In this document: positions 1-62,443 of the stretch, piece after piece | How positions within the stretch are numbered: position 1 is the stretch's first letter | Layout of the letters: every line of letters begins with the position of its first letter | Virus record (IMG/VR): IMGVR_UViG_3300037424_000925 | Coordinates: 1 to 62,443 of that record | Strand: one strand, 5' to 3' | Source of the DNA: a virus | Taxonomy: Duplodnaviria > Caudoviricetes | DNA: 62,443 nucleotides | Made by a program: the position numbers and the translations under genes | Notes under the pieces: generated by a model | Databases searched by the model: none | The model's input: the letters and a program-made list of their open reading frames with translations, nothing else | Told to the model about the DNA's origin: nothing

Positions 1-121
1 TATCCTCTACTGCCTTAAATATCCCTGCGGTATCCTCCTGGATTAAATTTGTGATTGACATTGCATCTCCTTTCTGGTATTATCCAATCTTCGGCTCTCA
101 GAAATCCGGATAATGTAGTGG

Positions 122-151
122 AAGGAGGGGTATTTCAGCCCCTCCTTTTTT
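122..151. terminator. Intrinsic-terminator-like hairpin at end of methyltransferase gene
   Basis: AAGGAGGGG-tatttcag-CCCCTCCTT followed by a T run on the + strand. Confidence 0.5.
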
Positions 152-152
152 G

Positions 153-1832
153 TTAAAAGTTAAAAGCCTGCTGCAAAGGCTCACCATCCTTGTACTCACC
201 GGCAGTGCCCTCAAGCAATGGTACCGTAACCGCCTTTCCGAATAACGGGGTCTTCAGATTTTCGTTGTAGGATTTCCTGCCCTCGAATGATTCGACTACC
301 GACTGTTCTTCTTTGGGAAGATCGTCAAACGGTGCGGCACCATAATTACACGGAAGCCAATTTTTTCCGACACACGCGGCCACATTGAATCTTCTCAGGA
401 TGTCTTCGTCGTTGAATGTTAAGTGCATCGTCCCTTTTTTGTAGCAGGTGATAGTGAAATATGTGCTGGTGATTCCGGAACTGTAACCCATCTTAAATGC
501 CATATCAACAGCATTGTAGATGGATTGATAGTGGTTCATCCCGTCAAAGTAGTTCATCACTTTATCGATGTCAGCGATGCTTTCTAAAGAACCGTAATAC
601 AGCTCCCATTTACCACCGCAACCGATAAACGGGCCACGGTCCCACCCCCCGCCATAGACCGGAATGATTACTTTCTTTCCTACCTTCCAGGCCTTGTTGG
701 TTTTCCACCCATTGAAGTAGTGGATGTTCTTTTCGTTTGGATTATCCCCGTCCCAGGAATGGCTCTCCGTGAATCTTTTAAAAACAGATAAGACCCCGGC
801 CATCAGGGTATCCTCGTACCCGTTGATCACGTTCAGGATAAAGGATCGGATATTCGCTTCCGTGAAATCCATATCTGCCCGTAGATTAATGGCATGCTGA
901 AGCTCTTGCTGCTTGGCGTTGGTCAATCTTTTCTCCACATCAGGAAGATCCATGGCCTTTTTCCAAAAATACTTTCTGACATCGATGAGAAGTTTATTCA
1001 TTGTGGACTGCATGATGCCAGTGAGGTCCGATGAGGTTTCCGACCGGTGTTCTTTGACTTCCCTGTTCAAGCCTACGAACCCACCAATCTTCCGATAATT
1101 ACGATAATATCCTATGATGGTTTCCGTGCCTATCCGGATTGTCTCGTTGTATTCAGCGACCATCTCTACCACTTTCTTCTTTGTGGATACCTCATGTTTC
1201 ACGTGGAACTTTACCTCTGGATCATCTGCTTTGTCATTACATCCTGCGAAGAGGTCGTCCTCCACCTTCCTTTCAATCGTGATATTCACAATCGCCACAT
1301 CCACATCCGCCTGTCGTTCTGCATCCTTAAAGGCATTGCAGATGTATTCAATGTCGGCGTGCAGTTCATCCAACTTTTGAACCAGAAGTTTTCTTGTGTT
1401 CGTGTAAGGATTTCTTATGGTCTCTGCATTAAGAAGGAAGATGATCTGCCCACGGTACATAATGTCAATCGCTTTGAGTAAATGCTTATCCCCTTCATGG
1501 AAGGGAGGGTTAGCGATGATCAAATCAAACTTGTCGGCGCCCGCGTAGGCCAGGAAGTCGGAGTCAATGACCTTTATCCCATGACCACGGAGGCATGCCC
1601 TCAAGTCCGGATCGCTTTCGATTGCGGAAACATTTCTGAACCGGCCATTTCCCGAAAACCCATCATAACGGTCCTTGTTGAGTGCATCAATAAGATCACC
1701 CTTGCCGGCCGATGGCTCCAAGACGGAAAGATCGTAGGCAGCATAATTTTCGGGCAGTTTGATTTTCTTTATCATCCTTGCCGCCAGCTTCGGTGGTGTT
1801 GGGTAGAAACTTTTATTGTTGAGTAGGGTCAT
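153..1832 (-). CDS. Class I SAM-dependent (amino) DNA methyltransferase with DUF4942-like C-terminal domain
   Basis: FYPTP, motif I VLEPSAGKGDL, motif IV IIANPPF; C-terminal YFNGWKTNKAWKVGKKVIIP and YKKGTMHLTF resemble DUF4942 proteins. Confidence 0.8.
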   Translation of the reverse strand: MTLLNNKSFYPTPPKLAARMIKKIKLPENYAAYDLSVLEPSAGKGDLIDALNKDRYDGFSGNGRFRNVSAIESDPDLRACLRGHGIKVIDSDFLAYAGADKFDLIIANPPFHEGDKHLLKAIDIMYRGQIIFLLNAETIRNPYTNTRKLLVQKLDELHADIEYICNAFKDAERQADVDVAIVNITIERKVEDDLFAGCNDKADDPEVKFHVKHEVSTKKKVVEMVAEYNETIRIGTETIIGYYRNYRKIGGFVGLNREVKEHRSETSSDLTGIMQSTMNKLLIDVRKYFWKKAMDLPDVEKRLTNAKQQELQHAINLRADMDFTEANIRSFILNVINGYEDTLMAGVLSVFKRFTESHSWDGDNPNEKNIHYFNGWKTNKAWKVGKKVIIPVYGGGWDRGPFIGCGGKWELYYGSLESIADIDKVMNYFDGMNHYQSIYNAVDMAFKMGYSSGITSTYFTITCYKKGTMHLTFNDEDILRRFNVAACVGKNWLPCNYGAAPFDDLPKEEQSVVESFEGRKSYNENLKTPLFGKAVTVPLLEGTAGEYKDGEPLQQAFNF

Positions 1833-1841
1833 TGCTCCTCC

Positions 1842-2267
1842 TTATTCTATATCGATATGCCCCCTGAATACTGCCAAGGGAAAGAAGTCTTCAGGTGGGA
1901 TACCTCCATCGTTTTTCTCAGAGGCGACCTTTCTAACGGCCTCCACAGCTTCCAAATCGTCATGGGCATGTGTCCACCAAAAGAAAGTTTCAGGATTACC
2001 ACGGTCATCCAGTTCAGGGTAGGATAGTAAGACCGTGTAGGGTCTCAACTGGATTTCCTTATCCAAGATTTTCTCTGTCTCCACATTTACATTGCATCCG
2101 CACTCTACACATATGGCGTTTCCAAACCAGGAGGTGTCAATAACGTCCTCATCGCCTTGCTCAACAATGTGAATCCCGTCTTCATCGATAAGGCATAAGC
2201 AGGTAACGGCATCGTAGGCATAGGCCCTGACCGTAAAGTTATGATTGTTACACATTGGGCATTTCAT
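1842..2267 (-). CDS. Hypothetical Zn-ribbon protein
   Basis: CPMC...CVEC pairs; AGGAG RBS before MKCPMC. Confidence 0.6.
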   Translation of the reverse strand: MKCPMCNNHNFTVRAYAYDAVTCLCLIDEDGIHIVEQGDEDVIDTSWFGNAICVECGCNVNVETEKILDKEIQLRPYTVLLSYPELDDRGNPETFFWWTHAHDDLEAVEAVRKVASEKNDGGIPPEDFFPLAVFRGHIDIE

Positions 2268-2287
2268 TTTCAATCTCCTTTGCAATT

Positions 2288-2521
2288 TCAAAACCCGGTT
2301 AAGTTTTTTTCCGAAATTTCTGGATATAAAGCCTCGGCTTTTTTAGGTGTTTTGACAACAAATCTTGTCTCCCCGGTAGTTGTGTTTATCAAAAGTGTCC
2401 CGGATTCCTCTCGCTCAATGATTACCTGTTCAGTTTGGCCATCATGCCGATAGGTAACAAGCTCAGCGGTAAACTGGGTGCAAGCCAAGGTTGCCCACAA
2501 AGCCATCATCAGTGTTTTCAT
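2288..2521 (-). CDS. Hypothetical secreted/small protein
   Basis: Signal-peptide-like N-terminus; packed in leftward operon. Confidence 0.55.
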   Translation of the reverse strand: MKTLMMALWATLACTQFTAELVTYRHDGQTEQVIIEREESGTLLINTTTGETRFVVKTPKKAEALYPEISEKNLTGF

Positions 2522-2532
2522 TGTGTTCCTTC

Positions 2533-2805
2533 TTATTCAGTTAAGAATTTTAGATTTTCAGCTTCATGCTCATAGAAGCTGTCGGCAGACATTAAAACCA
2601 TATCTCTGTGGACCCTAACTTCCTTGTTGTTTGCTTTGTTGTCACCATTCCAAGCGTCAAAATAGATATAGCTGCCCAAGTGACGGTGCAGAATTTGCAA
2701 ACCATTTATCACCGGGTACGGATGAAGATAGCTTTCTATCTCTTTTAGACTTGCGCTCTTGCCCATTCCTTTCCTCCTTTCCAATTTGAGTTTCACCAAC
2801 TCCAA
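2533..2805 (-). CDS. Hypothetical protein (start probably MGKSAS)
   Basis: ORF in operon with GGAGG upstream of internal ATG. Confidence 0.5.
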   Translation of the reverse strand: MELVKLKLERRKGMGKSASLKEIESYLHPYPVINGLQILHRHLGSYIYFDAWNGDNKANNKEVRVHRDMVLMSADSFYEHEAENLKFLTE

Positions 2806-2870
2806 GGCACCTTACCATAAGATGCCCTCGAATTAGTGCCCGGCTTCCTCACGACCGGGTAAATTTTGGA

Positions 2871-3062
2871 TTATTTGAGGTGGGCCAGCTTTTCCAACTC
2901 TGCCAGCCTCTGCTTTTCCCATTCAGTGAGTATCTCATTAAGATGGTGATGACTTAGTAGTTCGATCAATTCACCTATCATTTCCCGATGCCGCAGGAAT
3001 GCTGCTGCATCGGGAAATTTGTCCTCGAATTCTTGCCATGCTTCGTGGCTCACATATCTCAT
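2871..3062 (-). CDS. Hypothetical protein
   Basis: GGAGG RBS, 63 aa, operon packing. Confidence 0.6.
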   Translation of the reverse strand: MRYVSHEAWQEFEDKFPDAAAFLRHREMIGELIELLSHHHLNEILTEWEKQRLAELEKLAHLK

Positions 3063-3072
3063 TGCTTCCTCC

Positions 3073-3168
3073 TTAATTCCCCATCATGGCCATCACAAAC
3101 AACAACCATATGGCGAATGTTACGACGCTCATGATTTTAACTGATTTCGTTTCTTCCGGTTTACCCAT
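3073..3168 (-). CDS. Small membrane peptide (31 aa, MGKPEETKSVKIMSVVTFAIWLLFVMAMMGN)
   Basis: Translated by hand; GAGGT RBS; single hydrophobic helix. Confidence 0.5.
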   Translation of the reverse strand: MGKPEETKSVKIMSVVTFAIWLLFVMAMMGN

Positions 3169-3217
3169 CGGTACCTCTTTCCCTTCCGGATTATGGTTCC
3201 ACGTGAAACCTTGGTCA

Positions 3218-3385
3218 TTAGTCAGTGCGGATTTGGACATCTGCAGAAACCCAAAGCCTGTTCACGATTTCCCATGCCCAATGAAAGGGGGCGCAATTGT
3301 CCTCATTGCATTCCAGCCCTTTGACCATACAGCCCCCATCCATAATCTTCCATGGACAATCTATTTTCATATTTTCAAAATCCAT
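3218..3385 (-). CDS. Small Cys-containing hypothetical protein (55 aa)
   Basis: Translated by hand (MDFENMKIDCPWK...CNEDNCAPFHW); GGAGGT RBS. Confidence 0.55.
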   Translation of the reverse strand: MDFENMKIDCPWKIMDGGCMVKGLECNEDNCAPFHWAWEIVNRLWVSADVQIRTD

Positions 3386-3405
3386 ATTCCTTTACCTCCT
3401 TTCCG

Positions 3406-3702
3406 TCAAAATAGGCTCATCTGTTCTGGCCCATTTCCCGGCGAAGATTTTCGCATTGTTTCCACCGGCAGTTTCCATCGCGGCCTTTCTCTCCCACCCT
3501 CGACACCCATGCAGGTATCACATTCTTGCTCCTTCACGTTATCCGCACAGTCGATGCAATATTTCGTTTCCAGCTGCATGGCCTGTGTTTTCTCCAGGCA
3601 CTGGGCCTGCGTGTAGGTGCATTTTTCAGTGCATACCCACTTGTGCGTCATTGTCCTTTTCACAGGGCATGGCACAAGGATCGTGTCCATTTCTTTCGTC
3701 AT
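3406..3702 (-). CDS. Hypothetical Cys-rich protein
   Basis: CIDC...CDTC; GGAG RBS. Confidence 0.55.
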   Translation of the reverse strand: MTKEMDTILVPCPVKRTMTHKWVCTEKCTYTQAQCLEKTQAMQLETKYCIDCADNVKEQECDTCMGVEGGRERPRWKLPVETMRKSSPGNGPEQMSLF

Positions 3703-3720
3703 ATCCGGTACTCCTTACCC

Positions 3721-4020
3721 TTACGGATTACGGAACTCCATGTTGTTGACCAACTCAAGCGCCGTGTCCGACAACCATTCAGAAGCCACGTCCTGGACTG
3801 TAGTGCCCAGCCCAACAGCCGAAGCGTACAACAACTTCCAGACTATCCTGGGGCAAGCAATAGGTAACAGGATTGTGTCTTCATACGCATGGTCATCGTC
3901 ATCGAATGTGACCTCGAATGCGACTGTCTTGGTTGGTTCCTTTAACCGTTCCAGTGCATCTTCCAGTGTGATTTTTCTGGTACTCACGAACCTTGCTCCA
4001 TCGCTCATGTTTTTACTCAC
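3721..4020 (-). CDS. Hypothetical protein
   Basis: Overlaps stop of upstream gene; GAGGAG RBS. Confidence 0.6.
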   Translation of the reverse strand: MSKNMSDGARFVSTRKITLEDALERLKEPTKTVAFEVTFDDDDHAYEDTILLPIACPRIVWKLLYASAVGLGTTVQDVASEWLSDTALELVNNMEFRNP

Positions 4021-4298
4021 CTCCTCATCAGTATAGCTGCCTTAATTTTCTGGTCTGGCGGCAGGCTTGCGAAGTCATACTCAACGCCATTCTTATACGC
4101 CCTTGCCAAAATGCAGCACCCATCGCCCACAGGGACAAGCCCGGATTCGACGAGGGCGCAACTGGATATTCCGTTATGAAACGAAAGGGCTGGACAGCCC
4201 TTGTGGTCATTCCCATAGACCGCTATCCCGGAAGGGCACATTTCAGCCAGACAACAAAACCCACAGCGGCAACACGGGTTAGGAAATTCCATAGTCAC
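4017..4298 (-). CDS. Cys-cluster (YkgJ-like Zn/Fe-S) small protein
   Basis: PCCRCGFCC...CP...CPAL...CAL pattern. Confidence 0.55.
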   Translation of the reverse strand: MTMEFPNPCCRCGFCCLAEMCPSGIAVYGNDHKGCPALSFHNGISSCALVESGLVPVGDGCCILARAYKNGVEYDFASLPPDQKIKAAILMRR

Positions 4299-4477
4299 AC
4301 CTCCTTCCCGAACACTTGGATATTCGAAAACCCCAAACGGTCCACCGCATCATCCTGAATTTGGTCAATCAGGAAGACAAGACCATTCAGGATAGGGTAT
4401 TTGTCTGCACATTCCAGGAGACAGCGTTTCTGCTCTCGGAGGGTCACAAAGTTTATTGTTCCGATGTCAATTTGCAT
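4295..4477 (-). CDS. Hypothetical protein
   Basis: GGAGG RBS, overlapping neighbours. Confidence 0.55.
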   Translation of the reverse strand: MQIDIGTINFVTLREQKRCLLECADKYPILNGLVFLIDQIQDDAVDRLGFSNIQVFGKEV

Positions 4478-4719
4478 AATTCCTCCTCCATTTCCAGGCT
4501 ATCTTCCAGGTCAATTTCCCTGTAAAAATCGTTATAAAAGTCTTCATCCATGAAATCATCGTATTCATGTTCGTACTCGATGAAAGTGTCCATTTCACTT
4601 TTACAGGAAGCGCAAATTTTTTCCTCACTTGAAATAATTTCCCCGCAAAAACATCTATGGATATGCGTGAGGACTTTTACCCTTTCAATCTTCTTAGGCT
4701 TTATGTATTTCCTACGCAT
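4453..4719 (-). CDS. Hypothetical Zn-finger protein with acidic tail
   Basis: CFCG...CASC then D/E/Y-rich C-terminus. Confidence 0.55.
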   Translation of the reverse strand: MRRKYIKPKKIERVKVLTHIHRCFCGEIISSEEKICASCKSEMDTFIEYEHEYDDFMDEDFYNDFYREIDLEDSLEMEEELCKLTSEQ

Positions 4720-4728
4720 AAGGACCTC

Positions 4729-5652
4729 CTACGCCGCCTTCCGGACCACTCGCTTCGTAGTCCCATCGCTCGACAACCCGGAGATATCCCCGATGTTGTC
4801 AGCCATGCTCTTGAGGCCCGCCGCGAACTGCTGTGAAAAGTCCCAGTTCCCACGGATATCCTTGGCTTCCACGTTTTCCAGCTCAGCTTTCAACTTCTCA
4901 ATCTCCGCCAACACATCCTGCAGGTCGAATATCTGGGCAATGTTCAGGTAATCATCGACCACCCTTTTGGGTTTCTTCAACGTCCCTTCTGTGATCTTCT
5001 GCCCCTGCTCGATCTTCTCGGATATTTCTTTGATGGCCTCCATCATGGCAGCCCGCGCCTGATCCATGATTTGCTCGGAATACTCCTCATAAGTTTCCGA
5101 TAATTGTTGCTGGAACCTGCGTTTCGCCTCTATCAGGTCCACCGGGTCAGCCTCATTGATTTCGGCGCCACGGATTTCGCAAACGTGCCATTTCACCTTG
5201 AACCTGTTCCGGATTTGCTGATCGGTTGGCCATTTGGCATCTGCCAGGATCGGATATTTCTCGATCATTTCCGTTTGAATCGCCGGCAGGTTGTTGATGA
5301 GGTCCTCGACGATTACAGCCTGATTGCTATCGATTTTCTCAAGACCGGTCTGTGCCTGCATAAAGTTCGAGTTCGGGACCAGCCAGGCCCCTCTAATGAA
5401 AAACCTTTTTCCAACGGTTGACATTAAAGATGTAACCTGTGAGCTGGGTTTCAGCATGTTAATCCTCACATCATCGGGGATGACATTCTTTCTACCCAGT
5501 TCGATGATGTCCAAGATATCGTCCGGATCCTTTCCCAGGTCAGACGCTTTCAGCTTGTCCTTGCCTGACCATGACGATACTGACGTGATCCAGATCGTAC
5601 AGTTTTGGTAAAGCTGCTGCTCTACCGTGGTTGTGTGCGTGTTCTCACTCAT
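4729..5652 (-). CDS. DUF3150-like protein
   Basis: WSGKDKL..SDLG, LGRK.VIP, RFFIRGAWLVP, RFKVKW motifs; context with AAA ATPase. Confidence 0.65.
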   Translation of the reverse strand: MSENTHTTTVEQQLYQNCTIWITSVSSWSGKDKLKASDLGKDPDDILDIIELGRKNVIPDDVRINMLKPSSQVTSLMSTVGKRFFIRGAWLVPNSNFMQAQTGLEKIDSNQAVIVEDLINNLPAIQTEMIEKYPILADAKWPTDQQIRNRFKVKWHVCEIRGAEINEADPVDLIEAKRRFQQQLSETYEEYSEQIMDQARAAMMEAIKEISEKIEQGQKITEGTLKKPKRVVDDYLNIAQIFDLQDVLAEIEKLKAELENVEAKDIRGNWDFSQQFAAGLKSMADNIGDISGLSSDGTTKRVVRKAA

Positions 5653-5739
5653 GTTTTTCTCCTCCTCCTATTTTGAATTTCCCGACGGTAATTCGCCAGT
5701 AGAAAGATCAACCACTTAGTTGACCCTTCGATTGAAGAG

Positions 5740-6153
5740 TTACCAATCACCCCCTCCAAAATCATCATTGACATACATCACGAGCTTTTTCGCCCCGGCT
5801 ATTGCAGAAGGAGCGTCCTCCCAGGCATAGTTCTTTGACTCGGCCCAGGCTATGTCCCCTTCCTGCAAATAAAACTGCTTGAAAGCCTCGCCATGCGCTC
5901 CCAACACTCCGGCCAGCCCACCACTATCCCAGAAGTCCGCTTGCACAGTGTAGCCGTTCTCAGTTCGTACAATGCCCAATTCGTAACGACACCCGGGAAT
6001 GTGAATAGCGTAATCGCAGACGCCCTTATCGTTTTTGTACCAGACGAAAGTTTTTTGGTCTAAGAACTCCCATCCTCTCCTCTGACAAAGGGCCTTGATA
6101 GTCTCAATGTCGAACTCAAGCCCTTCGGTTGAAATTGTGCTTATGTGTGACAT
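5740..6153 (-). CDS. DUF1257 (Ycf35-like) protein
   Basis: MSHISTIST...IKALC, YELGIV, ADFWD motifs. Confidence 0.7.
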   Translation of the reverse strand: MSHISTISTEGLEFDIETIKALCQRRGWEFLDQKTFVWYKNDKGVCDYAIHIPGCRYELGIVRTENGYTVQADFWDSGGLAGVLGAHGEAFKQFYLQEGDIAWAESKNYAWEDAPSAIAGAKKLVMYVNDDFGGGDW

Positions 6154-6166
6154 TTTCACTCCTCCT

Positions 6167-6379
6167 TCATCTCACCCATCGTGTTTGATTGCTTTCGTAA
6201 ACCGTGGGTTCGTCAGCGCAAACCGATATCATCTCTCCACAACTTGGGCATTTGATATCAACGCCGTCCACCAAGTCTAAGTAGGTCGCATCTATGCCCA
6301 AATGAAAACCACAGGAGCATTCAACGACTTCCAGCGAAAATTTCTCAGTTTCCACATCACCCACACAGTTTACTGACAT
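6167..6379 (-). CDS. Small Zn-ribbon protein
   Basis: CSCG...CPSCG; GAGGTG RBS before ATG 6379. Confidence 0.6.
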   Translation of the reverse strand: MSVNCVGDVETEKFSLEVVECSCGFHLGIDATYLDLVDGVDIKCPSCGEMISVCADEPTVYESNQTRWVR

Positions 6380-6560
6380 CACAAAGCACCTCCCCCTCGA
6401 AATATGACGGCTTATAATCCATCGTCTTGACTTGTCCGTGCCTTTCTTCGATTTCCCGCGTCGCTTCCTTACAACTGCCTCCCTCGTACCCGAAGGCCTC
6501 GACCCGGGTGCTTCCGTCCGGTAAATATTCAATCTCGATTCTTTTCATTTTGCTCTGCAC
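6357..6560 (-). CDS. DUF2997 family protein
   Basis: RIEIEYLPDGSTRVEAFGYEGGSCKEATREIE motif. Confidence 0.75.
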   Translation of the reverse strand: MQSKMKRIEIEYLPDGSTRVEAFGYEGGSCKEATREIEERHGQVKTMDYKPSYFEGEVLCDVSKLCG

Positions 6561-7023
6561 CCTCCTTCCATTTCTCAGAACTCAAATTTATCATACACTT
6601 CTTGCAGCTCGACTGCCGACCATCCGATGCTCCCTCTTTTTTGTGGTAGTCAGCCAGGGCCACATCATCCCCACACGTGCAGCATACTTTTGAAAGTGTG
6701 CCCACCCTAATTCGCGTGTAGTGCATATCACACAGGCCACTTGAGGTCACTGCCCTGCGGCAATTTAACACCGAACACACCTTGAACGGCATATCCAACC
6801 ATAACCCGGTTATTTCTCGGCCTTGCTCGCACTGCAAGCAATTAACATCCATCGACTCTACTGTGTACAAAGATTTTTGTTTGCGAATGGCTTTTTTCAG
6901 CCTTGCTTTGCATCTCGATTTCAGCATGATGCAGTTGCAACGGTCACAAAGGAAGAAATCTTCCGGGCTAAGCCCCGGATAAGTAGCAACGATCTCTTGT
7001 ACTCTTAAGTTCACTGCCTCCAC
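6529..7023 (-). CDS. Multi-Cys (Zn-binding) hypothetical protein
   Basis: CSVLNC..GLCDMHY and KVCCTC..DG..SSCKKC modules of the kind seen in phage endonuclease accessory domains. Confidence 0.55.
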   Translation of the reverse strand: MEAVNLRVQEIVATYPGLSPEDFFLCDRCNCIMLKSRCKARLKKAIRKQKSLYTVESMDVNCLQCEQGREITGLWLDMPFKVCSVLNCRRAVTSSGLCDMHYTRIRVGTLSKVCCTCGDDVALADYHKKEGASDGRQSSCKKCMINLSSEKWKEGAEQNEKNRD

Positions 7024-7203
7024 CTCCTTTTCTCAGATTGTTTGCTTTATTGCCTTAATCGCTTCAGTCTGCCCACCATCCCTCGATGGTGAGCAGGTGC
7101 AGGGATTAAAGCCAAAGGTATTCCAATTGGCAACGAAGCCCGCTGTTGTTAATGCTCGTCGCTTCCTCTGCTTTTAAATCGTGGACTAATTCGTCAAGCT
7201 CAC

Positions 7204-8730
7204 TCATGCCACCTTCCTCCCTTTCTTGACCTTTCGGCCGCTGTCAGTTATCGACTGCACTTTCCCGCCGGCAGGCTTATCGCTCGCCCAGATACAAACC
7301 CCACGGGCTTTCGTGCGGATCTCTTCCAGCTTCTCAGCATGGGCTTTCCCATAAGGCAGGACGTAATCACTGGCCTCTTCCGCAGAACATCCCATCATAG
7401 ATATGGTTTCTGCCAGCTTCGCAATGTCGGCGCCGCTGTACCCATCAAGAGAGAAATTCTTGGGGATTAAAACGCCCTCTTTTTTCTCCCAAATACCGGC
7501 TATCCCACGGGCCTCCTCAGCACTCGGCAAATCGGTGAAGAAAATACCACCAAACCTTCTCAGCAAAGCTCCACCAGATTCTTGGATAAGCGGCTCAAGG
7601 GCATTACAGGTGCCTATCCAGTAGGCCCCGCATCCCCGACTGTCTTCCATTTCTCGTAATAATTCTTTGAACAAAGACTGACCGACGCCACTGTCTCCAC
7701 CGGATGAAATACCGGAAGCTATCGCCTCGATCTCATCCATGAAGACAACGCATTTTCCCACCGCGCGGATGGTCTTGAAGGCATCTCTCAATCTTCCTTC
7801 TGCAACCCCCTGGTATCTGTCTTTTAAAGCGGAGAATCTCAGGATTAAGCATGGGATTTCCATCTCGTTGGCCACGGCCTTCGCAATATGACTTTTTCCG
7901 CTGCCTGGTATTCCAAAAATCAGGACACCCCTTGCCTTTGGGCTCTTAATGGTACTGAGGATATTCCTCTTCAGTCTTTCCAGACCAAAGATTTCATCCA
8001 ATGTCTCCGTGTAATGCCCAAACTCCAGGACTCCAGTGGCTTTCATCTGCGCCGCCTTCTGCTCCAAAATCGTCTTCACGTCAAAGCATCCCTTCATGAC
8101 CAGAGACAGCGCAAGGGCATTCTCTGCCCCTTCCCACGTCAACCCACGCATGGCATTAACGATCGTGTCCACATTTTCCGGGACTTCCATCTCGTTATCC
8201 TCGGCCATCTTCTCGACTATCCTGAGAAGCGCGGCCTCGTCCGGATACGCATAGTCAACAACTGTCACATCATCGGCCAGTTCAGGCGGGATGATCTTCT
8301 CTGCTGAAATAAAACAGATAGTCTTCGCCTGAAGTTTTAGGTTGGATTTCAAGTTCAGTGCCGCCCGGGTGATCGTGATCTTCTCGAAGTATTTGTGATA
8401 ATCCTTCATGAAGATCATCGCCCCAATCGGACGTGGCGGGTCACAGCTTTCGTCATACTTAATCGGCAATGATCCCGTTGCTTCCAGCGCCATACCAGGG
8501 TCAACGATTTTCCCGTTACCACCCTTCGGCTCGAAACCCGGCACAGAAATAGAACGCCAGGCCCACGCTCCTCCCCCATTCCGGACCATCGCCTGATAAC
8601 CCGCAGCAATGTCCCAGGAATAGAACTGAACATCCTCATCAAACTTCGCGCGATTTTCCCTGATTATCCGGTCTTCTTCAGTGGACTGGATAAAAAGGAA
8701 AGGATACCGCGCATCGTGGTGATGTTGCAT
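7204..8730 (-). CDS. Ycf46-like AAA+ ATPase
   Basis: Walker A GIPGSGKS, Walker B VVFMDEIE, LLRRF Arg finger; degenerate N-terminal AAA (EEDR, MKDYH); GGAGG RBS before ATG 8730. Confidence 0.85.
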   Translation of the reverse strand: MQHHHDARYPFLFIQSTEEDRIIRENRAKFDEDVQFYSWDIAAGYQAMVRNGGGAWAWRSISVPGFEPKGGNGKIVDPGMALEATGSLPIKYDESCDPPRPIGAMIFMKDYHKYFEKITITRAALNLKSNLKLQAKTICFISAEKIIPPELADDVTVVDYAYPDEAALLRIVEKMAEDNEMEVPENVDTIVNAMRGLTWEGAENALALSLVMKGCFDVKTILEQKAAQMKATGVLEFGHYTETLDEIFGLERLKRNILSTIKSPKARGVLIFGIPGSGKSHIAKAVANEMEIPCLILRFSALKDRYQGVAEGRLRDAFKTIRAVGKCVVFMDEIEAIASGISSGGDSGVGQSLFKELLREMEDSRGCGAYWIGTCNALEPLIQESGGALLRRFGGIFFTDLPSAEEARGIAGIWEKKEGVLIPKNFSLDGYSGADIAKLAETISMMGCSAEEASDYVLPYGKAHAEKLEEIRTKARGVCIWASDKPAGGKVQSITDSGRKVKKGRKVA

Positions 8731-8830
8731 CTCATTTACCTCCTTTCTCGGTTTATGTTTACTTTCTGACACATCCATGAAGGCCCCGGCGTTTCCGGTA
8801 CCGGGACCTTGAGCATGGGTCAGGATATCA

Positions 8831-9001
8831 TTATGCCTTTTTGTAGACGTTCAGGCCAATCGTGACACCGCTTTCCTGCACATTGCCTTCCGTACTTGCA
8901 ATTATAATGGTTTTGCCCGACTTACTCGGCCCAAAAGTCTTGCTCGTGTCCACCGTGATTACCAACTTTTTCCCGTCCATCTTCATCTCTACGTTCTTCA
9001 T
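8831..9001 (-). CDS. Small beta-rich conserved protein (56 aa, MKNVEMKMDGKKLVITVD...GPSKSGKTIIIASTEGN...GLNVYKKA)
   Basis: Translated by hand, not in ORF track; AGGAG RBS. Confidence 0.7.
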   Translation of the reverse strand: MKNVEMKMDGKKLVITVDTSKTFGPSKSGKTIIIASTEGNVQESGVTIGLNVYKKA

Positions 9002-9075
9002 TTTCCCTCTCCTTTCCTCGTACTTACGTTGGCGTTTCCCCTGTTAAGGAACCATGAGTGTTCCAGACAGGCACT

Positions 9076-9105
9076 AAACTAACAAATAACAAAAATTCTT
9101 GTCAA
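9076..9105 (-). promoter_or_regulatory. Sigma70-like leftward promoter
   Basis: Minus strand TTGACA-N18-TAGTTT upstream of the 56-aa gene and AAA module. Confidence 0.5.
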
Positions 9106-9127
9106 TAAAAAAGTTACTATCTTTTCT

Positions 9128-9919
9128 TTAATCTCTTGCGTTAGAATGCGATAGCTGATTGGCAGTTGTCCCAACGATATATTTCCCCGGTGGCACAATG
9201 ACATCAGGGTGCTGAATACCGTCAGCAGCTGTGTGGATTAGCGTGGTTGGTTCAGTGACAAAGTATTGCCCCCGATGATACAGCACCGGAAATTCAAAAT
9301 TATGATGTCCTGATCCCATTCTTTCATGAGCAAAAGCCGAATCCGGATAACTATTGCTATTTGCGGGTTTCAAGAGAAAATCTCCCTGCTGAATAACGTT
9401 TTTATCGGCCCCGATCCCCAGTTTTCTAAGCCGCTTGATGATATCGTTTGGATCACTCTCCATCCATCCCTGGGTTGCCGGTGCTCGATGGGTGTAAACA
9501 TGCCCAGAATCCCCGACAAATACGGCGAAACAGAACTTTTGAGATCCAGAGGCTTTCCAATTTTTCCAGTTTTTGCAATCAACCTCTCCACGAACATACA
9601 CAGCCTGATGATCGCCGGAGACAGCAACATCAACTGATCCAGTAGATATTGAGGCTTTTTCCTGGTATCCATAAGTTTCAAACCTTATTATTTTTACCGT
9701 TCGGGTTTCTTGATTGACAATAATATTCGGGAGCCAGTCCTTCGCAGAGGTCCAGTTTCCAGCGGGTGTTATGGTTTCAAAGTTGGTGAATGGTTTCAAC
9801 CAAGGCTGCATTGTGCGTTTTGCGATGTTTGCACAAAACTCCATGGTTTGGGCATCCATTGATTTCGATACTGGATACCCTGCTTTCATTGCGATTTTGT
9901 AATTCTGCAATTTTGTCAT
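9128..9919 (-). CDS. Hypothetical phage protein with QGD...GHH...H..H motif domain
   Basis: QQGDFLL, GSGHHN, LIHT..QHPD..VPPGKY; His-rich beta domain common in phages. Confidence 0.6.
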   Translation of the reverse strand: MTKLQNYKIAMKAGYPVSKSMDAQTMEFCANIAKRTMQPWLKPFTNFETITPAGNWTSAKDWLPNIIVNQETRTVKIIRFETYGYQEKASISTGSVDVAVSGDHQAVYVRGEVDCKNWKNWKASGSQKFCFAVFVGDSGHVYTHRAPATQGWMESDPNDIIKRLRKLGIGADKNVIQQGDFLLKPANSNSYPDSAFAHERMGSGHHNFEFPVLYHRGQYFVTEPTTLIHTAADGIQHPDVIVPPGKYIVGTTANQLSHSNARD

Positions 9920-10037
9920 AGGTTTTTCTCCTTTCATTTTATTTTTGTTAGGCTCATAAAAAAGCCCACGGGTGGAGGGTAAGTCCCGTAGGCTCTATAT
10001 AAGTCCAACGAAGTCCCCACAATGGGAACCCCTATTG

Positions 10038-11354
10038 TCAGACCCTCATGGGCATAACGAGAGCATGGTAACTCTCAAACCCCATGACAATGGGCTTGTT
10101 TCCCGTGTCGAACATGATGTGGAGGTCTTCACTTTCAATGGGCTTCATGGCATCAAGAATAAACTGGCCATTGAACCCAAACGTGACCTCCTCGCCATCA
10201 GGGTAATTCTTCGACTTTACAGGGATGGATATTTTCTGGTACTCTCCCTTCTCCGGATTGGTAAAATCAACATCAATCCCGCCATTGAACTTCAGCTTGA
10301 TTGAACTGTACTTTTCCCCGGTGATGGTCATGGCTTGCTGCAGTGGTGTCTCCATGTCAGCCTTTAGGATAGTCAGGCTTTTCTCGGGCTCCGATGGAAC
10401 AACAACTTTCCATGCCGGGAACCTGCTCTCCATCGCACGGATATACAGCATTCCACCTTTTTCTCCGAAAGGAACCGAAATCATGTGTCCGGCAGAGTTC
10501 ATCTGGATGTGGATAAGATCCTCATCCGCGAACAGTGCTTTGAACATTTTCACGGCGTCTATCGGGCAGGTGAACCCGCCAAGGCCTTCAGGCGAAACAA
10601 TATTCTCAGCATCCAGGCTCGACCAATGCAGCCTGTGCCCATCCGTTGCCACCGCGGCCAGGTTTTCCCGATCTTCCAGGTCAAAGTATATCCCCTTCAG
10701 ATTAAATCCCTGATCGTCCTTCTTTTGGGCAGCCATCGAGACATTCACCAAATTTTTCTTGGTGATGTTGATTGTCGTATCATGGCCGACCTCTTCATCG
10801 AAGGATGGGAACTCATCCACGTCGAACGTAGCCAGGCCCGTAAAATTCTGGCCTATCCGAACCCTGGGCGCTCCGGTCTTGAAAAGCAGACCGTCCTCGT
10901 CGCCCGTCCTGGTGATCTCCACTTCTTCATCGGTTAGGGATGATAAAATCTTTCCCAGATCCTTGGCGGAGATGCAGAATTTCTCGTTCCAGGAGCTTTC
11001 TTCTGTGGACGCGTTCTCGCAGGCTTCCAGGATTACTGTACGCATGGCAGGAACTGTGGCTTTTCCCGGAAAGGATATTCCATAGTCCTCGGCCAACTGC
11101 TTCAGCTGTGGCCCTTTCAGCCCGTCAATCCCGTCTTCCCCGATCACACCGTCAATGCCTTCAGCGGGCATCGTCCGTCCGTAATCGGAAATTTCCAGCG
11201 GAATCTTGACGGCCATCTCCAGGTCAGTCGCTATCAGCTTCTGTCCGGCGCCATCCAGTACAACGCAACTCAGGATAGGGAAATTTCCACCTTCCTTGGC
11301 TACCTTGGATGCAATCTTCACTGCCGCTGTTAAACTTTTCCTATTTATTTTCAT
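10038..11354 (-). CDS. dnaN: DNA polymerase III beta sliding clamp with N-terminal helical insertion
   Basis: PILSCV, ATDLE, AVATDGHRL, RFPAW..V.P, FGFN..FILD, LVMPMRV signature motifs. Confidence 0.9.
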   Translation of the reverse strand: MKINRKSLTAAVKIASKVAKEGGNFPILSCVVLDGAGQKLIATDLEMAVKIPLEISDYGRTMPAEGIDGVIGEDGIDGLKGPQLKQLAEDYGISFPGKATVPAMRTVILEACENASTEESSWNEKFCISAKDLGKILSSLTDEEVEITRTGDEDGLLFKTGAPRVRIGQNFTGLATFDVDEFPSFDEEVGHDTTINITKKNLVNVSMAAQKKDDQGFNLKGIYFDLEDRENLAAVATDGHRLHWSSLDAENIVSPEGLGGFTCPIDAVKMFKALFADEDLIHIQMNSAGHMISVPFGEKGGMLYIRAMESRFPAWKVVVPSEPEKSLTILKADMETPLQQAMTITGEKYSSIKLKFNGGIDVDFTNPEKGEYQKISIPVKSKNYPDGEEVTFGFNGQFILDAMKPIESEDLHIMFDTGNKPIVMGFESYHALVMPMRV

Positions 11355-11432
11355 AATGAACCCCTCCTTTGGGTTTGGTGATTTAAACCCTCCAGTATGG
11401 GCAGGAGCATTTTCCCGCCCACAATGCAGAGA

Positions 11433-11642
11433 TTAAACCCCGGCACGCTGGTAGTATTTCCCCCAAGAAGGCCTTTCGTTTACGGGGACATGCAGCGTTT
11501 CCTGGTTTACAGTGTCGATGATCCAGTAATGATTTCCTTCGGGCCATCTTTGGCCGTCCGTGGTTTTCCCGGTGATCCAAGCATCCCCAATTTGCAAGGA
11601 ATGAGCAATTTGCCGCATTTTATACTTCGATAATTTTCCCAT
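11433..11642 (-). CDS. Hypothetical protein
   Basis: GGAG RBS before MGKLSK. Confidence 0.5.
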   Translation of the reverse strand: MGKLSKYKMRQIAHSLQIGDAWITGKTTDGQRWPEGNHYWIIDTVNQETLHVPVNERPSWGKYYQRAGV

Positions 11643-11828
11643 CAGTGCTCCTATCCGTTGATTTAAGCCTTCCAGCATACGCCGGGACTTTCCCGGCGCA
11701 TAAGCAAGGTTTAATTTCTCCTGATAAAATATTGCCAAACATTCTTGACCATTTTTCGCCAACAGTCCCGATTGAGGAAGCCGCCGTATTCGTACCAGGT
11801 TTTCTTGGAAACGCGCTCTGATCTCATC

Positions 11829-11933
11829 TCAATCCCTGTTCCTTTTCCGGCTTTTCTTGGCCGCTTTGTTCGCCTTTTTTCTCGCCTTCCGGTATTCAGC
11901 CGTTACCGTTTTGTTCTCATCGAATTTCTTCAT
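11829..11933 (-). CDS. Arg/Lys-rich 34-aa peptide (MKKFDENKTVTAEYRKARKKANKAAKKSRKRNRD)
   Basis: Translated by hand; GGAGG RBS. Confidence 0.6.
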   Translation of the reverse strand: MKKFDENKTVTAEYRKARKKANKAAKKSRKRNRD

Positions 11934-12038
11934 GGTATTTCCTCCCGTTTTCTTATGGTTGAGCCAACACAACAACCGCCCCGATAAGCCCCATAGCCAT
12001 CAGGAAAACAAACTTCACCGTTTCCAGAAATGCTCGCA

Positions 12039-12257
12039 TTATTTCAGCCCCCATTTCTTGTTAAATTTCTTGTTGATTTTCTCAATCACTTCAAAAGTGG
12101 ATAGCCTTTTCGTGTTCCTTACCGTCCAGTTTCCATTTTTCTTGTGGTACGTGTAAGTCGTGTCGTACTTCGCCTTGGTTTTCTTGCTCCCAGCATCAGC
12201 CGACGGCGACCATAGCAAGGCACTCGCTATCACTGCCGATATCAAAATCTTTCTCAT
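12039..12257 (-). CDS. Small secreted basic protein
   Basis: Signal peptide MRKILISAVIASALLWSPSADA. Confidence 0.55.
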   Translation of the reverse strand: MRKILISAVIASALLWSPSADAGSKKTKAKYDTTYTYHKKNGNWTVRNTKRLSTFEVIEKINKKFNKKWGLK

Positions 12258-12594
12258 AGTTTTCTCCCTTTCCATGGGCGTAGGTGAATGCGCAATTCTT
12301 TAGGCTCACTTCCCATCCCATTTTCTCGGAGGAAGAAAAGCCAAAGCCCAAAGCCCACGCTCCACCCGCCATAACTTCCGGGTGATGTTTCTTGTCAAAC
12401 TCGATGAATTTATCGACTAACCACACATTCATGACTTTACCACACTTAGGATATCCGGAGATTTTCTCGATATCGTCATAGTCCGGGATGAATTTCTTGT
12501 AAATAGCGACAATGACATCCTGCTGATGGTCTTTTTCCTCGAACAGCGGTTCCAGGAGCTTTTTCATTTTTTTCTCGCTTAGATCATATTGCAT
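12196..12594 (-). CDS. Hypothetical protein
   Basis: GGAGG RBS before MQYDLS. Confidence 0.6.
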   Translation of the reverse strand: MQYDLSEKKMKKLLEPLFEEKDHQQDVIVAIYKKFIPDYDDIEKISGYPKCGKVMNVWLVDKFIEFDKKHHPEVMAGGAWALGFGFSSSEKMGWEVSLKNCAFTYAHGKGENYEKDFDIGSDSECLAMVAVG

Positions 12595-12643
12595 AATTTC
12601 CCCTCCATAGGCATAATTCACCCCGTTATTGGGGTTTCTACGC

Positions 12644-12677
12644 AAAAAAGGGGAGCCCGGTTTCCCGAACTCCCCCT
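12644..12677 (-). terminator. Intrinsic terminator with GAAA loop
   Basis: Minus strand GGGGAGTTCGG-GAAA-CCGGGCTCCCC-TTTTTT, with G.U pairs on minus strand. Confidence 0.75.
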
Positions 12678-12768
12678 TCCACCACGGGAGGCGATCAAAC
12701 ATACAAAAACCTATGTGAGAATTTCTCGTAAGACGTGGCCCATTTTCTGGCCCGCTGAATAGACACCC

Positions 12769-12975
12769 TCAAATCTCGAAGGCGACAATAGACGTGCTGT
12801 GAATTGCAGTAGTGCTGAAAGAATTTTCGCATGATTTCTCGCCTCCCCTTCCGTATATTTTGTAATGATCGTAAAATTCCCGCATGGTCTGGAGTTTGTC
12901 CATGTAGCCAAGCCTGTCGTCCTCGCGGATTTCCCGTAGTCCTTCCCGGAGATATTCTTCATCTTCTTTTTTCAT
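12769..12975 (-). CDS. Hypothetical protein
   Basis: GGAGGT RBS before MKKEDEE. Confidence 0.55.
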   Translation of the reverse strand: MKKEDEEYLREGLREIREDDRLGYMDKLQTMREFYDHYKIYGRGGEKSCENSFSTTAIHSTSIVAFEI

Positions 12976-13181
12976 GTTCACTACCTCCTGTTTTCTTTTA
13001 TCTATCATCATCCACATAAAGCCACAAGATTTCTTGTAGACTTATGTAGAGGAGGTCCGTTATGTTCCAAGGTGGACCAGCCCTGAGCCGTTATTTTTCC
13101 CGACGATCTTCAGCGGGTATTCATTATTTCATTTTTCTCGTAGCTCCAGGTTATCAGCCAGAAAACCTTTTTCTTATACCC

Positions 13182-13214
13182 AAAAAAGCCCGACCCGGTT
13201 TCCCAGGTCAGGCT
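13182..13214 (-). terminator. Intrinsic terminator with GAAA loop downstream of parB
   Basis: AGCCTGACCTGG-GAAA-CCGGGTCGGGCT-TTTTT. Confidence 0.75.
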
Positions 13215-13242
13215 ATATTTGTGATGGGCAATAGCGATTTTC

Positions 13243-14139
13243 CTACACGGCCACGGCCTCTTTGGGGGCGTTGATTTCCTTCTTCGCTTCAAAGGCAGCC
13301 AATTGCTCCAGGGTTTTCTCGGCAATCCGCTTCATGCTCTGGAAAGTCAGTTTCAATTTTCCCACATCCCGTTTCCGGGCGTTGATAACATTCGGATCAC
13401 CAACCCAGTCTTTCTCGTAACTGGCAATCATCTTCTCCAGTTTCTCACTCGCTTTTCTCGCCTTACTCAGCCCGCCATTTTCCCCAGCCTCTTTTTTGGC
13501 CTGTGCGAAAATATCACGCTGATTTTGTTTGTCCAGGTACGCCTGAATCGCCGCCAGCATTTGACTGGCTTTATTCTTGTCCTTCAGGCAGCTGTTGAAA
13601 ACGTGCATTTGTTGTTGGGCGCTCTCGAAGGAGGTCGCCAATTTTCTCGCCACGTCCTTTGATATTTTCCCGTCATCCACAAACTTATGGAGTTCAGGCG
13701 CCAGTCCGCACAATTCCAGGTCCGACTTGATCGTAGCGACACCAACCCCGTGAATTTTCGCGACACGATTGATAGACAGCCCATGCTCATCAACCGACCG
13801 CTGATAACTTCTCGCCCGATTCATGATGCTCAAATCTTCCCGGTTCGCATTCGCCATAAGCTGTTTTTCCCACACGTCCCGCTTGCTGATACCGTCATAC
13901 ACGAAGCACGGAATTTCCTGCAAGTTCGCCAGCATGGCAGCCTTGGTGCGCCGGTGGCCGTCGATCACCTGATACTCACCGTCAGGAACATTTTCCGGGG
14001 ACCAGACTGTTATCGCCTGATCGTCCATGAAACCGGCAGCTTTCATGCTGTCAGCCAGTTCCTCAATCCCCGTATAAATTTCTCGGGGTTGTTCTGGGTC
14101 CAGGTGGATCTTCGTCACTTCAATTTTTCTCGTTTCCAT
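13243..14139 (-). CDS. parB: ParB/RepB/Spo0J family protein (ParB CTPase domain + HTH)
   Basis: PEQPRE, IEELADSM, VIDGHRR, ANANREDLS followed by HTH. Confidence 0.85.
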   Translation of the reverse strand: METRKIEVTKIHLDPEQPREIYTGIEELADSMKAAGFMDDQAITVWSPENVPDGEYQVIDGHRRTKAAMLANLQEIPCFVYDGISKRDVWEKQLMANANREDLSIMNRARSYQRSVDEHGLSINRVAKIHGVGVATIKSDLELCGLAPELHKFVDDGKISKDVARKLATSFESAQQQMHVFNSCLKDKNKASQMLAAIQAYLDKQNQRDIFAQAKKEAGENGGLSKARKASEKLEKMIASYEKDWVGDPNVINARKRDVGKLKLTFQSMKRIAEKTLEQLAAFEAKKEINAPKEAVAV

Positions 14140-14266
14140 AGCATATCCCTCCCGTGATAGTTGTCGGCGTCTTATGACACCAGGCAGGGCAAGAAAGATA
14201 ATTTCTCGCTCTCCCTGCTACCACCGGATTTTCTCATCCGGTCAAAACACCGGACTCTATAACGCC

Positions 14267-14298
14267 AAAAGCCGACGCCCGATTTCTCGGAGTCGGCT
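14267..14298 (-). terminator. Terminator-like hairpin with GAAA loop
   Basis: AGCCGACTCCGA-GAAA-TCGGGCGTCGGCT-TTTGGCG. Confidence 0.6.
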
Positions 14299-14316
14299 GG
14301 CTGTAAGGTTTCTTTA

Positions 14317-14637
14317 TTATGATCCGAACGATAAGCGGAAAATTTTCACGCCTTCTTCAATAGGTAAAATTCTACCAGCAGTGCCTAATGCTAAAAGCGT
14401 ATTTTCTGATATTTCATGTATGTCTTCAAGAAAAATGTGTATGAAATCGCATGTTATTTGGATAGCTTCCTCAGCTTTTTCCAGAATTTCCTTCCATGTT
14501 GGAGATTCCAGGATGGGGCTAATGTAGTCCTTGCCTTTTCCTGTTCTATCCCAATATTCGTCGTAATCATGGATTAGCTTAATTTTTCCCGCCACAGCTA
14601 TTTCTGCATGTGGTTTGTTTGTGGCATCTATAACCAT
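14317..14637 (-). CDS. Hypothetical protein
   Basis: AGGAGG RBS, 106 aa. Confidence 0.65.
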   Translation of the reverse strand: MVIDATNKPHAEIAVAGKIKLIHDYDEYWDRTGKGKDYISPILESPTWKEILEKAEEAIQITCDFIHIFLEDIHEISENTLLALGTAGRILPIEEGVKIFRLSFGS

Positions 14638-14688
14638 TTTACTCCTCCTTTATATGGATTCGGATTTTCTCAGTAAGCTCATACCGCC

Positions 14689-14719
14689 AAAAGCCGACTC
14701 TGGATTTTCCAGGTCGGCT
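14689..14719 (-). terminator. Terminator-like hairpin, near-copy of the 14267 hairpin
   Basis: AGCCGACCTGGA-AAA-TCCAGAGTCGGCT-TTTGGCG. Confidence 0.6.
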
Positions 14720-14742
14720 CGTGGTGTTGGTGGATTTTCTTG

Positions 14743-14790
14743 CTACTTTTTCCGCAGGATGTAAACTTTCCCGTTTTTCTCGCGTCTCAT
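14743..14790 (-). CDS. 15-aa basic leader-like peptide MRREKNGKVYILRKK
   Basis: GGAGG RBS; ends just before a terminator hairpin. Confidence 0.35.
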   Translation of the reverse strand: MRREKNGKVYILRKK

Positions 14791-14939
14791 TATTCTATCC
14801 TCCAGTTTTCGTTATACCCAACCCCGCCCTCAAAGAATCAAGATTTTCTCACACAAGATTTTCCTGCATCGCCCAGATCGCTTATGTTTTCCCGAAGGTG
14901 TCCACTTTCTGAATTAGAATTTCTCATGCTTGAGAATTT

Positions 14940-15850
14940 CTCGCCCTTGAGGGCCAGATTTGATAGCCGACTGTTTTATGGCCCGTCGGCAATTAAGCCT
15001 ACTGCTATACTTCACCGCCCCCAATACTCCGGGGGCAGTTTTACTCATGTTCATACTTCGGTACTACAGAGTCGGAGGGACTCTATGATTCTATCAGTCT
15101 CCGTCCTTCCCAGGATAAGCAGTCTCAAAAACATCAATCGCACTTCTCAGTTAGTCAGTTCGGCAAGCATCATTGCTCAGGGCCATTGTAGTCTCTCTCA
15201 ACGGTAGCTCCGCCCAAGCTGGCAAGGCTGATGTATCAAAAGATACTCCGACCTATCGCTCCGCAAACCGTTCTTAACTTCCCAATCAGCACGGTATTTC
15301 AACCGCTATAGCTCCCAGTCCAAACATCAACCGAAAGAGCTTACTTTACGACGTAAGCCGCCGCCCCGTGGTGTGGAGGAACATCAGCCTTTTAAGACCG
15401 CAGGGCCGGGATAGGTGAATCCCGTCTGTTTACTCGCTCAGACCATGAGCGTCAGATTGCTTTGGCTTGACCGCAGGCATAACAGATAACCACGGGCAGG
15501 ACTTCTAACTCGTAGTGCAACCATACCCGAACTCCCGCAGGACGTTAGGCCACACTCAGCCTTGAGGGATAGCTGAAACCCCAGCATGAAAATTTATCAT
15601 GTCATGCCAACACGCCGCAGCTTCACTTAGCAAGAACAGGACTTGCGGGTCCATTGCCATAGTCCGCCTATTGGGTCCAACCAGCTCCATGCACGGACCA
15701 CACAGAACCGTGATCTCATTCGCAGCCTAAGCGACTCAGCTATTCATGGGCGGATTGCCAGTATGATCAGCTTCATCAGACCGCTATCGAGGTCAGTTAA
15801 GAGCGTAAGCCCTTAAAGATAGGCCCTGCCGGACAAGCCAGGGCGCATCA
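14940..15850 (-). ncRNA. Putative large structured non-coding RNA (family unknown)
   Basis: No convincing ORF over ~0.9 kb; more than a dozen short stems plus long-range helices; several A.C mismatches on + become G.U on -. Confidence 0.55.
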
Positions 15851-15858
15851 TCAAGAGT

Positions 15859-15948
15859 TTATGCGCGTTTCCGCAATATGGTCACAACCTTGCGGGTTGA
15901 ATGTATCTGTTTCGCAATCCGTATCCATTCCGCTTTCTTTTGTGTCAT
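15859..15948 (-). CDS. 29-aa basic peptide MTQKKAEWIRIAKQIHSTRKVVTILRKRA
   Basis: Translated by hand; GGGAGG RBS; lies between 18-bp array and putative ncRNA. Confidence 0.5.
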   Translation of the reverse strand: MTQKKAEWIRIAKQIHSTRKVVTILRKRA

Positions 15949-15965
15949 GATATCCCTCCCAGGAT

Positions 15966-16397
15966 TGAACGCCATTCGGTATATGAATGTTATTCAGATT
16001 ATGAACGGTATTTAGATAATGAATCGCATTCATATAATGAACGCTACTCACTTTGTGAACGCTATTCATCTCTTGAACGTGGTTCATAATCCGAACGTCA
16101 TTCAGTTAATGAACCTTACTTAGTTAGTGAACGCCATTCGCTTTGTGAACGTGGTTCACTTGCTGAACACCATTCGGTTACTGAATACCATTCGATTTAC
16201 GAACTCCATTCAGTTGCTGAACGCCATCCATCTACTGAACGTCATTCAGTCTCCGAATACCGTTCACTTGTCGAATAGTATTCAATGTCTGAATGCCCAT
16301 CAGTTATTGACCAGCTTTCAAATGTCGAATGCCTCTCGATTACTGAAAGTAAGTCACTTGTCGAATGGTATTCGGTTTACGAATACTGTTCACTTTT
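15966..16397. repeat. Tandem array of 24 x 18-bp units, consensus YGAAY-NNN-RTTCR-N5
   Basis: Exact 18-bp phase held for all 24 units; each has a 13-bp imperfect palindrome. Confidence 0.95.
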
Positions 16398-16585
16398 TAA
16401 ACCATGATATTTTAAAAACTCTCTTTCTATTCCTTTACATCTGGGAAGACTAAAAATATGTATAGGGGAAAAAATAAACTTCCCTTTCTTCTTCCCTTCT
16501 TCTTCTCTTTCACTTCCCTACACTTGGGAAAGGGGAAAATATGTACCCCTCAAAAAAAAAACTTTCAAACTTTTTCATTTTGTTC

Positions 16586-16614
16586 TTGACAAGCACATAT
16601 ACAAGCTGTATATT
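16586..16614 (+). promoter_or_regulatory. Sigma70-like rightward promoter
   Basis: TTGACA-N17-TATATT. Confidence 0.7.
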
Positions 16615-16650
16615 GTATCCAACATTAACATTAATCGGAGGGTATAGAAC

Positions 16651-16803
16651 ATGGGAAATTTAATACCGGGTCTTTTGTGTGTAAGTCTTTTGTGTCTTTT
16701 GTGGAGTATGATCAGGGGGATCAGAAAAATAGATCAGATCTTCTTTGAATTGACAGGAAAGGATGTATCCTTCTTTCGATTCTGGACATGGAAAAACATC
16801 TAA
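16651..16803 (+). CDS. 50-aa membrane peptide (MGNLIPGLLCVSLLCLLWSM...)
   Basis: Translated by hand; GGAGG RBS directly after promoter. Confidence 0.55.
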   Translation: MGNLIPGLLCVSLLCLLWSMIRGIRKIDQIFFELTGKDVSFFRFWTWKNI

Positions 16804-16861
16804 ACCAAAGGGGGGAAGGGAATATCCTTCCCCCTCTATTAAAGGAAAGGGGAAAGACACC

Positions 16862-17836
16862 ATGAGAACAAGCACATTGAAAAAAGATGGAATAGAAAAT
16901 GGAAAATGGGAAGGGAGAAGGGAAGTATCCGACCTTCTAAAAGAAGATAAACTTTTACGTGAATACCAAAGGATAATTGACACCGATAATGAATTTGAAC
17001 CACTTGAGTCGGCCATGGACAAAGAAGATGTACTCCAAACGAGAATCTTATATCTTCTGGAAAACAAAGAAAAGATGGATGTTTACAGGAAAGAAGATCC
17101 AAAGAGATGGACTAACAGCCTAAATTTTTACGTCAGAAAAAGAAGGATAAACACTTTCCAGAGTCGTGAAAAATTTATCAGCCTGTCAGATAACGACACC
17201 TCAGAAAATACTCTGGTATCCATTGACCATGATGCAGATCTTCAAAACTGGATTCTTTCCCAAAAAGATGCAGAGGGAAAGGAAATTTTTACGCCCAGGC
17301 AGAAAGAGATTCTTTCCTTGCGCTTTACAGGGGAAAAGCAAACCGATATCGCAAAACTTCTTGATACCGATCAAGGGAACCTTGCGCGCACTTTCAAAAC
17401 GATAGATAGCAAGCTGGCAAAACTTCCCATTAAAGAAATGGTATCTTCCACCTGGTACCAGGGAAAAGGGAATGATCTTCCTATGAGTAGGGTATGGGCA
17501 GCAAAATGTCAAGATACGAACAGACCACATATTCCATGCCCTTCTCTTCCCATCATTCCCTCTATTCCTTCTCTGCCAGGTATCGTATGGAACATGGGAA
17601 GTCTACGCTCTGGATGCTATACGTCTCACGTCAAGGCTCCAGTTCTGGATATCATGGGAAGAATAGGGAAGAGTAACTCTTTCGATGCAACAAAGAATCT
17701 CAAAGATATACAGGATAGAAGGGATGCAGAACACTTCCACTTCTATCAGAATGTCATTGACTGTTCCAGAGGAAATGTTGACCACTCTTTCAATCCATTT
17801 AGTGAAGAGTCTCAAAGAAGGAAGTGGAAGAAGTAA
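16862..17836 (+). CDS. Sigma-factor region 4/LuxR-like HTH protein with long C-terminal extension
   Basis: FTPRQKEILSLRFTGEKQTDIAKLLDTDQGNLARTFKTIDSKL. Confidence 0.65.
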   Translation: MRTSTLKKDGIENGKWEGRREVSDLLKEDKLLREYQRIIDTDNEFEPLESAMDKEDVLQTRILYLLENKEKMDVYRKEDPKRWTNSLNFYVRKRRINTFQSREKFISLSDNDTSENTLVSIDHDADLQNWILSQKDAEGKEIFTPRQKEILSLRFTGEKQTDIAKLLDTDQGNLARTFKTIDSKLAKLPIKEMVSSTWYQGKGNDLPMSRVWAAKCQDTNRPHIPCPSLPIIPSIPSLPGIVWNMGSLRSGCYTSHVKAPVLDIMGRIGKSNSFDATKNLKDIQDRRDAEHFHFYQNVIDCSRGNVDHSFNPFSEESQRRKWKK

Positions 17837-17865
17837 CTAATCCTCTTTACATCCCATCCACACAC

Positions 17866-17898
17866 AGGCCATAGCTTCCACAGTATGGCCTTTCCTTT
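17866..17898 (+). terminator. Intrinsic terminator
   Basis: AGGCCATA-gcttccacag-TATGGCCT-TTCCTTT. Confidence 0.65.
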
Positions 17899-17900
17899 GG

Positions 17901-18295
17901 TTATCTTGTCTTGTCTTGTCTTGTGGTCTGTCTGCTGTCTTATGTGTCTTGTGTGTGTCTGCTGTCTTGTCTTGTGGCTTGCCTACTGTCTTGCCTACTG
18001 TCTGCTGTCTGCTGTCTGCTGTAGTTCTTAATAAAGCGAATGATGACTACCAGGGATTAGTGTACTATTGTAATATTGTAATATTGTATTGTATAGTCCT
18101 CTATACTAATTGATGACAGCCCATAATATGGGAGGCTATGCCCATGCAAGCGCCTGTATACTGTATATTGTATACTGTATACTGTATACCGTATACCGTA
18201 TACCATGCCCTTAACACCTGTTAACTTAACACCTGTTAACCTTGCATTTATGCAATGGTTAAAGGTGGACTAAGTGGACTTAGTCCAATGGACTA
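17901..18295. repeat. Cluster of simple repeats and palindromes
   Basis: (TTGTC)n/(CTGTCTG)n 17901-18022; (TATTGTAA)n ~18066; 7 x YYGTATA 18154-18202; 2 x CTTAACACCTGTTAA; palindrome TGGACTAAG..CTTAGTCCA. Confidence 0.85.
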
Positions 18296-18593
18296 ACCTA
18301 TTAATAATCATTAAACCATCAATCCCATAATCATAAGTACCTGATATGACTACACTATTCAGCCATCAATCCTTTAGGCTATGTTAAGAGCCTCTAAAAC
18401 AAGGGGTACCCCTCCATTTATTTGAGTAAGACCGGGCATACAGCTGCGGGCCGGGTATCGCCCGTGATCCTAAACGGAATTCTCAAAACTAAAGTCCGGC
18501 CCCTTTTCTTTCCGATAATTCTCAAAACTTTATTTTTTTTTCTTCATTTTTTGACCTCCCACTTTTTTCCTTTCGCCCTCGCACGAATTTTAC

Positions 18594-18622
18594 TTGACAC
18601 ATTTTGGCTGTGTGGTCATAAT
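18594..18622 (+). promoter_or_regulatory. Sigma70-like promoter of HTH-HTH-RAMP-array operon
   Basis: TTGACA-N17-CATAAT. Confidence 0.7.
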
Positions 18623-18674
18623 GTGCGCTGTGCTTGTGGGGCTCGTGCAAAAAAAACCAAAAAGGAGAAATGGA

Positions 18675-19043
18675 ATGAAGGGATTGAGTGAATTGCGAAA
18701 GGTTTTATTAATTAAAGGGGTTACGCAGCGTGAATTGGCTAAATTATCGGGGCTTAATGTAGCCGTAATAAGCCAGATTGCGACTGGTAGAGTGATCCCT
18801 ACTGCAGATGAGCGAGCACGGATTTCAGAGATTTTAGAAGAAAGTGAATCGGAATTATTTGGATTTGCGTTGCAAATGTGTAATTGTCCATATTGTGGGC
18901 ACGCGATATCTCACTCGGGATTTCAGGGGGATGAGATAGCCAACGGGGTGTGCCTGGTGTGTTCTTCCTGCGGGGGTGTTTTTCGGATTTATCCTTATAT
19001 GGGTGATGTGTCTAAGGTGGTGATCACGAAGGATGGATTTTAG
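18675..19043 (+). CDS. XRE/Cro HTH regulator with C-terminal Zn ribbon
   Basis: GVTQRELAKLSGLNVAVISQIATGR; CPYC...CSSC. Confidence 0.8.
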   Translation: MKGLSELRKVLLIKGVTQRELAKLSGLNVAVISQIATGRVIPTADERARISEILEESESELFGFALQMCNCPYCGHAISHSGFQGDEIANGVCLVCSSCGGVFRIYPYMGDVSKVVITKDGF

Positions 19044-19045
19044 AT

Positions 19046-19354
19046 ATGGGCGTGCATGCGAGGGTGCCTGAAGGGGCGATATTAGAGGTTTTGAGGGGTG
19101 AGAAGACGCAGAGTGTTGTGGCGAGGGAATGGGGGGTTAGTCGGCAGGCGGTGAGTGAGCGTGTGTGGAAGGTTGAGGGGATGCCTGAGCGTGCTGAGAG
19201 GGTGAAGCGAGTTCCTGTGGAGCTTCCTATGGAGCGTGCTGAGTGCCCTGGGCTGTCTGCTGAGGATACTGCCATCATCAACAGTGATTGTGACTGTGTT
19301 GTAGGCGACGAGGAGTGTGGGGATGATTTAAGTGGTTTTTGTTTGGAGCTGTAA
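19046..19354 (+). CDS. HTH protein with Cys-rich tail
   Basis: TQSVVAREWGVSRQAVSERV. Confidence 0.65.
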   Translation: MGVHARVPEGAILEVLRGEKTQSVVAREWGVSRQAVSERVWKVEGMPERAERVKRVPVELPMERAECPGLSAEDTAIINSDCDCVVGDEECGDDLSGFCLEL

Positions 19355-19398
19355 GGAGTCAATCGATAACAATCGAAGTTTTAAAAAGGGGGAGAATA

Positions 19399-20010
19399 AT
19401 GGGTGAGGAATTTGGGAAAAGAGAAGTGACGATCCGGTTTACTGAAAAGATGTTGGGTACGGTGCCCAAGGATAAGGAGATTTACAAGACCTATATCGCC
19501 GGGAAAAAGGCTGACTTGGAAGAGGAGTGGTTGAAAGAGGAAGTGGAGACCGTGGAGCAGGCGGAAGAGAAGGGCTGGACCGGGTTCCATAAAGATGAAA
19601 AAGGGCTGTTTTTGTTTGACTATCTGATAAAGGGTTTTCTCAAGAGCGGTATGGAAGTGAGCATGGAAATGGGCGCGGTGGATAAGGTGGTGGCATATAA
19701 AAAGTGGATTGATTTATCCGTGTTTGTGTGGCCGAGGAGAATTTACCTGGGGATAATGGAGCCTGACGGGGTACTTGAAAGGCCTCTTAGGACCATGACT
19801 CCGAAAGGGCCGAGGGTGGCATTGAGCCGAAGCGATTATGTGAATGAGGGGAGGGAATTGACATTCGAGGTGGAGATTTTGAAAAACAAGAAAGGTCTGG
19901 ACTGGGATGCCATAGAGCAGGCGTTTGACTATGGGCGATATGTGGGTTTGGGGCAGTGGCGGGGGAGTGGTGGGTACGGGCGGTTTGAGCTGGTGGGGGA
20001 TGGGGAGTGA
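19399..20010 (+). CDS. Stand-alone Cas7/RAMP-like protein (203 aa)
   Basis: N-terminal strand + LGT, IKGFLK helix (cf. LKG.LR of Cas7/Csm3), SDYVNEG.ELTFEVEI, C-terminal G-loop GLGQWRGSGGYGRF; GGGAG RBS. Confidence 0.75.
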   Translation: MGEEFGKREVTIRFTEKMLGTVPKDKEIYKTYIAGKKADLEEEWLKEEVETVEQAEEKGWTGFHKDEKGLFLFDYLIKGFLKSGMEVSMEMGAVDKVVAYKKWIDLSVFVWPRRIYLGIMEPDGVLERPLRTMTPKGPRVALSRSDYVNEGRELTFEVEILKNKKGLDWDAIEQAFDYGRYVGLGQWRGSGGYGRFELVGDGE

Positions 20011-20011
20011 T

Positions 20012-20507
20012 GGTAAAGTAACGTGGAGTAAAGCACGGTTACGGTAATGTAAAGTAATACATGGTATGGTGGTGTTGAGTAACGGCAGTGTGTGGTTGGG
20101 TGGGGTGTCGGCATGGTTAGGATCGGTTCGGTGGTGGTAATGTTTGGTAGGGCAGTGTGTCGCGATGGAACTGTGGGGTTAAGTGGAGTGCGAGTTTGGT
20201 AAAGTGAAGTGGAGTACCGGTAAAGCGAGGCGTGGTTAGGCGCGGTTTGGGAATGGTAGAGTATTGTGATGTGTTGGTGATGTAATGTGATGTGCGGTCC
20301 GGTCTGGTTTTGGTAATGTAACGTAAGGCTGTGTAATGGCAAAGTGACGTTGGGTATAGTTACGTAATGGTTTGGTCTGGTAAAGTTCTGATGGGTAGAG
20401 TGCGGTAAAGGAATAGTAATGTTACGTAATGTGACGTATTGGTGATGTCGGGTGTGACAAGGTGATGGCATGGTTGTGAACAGCTCGGTGGGGTAACGTG
20501 GGGGCGC
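20012..20507 (+). repeat. Pentamer array: 96 NGY-NN pentamers in 16 units of 5n+1 nt; putative guide-RNA array
   Basis: Parsed by hand; starts 1 nt after RAMP stop; G at pentamer position 2 in 93/96, pyrimidine at position 3 in 88/96; every unit ends in one extra pyrimidine. Confidence 0.85.
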
Positions 20508-20532
20508 GGCGAAGGGAGGATGGTTGGATAAA

Positions 20533-20718
20533 ATGATTGAAACCAAGGTGAAACTCAGGATAGCGTGTGAGGTTTGTGAGGGGACGGGGAGGATACCGTC
20601 GCAGAATAAGGGTGGGTTATACGACACCATTTACTGCCCTGACTGCCGTGGGGAAAAATCTTATGAGGTTTGGATATCTATTACGAAGTTTAAGGCGATG
20701 TTGGACAGGTTGGGTTGA
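20533..20718 (+). CDS. Small DnaJ-type Zn-finger protein
   Basis: CEVCEGTG...CPDCRG. Confidence 0.6.
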   Translation: MIETKVKLRIACEVCEGTGRIPSQNKGGLYDTIYCPDCRGEKSYEVWISITKFKAMLDRLG

Positions 20719-20728
20719 AGGGGTGTAA

Positions 20729-20980
20729 TTGATAGCGATTGGGACCGGCACCTACGATCACGATACCTCTCCCACTTATAATGGGACAACCTGTTCTAAT
20801 GGGGCTTCTTCTTTGGTTGTAGCCTATGTGAATGTTGTCTATTATCGGTGTAATGATACATTTGTTGATGATTTAAAACTCATAGACCCTTTTCCTGAAC
20901 CTGATTGGCCTGAGTTGAAACCGGTGGTAGTGAATCCTGTGAAGAGGATGGGGCCAAAGGTGAGTGGTAGGTTTAATTGA
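20729..20980 (+). CDS. Hypothetical protein
   Basis: ORF with RBS, in operon direction. Confidence 0.4.
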   Translation: MIAIGTGTYDHDTSPTYNGTTCSNGASSLVVAYVNVVYYRCNDTFVDDLKLIDPFPEPDWPELKPVVVNPVKRMGPKVSGRFN

Positions 20981-21060
20981 AAGATTTTAAGATGTAATAG
21001 AAGAGGGATTGGTTTGAGGCTAAGAAAGGTGAGATGAGGAAAATAATCGGGGGAGGTTGA

Positions 21061-21249
21061 TTGATTATGGAAATATCGTTCAAGATTTTGGGTCGGAATA
21101 TTAGGATAGGGCGTGATTTCAAGAAGTATAAGGGGCTTGATGTGGTTTTTGGGTCTATGGTGTTTGCGACGATGTTTGTTTTAAGTATCCCGTTGATGAT
21201 TGCCGGATTCCGGTGGCATAGGACGGTGGGGAAGATTAATCATGGCTAA
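21061..21249 (+). CDS. Small membrane protein
   Basis: GGAGG RBS; one TM helix. Confidence 0.5.
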   Translation: MIMEISFKILGRNIRIGRDFKKYKGLDVVFGSMVFATMFVLSIPLMIAGFRWHRTVGKINHG

Positions 21250-21859
21250 AGGTAAAAAAAAGGGATCGGAGGTGACACAGTCTCCTGTTCCTGAGCAGAT
21301 AGGGACGAGCGTGGGGCACGTTGAGGGGAAGCAGTTACGATTCTTGGCGCACGTGGCGAGATGCGGGGGGGAACGTTGCCGGATTTACGATATGTGCCCG
21401 TACAGTGGGGAAACAGACCGGTCGGAGAGGTGCGCGTTGCTGCATCGGTACTTGAAATCGATGTATCAGGATTGGGTGGACCCGAAGAACGGGTTGGGGG
21501 ACGTGCTGACGCAGATACAGTTGGACCGGTTGGGGAGTCATGTGATGCCGCTGTATCATCATTTGGCGATGTTTGCGTTGGAGATTGCTGACTTGCCTAA
21601 GACGACGTACACGAATAAACAGGGAAATTGGATGGCGTACCCGCAGTTTGGGGAGATGAGGGCAACGATGCAGCAGATCCGGGCTGAGGTAAAGGATTTG
21701 AAGTTGGATGCGCTGTGGGAGAAGAAGTTTGGGGGTGGGGTGGATGGTAGGAGCTTGCCTGCGGGCGGGGGCGCGATGAATTTGGACGATATTTATCAGC
21801 ATGGTCGGCGGGGTGCGTATGAGGAGTTGGTTGACCGGGCGCATAAGAGGGAGGCATAA
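21242..21859 (+). CDS. Possible terminase small subunit with N-terminal Cys cluster
   Basis: YTNKQGNWMAYPQF...MQQIRAEVKDLKL resembles the C-terminal half of P27-type TerS; CxxxxC..CPY..C. Confidence 0.45.
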   Translation: MAKGKKKGSEVTQSPVPEQIGTSVGHVEGKQLRFLAHVARCGGERCRIYDMCPYSGETDRSERCALLHRYLKSMYQDWVDPKNGLGDVLTQIQLDRLGSHVMPLYHHLAMFALEIADLPKTTYTNKQGNWMAYPQFGEMRATMQQIRAEVKDLKLDALWEKKFGGGVDGRSLPAGGGAMNLDDIYQHGRRGAYEELVDRAHKREA

Positions 21860-21891
21860 GAAATTGAAAAATTGAAAAAGGAGGCTGAAAA

Positions 21892-22116
21892 ATGAGGGGC
21901 ACTGTAGCGAAACGTATTCGGAAAGAGGTGTACGGGGATTTCTCTACCAGGGAGCGGACGTACAGGGTGAAATGGTACGAGAAGATTTTGAAATCGAAAA
22001 ATAAAGATGAGGAGGACCGGAAGGTCCGTACCGGGACTATCCGCGATTTTGGATTGAGGGCAAAGTATCAAGCGGCGAAGAGGGCGTATTATCTCAATGG
22101 TGCTACCATTGGCTGA
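21892..22116 (+). CDS. Basic hypothetical protein
   Basis: GGAGG RBS; MRGTVAKRIRK. Confidence 0.6.
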   Translation: MRGTVAKRIRKEVYGDFSTRERTYRVKWYEKILKSKNKDEEDRKVRTGTIRDFGLRAKYQAAKRAYYLNGATIG

Positions 22117-22585
22117 TTCTAAAAATAAACTAACAATAATTATTGATACACGTGAGCTGAAGCCGTTTACGTTCACATCAATTATCCCTATCCCTACGAC
22201 AATTGTGGCCACACTTCAAACAGGAGATTATTCCATTCAAGGGTACGAGAATCAAATCACCATTGAACGTAAATCCCTCGTGGACCTGTTTGGGACCGTG
22301 GGTAAAGGCCGAAAACGCTTCGAGGCTGAACTCCAACGAATGGTGGAGTACCGGTTTGCTGCTGTTGTTGTTGAGGCAGATTGGGTTGCTGTTTTAAGGC
22401 ATCCTCCGACCAGGTCGAGATTGAATCCTAAAACCATTTATGCGTCCGTGATAGCTTGGCAGATTCGCTATGGTGTCCACTTTTGGTTTTGTCCTAACCG
22501 GGAATTTGCGCAGAAAACCACCTACCGTATTTTAGACAGATTTTACAAGGATAATTCAGGCTATGGCGACAAAAAAAGATTTTGA
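22097..22585 (+). CDS. ERCC4/XPF-family nuclease (likely junction resolvase)
   Basis: IIIDTRE, GDYS, IERKS..DL motifs. Confidence 0.9.
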   Translation: MVLPLADSKNKLTIIIDTRELKPFTFTSIIPIPTTIVATLQTGDYSIQGYENQITIERKSLVDLFGTVGKGRKRFEAELQRMVEYRFAAVVVEADWVAVLRHPPTRSRLNPKTIYASVIAWQIRYGVHFWFCPNREFAQKTTYRILDRFYKDNSGYGDKKRF

Positions 22586-24887
22586 GCAAGTGAAGAGTGA
22601 AATCCTTTCGAGGATTGATGTGCAGAGAGAATATGAATTATTAGGGGTGAAGTTTAGTGGGAGGCCATCGGCGTCCGGTTGGTTGACTTGTTCGAATCCT
22701 TGGCGAAAGGATGTTAATCCGAGTTGTGGGGTGAATATATCGTCGGGGACGTACCGTGGGTATCTGTGTGCGTTTAATGAAAATGGGAGGCGGGGGAAAC
22801 CTTATGCCTCTTTTTCATTTTGGGACGTGGCGGCGGACTTTTTACCCGGGTCGTGCGGTGATTTTGGTTTTGTGCTGAATCATTATGCGGATAAAATGGG
22901 GGTGAAGTTTAAGAATGAAAGGCGCCCTCCTACAAAGGACATGATTGTGCAATTCATGCGGGATTTACCGGAGGAGGCACGTGAACACCTTAAGAGCAAA
23001 AGAGGCCTATCAGACGAATCGATAGAAAAGTATGAAATAGGGTTCCGGAAGTTTGATAGCAGAAACACTTTTCCGGTGTATGACTCTGACGGGGACCTGG
23101 CGAATATCCGGTACCATAATTCGAAACTGAAGCCCAAGACGCTGAACCATCCCGGTTTTGGCCAGGCTCGGCTGTGGGGTGCTGATCGGTTGGCGAAGGC
23201 GCCTGCAGCATCGATTGTAACGATTACTGAAGGTGAATTTGATTCTATTTTGATTGAGCAAGAAACAGGCCTTATCTCTGTCTCACCTACCAATGGCAAA
23301 AGCGCTTTCTCATATTCATGGGTGCCCTATTTTCATGGTCATCATGTGATTTTGGTGTGGGATTGTGACCGTGCCGGGCGAGACGCTGTCGAGAAGGTGG
23401 TAATACCGGCCTTCCAAGACGCTGTTATTTCGAATAAGGTTTTATCATTGAAAATCGTGTGGCTTTATGGCGGGGACGCTCCAAAAGACGAAAAGGATTT
23501 CACGGATTTTATTGTGAGAAGTGGGGGAACCGGTGCCCAGCTTTTGGAGAAAATCAAGAAAGCCACTCCTTATAAGTACAGTAAAGCTCAGATTGAAGAC
23601 CCTCCGGTGGATCCTGATTTGTTTTTTGATGGAAATTCGTTCACGGTTTCTGAAATGCGGGATTTCATCAAAGAGCGGTACAATTTAATCCATGATGGCG
23701 CATGCTTTCTGCAGTACGAAGATGGGGTTGGCTTTTGGAAAGAGTGCGATGATTCCGTGGTGGCCAAGATCATAAGCAATACACTCGGTAGGCGCATGAA
23801 GAAATGCTATGTTAGCGATGCGCTGAAAACGATTGAGTGGGAGGTGTTTAAGTCCCCACAGGATTTAAAGTTGAATCCGTTTTTGATCAACATGGCCAAT
23901 GGGATGTTGGATATTGAGAATGGGAATTTCCTTCCTCATGATAAAAAGTTTTTATCTCGAATACAAATTCCGATACCTTATGATGAAAACGCCAAATGCC
24001 CACGTTGGATGCAGTTTTTGGAGGAAATCTTCCCTAATGATCCGGATAAGGCTTTGGCCCTGCAGGATTTTTCAGGATACTGCTTTCTTCATGAGATACC
24101 GTTTGAGAAGTGCCTGTTTTTAGTGGGGACCGGTGCCAATGGCAAGAGTGTTTTTATCCGGACGTTAACCAAAATCATTGGACTCGAAAACACCTGCTCG
24201 CTCGATCCACAGGTATTCGGTGAGGACAAATTCCTTTTGGGCTCCCTGAAGGATAAGCTGTTGAATACGTGCTCAGAACTGAATGCCAATAAGCAGATCG
24301 CAGCCAATGTATTTAAGAAGGTGGTCTCAGGAGACCTGATACAGGCCGACATGAAATACCAACGGGCCCCTTTCAAATTCTTCCCTATCGCAAAACATAT
24401 CTTCAGTATGAACGAAACCCCTATTATAACAGACAGATCGTTTGCCTTCGAGCGCCGGTTGGTGGTTGTGAACTTCAATCAGACGTTTAAGGATAATAAT
24501 GTGGATTATCAATTGGAGAAAAAACTTGAGAAGGAGCTCCCGGGGATATTCAATTGGGCCATGGAAGGGCTTGAGAGGGTGATGACCGATTATTCGGGAA
24601 TCACAGAAACACCGACCATGAAAACAGACAGGAAGATTTTCATCCAAAAAGTGAATCCTGTTTTAATGTTTGTCGATGAAAGATGTAACTTGGATGAGAA
24701 TCAGAGTGTGTGGAAGACGGAGCTTTACACCCGGTACGCTGAGTGGTGTAAGGAAAGTGGGTTGAAGCAACTTTCTAAGATCCGATTTTACAATCAGCTT
24801 TCATCCGATTTTCCGGCAATCACCGAAGGCCAACCGAAGAACAATGGAAATCGTGAGTTCCGCGGGATTGGGATGAAGGTTGCATGA
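22563..24887 (+). CDS. P4/D5-family primase-helicase (TOPRIM + D5_N + SF3 helicase + wHTH)
   Basis: TEGEFD, WDCDRAG; INMANGMLD; Walker A GTGANGKS; FSMNETP, ERRL. Confidence 0.9.
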   Translation: MATKKDFEQVKSEILSRIDVQREYELLGVKFSGRPSASGWLTCSNPWRKDVNPSCGVNISSGTYRGYLCAFNENGRRGKPYASFSFWDVAADFLPGSCGDFGFVLNHYADKMGVKFKNERRPPTKDMIVQFMRDLPEEAREHLKSKRGLSDESIEKYEIGFRKFDSRNTFPVYDSDGDLANIRYHNSKLKPKTLNHPGFGQARLWGADRLAKAPAASIVTITEGEFDSILIEQETGLISVSPTNGKSAFSYSWVPYFHGHHVILVWDCDRAGRDAVEKVVIPAFQDAVISNKVLSLKIVWLYGGDAPKDEKDFTDFIVRSGGTGAQLLEKIKKATPYKYSKAQIEDPPVDPDLFFDGNSFTVSEMRDFIKERYNLIHDGACFLQYEDGVGFWKECDDSVVAKIISNTLGRRMKKCYVSDALKTIEWEVFKSPQDLKLNPFLINMANGMLDIENGNFLPHDKKFLSRIQIPIPYDENAKCPRWMQFLEEIFPNDPDKALALQDFSGYCFLHEIPFEKCLFLVGTGANGKSVFIRTLTKIIGLENTCSLDPQVFGEDKFLLGSLKDKLLNTCSELNANKQIAANVFKKVVSGDLIQADMKYQRAPFKFFPIAKHIFSMNETPIITDRSFAFERRLVVVNFNQTFKDNNVDYQLEKKLEKELPGIFNWAMEGLERVMTDYSGITETPTMKTDRKIFIQKVNPVLMFVDERCNLDENQSVWKTELYTRYAEWCKESGLKQLSKIRFYNQLSSDFPAITEGQPKNNGNREFRGIGMKVA

Positions 24888-24896
24888 TAGGGGATC

Positions 24897-25198
24897 GGTC
24901 CACGGGGTCCACAAGGTCCACAGGTTTTTTTGAAAAGTTTAAAAACTATATTTACATTTATAAATATTTTCAAAGTAGACAGTTCCACAGGTGTCCACAA
25001 ACTTCAATAAAGGTTTGTGGACTAAAAATACCAATAAATCAACAACTTAATACAAGGTCCACAGTGTCCACATCTTTCTCCTATAAAATGAGTGTATATA
25101 AATAAAAAATAAAGTAAAGTAAAAGAAAGATATAAAAAGGGTATAAAAATTTTAGCCGTGAGTTTTTTTTTTCTTAATCTCTGTGGACCTTGTGGACA
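24897..25198. promoter_or_regulatory. Putative replication origin with GTCCAC iterons flanking an AT-rich tract
   Basis: GTCCAC at 24898, 24907, 24916, 24993, 25057, 25066 (TTCCAC 24983); inverted at 25017, 25183, 25192; directly after primase. Confidence 0.7.
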
Positions 25199-25230
25199 AC
25201 TTAATTAATAGATATACAGCTTGAAGGAGG

Positions 25231-25839
25231 ATGTTGATAATGATTACGGGCGTATTAAAAGAAATAAAAGACAGACAAGACAAAGAGCTTAAAAGGGTTG
25301 GGATTAGGGGAAGGCAACTCAAAATAGAGTATAACGATTTAAGCGGAACAGTCAGTGAATGGTGCAATCATCTTGGGGTATCCAGATATGAATGGGATAA
25401 AAAACGCAAAAAGGGATTTAATTATGATGAAATGATAAGATGCTTCCAAAAAGAGGCAGATACGAGACGTGAGTGTGCGAAAGTCAAGTCTAAAGGTGGA
25501 TATATTAAAACTGTTAATAACAGGGAGGGAAAAAAACAAATACAATCGAAAGAAAGACCAACAAGGTCTACTGTGATTAAACCCCTAAAAAAAGGGCCAT
25601 ACTTAATAGAATATATTGGGAAATCAATGAGTGTTCAAGATTGGTGCAAATACATTCAATGTAGAAATTCATCTTTTTACAAAGCAAGGAGTAGGCTTGG
25701 ATCAAACGAGCGCGTGATAGATCATTTCCTTGCAATTAAAGAAAAGCGCAAACAAAAACGTATTGATACAATAGAAGAACAAAGGCTATACGAACAAGCA
25801 AAATTAAATAGACAACGTTTGGAGGTAGTCTATGATTAG
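25231..25839 (+). CDS. Hypothetical DNA-binding protein with two IEY.G...V.EWC repeats
   Basis: IEYNDLSGTVSEWCNHLG and IEYIGKSMSVQDWCKYIQ; AT-rich gene. Confidence 0.55.
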   Translation: MLIMITGVLKEIKDRQDKELKRVGIRGRQLKIEYNDLSGTVSEWCNHLGVSRYEWDKKRKKGFNYDEMIRCFQKEADTRRECAKVKSKGGYIKTVNNREGKKQIQSKERPTRSTVIKPLKKGPYLIEYIGKSMSVQDWCKYIQCRNSSFYKARSRLGSNERVIDHFLAIKEKRKQKRIDTIEEQRLYEQAKLNRQRLEVVYD

Positions 25840-26158
25840 CCTCAAGAGCCACATGAAATTGAAAAGCGCGAAGGCGGCGATGAATGGCCCTTCTACAACA
25901 GGCGAGGTGTTGGTGGTGCCGAATGATAGGGGAAGGGCTGAGGAAGGGGCGGTGGGCGTTGGTAGGAGACCGGTCCTACAGGAGGTTGATTATGACCAAT
26001 ATCCGGATGATGCTCAATCTATCAGGTGCAATTATCGGGATGAGCCGAGGCCGGTTTCGCCAGCGGCCTGTCTATGGCACCGAGCAGAGAAGGACCCCGA
26101 GTGTTTTCGACTGAAGTGCCCGAGGGTGAATTTGGGGGGAATTGGCAATGCCGTGTGA
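25832..26158 (+). CDS. Hypothetical protein
   Basis: GGAGG RBS; Cys-rich C-terminus. Confidence 0.55.
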   Translation: MISLKSHMKLKSAKAAMNGPSTTGEVLVVPNDRGRAEEGAVGVGRRPVLQEVDYDQYPDDAQSIRCNYRDEPRPVSPAACLWHRAEKDPECFRLKCPRVNLGGIGNAV

Positions 26159-26354
26159 TTGGTCGAAATATCCGGATGATTGGACCAAAGCCGACAAGTT
26201 AGAATATATAAAAGGCTGCCCGAAGTGCCATGCAAGAGAGATTTTCGCAACCATGAAGCCCCCCTTTTTTAGAACCTCGGATTGGTACTGTTTGTGTGGA
26301 CACCATTGGAGCACAGACAGGCAGTGCCCACCGGAACAAATGAGGTTGTTTTAA
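26148..26354 (+). CDS. Small Zn-ribbon protein
   Basis: CPKC...CLCGHHW. Confidence 0.55.
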   Translation: MPCDWSKYPDDWTKADKLEYIKGCPKCHAREIFATMKPPFFRTSDWYCLCGHHWSTDRQCPPEQMRLF

Positions 26355-26634
26355 TGCCTATGGACCGTGACAAATACCCTGATAACTGGAAAGAAATCGC
26401 ATTGTCAATCAAAGAAGAAGCAGATTGGCAATGCGAAATGTGCGGACAGCAATGCCGGAGACCGGGGGAGCCTTTCGATTCACATCGATATACCGCCACG
26501 GTTGCCCATTGTAACCATGATGAATCCGATTGCAGCCCGGAGAATCTTGTTTGCGCGTGCGCTCCGTGCCACTTGAGAGATATGACGTGGGACATTATGC
26601 AGAGACGCGGTATCAAAACAAATTCAAAAATTAA
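26354..26634 (+). pseudogene. HNH endonuclease with apparent +2 (GA) frameshift near C-terminus
   Basis: YPDNW, CEMC, TVAH.NHD, ENL, CAPCHLR; removing one GA at 26575-26580 restores CHLRYD and a stop at 26634. Confidence 0.65.
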
Positions 26635-26656
26635 CCCGAGATGGAGGAGGAGAACG

Positions 26657-26866
26657 ATGGCTAAAGTCAAAAAATACACCATCACGATAACGGAAACCGA
26701 TGATGGAAGAACACACATGAACCGCTTGAGTGATGGTTTTACCCCCCTGGAGCTTCTGGGAGCGATTGAGCTTACCAGGTCGGAGATTATAGACCAACTG
26801 CACGGCAAATTCAAACCTGATACGGTGACACGCCGGGTTGTGGAGGAGGAAGATGGACTTAGATAA
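26657..26866 (+). CDS. Hypothetical protein (MAKVKKYTITI...)
   Basis: Own GGAGGAG RBS; in frame with the frameshifted HNH. Confidence 0.65.
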   Translation: MAKVKKYTITITETDDGRTHMNRLSDGFTPLELLGAIELTRSEIIDQLHGKFKPDTVTRRVVEEEDGLR

Positions 26867-27104
26867 GCGTTATCAGGATTCGGATGGGATCCCGCACGAT
26901 ATAATGGAGATGGTTCGCTTAGAGACAGGATGGGCAGCGAGTCGAATTCAGGAAGGCGAAAAAGCGATTGAGGCGCTGAAGGAATGCCGGAGGTTTAATA
27001 AGTTACAGAATGACCTTGAGGCGTATCTCTTCTACATGGCAGAATGGGCGCTCAACAACAAGATGAAACCCGACCCGAAAAATTACGGAGTGCGAAAGGA
27101 TTAA
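26853..27104 (+). CDS. Hypothetical protein
   Basis: GGAGGA RBS. Confidence 0.55.
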   Translation: MDLDKRYQDSDGIPHDIMEMVRLETGWAASRIQEGEKAIEALKECRRFNKLQNDLEAYLFYMAEWALNNKMKPDPKNYGVRKD

Positions 27105-27106
27105 TA

Positions 27107-30034
27107 ATGGCAAGACCGCAGAAAATGCCGCCATCTGATTTTCGCACGCACGACCCGGCCCCATCAGCGGGAATCTTGGATGGTGGTGAGGGGATGATTC
27201 GGTGGTGCGAGGAAAAGGTGAACGTCTCGATTACGCCGTTCGGTTCAGCGGTGTCGATGTGGGTTCCGCTGGGAAATTTGCCGACAGAGAAGCATCCTGT
27301 CACTGGGCGGTCGTACCGAGATATGTGGGAAGGGCAGAAGGATGTTCTCCGCGAGGCGCTGGTGATGGAGAATGGGGAGTATCTACATCGGTTAATTATT
27401 CTATGTTGGCCTCGCGGAGAGGGAAAGTGTCAAGGAAAGGGATCTCAAATCTTAATGTTCGATGGATCAACCAAAAAGGTCGAAGATGTTGTGGTTGGGG
27501 ATCTTCTTATGGGCAACGACAACACTCCTCGAAAGGTCCTGTCTTTGGCAAGCGGGAAAGAAGAGATGTATGAAGTTGTGCCTATGCGAGGGGAACCAAT
27601 GGTTGTGACTGCTGACCATGTTTTGTCCCTGAAGCGCCGGAGGTCGCGTCTCCATAAGAGAGGGAAGCTCTTTGAAGACCCTAAAGTTGGAGAAATTATT
27701 GACATATCGTTGCGGGATTACCAGAAGCAGAATCAATGGTTTAAGGATCTTCACCTCCTTTATCGCGTTCCCATCGAATGGGAAGAGCAGACGGTAGACA
27801 TTGACCCCTACTTGCTGGGGCTATGGCTTGGGGACGGAAGCTCCAACATCTCTGCAATTACAAACATGGATAAAGAAGTCGTTGATTACCTGTATGCCTT
27901 TGCGGATAAAGCCGGGATGAGGATTGCAGCTTATAGGAGAAAACAAGGGGGTAAAGCGTCTCTATATCGAATTGTTACCGACAATAGGGGCAAGAAGAAC
28001 GGAAATAATCTCCTGAATGCACTAAGGGAATACGACCTTATCAAGAATAAGCATATTCCACAGGCGTATAAGATCAACTCCCGGGATATTAGGCTGAAGC
28101 TCCTTGCCGGGCTTGTTGATAGTGACGGATACATCAACAGGAATTCAATCCAGATTACGATAAAGGTAAAGCAACTCGCAGAAGACATTGTCTTTCTGGC
28201 GCAATCATTGGGATTCCATGCTGCGATGAAGTTATGCACGAAGGGGATTAAAAGTATCGGTTTTCAGGGAGAATATTACAGGATTGGAATCTCTGGAGAT
28301 TGTTCAGTGGTTCCCACTGCCATTGAAAGGAAAAAGGTCAGAGGCAGAAGCCCGTGGAAGAACATTCTTGTTACGGGCATCAGAGAGGTCCGGTCTGTTG
28401 GCGAGCGGGAATACTACGGGTTCACGCTGGACGGCAACGGCAGGTATGTGACTGCTGATTTTACCGTTACCCATAACTCTCTCATAGTGTGTATGCTGGA
28501 GCTTTACCGCTTTTTCAACTTCCCCAGGCAGAAGATAGTTTGTGGTGCCAATTCAAAAGATCAGTCCCAGTTTGTCCATTATGATATTATGAAGAGTATC
28601 GTCCTTCATAGCCCGAGGCTTTTGGCTGAGATAGGCAGAAAGGGGGTGCAGCAGAAGGGGTTGTACTATCTGGACAAGAACGGTTCCCCGCAGTCGGAGA
28701 TACGAACTATTTCATCTTTTTCGGGAATTGTGTCGAATATCAACTCTTATACCTTTTCCGAAATGTTTCAGCAGCGCAAAGCGGATTTCTTTGTTCAGCT
28801 GGACGGATCGATTAGAAATATTCCGAACGCCATGGGATGTATTGATTCCACGGTTTCGGACAAACAGCATCAGCTTTACCGTTTGTACGATGCTTCATTG
28901 AAAGAGCAGGATCCGACCCTCTACTTTTCGTATCGGTACAGTAAGGAAGGAAATCCGGACGATTACTGGAACCCGAATATGACACAGGCACAGCTGGATT
29001 CGTACCGGATTAAGTTCCCATTCGGGGATTTTGAGCGGTACTTTCTGAATCTGTGGGAAGCTGGCGGGGACAAGGTTTTTTCTCTGGAAATGATTGAGGC
29101 GATGCACTTGCTTGGCGTGGATAAGACTCCGAACGTTCACCGGATGATGATGGACATGATTAAGACAAAAAACAAGTTTTATCAGCAGAAAGAAGAATTG
29201 GCTGATTCCGGAATTGAGGCGACTGCCCGGTTCGAGACGTTGGAGATCGAGAAACGGTTGTGGCCTGTGGAAGATGTTTACCAGTTGAGGAATAAGCAGA
29301 ACAGGCCTCAACTGGCTACTATGATGGACTTGGAGACATTGAGTGACATTTACGATACCCATTGGTCAATCATTGGGGCCCTTGACCGTGGCGACCCAAT
29401 GAAGCAGAAGACTTCGGCCAGGTCGATCGTGGTGGGGTTGGCCAAAGGTTTGATTGGCAGCAGGAGTAATCCGTTTGCGGCCGCCGATGGAGAAGCGCCG
29501 GCGTACTTGTATTTTGTCATTCACCTGCACAATGTTGAGGATCATTCGTTAGAAGGAATAAAAAATCAATTTCAGATGCTTCACGACGAGTTCGATGGTT
29601 TGGATATGATCGGCGGCGAGCGTTGGGGGGCGTGGGACTTGGCGCCGTGGTGTGAGGAACGGGATATCGCTTTGGATTTATGGGTGGCAACCTATGACCG
29701 GCAGAAGGCGATGTTCTCTGAGTTCTTTACGGCGGTGAAGTTTGGCAGGTTCAAGATTCCGCCTGTGGCTGTTGCCGGGTACAGGATGGACGATATTTTT
29801 GATGAAGAGGCCGAAGTGTTCGATCACGACCCTCCGGCGTCAGGCAAGAAGGCGGGATTCTTTGGGAGCCCGGAGAAGAATTTGAAGGACGGTGTGCAGG
29901 ATGATGTGATGTTTACCATTGGTGGGGCGATTTACGCCGGGAGGACTTTGTCGGTGACGAACTTTCGGGACAGGAAGGGCACGAAGAATTTCAGTTTGTT
30001 CTTTCCTTCGAAGGGGTTGTTGGGGGATTATTAA
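27107..30034 (+). CDS. terL: Terminase large subunit containing an intein
   Basis: Walker A PRGEGK|S, GANSKDQS, C-terminal nuclease DDVMF; precedes portal. Confidence 0.85.
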   Translation: MARPQKMPPSDFRTHDPAPSAGILDGGEGMIRWCEEKVNVSITPFGSAVSMWVPLGNLPTEKHPVTGRSYRDMWEGQKDVLREALVMENGEYLHRLIILCWPRGEGKCQGKGSQILMFDGSTKKVEDVVVGDLLMGNDNTPRKVLSLASGKEEMYEVVPMRGEPMVVTADHVLSLKRRRSRLHKRGKLFEDPKVGEIIDISLRDYQKQNQWFKDLHLLYRVPIEWEEQTVDIDPYLLGLWLGDGSSNISAITNMDKEVVDYLYAFADKAGMRIAAYRRKQGGKASLYRIVTDNRGKKNGNNLLNALREYDLIKNKHIPQAYKINSRDIRLKLLAGLVDSDGYINRNSIQITIKVKQLAEDIVFLAQSLGFHAAMKLCTKGIKSIGFQGEYYRIGISGDCSVVPTAIERKKVRGRSPWKNILVTGIREVRSVGEREYYGFTLDGNGRYVTADFTVTHNSLIVCMLELYRFFNFPRQKIVCGANSKDQSQFVHYDIMKSIVLHSPRLLAEIGRKGVQQKGLYYLDKNGSPQSEIRTISSFSGIVSNINSYTFSEMFQQRKADFFVQLDGSIRNIPNAMGCIDSTVSDKQHQLYRLYDASLKEQDPTLYFSYRYSKEGNPDDYWNPNMTQAQLDSYRIKFPFGDFERYFLNLWEAGGDKVFSLEMIEAMHLLGVDKTPNVHRMMMDMIKTKNKFYQQKEELADSGIEATARFETLEIEKRLWPVEDVYQLRNKQNRPQLATMMDLETLSDIYDTHWSIIGALDRGDPMKQKTSARSIVVGLAKGLIGSRSNPFAAADGEAPAYLYFVIHLHNVEDHSLEGIKNQFQMLHDEFDGLDMIGGERWGAWDLAPWCEERDIALDLWVATYDRQKAMFSEFFTAVKFGRFKIPPVAVAGYRMDDIFDEEAEVFDHDPPASGKKAGFFGSPEKNLKDGVQDDVMFTIGGAIYAGRTLSVTNFRDRKGTKNFSLFFPSKGLLGDY
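27428..28477 (+). mobile_element. Intein (350 aa) with LAGLIDADG homing endonuclease
   Basis: N-term CQGKGSQILMFDGS, block B VTADH, LLGLWLGDG and LLAGLVDSDG, C-term VTHN|S. Confidence 0.95.
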
Positions 30035-30061
30035 CTATGTTGTCTAACGGAGGATTTAAAA

Positions 30062-30421
30062 ATGAATATCACAGAAGCAATTTTAAGTACAGGATCGTCA
30101 GGCGCGGTAATGGTCGAGAAAATCAAAGTGTATGGAACCATCGTAGATGTATTTGTTGATTCCGTTAACGCCAAGCAAGGGATGAGGCCCAATGCGATAA
30201 AGGCTATCGGGGCCAAATTGGCGCGGGCAGGGATTCAGTTATTCATTGTGGCGCCGGATGCGGTCGTGACGGCATACTTGAAATGGCGGACCTTGGCGTC
30301 GATCAACGAGGATCCGGAGCAGACAGTGGAATATTACGCTGAACTTCTTTTAGAGATGAGGCGGGATCTCGATCCGGATACCAAGTTTGATGTGGAGACG
30401 GCGATGGATTTGTGGGGATAG
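30062..30421 (+). CDS. Hypothetical protein
   Basis: GGAGG RBS, 119 aa. Confidence 0.6.
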   Translation: MNITEAILSTGSSGAVMVEKIKVYGTIVDVFVDSVNAKQGMRPNAIKAIGAKLARAGIQLFIVAPDAVVTAYLKWRTLASINEDPEQTVEYYAELLLEMRRDLDPDTKFDVETAMDLWG

Positions 30422-30526
30422 GAAAAAAATTGACAACAGGACAACGGAGTGGTATCAATCAAGAAGGCGACAACCTATGGGGGGTTATCGCCTTCTTCCA
30501 TAACCACATATCAGGGGTATGTAGCC

Positions 30527-31267
30527 ATGCAAGATTCCACTCTAAAGAAACCATCCGAAAAAGTCAAGCAGAAACATTCGAAGCAATGGTATATTGACAG
30601 GCTTGTCAATAGATATGGAAAGGACATTATAAGTGATTTAAAAGAGTTAAAAACAAATTATGGCATTACGCTTGAGATGGTAGGGGAGAAACATGGGTTT
30701 ACGAGGGAGTATGCGAGGAATGCTTTCGAAATAGTAGTGGGTAAAGCTTATACGGAATACTTAAAGAAGAAAAGGGATAAGGTAAAAAGTGATATGGCCT
30801 CATTGTCTTGTTGCCATGATCCCAGGCGTAAAGTCGCTGAATATAAAAAAGATAGTTATCATTTTACAGGAGCCAAAGGGGAACTTGTTGTTTTCCAAAA
30901 ATGTCAAGACCTCGGTTATGAAGTAGAAAGTCCTTGTGGTGCGCTGATAGATCTTGTGGTAAATGGTTATCAAGTGGAGGTGAAAACGGCTACTTTTGGG
31001 CATTACCATGGAAGTGGTGGCATTTATTATTATAGGTTCAGCGTTAGTCAACGTCAAATAGATAAGGCTGATTTTATAGCATGCTACGTTATTCCAACTG
31101 GGTTGGTATATGTTATCCCATCTGAATACGCCTCAAAAGCCATATATCTAAGGGTATCCCCTGACCCAAAATTAGATTATAAATCAATAAAGGTGCTTAC
31201 ATGGGAAAGCTACAAAGAGGCATGGTATTTATTGGCGAACCAAACCACGCCGTGCAGTCCAACATAA
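30527..31267 (+). CDS. HTH + PD-(D/E)XK nuclease (free-standing homing endonuclease-like)
   Basis: TLEMVGEKHGFTREYARN HTH; GAKGE, IDLVVNGYQVEVKT, ADF, YVIP, YKEAW. Confidence 0.7.
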   Translation: MQDSTLKKPSEKVKQKHSKQWYIDRLVNRYGKDIISDLKELKTNYGITLEMVGEKHGFTREYARNAFEIVVGKAYTEYLKKKRDKVKSDMASLSCCHDPRRKVAEYKKDSYHFTGAKGELVVFQKCQDLGYEVESPCGALIDLVVNGYQVEVKTATFGHYHGSGGIYYYRFSVSQRQIDKADFIACYVIPTGLVYVIPSEYASKAIYLRVSPDPKLDYKSIKVLTWESYKEAWYLLANQTTPCSPT

Positions 31268-31331
31268 TGACGGAAATAAAATTGCGTTGGGATTAATTGC
31301 ATTTTTATTCTTGCAAAACAAAAAAAAGTGC

Positions 31332-31361
31332 TTGACAAAAGATTATTCTTAGAGTTATGTT
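31332..31361 (+). promoter_or_regulatory. Sigma70-like promoter ahead of head operon
   Basis: TTGACA-N18-TATGTT with A-rich upstream element. Confidence 0.5.
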
Positions 31362-31382
31362 TAAACCCAATGAGGGTAGGCC

Positions 31383-31559
31383 TTGGCAACAACCAGACCG
31401 TATGAGACTTATCTAAGAGGCTCGGATGATGTAAAGTCAATTAAAGTGATATGTATTAAGTGTCACGGTGTTTTATTCATTGCAGAGAAAGATTTCGACA
31501 GGAGACCTCACGGGATAGAAATCAAATGTCGTAAATGCGGCTTTTGTAATAAGATGTAA
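31383..31559 (+). CDS. Com-like Zn-ribbon regulator (58 aa, TTG start)
   Basis: Translated by hand: CIKCHGVLF...IEIKCRKCGFCN; not in ORF track. Confidence 0.7.
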   Translation: MATTRPYETYLRGSDDVKSIKVICIKCHGVLFIAEKDFDRRPHGIEIKCRKCGFCNKM

Positions 31560-31610
31560 AAAATACGAGCGCTTCGAGCGCCAAATTCACCTTCCACAGA
31601 GCTTTTCGAA

Positions 31611-31672
31611 AGCCCGGAACAAGCAAGCGGACCTGCACAGTCGCGCTAATGCCTGTTTCCGGGCTTTTTTTT
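31611..31672 (+). terminator. Long terminator-like hairpin before portal gene
   Basis: AGCCCGGAAC...TTTCCGGGCT followed by T7. Confidence 0.65.
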
Positions 31673-31696
31673 GGCCATTGGCCAAACAGGGGATAA

Positions 31697-33403
31697 ATGT
31701 CAGACGAAATTACGCTTGATCAGATTCCGGACGAGTACCTTGAGGCGATGGCCAGGGAGTTTCCCTCGATCAACATGAGTGTTCCCTGGCAGTACGACAC
31801 GGGAACCGGATCATATCGGGGAAGTGCTCAACAAAGCGATATGGACGCAGATGGCGCACCTTTCCACATGGGATCGGACAAAGACGATTCTTCTTTTACC
31901 CGGGAAAAACTTCAAGAACAATGTTGGCTTAAATTTCAGAGGACGCCACAGGTCAACACAGCCATACGCGGTCAGGTTGGTCGGATGGCCGGTTACGGGT
32001 TTGAAATCAGTTCTGACATTGAACAGATTCAAGCCGCCATTGAAGAGATTGAGCTGGATCCCCGAAATAGGCTTTACAATTATTGGCCAAAGTATGTGGC
32101 CCGGAGCATCATCGAAGGTGAACTCAGAACCTGTTGCACAGTACATGACGACGGCTTTGTTGAGGTGGATTTCATTGATCCCGTGGTTGTGCAGTCTGGG
32201 AGCGTGGCAGATGGATCAGGTATTATCTATCATCCCAACAAGACCTCCATGCCTCTTATCTATTGCATCAAAGACGACGATCTCAATAAGCAAATAGACG
32301 AACAAATACCATCCATTTTCATTGCCAGATATCCGGAGCTCATGGCTGTTGCCAAAGCGCAACCGGGCTTTGACGCCAATAAGCTGAAAGCGAGCCGCAG
32401 TCGGAAGTCGAAGTTCAAACGCATCGGCGGTTTCAAGCGGTTCATCATCGAGTGGGATAAGTCCTATATCACGAAGCGGAACATCGGCCACGTCAGGACC
32501 ATCCTTGAGTGGCTGAATCATTGGGAGAATCTCAAGAAATACGAAATTGATCATAAGAAATCTTCCGGCGCGTATGTGTGGGCGTTTCAGTTCAAAGATG
32601 TCAGGTCGTGGATTGAGTGGATGCGGATGTCGGATGCAGACCGGGCGCAGACCGGCATAGCGGCGGCGAAGACTCCCGGAGGGTCTATTGTGTTGGGCCC
32701 CAATATGGAAGTGAAGTGTATTAATCCTACGCTTCCGAAGATATCGGATTCCGACACGGACATTTTGCAGCAGGTCATCAGCGGATTGAATGAGCCGGAG
32801 GATGTTGCCACAGGGACAAGCAAGGGGACATTTGCATCGGTGAAAGCGAGCCGGGGTCCTATGAGCGATCGGGTGAGCGACGAGATAAGCTATTTCGAGA
32901 AGTTCTTGAGGCACGACTTCTGGGGAGGCATCTTCTTCCTGAAAAGCAAGGTTAGCGACTTTCCGGAAACATTTTCTATCGAGGAGGCGACTACCTTCAG
33001 AAATCAGGAACCGCAGTTCAAGCAGGTCAAGAAACGGCCGGAGATGTTAATCGATATCAACTTCCCCATGAGTGAGGTGAACGATGCGGAGGCACGGTCC
33101 CGGGCGTTCTTTGGTTCAAAGCATGCTTCCTTGCACGACACTGCCGGCGTTCCCTTGAGTGAGCTGGTGAAGAAGATGGGCTTTGGGAACTTCCGGAAGC
33201 TGAGACTACAGTACGAGACTGAAAAGAAGAAATATCCGGAACTGCCTTTAGCGATGGACGCGGAGAGCGCCCAGGAGCGATTGCAGGCAGAACCGTCACA
33301 GAGTAACCCGGGCGGCGAGAAAGTTAAGCCAGAGCAGAAAGATAAAAATAACAAGGAGGACAAGCCAAGTGGACAAGATAAGCCTAAGCCGACTGGCAAG
33401 TAA
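31697..33403 (+). CDS. Portal protein
   Basis: Size 568 aa, position between terL and protease; ARSIIEGE..C, FIDP..V pattern. Confidence 0.75.
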   Translation: MSDEITLDQIPDEYLEAMAREFPSINMSVPWQYDTGTGSYRGSAQQSDMDADGAPFHMGSDKDDSSFTREKLQEQCWLKFQRTPQVNTAIRGQVGRMAGYGFEISSDIEQIQAAIEEIELDPRNRLYNYWPKYVARSIIEGELRTCCTVHDDGFVEVDFIDPVVVQSGSVADGSGIIYHPNKTSMPLIYCIKDDDLNKQIDEQIPSIFIARYPELMAVAKAQPGFDANKLKASRSRKSKFKRIGGFKRFIIEWDKSYITKRNIGHVRTILEWLNHWENLKKYEIDHKKSSGAYVWAFQFKDVRSWIEWMRMSDADRAQTGIAAAKTPGGSIVLGPNMEVKCINPTLPKISDSDTDILQQVISGLNEPEDVATGTSKGTFASVKASRGPMSDRVSDEISYFEKFLRHDFWGGIFFLKSKVSDFPETFSIEEATTFRNQEPQFKQVKKRPEMLIDINFPMSEVNDAEARSRAFFGSKHASLHDTAGVPLSELVKKMGFGNFRKLRLQYETEKKKYPELPLAMDAESAQERLQAEPSQSNPGGEKVKPEQKDKNNKEDKPSGQDKPKPTGK

Positions 33404-34808
33404 GGTCATAAATACCCCACTGATGATTCTGCCGGATAAGCTGGAAGTTATCCTTAACGTCATAGGGGACCGTATTGGGGTTGGTTCGGTGGAGATTGAA
33501 GAGACCCTCGGATACTCCGCAGAAAAGATGCAGAAGAAGAAAGCAACGTGGCAAAGTGAGTCCAGGGATATCTCCGTTGTTCCTGTGTACGGATCGCTTG
33601 TGAATCGGACACATGGGTTAGACGCCATGAGTGGGCTGACCACTTATGACAGTATTCGGAACGACTTTCGTGCGGCGCTTGAATCGAACTCCAAAGCGAT
33701 ATTGTTGGACATTGACAGCTACGGCGGTGAGGCGGCCGGGGTTATGGATTTATCCGATGACATCTTTCAGGCCAGAGGTAAAAAGCCGATTTATGCCCTT
33801 GCCAACGAAGCGGCGTTCTCTGCGGCTTATGCAATCGCATCAGCTGCAGACCGGATCTTTTTATCCAGGACCGGCCATGTTGGATCGATTGGAGTGATTG
33901 CGGTTCACAAGGACCAGAGTGTGGCCAACGAGAAAGCTGGGTTGAAGTACACCACTGTTTTCAAGGGAGATCGCAAAGCGGATTTAAGTCCTCACGCCCC
34001 GTTATCCGATGAAGGGAAAGCCATCCTCGAAGAAGAAGTTTCTGAGCATTACGATTTGTTCACACAAACTGTTGCCAGGAACCGCGGCCTAAAGGTTGCG
34101 GAAGTCATCGCTACCCAGGCGGGGATGTTCATGGGCCAGAAGGCCGTAGATAGAGGGTTGGCTGACGAGGTTGTCTCGCCCAGTCAAGTAACCGAAAAAA
34201 TCTTAGCAGAGTTACGGAATCACGACGAGGAGGAGGTGATTGGAATGTCAGTAAAAGAAACCACGGAAACTGCTGAAAAGGAGGTGAAGATCATGAATTT
34301 ACAGGAGTTGAAAGAGAAACACCCTGACCTGGTTGCCGCGATTGCGGGAGAGGTCGAGACGAAAATGGCCACGAAGTTTGCCAGTGACAAGGAAGCCATT
34401 GTTCAGGAGAAGGAGTCCCTGAGGCAGACGGTTCTGAAGCTGGAAAAAGCCGAGGCGATTCGTCAGGAACGGGATCTCAAGGCGGAAGCCGACAACGTAT
34501 GGGTAAACGCGCTGCGGGATAGTGACATCCCCGAAAGGTTGCATGTCAAAGTCCAGAAGCAAGTGTCCTACACGAAGTTCGTGAAGGACGGCATCCTGGA
34601 TCAGGCATCGTTCACTGAGGCTGTAAAAGCCGAAGTGGAAGATTGGGAAGCCAGGGGCGCGACAGATACCGTGATGGGAGTAGGGTTCTCATCCAAGGAC
34701 GTTGTAGATAGTGAAACAAAAGCGGAGCAGAAGGCCGCGCAAGAAGACGATGCGCTGGTAGACGAGTTGTTTGCCAAAACCATCGGAAACAGAGGGGAGG
34801 TGAAGTAA
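33369..34808 (+). CDS. S49 family prohead protease with C-terminal scaffold
   Basis: ILLDIDSYGGE, AFSAAYAIAS, VGSIGV, VARNR, GLAD; coiled-coil C-terminus. Confidence 0.9.
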   Translation: MDKISLSRLASKVINTPLMILPDKLEVILNVIGDRIGVGSVEIEETLGYSAEKMQKKKATWQSESRDISVVPVYGSLVNRTHGLDAMSGLTTYDSIRNDFRAALESNSKAILLDIDSYGGEAAGVMDLSDDIFQARGKKPIYALANEAAFSAAYAIASAADRIFLSRTGHVGSIGVIAVHKDQSVANEKAGLKYTTVFKGDRKADLSPHAPLSDEGKAILEEEVSEHYDLFTQTVARNRGLKVAEVIATQAGMFMGQKAVDRGLADEVVSPSQVTEKILAELRNHDEEEVIGMSVKETTETAEKEVKIMNLQELKEKHPDLVAAIAGEVETKMATKFASDKEAIVQEKESLRQTVLKLEKAEAIRQERDLKAEADNVWVNALRDSDIPERLHVKVQKQVSYTKFVKDGILDQASFTEAVKAEVEDWEARGATDTVMGVGFSSKDVVDSETKAEQKAAQEDDALVDELFAKTIGNRGEVK

Positions 34809-34809
34809 C

Positions 34810-35499
34810 ATGGCATTAGGACAAACTCCATACGTTTTTAAAGGGGGACAGGAAGACCTGAGAAGGCTTTTCTACAGTGACCCCACGAAGGCGTTCGCAA
34901 AGGTGATAACCATCCCTGCGGGCTACGGTGTTATACCGGCAGGCGCTTTGATGGGCCTCATTTCGGAAAGCACAAACAGGGTGGGACAGTATGTGCCGTA
35001 TGCCCAGTTTGACGCCGTTGGAAATCAAGCGGCTGGCATCAGTAATGCTTTTGGGTTGGCGTTCATGGTGAATGATCCATCTACCGGAACATCGGTGCAT
35101 GTGACTATGGCAGACAGTTATAAGTTTGCCGTTGGTGATCATCTGGTTGCGGCAGATAGTGATTTAACCCCGAAGGACTTGGGAGCGATTACTGCCATTG
35201 ACCGGACCACTTACACGCACATTGCGGTGCTTACGGTGACGAGCGCGTGTGATTCTGAAACGCAGGCTAAGGGAGCCGCCGTTACCATCCAGACCACAAC
35301 GGCAACACCCTATGTGAAAGCAGTCGGTGTTTTGAAAGCCGGTGTTGACACAGGGACCGGAGAAAACGCAAAGGGAGCACAGGGTGTGCTGGTGATTAAA
35401 AACGCCATGCTGTATGTGAACAGCCTGTATAACTACAACGCAGACGTTTTAACGGATCTGAGCTGGGCTTCAGCAGATAGCCAGTACCTGATCCTATAA
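34810..35499 (+). CDS. Head decoration protein with inserted beta domain
   Basis: TIPAGYGVIPAGALMG...AVGVL; position before capsid gene. Confidence 0.65.
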   Translation: MALGQTPYVFKGGQEDLRRLFYSDPTKAFAKVITIPAGYGVIPAGALMGLISESTNRVGQYVPYAQFDAVGNQAAGISNAFGLAFMVNDPSTGTSVHVTMADSYKFAVGDHLVAADSDLTPKDLGAITAIDRTTYTHIAVLTVTSACDSETQAKGAAVTIQTTTATPYVKAVGVLKAGVDTGTGENAKGAQGVLVIKNAMLYVNSLYNYNADVLTDLSWASADSQYLIL

Positions 35500-35521
35500 T
35501 ATAGAAAGGAGGTGATACGAG

Positions 35522-36745
35522 ATGCCTATAGGAATTAATGACATACCTGCACTTAGATTGACAGTGCTAAACAAGTTGGTTACGAAGTATTTGAATCCGC
35601 CCAACCTGATCCTGAGAAACATGTTCGGGGCAGTGAATTACGAGTCGGACCTCATCGAATGGGAAAGCCAGATTGGAAGCAGGGGGCTTACCCCTTTTGC
35701 GGCCGAGGATGCTGAATCTCCCGCCGCATCTGTACCGGGTACCGGGATGAACTCCGCCCAGGCGGCTTTCTGGAAAGAACGAACATTCTTTGGAGTTTCT
35801 TTCCTTAACAACATCCGGCAACCAGGGACAGACCGTATGTATCAGAACGCGGCCAGGACACTGGCGAACCAGACCAGGAACCTCAGTAACCGCAGCTACC
35901 GCAGAGAAGAGTGGATGGCGGCGCAGATGCTTTGTAATGACGGTTTTACCTACAAAGACAAGAACGGCGCCTACATTACCCTCGACTACGGTATTCCTGA
36001 TGCCAATAAGGTAACGCTTGGTACGGACTACAAGTGGGAAGCAGGGACGAAACGGAACATTGTCGAAGACATTATGGACGCGAAACTTGTGGTGGCCAAC
36101 GCCAATGCCGGTGTGCTTAATCACGCCATTTTCACAACCGAAGTTCTCAAGCTGATGATGCTGGATGATTCCATCCAGACGACTTTGCAAAAATCGGCTT
36201 TCGGAAGTGGGGATCTGTTTGCGAACCCGACGAACGTGATTGGGAGTCTGATCGGTATTGGGCAGATGCACCTTTATGATGAGGCGTATCAGATCCGAGC
36301 TTGGTTGACTTCAGCCCTGGCCTCTGGAGCCGGTCCTCATACCGTGTATGTTGACGATACGGTGGATTTTGAAGTGGGTGGGACCCTGACTTGTCTGGAT
36401 ACATCCGCAAAAACGACCGAAACCCTAACCATCACGGCGGTCACTACAAACAGTGGTACGCTGACGGCGACCGGGACTCTTGCGTCAAGTTACAAGGCGA
36501 TGGAAGACTGTGTCTACATGACGAAGAAGTTCATTCCTACGACCAAGTTTGTAATGTGGGCCGACAATGTGGAAGGCGAGCCTATCGCTGAAATCATGAA
36601 AGCCCCCCATGAGCTTGCAAGACGATGGGGACAGCAAATGGACCGTTGGACGGTGCAGGATCCGGACGGGATTTTTCTGCGAGTAGAGGATAAGGGTCTT
36701 CCTGTTTTGTATCATGAAGACGCCGTTTATCAACTGACCATATAA
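35522..36745 (+). CDS. Major capsid protein (lambda gpE-like) with insertion domain
   Basis: RREEWMAAQML, LDYGIP, KWE...IVEDI, GLPVL motifs. Confidence 0.85.
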   Translation: MPIGINDIPALRLTVLNKLVTKYLNPPNLILRNMFGAVNYESDLIEWESQIGSRGLTPFAAEDAESPAASVPGTGMNSAQAAFWKERTFFGVSFLNNIRQPGTDRMYQNAARTLANQTRNLSNRSYRREEWMAAQMLCNDGFTYKDKNGAYITLDYGIPDANKVTLGTDYKWEAGTKRNIVEDIMDAKLVVANANAGVLNHAIFTTEVLKLMMLDDSIQTTLQKSAFGSGDLFANPTNVIGSLIGIGQMHLYDEAYQIRAWLTSALASGAGPHTVYVDDTVDFEVGGTLTCLDTSAKTTETLTITAVTTNSGTLTATGTLASSYKAMEDCVYMTKKFIPTTKFVMWADNVEGEPIAEIMKAPHELARRWGQQMDRWTVQDPDGIFLRVEDKGLPVLYHEDAVYQLTI

Positions 36746-36758
36746 AGGGGGTGATGGC

Positions 36759-37229
36759 ATGGAACAGAGAAGAGGACCATACCCCAGTGTAGGCGCGCGT
36801 AAGCAGTGGTCGGCAAATGATTCGTCCCCCATGATGGCGCTTATTTCAGGGGAGTTTACGGCCAGTAAGCCGGGGTTGCCTATTGGTGCGGCAAACGTGG
36901 CTGGTAAGATTTCAAATGTGTGGCTGTCTGTTGGTGCGAGCGGTAAGGATGATGCACAAACATTATCCGTGACCGCTGATGTGAAGATCAACGGTACTTC
37001 ATGTTTGACGACTGCACCGATTATCGCTCATGTGAGCGGGGAAGCCAGTACAAACAAAACGACCAAGGACGATGCCGATACCGGCGTGACTCAATGTGCA
37101 ATGGATCCGGATGCCAATGATGTATCGTATGGGGATGTTATCACTTGCGATATGACGTTGACCAGGACAGCTTCTCCGACAACGGAGATGGGGACGCTCG
37201 CCATTGTTGTGGAGTTTGAACCCGCATAA
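36759..37229 (+). CDS. Putative virion beta-sandwich protein
   Basis: Thr/Ala/Val-rich, follows capsid gene. Confidence 0.55.
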   Translation: MEQRRGPYPSVGARKQWSANDSSPMMALISGEFTASKPGLPIGAANVAGKISNVWLSVGASGKDDAQTLSVTADVKINGTSCLTTAPIIAHVSGEASTNKTTKDDADTGVTQCAMDPDANDVSYGDVITCDMTLTRTASPTTEMGTLAIVVEFEPA

Positions 37230-37243
37230 CAGAGGAGCAATCG

Positions 37244-37633
37244 ATGAAAGTCGAAATACTTAGTTCGCTAAAAGGATCATCGCTCTGGAGAAAGGGGCTG
37301 GTGTTTGACGACACTATAGCCCCGATCCCAGGCGATATTTTAAAAGAAGTGGAGGCCAGATCTCCCGTTGTGAAAGTGACACGGGAACGGGCTGCAGCCG
37401 AGATACCCATTGCTGCGGTCAAAACCGAAATCGAGATCATAAAATCAGTCGAGGAAGAACCGGATATCATTGTCTCCGAGGACCCCTTGCAAGAGCAAAT
37501 TCCAATAACTGTTCCAGAGAAAGAAGAGTCCGTTCAAAAAGAAACATCCAAGAAGTTTGAATGTAAATTATGCCCGTGGGAGGGGAAAACCGCCCCCGCT
37601 TTAAAACGCCATATGACCTTAGTTCATAAATAG
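37244..37633 (+). CDS. Hypothetical protein with C-terminal C2H2 Zn finger
   Basis: FECKLCPWEGKTAPALKRHMTLVH. Confidence 0.7.
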   Translation: MKVEILSSLKGSSLWRKGLVFDDTIAPIPGDILKEVEARSPVVKVTRERAAAEIPIAAVKTEIEIIKSVEEEPDIIVSEDPLQEQIPITVPEKEESVQKETSKKFECKLCPWEGKTAPALKRHMTLVHK

Positions 37634-37643
37634 GTGAAAGCCG

Positions 37644-38099
37644 ATGACCAGTGATGAAATGATTGTCCAGCTTCAGGCTGAAGTCAAAGGGCTTACGTCC
37701 AGTCTGGCTACCGCAGATTATACAAACGCCATTGCAGCAGCCGAAAGGGATACCGGTTGGGATCTACCGCAGACCACCAATTTAAAAATCTCGTGGTTGC
37801 TTTCAAGAGCCAAGCGACATTTATTTTCCTATTTAATGGCTGAATCTGCGGCCAAGTTCAAGTTTGGTGATATCAATCTTCAGCAGCGATTTGAGCACTA
37901 TCGGTTGCTGATCAAGGATATGGATATGGAATTCAAAGCGGCCCAAGAAGAGTACGCTTTTGAGTTTGCAGGGGTCAGTGCAAGCCAGATCGCAGGCACA
38001 AAGATCGATGCTGGTTTTCAATACGAGCCACAAACGGGCAGAGAGACAACATACGATTCAATTAATACCGTGATTATTACACCGAATGAGAATTCATAA
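37644..38099 (+). CDS. Putative head-tail adaptor
   Basis: Helical 151 aa; synteny. Confidence 0.55.
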   Translation: MTSDEMIVQLQAEVKGLTSSLATADYTNAIAAAERDTGWDLPQTTNLKISWLLSRAKRHLFSYLMAESAAKFKFGDINLQQRFEHYRLLIKDMDMEFKAAQEEYAFEFAGVSASQIAGTKIDAGFQYEPQTGRETTYDSINTVIITPNENS

Positions 38100-38726
38100 A
38101 TGAGCGTTGGCGATGACATAAAAGATGCTTTGTCCGAAGTGGGCGCGGCCTACACGATTGTTCGTGATGCCGGGAATGTCTCAGGCGAGGCAGGCCTCCT
38201 TGAATACTCGGCCCAGGTTACAAAACCACTCACTTTGGAGCATTTTAGGCGGTGTATGGCCCCTTACGATACGCAGATGATCACAGGGGATGTTGTTGAG
38301 TTTGACGTGATAGACCAAAAATTTATTGTCACCAACATGATGGCCAAGATCTTCGAGAATGTGATTGTCAATTATGATTCAGTCCTCTACAAGTGCAATA
38401 TCGCCAGCGGGGAATTATATCGTCCAAGCGGAGAAAGATGGGACGATCCTTACAACCAGTACCACAAGGAAACACAGTGGGAGCTGATCAAAGGGAATTG
38501 TGATGCTATGCAGGTTGCGGCCCTTTACGGGAATGATCTTGAAACGAACCAAGAGATGGCGCTTATTGGGTTGCAGAAAAACGAAGTTCTTCTCCCCCAT
38601 TCTGTGGGCGCCCGGGTGCTGGACCGGTGGCAGCCATATTCTGGAGAATATTACCAAATAAGTACCATAGACCCGAGGCGTTACCCGAATGTAGATGTAT
38701 TGATCATTGAGGAAGATAGACGGTAG
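38100..38726 (+). CDS. Putative head closure protein
   Basis: Duplicated beta-barrel-like pattern; synteny. Confidence 0.5.
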   Translation: MSVGDDIKDALSEVGAAYTIVRDAGNVSGEAGLLEYSAQVTKPLTLEHFRRCMAPYDTQMITGDVVEFDVIDQKFIVTNMMAKIFENVIVNYDSVLYKCNIASGELYRPSGERWDDPYNQYHKETQWELIKGNCDAMQVAALYGNDLETNQEMALIGLQKNEVLLPHSVGARVLDRWQPYSGEYYQISTIDPRRYPNVDVLIIEEDRR

Positions 38727-38770
38727 GCAAGTAAACACGAGAATCCAATCCTCCAGGAGGAAAAAGTACA

Positions 38771-40804
38771 ATGAAAAAACGAGTGCTGTTTGTCGGTGAA
38801 AACCCATTAGGAACAACCGGAAATTCTAATATGCTTTCAGCGATGCTGTCCGACCTGGACTTGGGCAAGTATCAGCCGGGGTGCTTTGTCGTAAATGAAG
38901 TGAACCCGTCCGCTGTGTTATTTGATCCTTTGCCTTTTACATTGGTGAACGGCACAAATCCTTCCGATTATTGGGGTAATCAGCGGCTCATATCTCTTCT
39001 TCAGGAAACTCAGTTCGATTTTCTTTGCATGGTGGGCATAGATTTTTGGCGATACATCCCTGCATGGGACATGATAAAAAAACTTCGGGACGCCAAGAAG
39101 TTCAAGTGGATAGGGATATTCCCATACGATCTCTGGAAAATTAATACCAGCTGGATCAATCGATTGACCGACCTCGACTTCCCTTGCGTTTATTCACAGT
39201 TTGGTTACGACGCTCTCAAGCCTCATGTTCCCCACATCCAATATTATCGCCCACGGTTAAATGGGTGGGAACAGTTCAAGCCCCTCTCTTCCGAGGAAAG
39301 GTTGGCCGCCAAGAAAGAAGTGTTTCCGAACATCCCTATTGGCAAAACTATTTTCGGATTTGTCGGCCAGAATCAGATTCGGAAATCCCCTGAAAGATTA
39401 ATGAAGGCTTTCATGGAAGCGAAGAGAGAGAACCCAGATATCGTTCTGTATCTCCATACTAACATGGAAGGCGTTTTCAACTTAAAACAGATTGCCAAGG
39501 ACAATGGTGCCCAAAACGGGGACCTCGTATCTAAGCAGCAGGGGATATCTTATGACAGAAGGAAGATGCCTGATATTTATAATGCGATGGATTGCTTGAT
39601 AAATTGCAGTATGCAGGAAGGCCTTTCCTGGACGCCCTTGGAGGCTATGGCCTGCGGAACCCCGGTGATAGCTTCAGTAACGACCGCTCAGACCGAGCTT
39701 GTAGATAAGGTTGGGTATCTGGTGCCATGTGATGAGCTTTCTTTCGTCCCCATGACCGGGGAAGGAGAGAATGTATCAGCAGAATCAAGGGCCTGCAAGG
39801 TGGAAGATATCCGGAATGCCATTCTCACAGTAGCCAAGGATGAAATACTCAGGCAATCTATGGGGGAAAAAGGGATTGAACGAGCCAGGGAATGGATGGC
39901 TGGCACGAGCAATATCAACGATCTTTTGGAAACAGCTGGCAAGAAACAAAAGCCAGCGAGCAAAATTGCTGCTGTCTTGTTCGCCCAACATTCCGCTGCC
40001 GGGGATGTTTTGATGACAACCCAGTGCCTCAAGGGGATCAAAGAGCGACACCCTGACCTGCCTCTGGTGTATATGACTCAACGGGCCTTTGCCGGGATAC
40101 TTGAAAACAATCAGTACATCAACGAAATTATCGAGTGGGACGAAAGACTTTTGAGAAAGTTCGCTATTACCTACAACCCCCACGGAGAGAAGATTCTTCC
40201 TGGTGGGTGGAATAATTTGGATGTGACGCTTCACAGTATGTATCCCTACTTCACGAATGTCGATACTGACGAGATATTTATTGATACCGTGAATCCGGAA
40301 GTATTGTGGAAAGAGAAAATTGAGTTCCCCATGGAATACATCGTCGTCCACACAACCGGGGGTAGCAAGGAATATCGAACCTATCCCCACATGGAACAGG
40401 TGATCAAGGGACTAAGCATCCCGACTGTCCAAGTAGGCGGAGCCACAGACTTGAGATGCAATGCCAGTCTGGATCTGTGCGGAAAGACGACCTGGAGGGA
40501 GTCAGCTTACATTATGAAGCACGCAAAAGCGGCCATTGTCGTGGACAGCTTTATGTCTCATCTGGCCGGTGCGGTCGGTACAAACGCTGTGGTCTTATAC
40601 GGCCCGGCGCCAGCGAGAGTTGTGCAACCTCGAATGCAACACGGAGCGAAACTGATCAACCTTCAACCGGATATGCTGAAGGTTTGTGCTATCCTTTCCC
40701 ATTGCTGGAGTAATCCGCCGGGGGGAAAGGTCAAGTGCCAATCGCCCTGCATCGGAACAATAAACCCATTCGCCGTGTCTCAGGCGCTGGAGGGATTGCT
40801 GTGA
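38771..40804 (+). CDS. GT4-GT9 glycosyltransferase fusion
   Basis: NQIRK, EGLSWTPLEAMACGTPVI (GT4); AGDVLMTT, DLCGKTT, DSFMSHLAGA..VVLYGP (GT9). Confidence 0.9.
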   Translation: MKKRVLFVGENPLGTTGNSNMLSAMLSDLDLGKYQPGCFVVNEVNPSAVLFDPLPFTLVNGTNPSDYWGNQRLISLLQETQFDFLCMVGIDFWRYIPAWDMIKKLRDAKKFKWIGIFPYDLWKINTSWINRLTDLDFPCVYSQFGYDALKPHVPHIQYYRPRLNGWEQFKPLSSEERLAAKKEVFPNIPIGKTIFGFVGQNQIRKSPERLMKAFMEAKRENPDIVLYLHTNMEGVFNLKQIAKDNGAQNGDLVSKQQGISYDRRKMPDIYNAMDCLINCSMQEGLSWTPLEAMACGTPVIASVTTAQTELVDKVGYLVPCDELSFVPMTGEGENVSAESRACKVEDIRNAILTVAKDEILRQSMGEKGIERAREWMAGTSNINDLLETAGKKQKPASKIAAVLFAQHSAAGDVLMTTQCLKGIKERHPDLPLVYMTQRAFAGILENNQYINEIIEWDERLLRKFAITYNPHGEKILPGGWNNLDVTLHSMYPYFTNVDTDEIFIDTVNPEVLWKEKIEFPMEYIVVHTTGGSKEYRTYPHMEQVIKGLSIPTVQVGGATDLRCNASLDLCGKTTWRESAYIMKHAKAAIVVDSFMSHLAGAVGTNAVVLYGPAPARVVQPRMQHGAKLINLQPDMLKVCAILSHCWSNPPGGKVKCQSPCIGTINPFAVSQALEGLL

Positions 40805-41553
40805 TAATAGGATGTAAATGTCTCAACGAACAGTATTCAGTAAAGCCGGTAATCGGAGACATCCACGACGAACCGTGGGTGGAGAAGATCATCGTAATTG
40901 ACGGATGCTCATCTGATGACACAGTCCATGAGCTGAAACAGTTTCCGAAGGTGCAAGTCTTTCAGCATAAGTGGGAAAAATGGTTCCACGCTCAGGAAGT
41001 CATTCAGTCGAATATCCTGCTTCAGTATATCCCGGTCGGGGAAACCTTCTTCATCCTGGATTTTGACGAGCAATGTTCTCCCGAGCTGAAAGCCCTACTT
41101 GCCGACATTGACGAAAAGGGGATGCCGGACGATGTGGACTGCGTGCATGTTTCCAGGAAATCCTACGAGCTGATGCGGTTCCCCGGATCGCCCTTTGCGA
41201 TACCGGACACCTCAAATGGATTTTGGGTGAAGTCTCACCAGATAGGCCAGTATCCGGATTACCAACTCAGGATTATCCGGCGCCAACTCGGGATGCAATG
41301 GGTAAATTCACCGCACCATGTCATGTTTGGGATGCAGGAAGGCTTATTTACAAACAAAAACATCCAGGCGGATCTAATCCATTATCATGGGAAAGAAGAC
41401 GCCAGGGACCGAGAAGGGATTGAGCGCCAGTGGGTTAGACACCAGGCGACCAGAGCCAGGTTGGGACTCGAAGCAGACATCTTCGAAGGCGATGTGAAGC
41501 CCGAACTGGCAAAATACGCAAACCCCGAATATTGGGAGGAGAAAGGATTATGA
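40801..41553 (+). CDS. GT2 glycosyltransferase
   Basis: NE, IIVIDGCSSDDT, LDFDE, YPDYQLR. Confidence 0.85.
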   Translation: MIIGCKCLNEQYSVKPVIGDIHDEPWVEKIIVIDGCSSDDTVHELKQFPKVQVFQHKWEKWFHAQEVIQSNILLQYIPVGETFFILDFDEQCSPELKALLADIDEKGMPDDVDCVHVSRKSYELMRFPGSPFAIPDTSNGFWVKSHQIGQYPDYQLRIIRRQLGMQWVNSPHHVMFGMQEGLFTNKNIQADLIHYHGKEDARDREGIERQWVRHQATRARLGLEADIFEGDVKPELAKYANPEYWEEKGL

Positions 41554-42257
41554 CATTCATAGACGAACATTGGACCAGTATCCAACCAGCGGTTCCAGAG
41601 GGCAACTCAGGTGCAGAGTGTGTTGCGAAAAGTTTTCTGTACCCGTGGAACCATGATAACGCCAATATGGATATGATTTGCAGGGCCATCAAAATACTCA
41701 ATCCGAAAGTGGTGATCGAGCTCGGCACTTTTGAAGGGTTCGGGACGGAGAAGATGGCGAGAGCCATGTCTGGAGGTAAACTCTACACGTTTGATGCAGG
41801 GGAGGCCCCGGTAGATTGTCTTGGGGAGACCTATGGTGTCACGAAAGAATTCAAATACAAAAAATGGATGGTGGATTGGAAAAACATCACGTTCCCAGGG
41901 TGGGATTCTTTCGGGACAGTAATCGACAAAAGAACTGAGAGGGTCAATGCTGATTATGGGGGTGTGAAAGTCGCTTTCATCGAAGGCATGACGTTCGACA
42001 CGCTTCCGAAACAAATGCCGAAAATAGGGAAGTGGGACTTTTTGTTCCAGGACACGCTGCATTATCTTGACTTCATCGTTAAGGAATGGAAGTTGGTGAA
42101 AAAATACAGCAAAACGGGGAGCGTGATCGTTTTCGATGATGTTTCCCTTAAGACAGGTGGCCAAGACACGATTGACTATTTCGAAACAAACGAAAAGACG
42201 TGGCAATGGCGCCACACACCGATTGGCCATGGGCAGCTTTGGGGGGTTAAAAAATAA
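41550..42257 (+). CDS. Class I SAM methyltransferase (Methyltransf_24-like)
   Basis: VIELGTFEGFGT, DFLFQDTLH, GSVIVFDD. Confidence 0.8.
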   Translation: MTFIDEHWTSIQPAVPEGNSGAECVAKSFLYPWNHDNANMDMICRAIKILNPKVVIELGTFEGFGTEKMARAMSGGKLYTFDAGEAPVDCLGETYGVTKEFKYKKWMVDWKNITFPGWDSFGTVIDKRTERVNADYGGVKVAFIEGMTFDTLPKQMPKIGKWDFLFQDTLHYLDFIVKEWKLVKKYSKTGSVIVFDDVSLKTGGQDTIDYFETNEKTWQWRHTPIGHGQLWGVKK

Positions 42258-43849
42258 TGGCGGTTGTCCTCGGCGCAAGCTACGGTCATAACGGGTCCGC
42301 GTGCATAGTCAAGGATGGGAAAATCCTTGTAGCGCTGAGTTCTGAGCGATTGTCTCGGCATAAGGCGTCTCACGGCGTCACAGAAGAATTGATCGATTAC
42401 CTATTCTCCAGTGTGAATATGGGGCCAGAGGATATTGATTGCATAGCATTGGGCGATTGGCACTCTGATTTTGCTTTCCATGACATCCAAGTTATGCAGA
42501 ACGGGGAGCCCATTCCCTGCCTATGGAATACTGTTTACGACAACACGACAGTCCGCCTTGAGGCAAGTTTGTGGGGGAGAACGTATCCTGCTTACCATAT
42601 TGGGCATCAGAAGAGTCACGCTGCATCGGCATATTACACAAGTCCTTTTGACGAAGCATACTGTTTTAGCATGGACGCTTGTGGAGCGAAACATAAGAAT
42701 AACTCGTTAGTATCCTATGGCTACGGTAACAAGTTCTGGTCTTTATATTGTCCATGGTTGCATGTAGGAGTTGCCTACGGCTTCTTCACGGAATGGCTTG
42801 GGATAGGCACGCAGATATTTAAGGCCGGGGCTACCATGGCACTTGCCGGATACGGCGAAGTCCTTCCGAAGGTGAGAGACAATTTAGCTTCCTATGTCAA
42901 TGGATGCTTTCTCTCGGAGGACCGGGATTATTATCAATGGTATATTGGATTATGGAGGGATTTGACAGGATCTCCTGATCATCTTAAACCGGAAGATTCG
43001 GATTCAAAGCGAGCGATGGATATCGCGGCGACGATTCAGTTTATTTTCAGTCATGCAGTTCTGCAATGCGTAAACAATATCGATGCTGATGGCGTCAAAA
43101 ACCTTTGCCTTAGCGGTGGGTCAATGCTGAATTGCACGGCCAATTCTTTTGTTTTGCAGCATGGGCAATTCGATAATGTTCATTTATTCCCTGGTTGCGG
43201 GGATGAAGGCTTGAACATCGGGACAGCGTTGTACGTTGCCCATCATATCCTGGGGGAACCGAGACAGAAATACACAGATGGAGAGGTTTGCTTCTTGGGC
43301 CCGGCCAAAAAAACTGTGGAACCTGACTACGCATATCTTGCAAAAGAAATCGCGGATGGAAAAATTGTGGCCTGGTGTAACGGCAGGGCCGAATACGGAC
43401 CAAGAGCATTAGGGAACCGTTCACTTCTGGCTGATCCCAGAGATGAGAAGAACTTAGAGAAGATCAACTTCGAGATTAAACACCGCGAATGGTATCGGCC
43501 ATTGGCGCCGGTGGTCATGGAAGAGCATGCTTCCGATTGGTTTGATTTCCCAACCAAGAGTCCCTTCATGCTTTTTACCATGCAGATAAAAGATCCGTCT
43601 AAAATCCCTGCGGTCAACCATGTCGATAATTCCGCACGGATACAGACTGTCAGCGAAAAGAGCAACCCCCACTATTACAGACTGATAAAGGCATTTTACG
43701 ATATCACAGGTGTCCCCGTATTGGTGAATACCAGCCTGAACGTAAACGGTGAGCCCATGGTGGAGTCGGATGAGGATGCCCTTAGATTCTTCAATAATAG
43801 TGATCTGGTAGACATCCTTGTTCTGCACGGGAAGGTTTTGAAGAAATGA
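42257..43849 (+). CDS. Carbamoyltransferase (NodU/CmcH family)
   Basis: HNGSAC, ERLSRHK, HQKSHAASAY, EYGPRALGNRS, KHREWYRPLAP, HVDNSARIQTV, NTSLN. Confidence 0.95.
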   Translation: MAVVLGASYGHNGSACIVKDGKILVALSSERLSRHKASHGVTEELIDYLFSSVNMGPEDIDCIALGDWHSDFAFHDIQVMQNGEPIPCLWNTVYDNTTVRLEASLWGRTYPAYHIGHQKSHAASAYYTSPFDEAYCFSMDACGAKHKNNSLVSYGYGNKFWSLYCPWLHVGVAYGFFTEWLGIGTQIFKAGATMALAGYGEVLPKVRDNLASYVNGCFLSEDRDYYQWYIGLWRDLTGSPDHLKPEDSDSKRAMDIAATIQFIFSHAVLQCVNNIDADGVKNLCLSGGSMLNCTANSFVLQHGQFDNVHLFPGCGDEGLNIGTALYVAHHILGEPRQKYTDGEVCFLGPAKKTVEPDYAYLAKEIADGKIVAWCNGRAEYGPRALGNRSLLADPRDEKNLEKINFEIKHREWYRPLAPVVMEEHASDWFDFPTKSPFMLFTMQIKDPSKIPAVNHVDNSARIQTVSEKSNPHYYRLIKAFYDITGVPVLVNTSLNVNGEPMVESDEDALRFFNNSDLVDILVLHGKVLKK

Positions 43850-44820
43850 ATATCGAAGGCAAAATAATTCTAATCACAGGCGGCAAAGGATTTTTGGGAT
43901 CCTATATGGCCGAAAGGTTTTTATCCCTTGGGGCTAAATCGATTGTGATTCCTACCCGAGACATCAAAAGTGTCTCCACGTTAGAGATTTTGGGTATCGC
44001 CAACTCCCCCAGGGTAAGCATAATCAAAGGCGATATCAGGGATTATGAGTTTCTACGGATGCTGTTCTGCGAATACGAACCAGATGTTGTTGCCCATTTG
44101 GCGGCATTATCGGAGGTCAGGAAGTGCCAGGACGACGCCAAGTTGGCGTTGGACATTAATCTTCATGGGACCATATCGCTATTGGAAATAATCAGATTAT
44201 ATGGCCATTCGGGTGCGGTCATCGTAGCAAGTTCAGACAAGGCCTATGGGAAGGGTGAGTTGCCGTATAAGGAAGGCCAGCCCCTGCACGGGGGAGGCGT
44301 GTATGAGGTTTCCAAGTCCTGCATGGACATGATCGCTCGGGCGTATGCTTCAAATTACGGGTTGCCTGTGGTGGTTACGAGATGTTGTAATCTGTACGGA
44401 GGGTATGACCTGAACTTTTCAAGGATTATCCCGAACACGATTCGACAATTATTGAGAGGGCAGCGCCCCCTGATTTGGACGGGAAGCGAATTGGCAAGGC
44501 GAGAGTTTTTATACATTGACGATGCGGTGTCGGCGTACCAGGCATTAATTGAGAGCATTGAGATAGCCAAAGGGGAGGCCTACAACGTGGGCGGTGGGGA
44601 TATTCTTTCGATTGGTTATTTGGTGGATTCAATTATATCGGCCTTTGGGACGGACATTAAGCCGGAATATCGGACGAAGGATTTCCCCGAAATATCCGAC
44701 CAGTATTTGGATTCAAATAAGATAACAGAAGAAATCGGTTGGGAGGCAACCACCGATTTTGCAACGGGTCTATCCAAAACAATCGAAGATTATAAATCAA
44801 TCAAATGGAGGTTGATATGA
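43846..44820 (+). CDS. NDP-sugar 4,6-dehydratase/epimerase (extended SDR)
   Basis: TGGKGFLG, HLAA, SSDKAYG, YEVSK, RCCNLYG. Confidence 0.9.
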   Translation: MNIEGKIILITGGKGFLGSYMAERFLSLGAKSIVIPTRDIKSVSTLEILGIANSPRVSIIKGDIRDYEFLRMLFCEYEPDVVAHLAALSEVRKCQDDAKLALDINLHGTISLLEIIRLYGHSGAVIVASSDKAYGKGELPYKEGQPLHGGGVYEVSKSCMDMIARAYASNYGLPVVVTRCCNLYGGYDLNFSRIIPNTIRQLLRGQRPLIWTGSELARREFLYIDDAVSAYQALIESIEIAKGEAYNVGGGDILSIGYLVDSIISAFGTDIKPEYRTKDFPEISDQYLDSNKITEEIGWEATTDFATGLSKTIEDYKSIKWRLI

Positions 44821-45116
44821 AACTGATGTGCCTAAATTGTGGAAGGTATTTCTCAATGGAATACCCGATTGTGTCGTTCCAAACAGTTTGCCCTTACTGT
44901 AAGGATTCTTATTTCGTTGACAATGTCGTCCCTGGGATTCCACCTGACATCTCCGAAGCTGTCAAGGTGGACCTCCCGTGTGGCCACAGCATAGTGTCCG
45001 ATATGGTAAAGGACATTGTGGCTTGCCCAGTATGCGGTGTTCCCGCCAGTTTCACGGAAGGCGCGAGCTTAAAAGAATGGCAAAACAACGAAATCGAAAG
45101 GAGGGTGGGGATATGA
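44817..45116 (+). CDS. Double Zn-ribbon protein
   Basis: CLNC..CPYC..PCGH..CPVC. Confidence 0.6.
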   Translation: MKLMCLNCGRYFSMEYPIVSFQTVCPYCKDSYFVDNVVPGIPPDISEAVKVDLPCGHSIVSDMVKDIVACPVCGVPASFTEGASLKEWQNNEIERRVGI

Positions 45117-46177
45117 AATCAATGTCATTGGCATTTACCGGATATGCGCACCCGCTGGGAGAAACAAGCTATTACGGCGCCGAACGGATCATTTGGTATC
45201 TCATGCAGGAGCTGATGAAGCTGGGACATACATGCACACTGTTTTCGGTCAAAGGCTGTGTGGTTCCTGGTGTCGAGTTCATTGAAATGCCGAAACCCTG
45301 GGATGATCAGAAGGATCTTTATTATGAGGCCATCGAAGCGAAAGAAGCTGTAAACGGAGCGCCGTTCGACATGATCCACAGTTTTCAGGCTTCTGGTTTC
45401 ATCGATCCCAGACTGAGGGAAAAGCCTTATTGTCTGTACCCATTTATGGGGTTCAGGCCCTTCCAGGAGAACTTGATCGCGTATTCGAAGAGGATGAACG
45501 AAGTGCATAACAATAAAGGCACCTTGATTTATCCTGGGCTGCCGGATACCGGACTACCGATTGACGAACCGTCCGATTACCTCGCATGGGTAGGCCGGAT
45601 AGACGCGGGCAAAGACCCTGCCATAGCGATAGAGGTGGCCAAAAGAGCAGGCGTTAGGATCGTCCTGATGGGGCCTTCCTATCACTATCCGTACTTCCAT
45701 GACCATATCTGGAAACACATAGACGGAGATCGGGTGATTTGGCTCAGGGGCGTGGATGACGAAATCAAGTACAAAGTGCTCAGGAAAGCCAAAGGGTTGC
45801 TCCAGACGAATTGGTCGGCTTACCACGAGATGTTCGGTATAACCATGACGGAAGCATTGTCGTGTGGTGTGCCTGTCATTGGCTGGGGGCATAAAACCCA
45901 ACCCTCCGCAGTTAATTATCAGGGTGGAGAGGTCATTACTCACGGTGAGCATGGATTCATCAACGAATATGACGATTACTCTGACGCATCGAAAGAGGCG
46001 TCCACCAATAGAGCGGTCGAATATGTGAACCAACTGGACAATATCGACAGAGCCAAATGCCGCCAATTATTCTTGGATAAGTTTACTGCCAGGGAAATGG
46101 CGGAAAAGCACCTGAAATATTACCAGATCATCAAAGAAAGGGGTCGCGTCTATGACGTGACGGGAGAGCTATGCTGA
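45113..46177 (+). CDS. GT4 glycosyltransferase
   Basis: YYGAER, WVGRIDAGK, EMFGITMTEALSCGVPVI. Confidence 0.9.
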   Translation: MKSMSLAFTGYAHPLGETSYYGAERIIWYLMQELMKLGHTCTLFSVKGCVVPGVEFIEMPKPWDDQKDLYYEAIEAKEAVNGAPFDMIHSFQASGFIDPRLREKPYCLYPFMGFRPFQENLIAYSKRMNEVHNNKGTLIYPGLPDTGLPIDEPSDYLAWVGRIDAGKDPAIAIEVAKRAGVRIVLMGPSYHYPYFHDHIWKHIDGDRVIWLRGVDDEIKYKVLRKAKGLLQTNWSAYHEMFGITMTEALSCGVPVIGWGHKTQPSAVNYQGGEVITHGEHGFINEYDDYSDASKEASTNRAVEYVNQLDNIDRAKCRQLFLDKFTAREMAEKHLKYYQIIKERGRVYDVTGELC

Positions 46178-46719
46178 CAGTCGAGATAGTAAACAGTACG
46201 GTCAGGCCCGGGTTTGAAAAAAACGTAGCCTATGTGGAACAATATCTCGAAGGCGTTGGGCTTGATATGGGTTGCGGCAGTTGTCCTTTGATGAAACCGA
46301 ACTGCCTGCACTTTGATGTTTCACCGCAGCCGGTGGCCGTCGATCAGGTTGGGGGCAATTTCTTCCAGGCTGACGCCACACAATTATTGTCGATGGTTCC
46401 CGAAGGATATGCTGACTATGTATTTTCGTCTCACATGGTGGAAGACCTTCCCACCAAGGAGGCGATTGTGCAATGCCTTCTAAGATGGTCTATCTATTTA
46501 AGGGCTGGGGGGTTCATCGTCCTTCTTATCCCCGATATGGAAGGCCACAGATATCCTACGGTGGAAGAAGGGGGGAACTGCTCCCACAAGGTCAATGTGG
46601 GAAGAGAGCTGTTTGAATCGATGGAGATGGATCTCAAAGGGTTGAAGCTGGTGCAAATTGACACCATCCCCCACGAAACGAGCGAAACGATGGACATCGT
46701 ATTCATGAAGGAAAGGTAA
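46171..46719 (+). CDS. Class I SAM methyltransferase
   Basis: GLDMGCG, DYVFSSHMVED, LRAGG..VLLIP. Confidence 0.8.
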   Translation: MLTVEIVNSTVRPGFEKNVAYVEQYLEGVGLDMGCGSCPLMKPNCLHFDVSPQPVAVDQVGGNFFQADATQLLSMVPEGYADYVFSSHMVEDLPTKEAIVQCLLRWSIYLRAGGFIVLLIPDMEGHRYPTVEEGGNCSHKVNVGRELFESMEMDLKGLKLVQIDTIPHETSETMDIVFMKER

Positions 46720-46722
46720 AAT

Positions 46723-47463
46723 ATGATCTACGACGAACAAATAGAAACCCAACCGATGGGAGACAAGCGAGTCTTGAATTACCTGGAAGCCAAGAATTAC
46801 CATAGGTGTCTCGATATCGGGGGTGTGCATAGGCCATGGGCATCCAAGTTCGTTACGACCTATGTTGACATGATCACGTTTGACAAATGGAAACTGAGAT
46901 ACCCGGATATGTACAACCCGCATCCTGAAGTTTGGGGCTCTAAACTGATTCTGGGCGATTGTGAAGATGAAGCTGTCTGGAACGAGCTCAAAAGAGATGT
47001 TGAGCTGAACGGAAAATATGATTTTATCATCAGCACGCAAACGATTGAGCATTTAACCCGTCCCGGCGATTTACTGAAGAGATTACCTGAAATCGCGGAC
47101 GAGGGCTATATCAGTTCCCCAAGCAAATATGTTGAGCTGGGGAGAGGCCGTGAGTTCGAAGACGAAGGATTGGCAAGATGTGGCATGGCCGGTCATTACC
47201 GGGGATGTTTCCCCCACAGATGGATCTTTACAATTAAAAACAAGGTTCTCTGGGGATTCCCAAAACTGAGCGCCATTGAGACGATGGACTTCGGACCTCT
47301 TGAGCAAAAGCTCCAACATTATCAACCGATGGAATGGGGTACGCTTGGATTTATGTGGAAAAACGACATCCCAGTTAGAATCATTGATGATTTGGACATA
47401 GGCCTTCCGAATCCGCAGACGGCAATCGAATTATATCGAAAAGAACTGAGCGAGGGGTTATGA
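46723..47463 (+). CDS. Methyltransferase-fold protein
   Basis: LDIGG, YDFIISTQTIEH, HRW. Confidence 0.75.
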   Translation: MIYDEQIETQPMGDKRVLNYLEAKNYHRCLDIGGVHRPWASKFVTTYVDMITFDKWKLRYPDMYNPHPEVWGSKLILGDCEDEAVWNELKRDVELNGKYDFIISTQTIEHLTRPGDLLKRLPEIADEGYISSPSKYVELGRGREFEDEGLARCGMAGHYRGCFPHRWIFTIKNKVLWGFPKLSAIETMDFGPLEQKLQHYQPMEWGTLGFMWKNDIPVRIIDDLDIGLPNPQTAIELYRKELSEGL

Positions 47464-48269
47464 AAATATATAACCTTGTAGTCATTGATAATAATGCCGG
47501 TGAAACACTGGTAAGCCCTTTTGATTATTTTGATTTCCCTGTAGAGACTGTGAAGTTGAATCTTGGTTCTAATGATTTTGACTATGAAAGTCTTGAAGGA
47601 AAATTTATCGTTTATGGTGGCGGAGGTGCTATTCATATCCCTTCAGAGGATTACAATGATGGGATATTTAAGGGGGTAGAAATCATTAGCGATTTGAGCC
47701 CCTGGTTGGTTGCCTGGGGCGTGGGACATAACATTCATGGCAGCACAAAAATTAAATACCCTGAATCATTCTTGACTAAATTCAGGTTGATAGGGGTTAG
47801 GGACATAGGGCAAGTAGGTGTCCTAAAGGATGGTCAACACCATAATTTACCATGGGTTCCATGTGTAAGCTGCATGGATGAATTGTTCCACCATAAGTAC
47901 GAGATTAAGCATTCTATAGTGGCAACAGGTCATTTTTTGGATTCATATAACTTAGGAGTTCCGAGCATTGAACACGTTGGCACACCAGCTGAAGAGGTTA
48001 TCCCGTTTATTGCAAGCGGAGAAACAGTCTTGACCAACTCGTATCATGGAGCATACTGGGGGCTATTGTTAAACCGTAAGGTAATTGTTTTCAATCCAAT
48101 GTCATCCAAGTTCTACGGCTTACCACCGCAGATTGTTCTGGCCACACCTGGAACCTGGGAAGACGCTAAACCGACAAACAACGATCAGTTTCTGCCTCTA
48201 TGCCGATCTGTCAATGAGGCATACCACAAACAAGTGCTAAATCTCTTGGAGGAATACCTTGAAACCTGA
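47460..48269 (+). CDS. Polysaccharide pyruvyl-transferase-like protein
   Basis: NNAGE, VYGGGG, WGVG, IGVRD, TNSYHG. Confidence 0.65.
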   Translation: MKIYNLVVIDNNAGETLVSPFDYFDFPVETVKLNLGSNDFDYESLEGKFIVYGGGGAIHIPSEDYNDGIFKGVEIISDLSPWLVAWGVGHNIHGSTKIKYPESFLTKFRLIGVRDIGQVGVLKDGQHHNLPWVPCVSCMDELFHHKYEIKHSIVATGHFLDSYNLGVPSIEHVGTPAEEVIPFIASGETVLTNSYHGAYWGLLLNRKVIVFNPMSSKFYGLPPQIVLATPGTWEDAKPTNNDQFLPLCRSVNEAYHKQVLNLLEEYLET

Positions 48270-49458
48270 TATCACACTTATCTTCCCAAGTTCGCCGTTT
48301 TTATTGGACCAGGCGGTATTCCCCCCACTGGGGATTCTTTACCTTTCGGCCTACCTGAAGCAGCAGGGCCTTAATGTACAGTGCTTAGACATGGGAATTG
48401 GACACACTCCGGCTATGGCCGAATCGGATACGATAGGGATATCCGTCACGACCCCGCAGAGGATCGAGGCTTTTGAGTTGGCGAAGAGGTTCCGGGCCGA
48501 AGGAAAGCCTGTTATCGCAGGGGGACCACACGCAACACATATGCCGCAGGAGTGTTCCGACCACGGGTTCTGGGTGATTAAAGGCAGAGGCGAGCAGAGC
48601 TTGAACTGGCTCCTTACCAGCCCAATAAATAAACCATATATCGGTGGAAAGATTGAGATTGACGATTACCCGTTCCCCGACCGGGACGCTTTGCCGCTTA
48701 AAAAATACCATTACATGATAGACGGAGTGCCTGCCACGCCCATTATGACTTCCAGGTCTTGTTTCGGGAATTGCGCCTTCTGCGCGAAGATCGACAACGA
48801 CTTCCAGATGCAGTCGGTAGGAAGAACGATTGCCGAGATCGAGCATGTCCACGAGAAATACGGATACGAGGCCTTCATGATTTTTGACGACGTGTTTGTG
48901 GCCAGTAAAAAGCGCCTGCAGGCTATCGTGAACGGGATCGGAAACAAGTTCAAGTTTAGGTGTTTTGCCAGGAGTAACCTTCTTGACGATAAAGTTTGCA
49001 AACTTTTAAGGCAGCTGGGGGTTTTCGAAGTCGGCATTGGAGTTGAGAGCGGGTCGGACGATATCCTAAGTAGGAACATGAAGGGGACGACCAGAAAGCA
49101 AAACACACGGGCAGTCAGGCGATTGCACGAGAATGGGATCCGGGCCAAGGCTTTTTTGATTATAGGCCTGCCCGGGGAAAGCAATCGGACGGTCATGGAT
49201 ACGGCCGACTGGATCACAGAAGCGGGTCCGGACGATATTGACCTTTCGGTATTTCAGCCAATGCCCGGTTCCAAAATATTTACAGACCCCGAGAAGTGGG
49301 GTATCCAGTTTGAGTATGACGGCAAGCCGGGTTGGTATAAGGGGAAACCAGGGGAGTACGAACCAACGGCCAGGACGGAGCATTTGACTGGCGCCGAGAT
49401 TATCGAATGGCGGGACCTGCTGGAAAAAGAATTTAAACGACCGGAGCTTCTGAGATGA
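48259..49458 (+). CDS. B12-binding radical SAM protein
   Basis: PPLGILYL, GGPHAT, SRSCFGNCAFC, GVESGS, IIGLPGE. Confidence 0.9.
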   Translation: MKPDITLIFPSSPFLLDQAVFPPLGILYLSAYLKQQGLNVQCLDMGIGHTPAMAESDTIGISVTTPQRIEAFELAKRFRAEGKPVIAGGPHATHMPQECSDHGFWVIKGRGEQSLNWLLTSPINKPYIGGKIEIDDYPFPDRDALPLKKYHYMIDGVPATPIMTSRSCFGNCAFCAKIDNDFQMQSVGRTIAEIEHVHEKYGYEAFMIFDDVFVASKKRLQAIVNGIGNKFKFRCFARSNLLDDKVCKLLRQLGVFEVGIGVESGSDDILSRNMKGTTRKQNTRAVRRLHENGIRAKAFLIIGLPGESNRTVMDTADWITEAGPDDIDLSVFQPMPGSKIFTDPEKWGIQFEYDGKPGWYKGKPGEYEPTARTEHLTGAEIIEWRDLLEKEFKRPELLR

Positions 49459-49850
49459 TCACTTTGTTTATCGTTCAAAGCTGCGCTGATGTGAAAGATG
49501 TGAACCAGGCATTGGATTCATTCGGCGGACTGGTTGACGACCTTTGGTGCGTTCGCTCTCTGGACGAAGTGAATAAGACTGAGCGGAAGAACGATTGGTA
49601 CGGGGTCATTTACGACGATGAACGGATTGATGAAAGGTTGAACGAAGGGTTGAAGGTTTTCATTGAACAGTCGGACGCAGATGTATTGGTCTTGTTTAAA
49701 CTCAACGGCGACGGGAATCCTTCCAGATGCCCCCGGCTGTTCAGGCGGCATATCACGTTGAGGGACGGTTCTCTTCTGCCGGAACAGAAAGATTTGGTAT
49801 TCGAAACGGTTTTGAACGGGTGGGTGCGATCCAATGCAGATATCGGTTAA
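49455..49850 (+). CDS. Hypothetical protein (degenerate GT2-like)
   Basis: W..VIYDDE.ID..L and PRLFRR resemble GT2 core. Confidence 0.45.
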   Translation: MITLFIVQSCADVKDVNQALDSFGGLVDDLWCVRSLDEVNKTERKNDWYGVIYDDERIDERLNEGLKVFIEQSDADVLVLFKLNGDGNPSRCPRLFRRHITLRDGSLLPEQKDLVFETVLNGWVRSNADIG

Positions 49851-50352
49851 AATAGACCAGGCGGATCTCCAGCGCCTTATGTCGGCCCTTGACGGGGTGC
49901 AATCCGTGGTCAAGGTTCAGGGCGGCGATACCATGCAGTGGAAGTGCGCCACGGATTATTATCAGCTGGTCATGGCGAACATGCTCAAGATGAGGTCCCC
50001 AAGTCCAGGATACTCGATGAGATACCGGAATTGGAAGTACGAGTATGGGTGGATGGGTTATCCCTCTCCTTGGCGGCTCAGGGGCGATCTCATGCGGAGT
50101 TTGGGCTCATACCGATACGGCGATGGATACCTCGGGGGTGTTCAGCCCGGCGCTATGGATTCAGGAGGAAAGTCGTGGTTTGGCAAAGGCAGGCTTGGGC
50201 CATCCGGAAAAATCAAGTCTATCGAGATGTACGGCAACGTGGAAGAGGCACGAAGGCCATTATTCGAACCGACCATGGATGAGTATGCCGGAGCAGGCTG
50301 GCTCAAGAGGGGTGACGAAATGCTTGGGAAAATAGAAGCGAGGTGGAGATGA
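49834..50352 (+). CDS. Putative tail completion/neck protein
   Basis: RGDLMRSL, ARRPLFEP; synteny. Confidence 0.55.
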   Translation: MQISVKIDQADLQRLMSALDGVQSVVKVQGGDTMQWKCATDYYQLVMANMLKMRSPSPGYSMRYRNWKYEYGWMGYPSPWRLRGDLMRSLGSYRYGDGYLGGVQPGAMDSGGKSWFGKGRLGPSGKIKSIEMYGNVEEARRPLFEPTMDEYAGAGWLKRGDEMLGKIEARWR

Positions 50353-50573
50353 AAGAGTCTGCAATGATCAACACGTTTCGTTATATTGTCGATGGTGAAC
50401 AGACTTGTGCTGAGAATTTTGTCACTGGGGACTTTTGTGAATTCTTAAGAACTCGACGTTTTGGAACACATGATACTTGTTTATTCGATCCGAATGCTGA
50501 CGAGCTGGAAAGACATCCTGGATTGGGGTTCACTATCCCCTGGACAGGATGCCCATTAAAGGAGAAGAAATGA
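50349..50573 (+). CDS. Small Cys-containing hypothetical protein
   Basis: C..FCEFL..CLF..CPL. Confidence 0.5.
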   Translation: MKESAMINTFRYIVDGEQTCAENFVTGDFCEFLRTRRFGTHDTCLFDPNADELERHPGLGFTIPWTGCPLKEKK

Positions 50574-50776
50574 GAGTCTTGAATATTGAACCGAAAGATA
50601 TCCATATTACGTTGGACATGGGTATCCAGGAAGTCAAATTAGTCCTGGACGCCTTGGAGAACTCGGAAATTAAGTTCGACAGTGAAGAACAACCGGACCT
50701 GCCGAAGGCGGCTGAGTTCTTGAAGGTTTTCTTTAAGACGCTCGATGATGTGGTGAACGAAGTGGAGAGGAAGTAA
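50570..50776 (+). CDS. Hypothetical protein
   Basis: AGGAG RBS, overlapping stop/start. Confidence 0.6.
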   Translation: MRVLNIEPKDIHITLDMGIQEVKLVLDALENSEIKFDSEEQPDLPKAAEFLKVFFKTLDDVVNEVERK

Positions 50777-50777
50777 A

Positions 50778-51254
50778 ATGGCAAATCTTGATGATACTTC
50801 GAAAGAATCAAATGTGCGCGACAGCATAAAACGCTATTTGGTGAATTCCATCTACACGACCGAAGGCGTCCAGCTGACCTTTGACAAGTATCTCAGTACG
50901 CCCAGCATCCAAGGGCACCAGGTTGATAAGTGGGTGTCCGTTAACTTTGGGGATATGGCATTGAGCTCACTCTCGACTCACGACATCCAGATAATCTGCT
51001 GCACCAGGCAGGACGGCGAGGGTTTCAAATTGGCACAGCTCAGAGACAAGGTCTACAAATACCTGACCGACAACACACAGACGGACGGAATGGCCAGGTT
51101 TGCCTTCTACCGCAGCCGGGCGACCGGAGCATGGACGCAGTTGGACGGTGGGTTCATCGTTCAGGAAGTCATGGAAAGCAGGCAGTTCGAGGCGGATGAT
51201 GGTACGAAGTATAAAGTATTAACCGCGAGATTGAGGTTTTCTTCAAAGGTGTAA
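50778..51254 (+). CDS. Putative tail terminator protein
   Basis: Size and position upstream of tail tube gene. Confidence 0.55.
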   Translation: MANLDDTSKESNVRDSIKRYLVNSIYTTEGVQLTFDKYLSTPSIQGHQVDKWVSVNFGDMALSSLSTHDIQIICCTRQDGEGFKLAQLRDKVYKYLTDNTQTDGMARFAFYRSRATGAWTQLDGGFIVQEVMESRQFEADDGTKYKVLTARLRFSSKV

Positions 51255-51265
51255 CCGGGGGATGT

Positions 51266-51475
51266 ATGGCAGACAGACATTTCATAGTTTGCGAAAAATG
51301 TGGGAGGAAGCTAATTGAAAGAACTCCCGATGGCCTATTTCATTTTGTATTTGGTAAAAATCCAAGTGATCCAGGCAACCCCCCGGTGGATATTTGGATC
51401 CACGGCAACTTAAAAATTAAATGTTTTAGAAGGACTTGCGAACACGTCAATGTTTTAAACTACTTCCCATTCTAA
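51266..51475 (+). CDS. Com-like Zn-ribbon regulator
   Basis: CEKCGRKL...LKIKCFRRTCEHVN. Confidence 0.7.
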   Translation: MADRHFIVCEKCGRKLIERTPDGLFHFVFGKNPSDPGNPPVDIWIHGNLKIKCFRRTCEHVNVLNYFPF

Positions 51476-51583
51476 GAAGTAGACCTCAATCGGTTCCTAC
51501 CGAAAGCTCCTCAATCGATTCATATCGAAATTAAACTTCGGCAACAACTAATTTTAACATGATTTGATTGAAAGGAGATCATT

Positions 51584-52171
51584 ATGGCACGTTCTGGACC
51601 AGTTACGAAGGACACGAGCACGATTACGATAGGTCTAATGCAGATCAGGGTAGGAACATCCGCAACGTACATTGCGAACCCTAATCCGGCATTGGTAGCA
51701 GGCGATTCCATTGGAGCGCTTGCGAACACTAAATTTATCGGGAACACCGACTGGTATAAGCTGGAGTCAGGGTTCCCCCTGATCGAGGATTATACTGTTC
51801 CCATCCGCGAGAGTGCGGCTATTGAGTGCGCCTTCAAGGAAATCACCCCCTACAATATGGCATTGGCCTATGGCATTGACGCTGCCGCAGGAAGCTACAC
51901 CGATACGCATTCCGGTGAGGTTGTCCTTGGCGGACGTACTGCGCCTGCGTATATGCGTGTTGAGGCGGTTTATACTTACCCTAACGGTTCGAACTACATG
52001 ACCTTTATTTTTCCGCGTGCGCAGGTTTCTGCTAACGTGGAGGTTGACACCCAGGCTGAGGATTCCGCTGCGGTTACGGTTATGTTCGAGTCCAAGAACG
52101 CTTCCAGTGATGTCTCTGGTGGGAATGCCATTTGGGACGATAAGCCCCTTGGCCGTATCCAGTGGACCTAA
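51584..52171 (+). CDS. Major tail tube protein
   Basis: FKEITPYNMALAYG, FIFPRAQ; precedes chaperone and tape measure. Confidence 0.75.
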   Translation: MARSGPVTKDTSTITIGLMQIRVGTSATYIANPNPALVAGDSIGALANTKFIGNTDWYKLESGFPLIEDYTVPIRESAAIECAFKEITPYNMALAYGIDAAAGSYTDTHSGEVVLGGRTAPAYMRVEAVYTYPNGSNYMTFIFPRAQVSANVEVDTQAEDSAAVTVMFESKNASSDVSGGNAIWDDKPLGRIQWT

Positions 52172-52234
52172 GATACTAACCCTTTAAGATAATTGCGGTG
52201 GGCATTGTGCTCACCGCAAACAAGGAGAAAGACC

Positions 52235-52696
52235 ATGCCGGAGAACGAAGAAAAGAAATTAAATCCTCAGATTGTGGATGTCGAGATTGGCATCCGCAGT
52301 CTCCGGAAAATTACGGTGTACCCGCTGTCTATGGCGGATCAATTGAAACTTACGGACATTATTGTGCAGGCGGCTATGGCGTCTGTGAACAGTGGTCAGG
52401 ATATGGCGATCCCGACATTTATTCTTCAGATGATGCAGGAGAATGTGGGGAAAATTCTGTCGATGGCTACGGACGAGGACGAGAAGCTGATGAACGAGAT
52501 CAGTAACCTGCAGGCAGTGGAGATAGCCAATGTGCTGTTCGAAGTGAACTACGGCGCTGTAGCAAAAAACTTCAAGAGCCTCTCCGAGAAGATGAAGGAA
52601 ATGTTTCAACCGGAGAGGCCGTTACCGCAGTCTGTGAACGGTACGGATACCGGCTTGAAGACTTCTACCGAAAGTCCTACCGGGAAGGCGGAGTAA
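52235..52696 (+). CDS. Tail assembly chaperone (G)
   Basis: Position; slippery A-AAA-AAC at 52564-52570. Confidence 0.8.
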   Translation: MPENEEKKLNPQIVDVEIGIRSLRKITVYPLSMADQLKLTDIIVQAAMASVNSGQDMAIPTFILQMMQENVGKILSMATDEDEKLMNEISNLQAVEIANVLFEVNYGAVAKNFKSLSEKMKEMFQPERPLPQSVNGTDTGLKTSTESPTGKAE

Positions 52697-52995
52697 CGTT
52701 TGGGCAGATGCTCGTCATGTATGAGCATTCTGAGAAGCGGTTGATTGAGAGGCTGAAGTTTGACGCTGGGGTGCATGGGATAAAGCTGAAGGACGATCCG
52801 CCTGCGGCGCAACAAGGGGGGACTCCAAGTTCCCCTGCACAAAAAGGCAAGTGCATACCGGGTGATCCGGATTCGTACAACCACTTGTCGATGGAAGAGA
52901 GACAGAGATTGACGGAAGAAATGATGGGCAAGCATAAAGCATGGGACGCGACAGCAAAACCCCTTGGGGGAAAAGCCCCGATTGATAAAAGGTAA
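52564..52995 (+). CDS. Tail assembly chaperone -1 frameshift extension (GT)
   Basis: -1 frame after AAAAAAC is open (LQEPLRED...TFGQMLVMYE) and runs into ORF 52708-52995. Confidence 0.8.
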   Translation, partial: KKLQEPLREDEGNVSTGEAVTAVCERYGYRLEDFYRKSYREGGVTFGQMLVMYEHSEKRLIERLKFDAGVHGIKLKDDPPAAQQGGTPSSPAQKGKCIPGDPDSYNHLSMEERQRLTEEMMGKHKAWDATAKPLGGKAPIDKR

Positions 52996-53006
52996 AAGGT
53001 AGGTTC

Positions 53007-56000
53007 ATGGCCGGTAAAGAATTGACGCTGGGTGTTGTGTTCAGTGGCAGAATTGGGAAGGAGCTGGAAACCGCTGTTGCGCGACTTGAGGGCCTGGTTA
53101 AGGGGCTGAATGGCACACTTGGCAAGATCCAGCAGTCCGGAGGAGTTCAGGCGTTAGCTGCTCTCGCCAAGCAGACCAATGATACCAGCGCGGCCATGAC
53201 AGTTTTGGGGAATACGAGCAAGGCAGCTACTGCAACTATGTCAACATCTATCGGGAACGCCGGTAAGTCGGTAGGTGAGTTTGGCAAGGCAATGACCCGC
53301 GCTCAGGCTAACGGCAGCGGTTTCGTAACAACTTTGCAGGAACTGACGAAATATTCACAGCGAAACACGCTGGAGGTCAAAGACGCTGAAAAGGCGATGT
53401 ATAAAACCGACGCGGTTCTCAGGCAGCTGAACCGTGAGGTAGCGAATGGCTCCATCCAGACTTCTCTGGCGAACAATAATTGGAAGTACGCCAAGGATCG
53501 ATATGTCGATTTCAAAAACGCTGCCGATCTTACTACGATTTCACAGAAAGTATTAAACGGTGAGATTACGGCTTCCAGAAAGGGGATTACCGAATACATA
53601 GGCCAGGTCACAAAAGGGAACGTGACATTATCTGCGTTCACGAATGTGGCCAAAGGCACGATGCCAGGCATAAGCGGCATGAATAAGGCCATCGATGACG
53701 GCAACCTGTCATGGCAAGAGGCAGCACGGACCCAAGCCGCATATCAAGCGGCCATTTCAAAGAGTTTGCCAGCACAAAAGGCGTCTGCTTCTGCTATCAT
53801 GGAGGTTTCCAAGGCATCAAAAAACACCTGGCCTGTCATTGAGCAAATGAACAGAGCGATAGATAGCGGGAATATCTCTTGGCAGGCAGTATCCAGACAG
53901 CAATCCGCCTATCAATCAGCCCTAAAAGGAACCCTCCCCATCCAGCAGCAGACAACGGCGTCTGTAGACAATTTTACCAAAGCATCAAAAAACGCATGGC
54001 CTGCTATCAATCAAATGAACAAGGCTATCGATGCAGGCAACATATCTTGGCAAGAGGTGTCGCGGCTCCAATCTGGTTATCAGTCCGCGCTCAAAGGAAC
54101 CCTCCCCATCCAGCAGCAGACTACCCAGCAAATTAAATCGACATCCACGTCCATAGATTACTTGACAAAAGCCCATGGACAGCTCGGCCCTACAATAACC
54201 AGTATGAACAGGGCTATTGATGCAGGAACGATGTCCTGGCAAAACGCATCTCGCCAACAGTCTGCATATCAGTCGGCTTTAAAGGGCACTCTCCCTGCCC
54301 AGCAAAGCATGGGGACCACCACTGCCAAACTTAGCGATAACCTAACTTATTTGGGCCAAAAATTAGGGATCTCCAACGTTGAAATGGCCAAAATAGGAGC
54401 GTCAACAAAAACAGCGAGTGAACCTTTCAATTTTTTGGGCAAACAAATTGGATCTGTCAATGGGGCGATTGATCGCCTGAAAGCCGCTTTCAAAGTTACA
54501 GCAGCATACGGCCTTGCATCCACAGCCATTTACACTCTCATAAATGCCTTCAAAATAGGTGCCCAGTCCATTATTGACTACGACCAGGCATTGAAAAACC
54601 TCCAGGCAATTACCGGGGCCACGGACGCTGAAGTAGGTGCCATGGGCAAGACCATTCTGGATGTTGCTAGAACGACGAAGTTCTCTTCGACAGAGATAGC
54701 GGATGGGATGGTATTGTTGGGTCAGGCTGGGTTCTCTGCCAGTGAAGCCATGGACGCCATAGGGGCAACTGCCAACTTGGCCACTGGTACGTTGTCAAGC
54801 ATGGCACTTACGACCGACCTTTTAACGACTACAATCAGGGCATTTAATCTGGACACCATTGAGAGCGGGCGTGTGGCAGATGTTATGGCAAACGCCATCA
54901 ATAAATCAAAATTAACTATTGATAAACTTCGTATTTCTTTTAGCTACATCGCGGCTACGGCTTCCATGGCGGGGCTGTCTCTTGAGGAAACTGCGGCCAG
55001 TATGATGGTTTTGGCGAATAATGGTTTACGGGCGTCCACAATCGGCACGGGTTTGAGGCAGGTTCTTTCAAGATTATTGTCTCCTAATACTAAACTTCGG
55101 GAGGCTTACGAAGCCCATGGAATCGCGCTGGATCAGATCAATCCAAAGACGGTGGGATACCAGACAGCTTTGCAAAACTTGGCGAAAGTTCTTTATAATT
55201 CCGAGACCAAAGTGGTGGATGTATCGAAAGCGTTTGAGCTGTTCGGACTCCGTGGCGCCCAGACAGCCGCTATCCTGGTGAGGGATTATGCCGGTGGGGC
55301 ATTTCAGACAGCATTGAAGAGCGTGTTTGAAGTCGGGACAAGCTCCGCTATGGCTGCCAAGCAATCGGAAGGTCTCGGGATTCAATTTAAGAATTTGGCT
55401 GATAGGGCTAAGATTGTTGCTGTTGCTTTCGGAGGTGCAGGGGTATCTGGGGCTATCAGTATTTTCGTTTCAATTTTAAGAACCGGGACTGAATGGCTTG
55501 AGTTGTTTGCGACAAGCGGCATCGGTCAGGTCATCATAAAGGCAGGCCTTCTTGTGGCATCCTTTGCGGCATTACGGGGGGCAGCAATCTTCCTTATGAG
55601 TGCTATCAAAGGTTTGGCGGTCATTGAATTTTTCAACACCGCCATGGCAGCGGCGATATATCATTCTGCTGGGGCCGTTACTGGATTAACGAAGTTACGT
55701 GCGGCTTTCACCGCTCTATGGTTGGTCGTCAGTAAAAATCCAATCGGATTGATAATCACGGGCATATCCTTGGCGGCAGCGGCTTTCTCCCATTTCATGG
55801 GGGCCAGTGATAAATTAGCTTCATCTTTAGGCCAACAAGCTATAGAGGCCGAAAAGATAGAGAAAGGGCTTAGCGTTTATGCTGATACCATTGGCTTGGC
55901 CAAGGAGGGCTCTGATGAATACCTATCTGCGCTTAAAAGGTTTGGTGAAACTTATCCAGGCGTGACTCAGAAGATCCTGGATATGAACGGTGCGATAGAC

Positions 56001-59000
56001 CTTGCAGATATAGCTGTTGGCGATATTACAAAATCCATGCGGGAGCTTGCAGGTATCTTTTTGCAGGAGTCAATCAGCAAGACACAACGAGCATTGACTC
56101 TCTACAAAGACGATCTTGACAGGGCCACGATAGCAGGTCGTAATTTATACGAAATACTTTTCAAGCAAGGGAACTTAGACGACTTCTTGGCTGAGAAGAA
56201 GGATAAACTTACCTCTGCTCAGAACGCCCTAATCCAGTCTTACAAGCGCGGGGTAGAGATAGGTGAACTCACAATAGACGAAGCATTTAAGTTGATAGAT
56301 GCGCTCGGCCTACAAGAAGATAAGTTGAAAGTAGTCAAGGACGGCTTCACAGCGCATTTCAATGGGGTAAAGTTAGGCAGCTCTGAGGCTGCATCTGGCA
56401 TGAAGACGGCCTTCGACGGGGTCCCCGAGTATTTTGTTGATCTGTACCGAACGCTGGACGCCTCACGCCAAGCAGATCTCGTGCAGGCCATGAAGACCAT
56501 GCAGAGCCAGGTGGCAGCGTACAGAAAAACTGCGGAAGACATGGGGATTGCGGACTGGGATCGAGACAAGCAGGTCGAAGCGATCAGGAAGGTGGCATAC
56601 GATAAGTTCGTTGAATCTCTTAATAAAGAGTCAGTAGCCACCCAGAAAAAAAATGATAAAGATACTGAAGATCTACAGAAGGCTCTCAAAAAGAAGCAAG
56701 AGGCATACGAGAAGTCCGCAGAGCAGATCAAGTCCATAGAAGAAAAGATGGCGGAAGATAGCCGGACACTACGCCAGCTCAAGATGACCGAGGAGCAGAA
56801 GCTCAACGATAACCTACTCGATGCAAGGGCCGCCCGCGCAAAAGCTGAGATCATGTTAGCGCAGGCCACTACCCAAGAAGAGTTGGATGCAGCAATAAAA
56901 CAAGTGGAAGTGGCCAGGGCAAAATATAGTGACATCCTCAAGGTAGCACTGGAATCCAAGAAACAGCAGATAGACGCAAGCAAAATTGTGTCAGCTTCTG
57001 AGTCGCAGGTGGCCGATACCACTTACGATAAGTGGGTTAAGTTTTACAAAGACATGGGTACCAATATCACTACCTATACAACTACATACACTTCGGAGAG
57101 CAAGAAAAAGGAGAGCATTTCCAAAAGCACTGCCGACAAAGTTGTGGCCGACAACGATAGAGCCAATAAGTCCATGGACGAGCAGATGTTGCAAGCCTTG
57201 GAGCGCATCAAGAAAACGGGCGGGGGCATTACGACCGAATTCGACAATATGAAGACTAAGGCGGCAGAACCCAAGCCGATCAATATTGTCGAAGAGCCCG
57301 CCAAGACAAGTATTAAGACAACGCAGTTAGGCTTGATCGATTTGGGGACCCGAGCGGAAAAAGAGAAACCTATCAACATCAATTCTTACGCTGCTGTTTC
57401 CAATATCCAAAAGGCGATAGACAAAATTAAAGAGTTGATTGCGGCTATCTCGGCTATTCCCAGGGATGTCAACGTCAATGTCAACGTTACCTCCACGGGC
57501 ACTGGAAGTGGGCAAACGTCACTGGCAGCGGGTGTAACAGAAGCGACATCGCAAATCCAGGAATTCACAGCAACGGTTGGTGCATCCAGCGGGGATACTT
57601 CGGGGTCATCGAGTGGAGCGGTGTTCAATGTAGGGTTTACCGGGAGTGGATCAACAACAAAACCGCTTGGTGATAAAATAAAGGAGGCAATCGGTTGGGT
57701 TAAAGACTTGGCAGATACTGTGACTATCGGCGCTAAGATGATGGTCAGCTTTACTGGGCATGGTTCCGACGAGAAACCATTATCTGAAAAAATAGATGAG
57801 CTTGACAGTGAAATATCCACTTTTGGAGACAGTACATCTTCAACGCTCACATCGGTGAGCAATAAAACAGCCGAGACGGGTAGCGATATCTCATCGACTG
57901 CGAATAACACAGCATCATCCATAGAGTCGGCATTCACGAGCGCAATAGATGCTATTATCAGTAAAATTGATGAATTGGTTACAAAACTGACTGAAGCGAC
58001 TTCGAGCTCTTTCGCAGGGATGGAGATTGTAACCACCCCTGGGTTGATGGGCAATATGGTAGCAGCATATGACATGGAGACTGGATCGATACTATGGCGC
58101 AGGTTTGACGCATACCGGAAAGGCGGCGCCATAGGGCTTTCTGAAGGCGGTAGCCTAAAGGATTCAGGCGGCAAGCTCTCCGGCTACGGCGGCGGAGACA
58201 CGATCCCCGCGATGCTCGAAAAAGGTGAGTTCGTTGTTCGCAAAGAGGCTGTTAAGAAGTACGGTTCAGGCCTGTTCTCCAGTCTGAACGGGATGGTCCA
58301 GAAGTTCGCCTCTGGTGGGCTCGTAGACAACCCCATCTTAAAGAAGCTCTTCTTCTTTGGCCAGGGTTATGACACCAACCAAGGGGTTTTAAATGGCCTC
58401 AGTGAAATCCTCGGAGACCTGACTAACCCTGGGCAGATGGCAGACCGCCTATTCCTCAATGCGACAGGCGACAATTTAAAGATCAAACGTAACTCGTATG
58501 GTCAATTAGGAACATGGGGCACTCCAAGATGGTTTAACGAGTTCCGAACTGCCCTGCCTGAGTTAGTCGATACCTTGGGCGGATCGGCCGCGACTGCGGG
58601 TTCCGGTCCAAATATACCCGACATATTGCAGAATATGAATGAAATAGCTCACCTCATCTCTCCGGGTGAATGGGGGTTGGGAGGTCTTATCAAGAGACTC
58701 GCAGCCGGGGGAAATTTGACTGGCTACGGTGGAGGAGATACCATCCCTGCTGTGTTGGAGAAGGGTGAATTCGTCATTCGGAAAGAAGCCGTGAAGAAAT
58801 ATGGTGCTGGCCTGTTTGCGAACCTAAATTCCATGGTGGCCGGGATGAAGATAGGGGGGCTTGTAGCACGGCCTGCGATGCCCAGATTTGCGGAAGGCGG
58901 CAGCGTGCAGTCCCAAACCGGAGGCGGGTTCAGCCTATCCAATCAGCTTCACACGATCAATTTAACCATCAACAACGCAAAGCATACTCTGTACGGGGAC

Positions 59001-59060
59001 GATCAGGCAGTGAAGGGTTTAATCAAAACTTTAAGGCGGGAACAGTTAGTCATGGCATAA
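53007..59060 (+). CDS. Tail tape measure protein
   Basis: 2017 aa; TP901-type core (TTKFSSTEIADG..LGQAG, RVADVMA, ASTIGTGLR); two GDTIPA.LEKGEFV repeats. Confidence 0.95.
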   Translation: MAGKELTLGVVFSGRIGKELETAVARLEGLVKGLNGTLGKIQQSGGVQALAALAKQTNDTSAAMTVLGNTSKAATATMSTSIGNAGKSVGEFGKAMTRAQANGSGFVTTLQELTKYSQRNTLEVKDAEKAMYKTDAVLRQLNREVANGSIQTSLANNNWKYAKDRYVDFKNAADLTTISQKVLNGEITASRKGITEYIGQVTKGNVTLSAFTNVAKGTMPGISGMNKAIDDGNLSWQEAARTQAAYQAAISKSLPAQKASASAIMEVSKASKNTWPVIEQMNRAIDSGNISWQAVSRQQSAYQSALKGTLPIQQQTTASVDNFTKASKNAWPAINQMNKAIDAGNISWQEVSRLQSGYQSALKGTLPIQQQTTQQIKSTSTSIDYLTKAHGQLGPTITSMNRAIDAGTMSWQNASRQQSAYQSALKGTLPAQQSMGTTTAKLSDNLTYLGQKLGISNVEMAKIGASTKTASEPFNFLGKQIGSVNGAIDRLKAAFKVTAAYGLASTAIYTLINAFKIGAQSIIDYDQALKNLQAITGATDAEVGAMGKTILDVARTTKFSSTEIADGMVLLGQAGFSASEAMDAIGATANLATGTLSSMALTTDLLTTTIRAFNLDTIESGRVADVMANAINKSKLTIDKLRISFSYIAATASMAGLSLEETAASMMVLANNGLRASTIGTGLRQVLSRLLSPNTKLREAYEAHGIALDQINPKTVGYQTALQNLAKVLYNSETKVVDVSKAFELFGLRGAQTAAILVRDYAGGAFQTALKSVFEVGTSSAMAAKQSEGLGIQFKNLADRAKIVAVAFGGAGVSGAISIFVSILRTGTEWLELFATSGIGQVIIKAGLLVASFAALRGAAIFLMSAIKGLAVIEFFNTAMAAAIYHSAGAVTGLTKLRAAFTALWLVVSKNPIGLIITGISLAAAAFSHFMGASDKLASSLGQQAIEAEKIEKGLSVYADTIGLAKEGSDEYLSALKRFGETYPGVTQKILDMNGAIDLADIAVGDITKSMRELAGIFLQESISKTQRALTLYKDDLDRATIAGRNLYEILFKQGNLDDFLAEKKDKLTSAQNALIQSYKRGVEIGELTIDEAFKLIDALGLQEDKLKVVKDGFTAHFNGVKLGSSEAASGMKTAFDGVPEYFVDLYRTLDASRQADLVQAMKTMQSQVAAYRKTAEDMGIADWDRDKQVEAIRKVAYDKFVESLNKESVATQKKNDKDTEDLQKALKKKQEAYEKSAEQIKSIEEKMAEDSRTLRQLKMTEEQKLNDNLLDARAARAKAEIMLAQATTQEELDAAIKQVEVARAKYSDILKVALESKKQQIDASKIVSASESQVADTTYDKWVKFYKDMGTNITTYTTTYTSESKKKESISKSTADKVVADNDRANKSMDEQMLQALERIKKTGGGITTEFDNMKTKAAEPKPINIVEEPAKTSIKTTQLGLIDLGTRAEKEKPININSYAAVSNIQKAIDKIKELIAAISAIPRDVNVNVNVTSTGTGSGQTSLAAGVTEATSQIQEFTATVGASSGDTSGSSSGAVFNVGFTGSGSTTKPLGDKIKEAIGWVKDLADTVTIGAKMMVSFTGHGSDEKPLSEKIDELDSEISTFGDSTSSTLTSVSNKTAETGSDISSTANNTASSIESAFTSAIDAIISKIDELVTKLTEATSSSFAGMEIVTTPGLMGNMVAAYDMETGSILWRRFDAYRKGGAIGLSEGGSLKDSGGKLSGYGGGDTIPAMLEKGEFVVRKEAVKKYGSGLFSSLNGMVQKFASGGLVDNPILKKLFFFGQGYDTNQGVLNGLSEILGDLTNPGQMADRLFLNATGDNLKIKRNSYGQLGTWGTPRWFNEFRTALPELVDTLGGSAATAGSGPNIPDILQNMNEIAHLISPGEWGLGGLIKRLAAGGNLTGYGGGDTIPAVLEKGEFVIRKEAVKKYGAGLFANLNSMVAGMKIGGLVARPAMPRFAEGGSVQSQTGGGFSLSNQLHTINLTINNAKHTLYGDDQAVKGLIKTLRREQLVMA

Positions 59061-59086
59061 TGGCATAGAGAGGGAGGGAATAAACA

Positions 59087-60055
59087 ATGTCCATAACTGC
59101 GAGCGAGATACTTTTTTACAAGGCGGCGAACAATAACGATGTCGCTGCCAGTAATGGGGGCAGGATCAGCGCAACCCAAATCACGACCGGGAGCCTAAAC
59201 AATTTGTTCCCGAACATCTCCAATGCCGAACGTGTGGCAGGAAAAACCCGTTATCGGAAGATGTTCCTGCGAAACAAGAACACCGGGGATCTCTCGATGT
59301 ATTCAGGGGAAGTCTGGATTGGGACCAGATCCCTTGCTGACGATTATTTTCAGCTCAAGGCGGGGACAGATACGGATGTACAGACAGCGGCAGAGGGCTA
59401 CACGAACTGGGCAGGAACCGGGTTGCTGGCCGGGGCCGCAGGCAGCGGAGAGTCGTCTATTGAAGTTGACTTTGATGCCGCTTCGGGAGTTTGGGACGGT
59501 GTCCGGGTGCATATCACGGACGGAGTCAATTCACTTGATACATCGGTCGTGGGTGATCCATTGTGGATAGGGAACGCAGCGACCTTCACTATTTCAGGGG
59601 AACTTGGCTACAACTTCAGCGCAATGACCACAATCGTAAGTGCCATGGTAGACCTGGGCACAGTGCAAAAATCCACAAGTGGGTGGGTAGAGACAAGCTC
59701 CGCAGGAACGTATGACGAGGCCACCTACCCGGTTGTAACGTACAATATGGGGACGGTTACGGATTCCTGGACGCTGACGTTCGGTGACGCGAACAATTTT
59801 TCTGTCGTAGGCGCAAATACCGGGTCTGTCGGGTCAGGGGATATTTCAACCGACTGTCAGCCTGCGAACGGATCGTCCTATTATTTCAAAGTTGACAAGG
59901 ATGGTTGGGGCGGTTCCTGGGCATTGGGCGACACGGTGACGTTCAACACAGTGCATGCAGGGAAGGCGATATGGGTCAAGGAAGTCGTTCCGGCCGGGGT
60001 GGGGTCCTATTCAAATAATGAGGTTTCACTTGGGTGGCGCGGAGAGAGTGCATAA
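59087..60055 (+). CDS. Tail tip/minor tail protein
   Basis: Follows tape measure; NNLFP.IS..ER..G..YRK.F motif, beta-rich. Confidence 0.6.
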   Translation: MSITASEILFYKAANNNDVAASNGGRISATQITTGSLNNLFPNISNAERVAGKTRYRKMFLRNKNTGDLSMYSGEVWIGTRSLADDYFQLKAGTDTDVQTAAEGYTNWAGTGLLAGAAGSGESSIEVDFDAASGVWDGVRVHITDGVNSLDTSVVGDPLWIGNAATFTISGELGYNFSAMTTIVSAMVDLGTVQKSTSGWVETSSAGTYDEATYPVVTYNMGTVTDSWTLTFGDANNFSVVGANTGSVGSGDISTDCQPANGSSYYFKVDKDGWGGSWALGDTVTFNTVHAGKAIWVKEVVPAGVGSYSNNEVSLGWRGESA

Positions 60056-60891
60056 TGACAATCATTATCAGTGATTCGTTTACAGGGGCCGATGGATCGA
60101 ATCCAGATCCGGAGTTGTGGACAGAGTCTTTAGGTGGGGCTTATGTTTCTATTCAAAGCAATAAGCTCAATTTTACTGCCGCAACGGATCACCGGTTGGT
60201 TACGTTACTGGCTATGGTAGCAGGGGATTTTGATGTCCAAGTGGATTTCGATATTACCGCTGGCCCTGATACTAATTCGTGGGGGGCTTTCCTGTATGCC
60301 TACTTTGCAAACGATGATGGTTTCAACGTAGGCATCAGTTATGATGGGGATGTAAGAAAATACACTTTTCAGAGTTGGATTGATCCTGATTGGACAGAAC
60401 ACGGGTCGTCAGCTTCAGCGGATACCTCCGGTAAATTTCGTCTTGTAAGGTCGGGGTCATCCTATACGGGGTATTTCTGGAATGGCACCGGATGGACAAG
60501 CCTCGGCACTCATTCAACCGGACCTACGGCTGATATTTATATTGCTCTGGAGCATACTGATTGGGCTTCAGGGGTTACAACTTCCGGTAACTTCGACAAC
60601 TTCATGATGACTTTACCGGGGGTCCCGTTGGCGTCTACCTTGTCTCTCGTCAACAGTATTTATGTCGGGTCTACGCTATTCCTTGTGAACAGCCTGAACG
60701 CCCAAATTGAATCTGATCTTAATCTCGTGCTCAGTATTCTACGGGGTTTGGAAGGATCGTTTGGCCTTAAAATGTCCATAGAAGAACGCGATAAATTCAA
60801 CGGTACACTCAAATTATTGACTCATATCTTGGACGCTGATTCAGGAATCACTCAAGGGGAATATTATTTCTTAAGAAACCACGGGTTATGA
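60055..60891 (+). CDS. Tail protein with lectin/beta-sandwich-like domain
   Basis: DSFTG..PDPELW, GDFDVQVDF, GKFRLVRSGS..GYFWNG..W. Confidence 0.55.
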   Translation: MTIIISDSFTGADGSNPDPELWTESLGGAYVSIQSNKLNFTAATDHRLVTLLAMVAGDFDVQVDFDITAGPDTNSWGAFLYAYFANDDGFNVGISYDGDVRKYTFQSWIDPDWTEHGSSASADTSGKFRLVRSGSSYTGYFWNGTGWTSLGTHSTGPTADIYIALEHTDWASGVTTSGNFDNFMMTLPGVPLASTLSLVNSIYVGSTLFLVNSLNAQIESDLNLVLSILRGLEGSFGLKMSIEERDKFNGTLKLLTHILDADSGITQGEYYFLRNHGL

Positions 60892-60894
60892 TTT

Positions 60895-62443
60895 ATGGCT
60901 ACGCCGATCAATGTAATTATTGACAACAAGACGGTTGTGGATGACCTGGAATCCATCGAGATATCCCAGCAAGAAGGGACGTATTGCAACGCCGTTACGC
61001 TGTCGCTGAAGAACAAGAATTTTTGGAGTTTATGCGATCCCGAGATAAACTTTGGAGTTCTTCGAATCAAAGTTATTATTGGATCTGACACCTACCAGTT
61101 TTTGATCGAGGAAAGAGACAGCACCCCGACTATCCCTGGGGTTTCCTTCACGGTCTGGGGCAGGTCAAAGCAGGCGCTCTTATCCAAGCCGTACTCGAAA
61201 ACCATCAACGACACGGACGATACATCCCATCCCTGGCAGACGGCGAATACCACGGCTTCGGCAATTGTGGCCCATGTGATTAGTTCGGCGTATTGCAGTT
61301 ATGGAGTTACGGTCAGCTGGAACGTGAATGATTTTGTGGTTTACCAAGATTCATTTAGCGTTTTGAACCAATCTCCGATCGACGTGATTTCTTCTCTGGC
61401 TCAAGTGGTTGGCGCAGAGTTGAAGGTGAATGTGGACGGTTCTTTATCGGTGGAATCGTATTCCGTTGCGGAGGGGTCTTCAGTCCAATCGTATAACGAT
61501 TTAGACGACATCGTTAGCCTGGACGAATCGATCGATTATCCGTCAGGGTACAATGTTGTAACGGTTTACGGGTACGGGTCCGGAGGGGAGGGAAACACTA
61601 ACGCGAGAATCTCTGCGGAACGTCAAGGGGATGGCAGCATTTACCCTGGCAGGAACCATACCGTCAGGGTGTATCATTACCACAGTCAAGGTTTGGCAGT
61701 GCGAAGCTCTTTTCCGGAAGGGGCTATTAGTCCCGGTGCATCCGGTTCAGAAACGATCACGGAAGATGTTATTCTAATATTCGGGAAGGGGAACACGAGT
61801 TACCCGTATTCACATGGAAAAACGGAAGTCACAGGAAATGAGAGTGTCCCTATCGCTACGGTCAGCATGACGTATAGCACGGCCTACATCGACTTCAACG
61901 TCAGAGGGAACGCTATCGGCAGTTACAGTGTTATGTTTTATTTTTCAGACAAGTCCGCATACACTGTTTACTCATTCACGGTTATTGAGGCTACTGGCGG
62001 AGGTGGAGGAGGCGAAGGGGGCGGAGGTGACGCAATGTCGTCCGGGCAATGCTCTGCCATAAAAATAGAAAAAGAAAGTCCTGAGACAGTAGTGCCGGGG
62101 AGTGAGGTGACGATTAGGATTTATGCAGCGGGTCGCCCTGGATCATCTGGCTCGTCAGGTGGAGACTCTGCAACTTTCGTCACAACCGACAGCGAAGAGA
62201 AAACGGAAGATATTACTTTTAGACAAGGTACAGCATCGACTGAGTATCCCATTGCTGCAGGTAGGAGTCCTGATTACGAGTGGAATGGATCGTATGCCAA
62301 TCCGAAATACGTGTTGGGAGAGTCTGGGTTATCTGTAGGCGCATGGGAAGATGACCTGGATAAGTATAGTATCCCAGCTAAAATAACTTATAAGACTAAT
62401 TTCTATGTTTATAAAATAACGGTGCCTACGTCATGGACTCTAC
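60895..62443 (+). CDS. Tail hub/baseplate-like protein, truncated by window end
   Basis: Translated by hand (MATPINVIID...WGRSKQALL...); open to end of window, Gly-rich linker ~61995. Confidence 0.65.
   Translation, partial: MATPINVIIDNKTVVDDLESIEISQQEGTYCNAVTLSLKNKNFWSLCDPEINFGVLRIKVIIGSDTYQFLIEERDSTPTIPGVSFTVWGRSKQALLSKPYSKTINDTDDTSHPWQTANTTASAIVAHVISSAYCSYGVTVSWNVNDFVVYQDSFSVLNQSPIDVISSLAQVVGAELKVNVDGSLSVESYSVAEGSSVQSYNDLDDIVSLDESIDYPSGYNVVTVYGYGSGGEGNTNARISAERQGDGSIYPGRNHTVRVYHYHSQGLAVRSSFPEGAISPGASGSETITEDVILIFGKGNTSYPYSHGKTEVTGNESVPIATVSMTYSTAYIDFNVRGNAIGSYSVMFYFSDKSAYTVYSFTVIEATGGGGGGEGGGGDAMSSGQCSAIKIEKESPETVVPGSEVTIRIYAAGRPGSSGSSGGDSATFVTTDSEEKTEDITFRQGTASTEYPIAAGRSPDYEWNGSYANPKYVLGESGLSVGAWEDDLDKYSIPAKITYKTNFYVYKITVPTSWTL

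Follow-up and report, generated by a model that had tools for sequence, protein, structure and literature searches.

Introduction

Phages are among the carriers of GOLLD and ROOL, and OLE lies inside an operon in the sense direction. The put RNA of HK022 and the nut elements of lambda are tens of nucleotides long. In satellite phage P4, the CI RNA is cut from the leader of the replication operon itself and controls that operon through transcription termination; it is small and base-pairs with nearby target sites. On the large ornate RNAs (GOLLD, ROOL and OLE), see also PMC12286853 and PMC9723947.

The 62,443-nt stretch of viral DNA analyzed here (hereafter, the window) is a linear virus record in IMG/VR, its completeness being estimated at 77%. 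Its tract at 14940-15850 very probably encodes a functional structured RNA of some kind, whose transcription we infer. Like GOLLD, ROOL and OLE, this RNA would be several hundred nucleotides long and non-coding, with many conserved helices, highly conserved unpaired joins and variable peripheral hairpins. Unlike these RNAs, it is not matched by their covariance models, it occurs in 9 contigs only, and its neighbors are different: it lies in the leader of a ParB operon, whereas the others are found with tRNA clusters or with OLE-associated protein genes.

The locus also recalls the HK022 put RNA and the lambda nut elements with N, in that a structured element stands at the head of a long phage operon, with several intrinsic terminators beyond it, a gene for a small basic peptide close by, and repeated hairpin loops rich in A. 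In contrast to put and nut, the RNA measures ~845 nt and has at least nine helices rather than a compact two-stem-loop form, and again no model matches. Because no covariance model matches it, we count the RNA as a member of neither the ornate nor the antitermination RNAs. Like a leader-peptide attenuator, the locus has a short ORF equipped with a ribosome-binding site, and an intrinsic terminator stands between this ORF and the structural genes; unlike in attenuators, the sequence of the micro-peptide is itself conserved, there is no regulatory codon run, the spacing is 23-114 nt, and the large RNA upstream of the micro-ORF has no counterpart. As in P4, a plasmid-like phage element would carry an RNA in the leader of its replication operon, but we found no target repeats complementary to this RNA of the kind used by the CI RNA.

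Results

Genomic setting and coding potential of the tract

Among the products of the leftward genes of the window (153-14637) are a ParB-family protein, a DnaN-like sliding clamp, an AAA+ ATPase, a DUF3150 protein and a methyltransferase. The rightward genes, from 16763, begin with a 357-aa protein and continue with an HTH regulator and a D5-type primase-helicase, followed by an intein-bearing terminase, a protease, a capsid protein and tail genes. The tract lies within the 2.1-kb gap between these divergent operons (last leftward start at 14637, first rightward start at 16763), and the ORF list of the window shows no larger stretch free of genes. The ParB-family gene (13243..14139, minus strand), identified by the Pfam domains ParB_N and HTH_ParB and represented by 37 relatives, is the conserved neighbor on the 3' side of the RNA. 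With the genes for ParB, the sliding clamp and the AAA+ ATPase downstream on the minus strand, the RNA does head an operon, as the preliminary description had proposed; this is the ParB/clamp/AAA+ replication-partition operon, for which the label "early" is presumptive. The gene order is kept in the relatives, with a divergent sigma-70-like gene on one side and ParB, small genes, the clamp and the AAA+ ATPase on the other. The divergent sigma-70-like gene contains Pfam region 4 in all five relatives and region 2 in one of them. In the window, the 357-aa rightward protein shows a weak PHROG match to sigma factors and has no relative but itself among 5.8 billion clusters.

The tract had been described as gene-free, which agrees with our coding tests. 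No ORF of any length in the list fills 14940-15850 under table 11, and no stop-free frame crosses it when TAG, TGA or TAA is recoded singly as a residue. The longest frame touching the tract, on the plus strand, begins in the repeats to its left and stops at 15207/15231, and this frame matched nothing in Pfam or PHROGs. Between the window and its relative L013, substitutions in the tract are distributed over the codon phases as 40/41/37, with no periodicity, and the 13 indels have lengths of 1, 1, 2, 2, 1, 1, 2, 2, 1, 1, 1, 6 and 3, mostly not multiples of three. The adjacent 106-aa gene, compared with the same relative, gives codon phases of 8/3/24 and zero indels. On the antisense strand, stop-free stretches of 84-144 aa are present in the homologous regions; relatives match their translations just in patches of 12-100 residues that switch frame, as would be expected from conserved DNA alone. 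Neither in the standard nor in a recoded reading, then, did we find an open frame, a codon-phase bias or frame-keeping indels. In composition, the tract has a G+C content of 0.47-0.54, versus 0.33-0.45 for the non-coding DNA to its right, and its AT skew reverses sign relative to the coding DNA at its left; on the RNA strand, G exceeds C.

Relatives of the tract

A blastn search with 14600-16400 gave no match in the phage and plasmid collections, and single-protein searches of IMG/VR with the 357-aa protein and with ParB gave no loci. A ParB profile (A1), comprising the window and 32 of the 37 relatives, with P0009 (a fragment) and P0035-P0038 (distant) omitted, recovered 5 IMG/VR loci and 12 metagenome loci. 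By blastn, the minus strand of the window is 85% identical to L013 over 14736-15861, with an L013 ParB that is just 51% identical, and 63% identical to L007 over 15090-15828; six others align in shorter blocks. The core, at ~15150-15460, is 63-69% identical in L017/L004, L002/L009, L003, L008 and L011, and a second conserved block is found at the 5' end (15732-15859). Overall, tract DNA identity is 63-85% in relatives having a ParB identity of 47-78%.

A profile of the core matched 14 of 31 loci, representing 9 distinct contigs including the window, with E-values of 1e-96 to 1e-81; the divergent member L005 was matched at 1.5e-5. Within the window, nhmmer placed the core as a single copy on the minus strand (E = 1.4e-91), and at all loci the element is oriented in the ParB sense. 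Two ParB relatives with sufficient upstream DNA, L016 (1456 nt) and L012 (732 nt), lack the RNA even at an E-value of 100, indicating that the RNA is not obligatory for such ParB operons. No RNA was found at the same threshold in L006 and L018, which have a distant ParB, and in L010, L014 and L015 the upstream DNA is too short to judge its presence. Scans of IMG/VR with conserved-column patterns returned just the known members and L019, a chance match, and a pattern scan of 185,579 species genomes gave 9 matches versus ~5 expected by our own estimate, none of which was confirmed by the profile. These motif scans added no member; the RNA family is rare.

Relatives of the tract also occur in other sediment samples, as seen in contigs of four sequencing runs. 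One 216-nt contig over 15167-15341 comes from a run that is labeled metatranscriptomic but is probably DNA, and says nothing on expression.

Rfam 15 gave no match at the gathering score over the whole window. Over 14400-16500, with E-values allowed up to 10, merely two chance-level matches appeared (16-18 bits, versus gathering scores of 35-40), and the RNA region of five relatives gave nothing at E-values up to 1. The models searched covered GOLLD, ROOL, OLE, group I and II introns, riboswitches, T-box, RNase P, tmRNA and 6S. ARAGORN detected no tRNA or tmRNA in the window. With respect to a group II intron, neither domain V nor the D1-D4 models matched, and the ORFs on either side do not form two parts of a single gene. 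Our literature full-text search found no account of a large RNA upstream of a phage ParB. PMC10690425 surveys 10,006 candidate structured RNAs of viruses; a term search of its main text turned up no partition, sigma or antitermination motif, and its supplementary tables could list a fragment. The predicted RNA is a new family, rare (9 contigs), large and complex. Two proposals of the preliminary description are borne out here: that the RNA belongs to no known family, by the blank Rfam result at the gathering score and at E-values up to 10, and that it is a new non-coding RNA, by conservation in 8 further contigs, by substitutions lacking codon periodicity and by frame-breaking indels.

Architecture of the predicted RNA

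The whole structured RNA, delimited by blastn to the relatives, spans ~845 nt at 15017..15861 on the minus strand and is read from 15861 to 15017; all of the elements described in this section lie on the same strand. Its 5' edge is a conserved motif that holds the stop of an upstream ORF, and its 3' edge is a conserved terminal hairpin (15017..15036), which occupies an equivalent position in the alignment in each of the 8 sequences, the letters of its stem varying between them. From the alignments, we distinguished a 5' domain, a variable central region and a conserved core.

The 5' domain (15690..15861) contains the hairpins P1 (15821-15847), P2 (15797-15816) and P4 (15742-15768), the last with a conserved 13-nt loop. 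The stems of P2 and P4 stay paired with other letters in L002, L003 and L011, as read from the alignment without a formal pair count, with alignment A4 placing the L003 stem out of register. The central region (15384..15689) carries lineage-specific hairpins and holds a long-range pairing of 15489-15496 with 15365-15372, of which L013 keeps 7 of the 8 pairs via G-U changes; because the alignment is unreliable here, we claim no consensus structure for 15384-15689. The conserved core (15063..15383, alignment A3) comprises the helices Hg (15339-15358), Ha (15312-15337), Hf (15291-15306), He (15267-15271 with 15201-15205), Hc (15225-15254) and Hk (15259-15263 with 15073-15077), together with a G-rich box (15209-15224). 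Hk joins a conserved purine stretch in the core to a conserved pyrimidine motif near the 3' end and crosses He, thereby forming a pseudoknot relative to it.

Covariation and strand

Alignment A3 contains the core of 8 sequences from ~5 lineages; L005, of which the core alone aligns, was omitted from A2-A4. Six helices, comprising 34 pairs, were named through a covariation scan of the same 8 sequences. At these 34 core pairs, 96.7% of the cells are paired, versus 89.0 ± 1.1 in shuffles (0 of 500 reach the observed value) and 37-48% in slid controls, and 12 pairs are changed on both sides, versus 4.6 in shuffles (again 0 of 500) and 1-3 in slid controls, where the pair counts are generous and the contrast with the slid controls is inflated because the helices were picked from these 8 sequences of ~5 lineages. 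The covariation score is 0.381, versus 0.227 in shuffles. In these counts, the six helices covary well above both kinds of control in the 8 sequences. The size of ~845 nt exceeds the 500 nt above which an RNA counts, by description and not by homology, as large and ornate, and a non-coding character and many covarying helices (12 of 34 pairs), the other marks of that group, are found here as well.

Individual helices show the same pattern. All 6 pairs of Hg change on both sides, and Hf is rebuilt using different letters in the divergent L005. Hk varies in L002 alone, where both partners change together. We had considered whether the pyrimidine-rich 3' motif might pair with the ribosome-binding site of ParB as an anti-Shine-Dalgarno sequence, and dropped this idea in favor of Hk because L002 changes both sides of the helix together. 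A boxA-like reading of one conserved stretch was also dropped, the stretch being paired in helix Ha. An RNAalifold model of the first core alignment took an invariant helix where a covarying one exists and was not adopted as it stood.

The orientation of the RNA is seen in the pairs themselves. In the pair cells, 49 of 272 are G-U, among them two invariant U-G pairs, and the same pairs scored by strand are 96.7% paired in the sense and 78.7% in the antisense direction. The RNA is therefore on the minus strand of the window, the sense strand of ParB, and the earlier remark that the mismatches favor this strand agrees with its G-U cells.

Columns 177-180 of A3 pair either upstream, in Hc, or downstream, in a further helix, Hb. 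Pairing is 100% in Hc and 97.5% in Hb, where 3 of the 5 pairs are changed on both sides; since both helices covary and yet are mutually exclusive, they suggest two conformations. In addition, the G-rich core box at 15209-15224 and the conserved 13-nt P4 loop are complementary to each other. L011 alone has one extra base in this loop together with one extra complementary base in the box, and this matched insertion points to a candidate long-range or intermolecular contact between the two.

Folding energy

The whole tract folds with -280.9 kcal/mol on the plus strand (z = -1.84) and -335.3 kcal/mol on the minus strand (z = -2.53; 20 shuffles each). In 200-nt windows, with 30 shuffles each, the center of the tract (15101-15700) gives z-scores of +0.5 to -1.6 on both strands, and just the two tract ends reach -3.2 to -4.1; the iterons at the right and a few places elsewhere also stand out. 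Measured against shuffles, the tract, called hairpin-dense in the preliminary description, stands out at both ends, its center folds like shuffled sequence, and the whole is marginally better than chance. The excess over chance comes from covariation, not from folding energy.

The stems listed in that description are all present in the sequence, and several are conserved with compensatory change, namely those at 15339-15358, 15821-15847, 15797-15816 and 15742-15768. One is not: the pairing of ~15663 with ~15749 is unconserved, the two nearest relatives having a different partner.

Small ORFs, terminators and motifs around the RNA

A small upstream ORF (15859..15948, minus strand), with a strong ribosome-binding site and a basic product of 29 aa, has its stop in the 5'-edge motif of the RNA. 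An ORF with a ribosome-binding site ends at the same aligned motif in four of the five motif-bearing sequences (the window, L007, L017 and L002), and the peptides of these four are unlike each other. On the other side, ~230 nt downstream of the RNA, lies the 15-aa micro-ORF MRREKNGKVYILRKK (14743..14790, minus strand), which also has a ribosome-binding site and is conserved in relatives. Related micro-peptides are encoded at the same place in L013, L007, L017, L002 and L008, and no clear counterpart was found in L003 or L011; in the family, these peptides are basic and 15-24 aa long.

The micro-ORF is followed on the minus strand by a series of intrinsic terminators. T1 (14689..14718; -17.4 kcal/mol) lies 25 nt past the micro-ORF, T2 (14267..14297) follows the 106-aa gene ~130 nt before ParB and is family-wide, and T3 (13183..13214), with 12 pairs, 8 of them G-C, and a U tract, is just past the ParB stop. 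T1-T3 belong to one recognizable type: the stem is long and rich in G+C, the apical loop is A-rich, and a U tract is present. A hairpin with a U tract equivalent to T2 precedes ParB in L013, L007, L017 and L011, and T3-like terminators follow ParB in L002 (6912-6942 and 7342-7369) and L007 (7324-7357). Between relatives that elsewhere are ~65% alike, the elements before ParB share 81-97% identity. The distance from the micro-ORF to the terminator, 25 nt in the window, is 23 nt in L002 and 80-114 nt in L017/L007. We identified no competing antiterminator pairing and found no pairing between the RNA and the terminators, from which the conserved core is 300-900 nt distant.

The plus-strand repeats to the left of the tract correspond to a strand-specific cluster of an A-tract motif on the minus strand (14660..14950). 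In nine homologous leader regions, this motif occurs in 55 sense copies versus 12 antisense copies, and it forms the tops of the terminator hairpins. Within the window, 21 of its 41 minus-strand copies fall within 11569-14892.

No minus-strand promoter was found at 14300-17000 of the window. In L007, a promoter-like site (10/12, extended -10) lies upstream of the small ORF, a position that would put all of these elements in one transcript. In the window (T1-T3), L007, L017, L011, L013 and L002, the RNA is located in cis, in sense and upstream of the intrinsic terminators of its own operon, as put is. The position of a head-of-operon cis element, put forward earlier, is in keeping with this row of conserved terminators downstream of the RNA.

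Discussion

The tract would be the gene for a folded RNA of ~845 nt in the minus-strand leader of the ParB/sliding-clamp/AAA+ ATPase operon. That it encodes a structured RNA at all is very probable, even considering that the helix set was chosen from the same 8 sequences (~5 lineages) and that the folding energy is marginally better than that of shuffles. Our tentative preference, at a probability of roughly 0.4, is that this predicted leader RNA acts in cis to control terminator read-through, where a connection of the RNA to the terminators, like the bound factor, is a part that we infer. The order would be a promoter, the small ORF ending at the 5' edge of the RNA, the RNA, the micro-ORF, the terminators, ParB, a further terminator and the replication genes, with one or two strong, conserved terminators between the micro-ORF and ParB, and the whole leader would be a single transcript. 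The RNA would fold within the nascent transcript, either by itself or together with a bound factor (the micro-peptide, for example, or an elongation factor of the host), and the folded RNA would decide whether RNA polymerase passes the terminator series; read-through would then set the expression of the partition and replication genes.

This cis control is consistent with a gene order conserved together with the divergent sigma-like gene, with small ORFs that stop at the 5' edge of the RNA in four of five sequences, with the conserved micro-ORF, with the terminators kept before and after ParB in the window and relatives, and with the promoter-like site of L007 upstream of the small ORF. Against it stand the failure to find a minus-strand promoter at 14300-17000, a core 300-900 nt off the terminators with no linking pairing found, the ParB operons of L016 and L012, which do without the RNA, and the size of known cis-acting antitermination RNAs, which is about one-tenth of that seen here. 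The likelihood of a free-standing ornate RNA comes close to that of a cis leader. In this somewhat less likely reading, termination of the leader at the first conserved terminator, or its processing, would yield a stable trans-acting RNA of 0.85-1.3 kb, either a ribonucleoprotein with the basic micro-peptide or a self-assembling RNA, with a role in the phage or plasmid-like life cycle. The size, the number of conserved helices and the variable peripheral hairpins, as in the large ornate RNAs, fit such a molecule, as does the strong terminator that follows the RNA in the window and relatives. The complementarity of the P4 loop and the G-rich box, with its matched insertion in L011, could form within or between molecules, and two mutually exclusive covarying helices are what a multi-state RNA would show. 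On the other hand, we saw no promoter belonging to the RNA itself, the RNA always lies in sense within an operon leader, and no covariance model of the described ornate RNAs matches it. More doubtful still is a reading in which a new class of giant ornate RNAs would make RNA polymerase resistant to a programmed terminator series, by way of the helix switch and the loop-to-box contact, and so activate the partition and replication module of a phage that encodes a sigma factor.

Other explanations fare less well. The tract adjoins ~24 tandem 18-bp iterons (15967-16400) and heads an operon of replication genes, and its RNA strand is richer in G than in C, all of which would suit a transcript that primes or activates an origin beside the iterons, like a plasmid primer RNA. 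We regard this as improbable: the phage encodes its own D5-type primase-helicase, the iteron arrays differ in sequence among relatives while the RNA stays conserved, and no feature of the fold suggests a DNA hybrid. Very improbable is an element that works as DNA, through single-stranded hairpins or as a platform for partition or replication proteins, with the RNA irrelevant. The location, a control region between divergent operons with repeats on both sides, would suit it, but compensatory stem changes are not selected by double-stranded protein-binding DNA, the many G-U (in DNA, G-T) pairs are confined to one strand, and 845 nt of nested and pseudoknotted helices far exceed known single-strand initiation signals. 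The idea of a self-splicing intron is close to refuted, as is that of a protein gene in decayed or recoded form. The upstream ORF stops exactly at the 5' edge, as at intron starts, and the antisense stop-free stretches of 84-144 aa in homologous regions might be taken for coding remains; however, no group I or II model matches even at an E-value of 10, the upstream ORFs are mutually unrelated with nothing downstream to continue them, and a gene is contradicted by the lack of any frame open under single-stop recoding, by the missing codon periodicity, by frame-breaking indels and by a longest overlapping frame that is blank in Pfam and PHROGs.

To our knowledge, very few RNAs of bacteria or phages reach such size and complexity, and only a minority of these have an assigned function. 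The present RNA has an informative setting, with a fixed leader position, a small ORF at its 5' edge, a micro-peptide gene and a row of conserved terminators before the genes, and such a setting makes the function of an ornate RNA directly testable through terminator read-through. If the RNA acts in trans, it would be a new family among the ornate RNAs, suitable for structure determination. Should its action be in cis, no transcription-control RNA known in phages would come near it in size, and if it does render the polymerase resistant to terminators, an RNA of ~850 nt would do what lambdoid phages do by a protein or by a 70-nt RNA.

Genes and small reading frames around the RNA locus

The gene diverging from the conserved structured RNA occupies window 16763-17836 (+) and encodes a 357-aa product. 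The divergent gene is sigma-70-like in all five of the relatives L002, L003, L007, L011 and L017, which are contigs found through ParB, with a Pfam match to region 4 in each and, in L017, to region 2 as well. The window's own protein gave only a weak sigma match, in PHROG, and a search of 5.8 billion clusters returned no relatives of it.

The micro-ORF that follows the RNA and precedes the first terminator (window 14743-14790, minus strand) is conserved, encodes a basic peptide of 15-24 aa and is equipped with a ribosome-binding site. On the other side of the RNA, the 29-aa ORF upstream of it closes with a similar motif. Farther away, the putative large terminase carries an intein with Hint and LAGLIDADG homing endonuclease domains (window 27044-30034, plus strand), and another intein lies in the AAA+ ATPase of L003 (positions 10326-12821 of that contig).

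Structured and repeated elements outside the RNA

Local folding outside the RNA yielded z-scores of -4.2 to -5.8 at window 12501-12800 (minus strand) and 18101-18400 (both strands), which exceed in strength every place inside the RNA. Weak Rfam matches to small-RNA families were detected about 400 nt downstream of ParB in L007 (7294-7359), L002 (7309-7374) and L017 (7272-7344); in L007 and L002, the match falls at the same place as the second conserved terminator-type hairpin. A short, strongly strand-biased A-tract motif is concentrated at the head of the leftward operon, in its opening 3.3 kb, where it also occurs within coding regions; the window contains 41 minus-strand copies in all, of which 21 fall within 11569-14892.

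Immediately to the right of the RNA locus lies a tandem array (window 15967-16400) of about 24 copies of an 18-bp unit, each containing a short inverted repeat; the array resembles iterons or a centromere-like element. At this position relatives carry arrays whose sequences differ. The ParB ribosome-binding site is closely preceded by a conserved inverted repeat, a short one (window 14140-14180, minus strand), which recurs at the equivalent position in L017, L002, L011 and L005 and could be an operator.

Follow-up and report, generated by a model that had tools for sequence, protein, structure and literature searches.

Does the small RAMP-like gene at 19399-20506 of this phage DNA, together with the pentamer tract that follows it, form an RNA-guided system, and of which kind? 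An earlier note on this DNA had pointed to a 203-aa ORF with RAMP hallmarks, to a tract of pentamers directly behind it and to the lack of any other cas gene or CRISPR array; it had suggested a novel guide system with a variable first repeat base as the possible mark of a subtype, had mentioned a report of viral RAMPs with GGY/NN arrays, and had proposed as checks a Foldseek comparison with Cas7/Csm3-type proteins and a search for 5-nt periodicity beside homologues. Our analysis of the window (the whole stretch of 62,443 nucleotides) indicates that the locus is very probably a phage-borne VIPR system, consisting of a Vipr protein and a guide-RNA array, and of a kind that has already been published.

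VIPR systems have been described in two companion preprints (10.64898/2026.04.26.720920; 10.64898/2026.04.26.720927) as a minimal RAMP, Vipr, which is found largely in phages and prophages and is encoded next to vrRNAs that consist of GGY/NN pentamers. The filament is reported to be helical with one protomer per repeat, burying GGY and exposing NN, and to read dsDNA while skipping every third base, usually the wobble position of a codon, with transcriptional silencing of rival phages and satellites as the outcome. The report mentioned in the note exists (10.64898/2026.04.26.720920), with the same GGY grip, NN display and one-base-skip reading of dsDNA, and the novelty implied for the system has to be given up because VIPR was already published in 2026 preprints. 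Seven types are distinguished (10.64898/2026.04.26.720920), and the alternative repeats NNNGG, YNNNG and NNNNG and 'staggered arrays with overlapping vrRNAs' are named in methods section 20 and the legend of fig. S18 of the same preprint, which also mentions ribozyme-interspersed arrays. An accessory vap gene is typical of VIPR but not universal. Non-canonical VIPR-like 5-mer arrays, for example WGT/NN and TGH/NN, have also been reported (10.64898/2026.10.21.760802), and a VIPR preprint of October 2026 (10.64898/2026.10.15.759431) makes no mention of 'staggered', 'processing' or 'type I'.

Phage context and layout of the locus

The source element is an IMG/VR virus record estimated by CheckV to be 77% complete, and the phage genes in its window include those for primase, ERCC4 nuclease, terminase-like, portal/protease, major head, tape-measure, ParB, sigma-like and repressor-like proteins. 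None of the 66 window ORFs matched a Cas model in PADLOC-DB and no CRISPR-like array was listed across the window by Tandem Repeats Finder; the element is a phage and, as had been claimed, has no other cas gene. The locus is part of a tight string of genes on the + strand, running from an HTH repressor-like ORF through an HTH-like ORF and vipr to the array and a zinc-ribbon ORF.

18594..18622, + strand: candidate promoter, a sigma-70-like match (TTGACA, 17 nt, CATAAT) at 11/12 consensus positions, the best of 6 matches in 18400-21300
18675..19043, + strand: Cro/CI-type HTH protein (Pfam HTH_3, E 3.1e-7, above cutoff; PHROG 3, transcriptional repressor, 3.7e-9)
19046..19354, + strand: 102-aa ORF directly upstream of vipr with weak HTH-like matches (KORA 8.7e-4, MarR_2 5e-3, both under Pfam cutoffs)
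19399..20010, + strand: vipr, encoding a 203-aa single-RRM RAMP (Cas7-like), from the ORF, the fold model and profile homology
20012..20506, + strand: vrRNA array of 96 xGY-NN units in 16 blocks, from the unit parse
20524..20718, + strand: 64-aa CxxCxGxG/CxxC zinc-ribbon ORF behind a AGGGAGGA site (Anti-TRAP 1.1e-6, 29 bits, under the 32-bit cutoff)

The sigma-70-like match is a candidate promoter of the whole gene string, vipr and array included, and the layout suggests that it may drive vipr. The HTH ORF was listed from a TTG at 18594, and an internal ATG near 18675, which follows an AAGGAG-like site, appears from the translation to be the likelier start. No homologue of the 102-aa ORF was found beside vipr in 41 compared loci. 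A scan of 18400-21300 returned no promoter or terminator match flanking the array itself, and there was no terminator-like site between vipr and the zinc-ribbon ORF, nor between the array and this ORF; the gene layout suggests co-transcription of the array with vipr. Small CxxC ORFs follow the array in 3/24 arrays (the window, L007 and L039), and the zinc-ribbon ORF is a possible accessory gene, though not a conserved one. Three sequencing runs were found for the locus, all of DNA, with no RNA run among them; one of the three may derive from the source sample.

Predicted fold and family of the protein

The vipr ORF runs from an ATG at 19399, preceded by a GGGGGAG ribosome-binding site, to a stop codon at 20008-20010 and encodes 203 aa. 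Both of the motifs behind the claim of RAMP hallmarks were located in its product, LIKGFLKS at residues 76-83 and the G-loop GLGQWRGSGGYGRF at residues 183-196. Pfam, PHROGs and PADLOC assigned no family to the protein and a phmmer search against the PDB gave nothing significant. The AlphaFold2 model, built on a 34-sequence alignment (pLDDT 88.2, pTM 0.82), has a beta-alpha-beta core with a long helix-1 (residues 74-90), a thumb beta-hairpin (about 124-148) and a glycine loop (187-190) of low confidence. Foldseek matched this model to 96 PDB chains at E<=1e-3, the best among the matches listed being Cas7/Csm3/gRAMP-type CRISPR RAMP effector chains. The proposed fold comparison thus supports a RAMP, and the model shows a predicted Cas7-type RAMP fold with G-loop and thumb.

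The family is large: in a 90%-clustered collection, 552 of 702 candidates passed E<=1e-3, and at 50% identity there are 1,675 representatives, 1,060 of them below 1e-10; a profile search of genome contigs returned 4 loci, comprising MAGs plus one weak match. The window gene is intact and retains the family motifs.

For comparison with the type II protein of Escherichia phage SUSP1, we located the SUSP1 locus in KT454805.2, with vipr at 28474-29061 (minus strand) and vap1 at 28031-28471 and with both flanking intergenic regions rich in pentamers, and collected 529 SUSP1 Vipr relatives at E<=1e-3 from 567 candidates. An hhalign comparison of 34 diverse window-family members with 26 SUSP1-type proteins gave a probability of 94.7% and E 5.8e-8 over 175 columns; this match is nearly full length, which places the window protein in the Vipr superfamily. 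Single-sequence comparisons with SUSP1 Vipr fell short of significance: in hmmsearch, the window-family profile matched the PDB entry 'SUSP1 Vipr protein' (36pp_D) at E 0.19 over the G-loop only, while hhalign reached 39% and tblastn E 1.3. Homology to SUSP1 Vipr is carried by the profile-profile result and the fold, and the window protein is a member of the superfamily that lies far from type II.

The G-loops of the two proteins align as GVG-D177-W178-R179 in SUSP1 and GLG-Q186-W187-R188 in the window. In SUSP1 Vipr, W178 is described as stacking on G2 and R179 as holding Y3, while D177 and H17 read G1 (10.64898/2026.04.26.720927). The counterpart of D177 is Q186, a residue that hardly varies within the window family, and H17 falls in a five-residue stretch that the family lacks. 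Judged from the profile alignment, these changed or missing G1-reading residues would fit a repeat with fixed G2 and Y3 and a free first base. No vap1 homologue was found in the window (best tblastn E 8.1).

Gene and tract across relatives

We assembled 46 IMG/VR loci encoding a Vipr homologue at 31-82% identity. A 5-nt periodic tract lay within about 1.3 kb of the gene at 45/46 loci or, because five loci duplicate others, at 40/41 non-redundant loci. Its placement was directly downstream in 34 of the 46, downstream by 250-1,100 nt in 8 and upstream only in 3, with none at L045; at no locus was there a tract beyond about 1.3 kb of the gene. The proposed check for 5-nt periodicity beside homologues was therefore positive, and shows that vipr and the pentamer tract have stayed together across the family.

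No other gene shares this partnership. When all ORFs from -2.5 to +3 kb were compared by blastp, only Vipr recurred (41/41 loci), the next best window ORF being common to one locus, and no conserved vap-like partner gene was seen beside vipr across the 41 loci.

Unit and block structure of the array

The tract has a strong 5-nt period: its self-identities at lags 5, 10 and 15 are 0.47, 0.42 and 0.38, whereas lags 1-4 and 6-9 give 0.23-0.30. When x-G-Y-N-N units were fitted by dynamic programming, with lengths of 3-7 nt allowed, 20012-20506 resolved into 96 units, 81 of them pentamers and 15 hexamers; 94/96 have G at position 2, 89/96 a pyrimidine at position 3 and 48/96 G at position 1. The parse score was 221, compared with 55+-9 for 20 shuffles, and 250 tiles of 497 nt covering both window strands had a mean score of -10.9 (sd 25); the best tile scored 178 and is presumed to overlap the array, and the next best scored 65.

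Any single fixed 5-nt frame gives flat columns, with G in at most 44/99, since the phase of the array moves by one base at intervals of 21-46 nt; the tract is therefore not a run of 96 in-frame pentamers. The counts first reported for it (96 pentamers, G in 93/96 and a pyrimidine in 88/96) were essentially right, as was its start one nucleotide after the stop codon, at 20012; what does not stand is the in-frame register, and the phase shifts were already implied by those figures since 96 x 5 is 480 and not 496.

These shifts delimit 16 blocks of 6, 8, 5, 5, 7, 4, 5, 7, 4, 7, 5, 6, 9, 5, 5 and 8 units.

Block starts, + strand: 20012, 20043, 20084, 20110, 20136, 20172, 20193, 20219, 20255, 20276, 20312, 20338, 20369, 20415, 20441, 20467

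Blocks mostly open with GGY-A, and every block but the last closes with one extra base, which is a pyrimidine at 14/15 window junctions. GG opens block 1 and 12 of the 15 blocks that follow an extra base, and a first-unit G is found in 12/15 units after a hexamer versus 21/49 internal units (Fisher p = 0.017).

The same grammar was seen in 24 further arrays, which were hand-picked from the 41 non-redundant loci for a clear tract directly downstream. Among the 25 arrays parsed, 24 have more units of 6 nt than of 4 nt and one, L020, has equal numbers; block lengths across the 25 peak at 5, then 6, then 4 units. When junctions from 24 arrays (the window and 23 loci, L004 being left out) were pooled, 81% of the 372 units that follow a hexamer began with G, versus 26% of 980 internal units, and 65% had A as the fourth base, versus 39%. 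We show that this grammar, in which GGY-A opens a block, xGY-NN units follow and a single extra base closes it, recurs in 24 related arrays and is absent from SUSP1.

Folding of the array RNA was no better than that of shuffles (-108.7 versus -114.6+-4.2 kcal/mol, z +1.40), and no ribozyme or known RNA was detected in 17500-21500 with Rfam at E<=1. Several units of the array depart from the pattern, among them TACAT, GGATC, TGATG, GACAA and TGAAC. Two groups of upstream repeats were considered as further arrays and rejected for want of a clear xGY pattern, the repeats at 17880-18025 having an xGY parse of 20 versus 15.2+-4.7 and those at 18030-18205 a parse of 0 versus -10.7+-5.7 (about 2 sd).

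Array turnover

The content of the arrays changes quickly between relatives. The closest relative, L001, whose protein is 82% identical, has an array of 100 units, and no collinear sequence beyond the periodic G and T is shared with the window array. Arrays of similar size with unrelated content are a signature of turnover under selection. A closer view is given by L003 and L004, whose genes are 89% identical at the nucleotide level and whose arrays differ by one 26-nt indel, equal to 5x5+1. The changes between them were distributed over unit positions as follows.

Unit position changes, L003/L004: x 9/53; G2 0/53; Y3 15/52, all C/T swaps; N4 4/52; N5 8/53 (N4 and N5 together 12/105)

We read the blocks as modular guides with ends that are set by register.

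Target scans and the reading code

Local scans of 0.38 Mb (the window and related loci, with arrays masked) produced counts that matched those of shuffled guides for NNN reading with skips of 0-3, and stayed at the shuffled-guide level for NN reading over 7-8 units, with and without the extra junction base. Bins with matches from at least two guides of one array were no commoner than in shuffles, and the best array-guide matches inside the window were no better than controls. The scans of IMG/VR and of the metagenome covered exact matches only, and targets with mismatches would escape them. In exact NNx scans of IMG/VR, the 9-unit block of the window had one match, which was read as chance (about 2 are expected by a rough estimate from collection size), its flank being unrelated and x matching 1/8 skip bases; a 10-unit block of L020 had one match, to a repetitive protein of a giant-virus MAG, also judged to be chance, and a 10-unit block of L040 had none. 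A 12-unit run of L001 and a two-block window pattern each had 0 exact matches in IMG/VR and 0 in the metagenome scan.

Across 1,408 internal units, the NN dinucleotides followed codon positions 1-2, read in sense, of the long ORFs of the window (r 0.83-0.84); the other five frame/strand choices gave r <=0.19, and a residual r of 0.74 was retained after removal of single-base composition. Such tracking of codon positions 1-2 is a prediction of the published wobble-base skip rule. Triplets made of NN and the next x included 63 stop codons where 72.6 were expected, and this absence of a marked shortage indicates that x does not reproduce the third base of a codon.

This last result bears on a code in which only GY would be gripped and N4, N5 and the next x would all pair, so that the target is read gaplessly. 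Such a code would sit well with the scarcity of G as the first base of the clade's internal units and with the SUSP1 G1 contacts H17 and D177 not being kept; the L003/L004 pair is compatible with it too, x changing at a rate (0.17) near that of N5 (0.15) and below the free C/T swaps at Y3 (0.29), and three read bases would raise a 5-6-unit block to 15-18 nt. However, stop codons should be missing if x were the third codon base, the NNx scans would also have picked up gapless targets, and in them the single match of the 9-unit block had x right at only 1/8, and the local NNN-reading scans were without excess. We therefore regard gapless reading as distinctly unlikely and prefer the reading in which NN would pair and a base would be skipped.

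The array might also be a decayed or inactive remnant, or the protein might work without it, as the off-pattern units, the failure of the scans to find a target and the lack of an RNA run among the three found would allow. This is very improbable given that G2 is kept in 94/96 units within an intact block grammar, that the gene is intact with its family motifs, and that L001 has an array of similar size (100 versus 96 units) with unrelated content, which is the mark of turnover under selection rather than decay.

Proposed mechanism

By analogy with the SUSP1 work, the array would be transcribed together with vipr from an upstream promoter of the early region, and Vipr protomers would load one per pentamer, burying G2 and Y3 and exposing N4 and N5. 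The exposed dinucleotides would then pair with the dsDNA of a rival mobile element, every third target base being skipped, and the bound filament would block transcription. The anatomy of the array suggests two additions to this scheme: the extra base may break the 5-nt register and thereby make each block of 4-9 units its own short filament and guide, about 16 of them here, such that register breaks would take the place of the structured 3' tails that delimit SUSP1 vrRNAs; and the first base of the unit may go unread. The function assigned to the locus is thus one suggested by homology and anatomy. Two observations weigh on the additions. Blocks of 4-9 units expose only 8-18 read bases, a small number for the specific recognition of DNA and a point against one block serving as one guide, and in one close pair, L003/L004, x changes no faster than N5 (9/53 versus 8/53), which weakens the case for an unread x.

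The shortness of the blocks would be explained if the system used one or a few long vrRNAs, with the extra bases accommodated as bulges in a continuous filament that reads one long in-frame target. The resemblance of NN to codon positions 1-2 in all blocks, which a frame-preserving junction would maintain, and the lack of any tail, ribozyme or terminator between blocks both agree with such an arrangement. Yet block lengths vary from 4 to 9 units with no fixed structural period, the canonical GGY-A restarts at each junction, and the close pair L003/L004 differs by an indel of exactly one block length; in-frame two-block patterns also went unmatched in the metagenome, IMG/VR and the window, which is a weak argument as only exact matches were covered. 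Long vrRNAs are on balance unlikely, and separate short guides remain the preferred reading.

Extended to the large Vipr branch of 1,675 clusters at 50% identity, this reading leads to a proposal that we hold to be possible but on the whole unlikely, namely a guide grammar not yet worked out in the preprints. Guide boundaries may be written purely in register, with GGY-A nucleating a filament and an extra base 4-9 units further on ending it, so that one untailed transcript would partition itself into many very short guides; specificity might then come from several guides acting on one rival gene, or from reading of the free first base.

Comparison with known systems

The locus resembles type II VIPR (Escherichia phage SUSP1 and a Pseudomonas fulva prophage, 10.64898/2026.04.26.720920; structures 10.64898/2026.04.26.720927, PDB 36pp) in its small single-RRM RAMP with G-loop and thumb and profile-level homology, in pentamers whose G and pyrimidine are fixed and whose NN varies, lying on the gene strand beside the gene, and in being phage-borne without cas genes or a CRISPR array. 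It differs in organization. In SUSP1, each of four separate vrRNAs combines a leader, 11-14 uninterrupted pentamers and a conserved structured tail, whereas the 16 blocks of the window, of 4-9 units each, follow one another with a one-base spacer and have no tail; the type II hallmark of 9-16 uninterrupted repeats and a conserved structured 3' tail is thus lacking from the window array. G1 is present in 37/50 units in SUSP1 versus 48/96 in the window, the G-loop reads DWR in SUSP1 and QWR in the window, and the window is without a vap1 homologue.

Read from Y, the window's xGY-NN unit becomes YNNNG, one of the repeats named for VIPR (10.64898/2026.04.26.720920). Going by the text and legends of that preprint, the window grammar probably corresponds to YNNNG repeats together with 'staggered' arrays, and the main text reports no targeting test for these variants (10.64898/2026.04.26.720920). 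The suggestion that a variable first base marks a subtype fits both these repeats (10.64898/2026.04.26.720920) and the apparent change or loss of G1-reading residues. Like the window, the non-canonical WGT/NN and TGH/NN arrays have a 5-nt period, a degenerate first or third fixed base and an adjacent Vipr-like fold, but their motifs are described as 'repeated 10 times', and the portions of that preprint consulted mention no block or extra-base grammar of the kind that the window has (10.64898/2026.10.21.760802). With the Cas7/Csm3 proteins of type III and VII CRISPR-Cas the window protein shares its fold; the window has no cas operon, CRISPR repeats or second RRM, and its step would be 5 nt with two or three bases hidden versus 6 nt with one flipped in Cas7 (10.64898/2026.04.26.720920).

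The locus is a genuine VIPR of a two-fixed-base, short-block kind. It provides a compact example, with one gene, one array and no recognised accessory gene in the probably polycistronic early region of a sediment phage. Its block grammar, now described quantitatively, recurs across a very large uncultured branch, unlike the only type to have been studied experimentally, and the codon-position signature and apparently missing G1-reading residues provide concrete hypotheses for this branch.

The opposite strand

On the minus strand, the array is overlapped by a 233-aa ORF at 19929-20630. The tract could in principle code for this ORF, or act as DNA (as an origin element, or as a G-rich repeat with a structural or protein-binding role), and its composition of 40% G and 9% C and the open frame on one strand speak for these roles. 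Both are extremely improbable: no conserved reading frame could have a 5-nt period interrupted by +1 shifts, and among 41 loci the ORF finds a single match, weak and of low complexity. The tract is always accompanied by an RNA-binding RAMP, a homologue of a protein for which binding of such RNA has been demonstrated. In genome annotation, tracts of this type yield long spurious opposite-strand ORFs, of which this one is an example.

Arrays in related loci

Two of the IMG/VR loci that encode homologues of the window's Vipr, the Cas7-like RAMP protein, lie on one contig of 150 kb (L008 and L009); their copies of vipr plus array are identical, oppositely oriented and separated by about 27 kb. Three others (L019, L023 and L041) have 5-nt periodic tracts on both sides of vipr, the additional upstream one reaching 1.1 kb in L041. 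The array of L043, whose protein is 33% identical to the window's Vipr, occupies 1.7 kb (4911-6600), in which 325 units are grouped into about 65 blocks; its block grammar is that of the window's array, with a GGY-A opener, 5-nt xGY-NN units and one extra closing base.

The array of the window is itself spanned by a 233-aa ORF on the minus strand (19929-20630). This frame stays open across the array solely because the array strand is C-poor, and the ORF is likely to be a false gene call in automated annotation.

Other repeats in the window

A long non-coding stretch at 17840-18600, flanked by a sigma-like gene and by the repressor-like gene (Cro/CI-type HTH) upstream of vipr, is dense in short tandem and direct repeats, which include:
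CTGTCTG, 3.6 copies
CTGTATA, 7.1 copies
CTTAACACCTGTTAA, 2.1 copies
The 5-nt rhythm of this stretch is weak, with no clear xGY pattern.

A tandem repeat with an 18-nt unit (consensus TGAACGCCATTCAGTTAA; 15.8 copies, 67% matches) lies at 15966-16250, and a ParB gene is located some 1.8 kb away:
13243-14139, minus strand, ParB gene
This repeat may represent iterons or a partition site. Four ORFs near it had no Pfam match at E<=0.01.

Other phage genes

A 996-aa ORF (27044-30034) has terminase-large/helicase-like matches together with a homing-endonuclease-like match at residues 254-478, and may be a packaging or replication gene with a mobile-element insertion. Glycosyltransferase genes and Nol-like carbamoyltransferase genes form a cluster at 38771-49458, with the phage head module on one side and the tail module on the other.

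Follow-up and report, generated by a model that had tools for sequence, protein, structure and literature searches.

What does an intergenic tract of 496 nt encode when it counts in fives along its whole length and slips by a single base at irregular intervals, and do those slips divide it into individual guide RNAs, as an earlier note on this DNA had proposed? The tract lies in a virus record from IMG/VR that carries terminase-like, head protease/portal and major head protein genes and was analyzed over its full 62,443 nt (the window). It sits in the rightward early region, in the gene order HTH protein, weak winged-helix-like ORF, vipr, array, 61-aa zinc-ribbon ORF, ERCC4 nuclease and D5-type primase-helicase.

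The array occupies positions 20012-20507 on the plus strand and comprises 96 pentamers of the form N-G-Y-N-N in 16 units of 5n+1 nt, the units starting at 20012, 20043, 20084, 20110, 20136, 20167, 20198, 20219, 20255, 20276, 20312, 20338, 20369, 20415, 20441 and 20467. The division into units that the earlier note had drawn from the letters was reproduced in full: the units hold 6, 8, 5, 5, 6, 6, 4, 7, 4, 7, 5, 6, 9, 5, 5 and 8 pentamers and one extra base each, giving lengths of 31, 41, 26, 26, 31, 31, 21, 36, 21, 36, 26, 31, 46, 26, 26 and 41 nt. Cut at these starts, the extra bases of units 1-16 read C, C, C, T, T, T, C, T, T, T, T, T, T, T, T and C. A single T at 20011 (plus strand, read from the sequence) separates the vipr stop codon TGA (20008-20010) from the first GGTAA, and the first unit is therefore also preceded by a pyrimidine; at its 3′ end, the array stops at the ribosome-binding site of the next ORF. 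The tract contains 198 G, 145 T, 108 A and 45 C. Within the pentamers, G is found at position 2 in 93/96 and a pyrimidine at position 3 in 88/96, G at position 1 in 50/96, and positions 4 and 5 are variable. The pentamers that open a unit are distinct from the rest: 14 of the 16 units start GG[CT], as had been noticed, with G1 in 15/16 openings compared with 35/80 internal pentamers (Fisher p = 2e-4) and A4 in 13/16 compared with 28/80.

These regularities were recovered by a dynamic-programming parser whose score depends solely on G2 and Y3 and which admits slips of −2, −1, +1, +2 and +3 at one equal penalty. The parser returned a tract of 97 pentamers (20012-20512) with 16 slips, every one of them +1, confirming that the phase always shifts in the same direction and by the same amount. 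Its slips coincide with 12 of the 15 internal junctions given above and fall exactly one pentamer earlier at the other three (20193, 20250 and 20410, rather than 20198, 20255 and 20415), whereas its 16th slip, at 20503, falls at the array end that had been set at 20507. The shifted placements fit about equally well, with one imperfect pentamer either way, and would make the extra base G, G and A, respectively. The claim that every unit closes with a pyrimidine thus holds for all 16 units as cut at the listed starts but unambiguously for only 13, and the ambiguity, which had been confined to unit 6, extends to three junctions, with the remainder coinciding.

The parse score of the array is 132.7. 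Mononucleotide shuffles of the tract (n = 1000) gave a mean of 8.3 (sd 2.1, maximum 20.8) and dinucleotide-preserving shuffles (n = 1000) a mean of 11.4 (sd 3.2), the highest score in all 2000 being 26.9, with slips distributed over all five kinds; this was the composition-matched control that the earlier note had called for, and a chance origin of the parse is excluded. The rest of the window contains no second array on the plus or the minus strand (the highest remaining score is 11.5), and a G periodicity of 5.15-5.2 nt is restricted to approximately 19950-20550. The units are indeed all different, as no pair of at least four pentamers within the window array reaches 75% agreement at the variable positions, and Tandem Repeats Finder (TRF) reported only short imperfect periods of 5-21 nt on the tract. 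The predicted fold of the array RNA is weaker than that of shuffled sequences (z = +1.51; 94/100 shuffles fold at least as well), and the RNA is accordingly predicted to be unstructured. Searching the whole window against Rfam at gathering thresholds returned no family, hence no hammerhead or other known RNA, and blastn of 19300-21300 against a phage collection gave no match.

The gene that abuts the array, vipr (19399-20010, plus strand), starts at an ATG preceded by the ribosome-binding site GGGGGAG and encodes a 203-aa single-RRM RAMP (Cas7-like), the presumed binder of the array RNA. No Pfam domain was found in the 203-aa protein, and the family to which it belongs, comprising 555 proteins at E ≤ 1e-3 in a metagenomic protein collection, is almost entirely without a name. 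An AlphaFold (AF2) model built from the family alignment (pLDDT 87.6, pTM 0.81) gave Cas7 of type VII, Csm3 and Cas7-11 as its top Foldseek matches (E 2e-6 to 1e-4), and 92 PDB chains were matched at E ≤ 1e-3 with a TM of about 0.5; judged by its modeled fold, the protein is a RAMP. Its C-terminal G-loop, GLGQWRGSGGYG (G-L-G-Q-W-R-G-S-G-G-Y-G-R-F), is invariant or nearly so in the family alignment.

Three 2026 bioRxiv preprints, cited here as far as their text is accessible, describe VIPR, Viral Interference Programmable Repeat (10.64898/2026.04.26.720920, 10.64898/2026.04.26.720927 and 10.64898/2026.10.15.759431). In the first, Vipr is a minimal phage-borne RAMP and VIPR a CRISPR-like RNA-guided DNA silencer, in which the guide, or vrRNA, consists of YNNGG pentamers in tandem; double-stranded DNA is read by their NN bases, and one base of the target is skipped (10.64898/2026.04.26.720920). 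The same work distinguishes seven VIPR types among 667 representative loci, with NNNGG, YNNNG and NNNNG as alternative repeats, and describes, besides tailed type II arrays with vrRNAs of 9-16 repeats and a pseudoknot tail, ‘staggered’ arrays of overlapping, butt-joined vrRNAs, termed ‘1-nt overlapping’ in a figure legend (10.64898/2026.04.26.720920). In the accessible part of that preprint, sRNA-seq confirmation is stated only for ribozyme-interspersed arrays and single-vrRNA systems (10.64898/2026.04.26.720920), so the staggered layout appears to be a computational call there too. For SUSP1, one Vipr protomer is reported per repeat, with the constant GGY sequestered and each GGY held jointly by two neighboring protomers, G1 being contacted by H17 and D177, G2 by R138 and W178, and Y3 by R179 among others; the filaments have six subunits per turn, and five when target-bound (10.64898/2026.04.26.720927). 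The third preprint calls vrRNAs as GG[C/T]NN units and scans for targets as NN?NN (10.64898/2026.10.15.759431). VIPR is thus newly reported, and is proposed to be older than CRISPR; as far as the accessible text goes, the bench study concerns tailed type II arrays only.

The features that define these systems are found together in the window: a small single-RRM RAMP with a glycine-rich loop and, in the model, a thumb; a pentamer array that flanks vipr on the same strand and is intergenic; and a viral carrier, VIPR being found mainly in viruses and proviruses. The staggered systems, as far as they are described, share with the window the phage-borne single-RRM RAMP gene and the same-strand intergenic pentamer array in which constant G/Y alternates with variable bases, and the window repeat matches the YNNNG variant named in the methods of the first preprint (10.64898/2026.04.26.720920). 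Sequence similarity to the characterized SUSP1 Vipr is weak. A profile of the window’s family had one match in the whole phiSUSP1 genome (KT454805.2), to the 200-aa vipr ORF (E 0.0023), and matched the ‘SUSP1 Vipr protein’ among PDB sequences weakly (E 0.34); phmmer with the C-terminal 94 aa gave no match in PDB sequences. In hhalign, the G-loop GLGQWRGSGGYGRF aligned to GVGDWR--PRFGRF of SUSP1 (E 4.4e-4, probability 34%, 43 columns). Because the sequence similarity is weak, the assignment to VIPR rests mainly on the fold, the G-loop motif and the array. The G-loop W and R that contact G2/Y3 in the SUSP1 structure are invariant in the window’s family, and the Asp that contacts G1 in SUSP1 is replaced by Gln in at least 90% of its members, a substitution that would fit the relaxed G1 of the internal pentamers, though the alignment is short. 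Taken together, positions 19399-20512 very probably constitute a VIPR locus of a tailed phage with a tail-less, ‘staggered’ vrRNA array. The array is a member of a kind of system already present in the 2026 preprints, with a well-populated family, and is not a new kind.

To define the grammar of the array beyond a single example, 40 non-redundant related loci were collected from IMG/VR, which yielded 33 relatives, and from bacterial and archaeal MAGs by searches with the protein and the alignment. In 34 of these 40 loci, the parser placed an array next to vipr and in the same orientation, mostly downstream and in three loci upstream; of the six loci lacking a call, four show a 5.15-5.3-nt period beside vipr and one terminates at the gene. 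The array calls, 36 in all, are without exception on the vipr strand, and five of these stretches score on the opposite strand as well. The two strands score about equally at 3562-3984 of L035/L036 (108.6 and 105.4 in L035), 3710-4373 of L042 and 3620-4408 of L044; the pentamers there are therefore partly self-complementary in pattern, with G-Y on both strands. In a set of 37 distinct arrays, to which the window and three metagenome loci contribute, the parse counted 2280 regular steps, 464 slips of +1 and 40 other slips, so that 464/504 of all slips are +1. The 464 units are most often of 5 (146), 6 (125), 4 (72) or 7 (50) pentamers, within a range of 1-15. The extra base at the 464 +1 junctions is T in 151, A in 123, C in 121 and G in 69, and pyrimidines thus make up only 59%. 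The proposal of the earlier note that Y|GGY junctions delimit the guides is not borne out in that form by these counts; the closing pyrimidine is a trait of the window array and not of the family. With a parse that ignores position 1, G1 is present in 362/418 post-slip pentamers and 534/2090 internal ones, and A4 in 268/418 and 815/2090, respectively, and the commonest unit starts are GGCAA, GGTAA, GGCAT and GGTAT. The general boundary mark is the GGYA at the unit start, with G1 of the next pentamer accompanied by A4.

Comparison of closely related arrays addresses whether the units have any reality beyond the parse. Relative to L011, locus L012 has an insertion of 36 nt (7×5+1), beginning with GG and located between two units; the difference between L017 and L016 amounts to 26 nt (5×5+1); and in L051 a 31-nt unit (6×5+1) separates two units that directly follow each other in the window and L050. 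The other indels in the L011/L012 and L016/L017 alignments comprise a single one of 5 nt, a pair of 1 nt each and a block of 21+16 nt. The Vipr proteins of L050 and L051 are 95% identical to that of the window, and the same zinc-ribbon ORF is present in both, yet the window shares only 4 of its 16 units with them, in the same order (20167, 20219, 20250 and 20467), and at the other places L050 and L051 carry units that differ from those of the window. The final unit, ahead of the following gene, is retained by all three. The gain and loss of whole units that the earlier note had suggested looking for in related arrays was observed, with guide sequence turning over as complete 5n+1 units between nearly identical phages, and three independent comparisons support the view that units behave as separate modules. 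A side observation concerns the first pair, as L011 (a Thermodesulfobacteriota MAG) and L012 (an Aenigmarchaeota MAG) carry vipr arrays that are almost alike (column identity 86% along ~600 nt), for which one virus lineage binned into different MAGs is the likeliest explanation.

Substitutions follow the position within the pentamer. Between L016 and L017, the substitutions at positions 1-5 number 12, 1, 17, 5 and 7 of 49, all 17 substitutions at position 3 are C/T exchanges, and N4 and N5 are the most conserved of the variable positions; in the units shared by the window, L050 and L051, positions 2 and 4 never differ (0 of 22, 21 and 21). Small as the numbers are, the pattern is as expected if G2 is fixed, Y3 may be any pyrimidine, N4 and N5 are informative and N1 is less constrained.

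By analogy with the characterized systems, the array would be transcribed together with vipr, as shown for type II, and one Vipr protomer would bind each pentamer, sequestering the constant G-Y (GGY in SUSP1). The exposed variable bases would pair with double-stranded DNA belonging to a competing mobile element, skipping one base of the target at each repeat, and this pairing would silence the target DNA. Comparison of the sequences shows the array to be a chain of 16 modules, each with a GGY(A) start, 4-9 pentamers and one base; each module may correspond to one short guide of about one filament turn, with the phase slip stopping one filament and starting the next. The grammar can also be written in a simpler form, in which a unit is (G-Y-N-N-N)n plus a closing G that is the first G of the next unit’s GG. 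The length of 5n+1 then follows without any special nucleotide, the ‘extra base’ becoming the last N of the closing repeat, and in this form the grammar equals the ‘1-nt overlapping’ staggered layout, as far as the preprint describes it, once that layout is put in the GGY frame. Since each GGY is held by two protomers in the accessible account of SUSP1, a guide could plausibly end in a closing half-site. The interpretation of the earlier note, an array of delimited guides on a protein filament, is partly supported: a Cas7-like gene adjoins the array and the units behave as modules, and the junctions may be processing sites or filament boundaries.

A difficulty with this interpretation is the small amount of information in each unit. 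Under the published NN rule, a unit of 4-7 pentamers specifies 8-14 bases, compared with the 9-16 repeats of characterized vrRNAs, and with so few guide bases independent action of each unit is not assured, raising the question of how 8-14 guide bases give useful specificity. Units may cooperate, or N1 may be read too. A codon test of N4-N5-N1 triplets gave a difference too small to tell whether N1 is read, with 65 sense stops observed and 88.5 expected, and 68 antisense stops observed and 59.2 expected. Targets were sought locally with 356 family units of at least five pentamers against 283 kb (the window and 37 loci), under five pairing rules. The numbers of perfect matches for observed and shuffled guides were 154 and 163 (NNx), 4 and 1 (NNN contiguous), 1 and 0 (NNNx), 158 and 158 (NN contiguous), and 160 and 141 (NNxx); there was no enrichment under any of the five rules in these 283 kb. 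When IMG/VR was scanned under the NNx rule for the 18 guide bases that unit 13 provides, a single exact match was returned, at 1159-1184 of L047, a count that is, on a rough estimate, about the chance level. In this match, the skipped bases coincide with third codon positions in an ORF on the minus strand, as would happen by chance in one case out of three, and agree with the N1 bases of unit 13 in 1/8.

It is possible, but rather doubtful, that this Vipr family runs a distinct mode of VIPR, with tail-less guides of 4-7 repeats (about one filament turn) that are joined end to end by a shared G, with G1 of the repeat freed and Gln standing in for the G1-contacting Asp. If so, each repeat would have to supply a third guide base (N4-N5-N1), or neighboring units on a single RNA would have to cooperate, for the guides to be specific; neither arrangement has been described experimentally. 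The loci show how guide boundaries can be written with a one-base phase slip and GG alone, and that G1 is dispensable in a family with Gln instead of Asp in the G-loop. The GGYA unit start, the unit-size mode of 5-6, whole-unit turnover and Gln at the G1 position were not found in the accessible part of 10.64898/2026.04.26.720920. The window and its ~40 relatives provide a clean natural data set for the staggered architecture and testable rules for calling vrRNAs in metagenomes.

The modular reading competes with one in which the locus is VIPR but the units are not separate guides, and long stretches or the whole 496 nt form one filament and one guide, the extra base being a tolerated bulge, for instance as strain relief about once per helical turn. 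The lack of tails, hairpins or ribozymes between units would be expected from such an arrangement, as would unit sizes that peak at 5-6 pentamers, near the 5-6 subunits that one turn of the SUSP1 filament reportedly contains, and the few guide bases in a single unit would pose no difficulty. However, a bulge set by filament geometry sits poorly with unit sizes that vary from 4 to 9 in the window and from 1 to 15 in the family, with the gain and loss of whole units, one of them inserted between units that are adjacent elsewhere, and with a conserved GGYA motif that opens each unit. A continuous filament is therefore considered unlikely, though it merits more attention than the readings in which the tract is no vrRNA array. 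One of these takes the array as double-stranded DNA, in which a half-helical-turn motif would give the nearby replication genes an origin, an iteron field or a platform for binding. The mean period of 496/96 = 5.17 bp does place two repeats at 10.3 bp, near the helical repeat, and the ERCC4 nuclease and D5-type primase-helicase genes lie 1.6-2 kb downstream, but the motif is strongly strand-asymmetric and on the vipr strand (in 36 array calls, five of which score on both strands), the conserved partner in the 40 loci is the RAMP gene and no replication gene, and a separate field of 18-bp inverted repeats resembling iterons is present at the strand switch. Such a role is highly improbable.

The two remaining readings can be given almost no credence. 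TRAP binds sites of ~11 (G/U)AG triplets spaced 2-3 nt apart, a 5-nt step, through an 11-mer ring, and the five-nucleotide spacing of the array resembles such sites; the array could then be bound by a TRAP-like ring protein and act as an RNA sponge or attenuator, paired with the zinc-ribbon ORF that lies directly 3′ of it (20533-20718, plus strand; 61 aa, CXXC motifs, ribosome-binding site GGGAGGA) and matches Pfam Anti-TRAP with E 1.1e-6. That match is below the curated cut-off (29 vs 32 bits) and overlaps the generic DnaJ CXXCXGXG zinc motif, which is matched below its cut-off as well, and the conserved core of the array is G-Y at positions 2-3, not (G/U)AG. The ORF, a possible accessory gene, has the same start after the arrays of L050 and L051, the two closest relatives, and tblastn found no match to it in the 40 other loci, which retain the array. 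Equally remote is the idea that the tract is minus-strand coding sequence or a compositional accident of a G/T-rich region. An open frame of 233 aa (19929-20630) does span the tract on the minus strand; it overlaps the 3′ end of vipr and the start of the next gene, has no Pfam or PHROG match, and could not produce a 5-nt period with +1 slips as a codon pattern. The GC skew is indeed ~+0.5 throughout the surrounding 3 kb (19000-22000), the coding parts of vipr and its neighbors included, far above that of the rest of the genome, but shuffles of the same composition never approached the parse score.

The reading as a VIPR locus with a modular vrRNA array leaves the wider neighborhood to be described. 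Upstream of vipr, the 102-aa ORF at 19046-19354 (plus strand) is weakly winged-helix-like, with KorA and MarR_2 matches below cut-off, and is a candidate DNA-binding neighbor; tblastn found no match to it in the related loci. Beyond near-identical loci, no conserved neighbor (vap) gene common to the 40 loci was detected by tblastn and flanking-ORF clustering. The best promoter-like site, a consensus match only (11/12 positions), lies at 18594-18622 on the plus strand, upstream of the string of HTH, winged-helix-like, vipr and array; no promoter-like or terminator-like site was found between vipr and the array, nor a terminator-like site just 3′ of the array. Ahead of this rightward operon, an intergenic run at 17904-18240 contains pyrimidine-rich short tandem repeats (TCTTG x13, CTGTCTG, CTGTATA x7 and a 15-mer x2) that do not fit the vrRNA parser on either strand. 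The other arm of the genome encodes ParB (13243-14139, minus strand), a sliding clamp (a phage-borne DNA polymerase III beta clamp, 10038-11354), an AAA ATPase together with a DUF3150 protein (4729-8778, minus strand) and a methyltransferase fused to DUF4942 (153-1832). Positions 15966-16270, at the switch of gene orientation and GC skew and 1.8 kb from ParB, hold ~18 tandem copies of an 18-bp unit with TGAAC-N4-ATTCA-like inverted half-sites and look like an iteron or centromere field.

Among the VIPR systems, type II provides the closest characterized reference. The SUSP1 Vipr is, like that of the window, a protein of ~200 aa with the G-loop core G-x-G-x-W-R...G-R-F, and in the pentamers of both, positions 2 and 3 are occupied by G and Y, respectively. 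Run through the same parser, the SUSP1 arrays gave 13-15 strict GGYNN repeats, no slip and a conserved tail of ~40 nt each, whereas in the window array tails are lacking, units comprise 4-9 repeats and each ends in a +1 slip, and just 35/80 internal pentamers carry G1. Membership in type II itself (the SUSP1/P. fulva clade, with 9-16 strict YNNGG repeats and a structured 3′ tail) was accordingly rejected for this tail-less array. A CRISPR array, which would consist of identical direct repeats of ~24-40 nt with unique spacers and cas genes nearby, was likewise set aside, as there is no near-identical unit pair and Pfam/PHROG annotation revealed no cas families among the window neighbors; the window has neither direct repeats with spacers nor adaptation genes. 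The relationship to class 1 CRISPR-Cas lies instead in the effector. Cas7/Csm3 on crRNA and Vipr share the same fold, and in both a filament measures the guide in fixed steps with thumb-flipped bases, the step being 6 nt with one base sequestered in class 1 CRISPR-Cas and 5 nt with 2-3 bases sequestered in VIPR. Where CRISPR-Cas marks its units with repeat hairpins, the array described here marks them with a phase slip.
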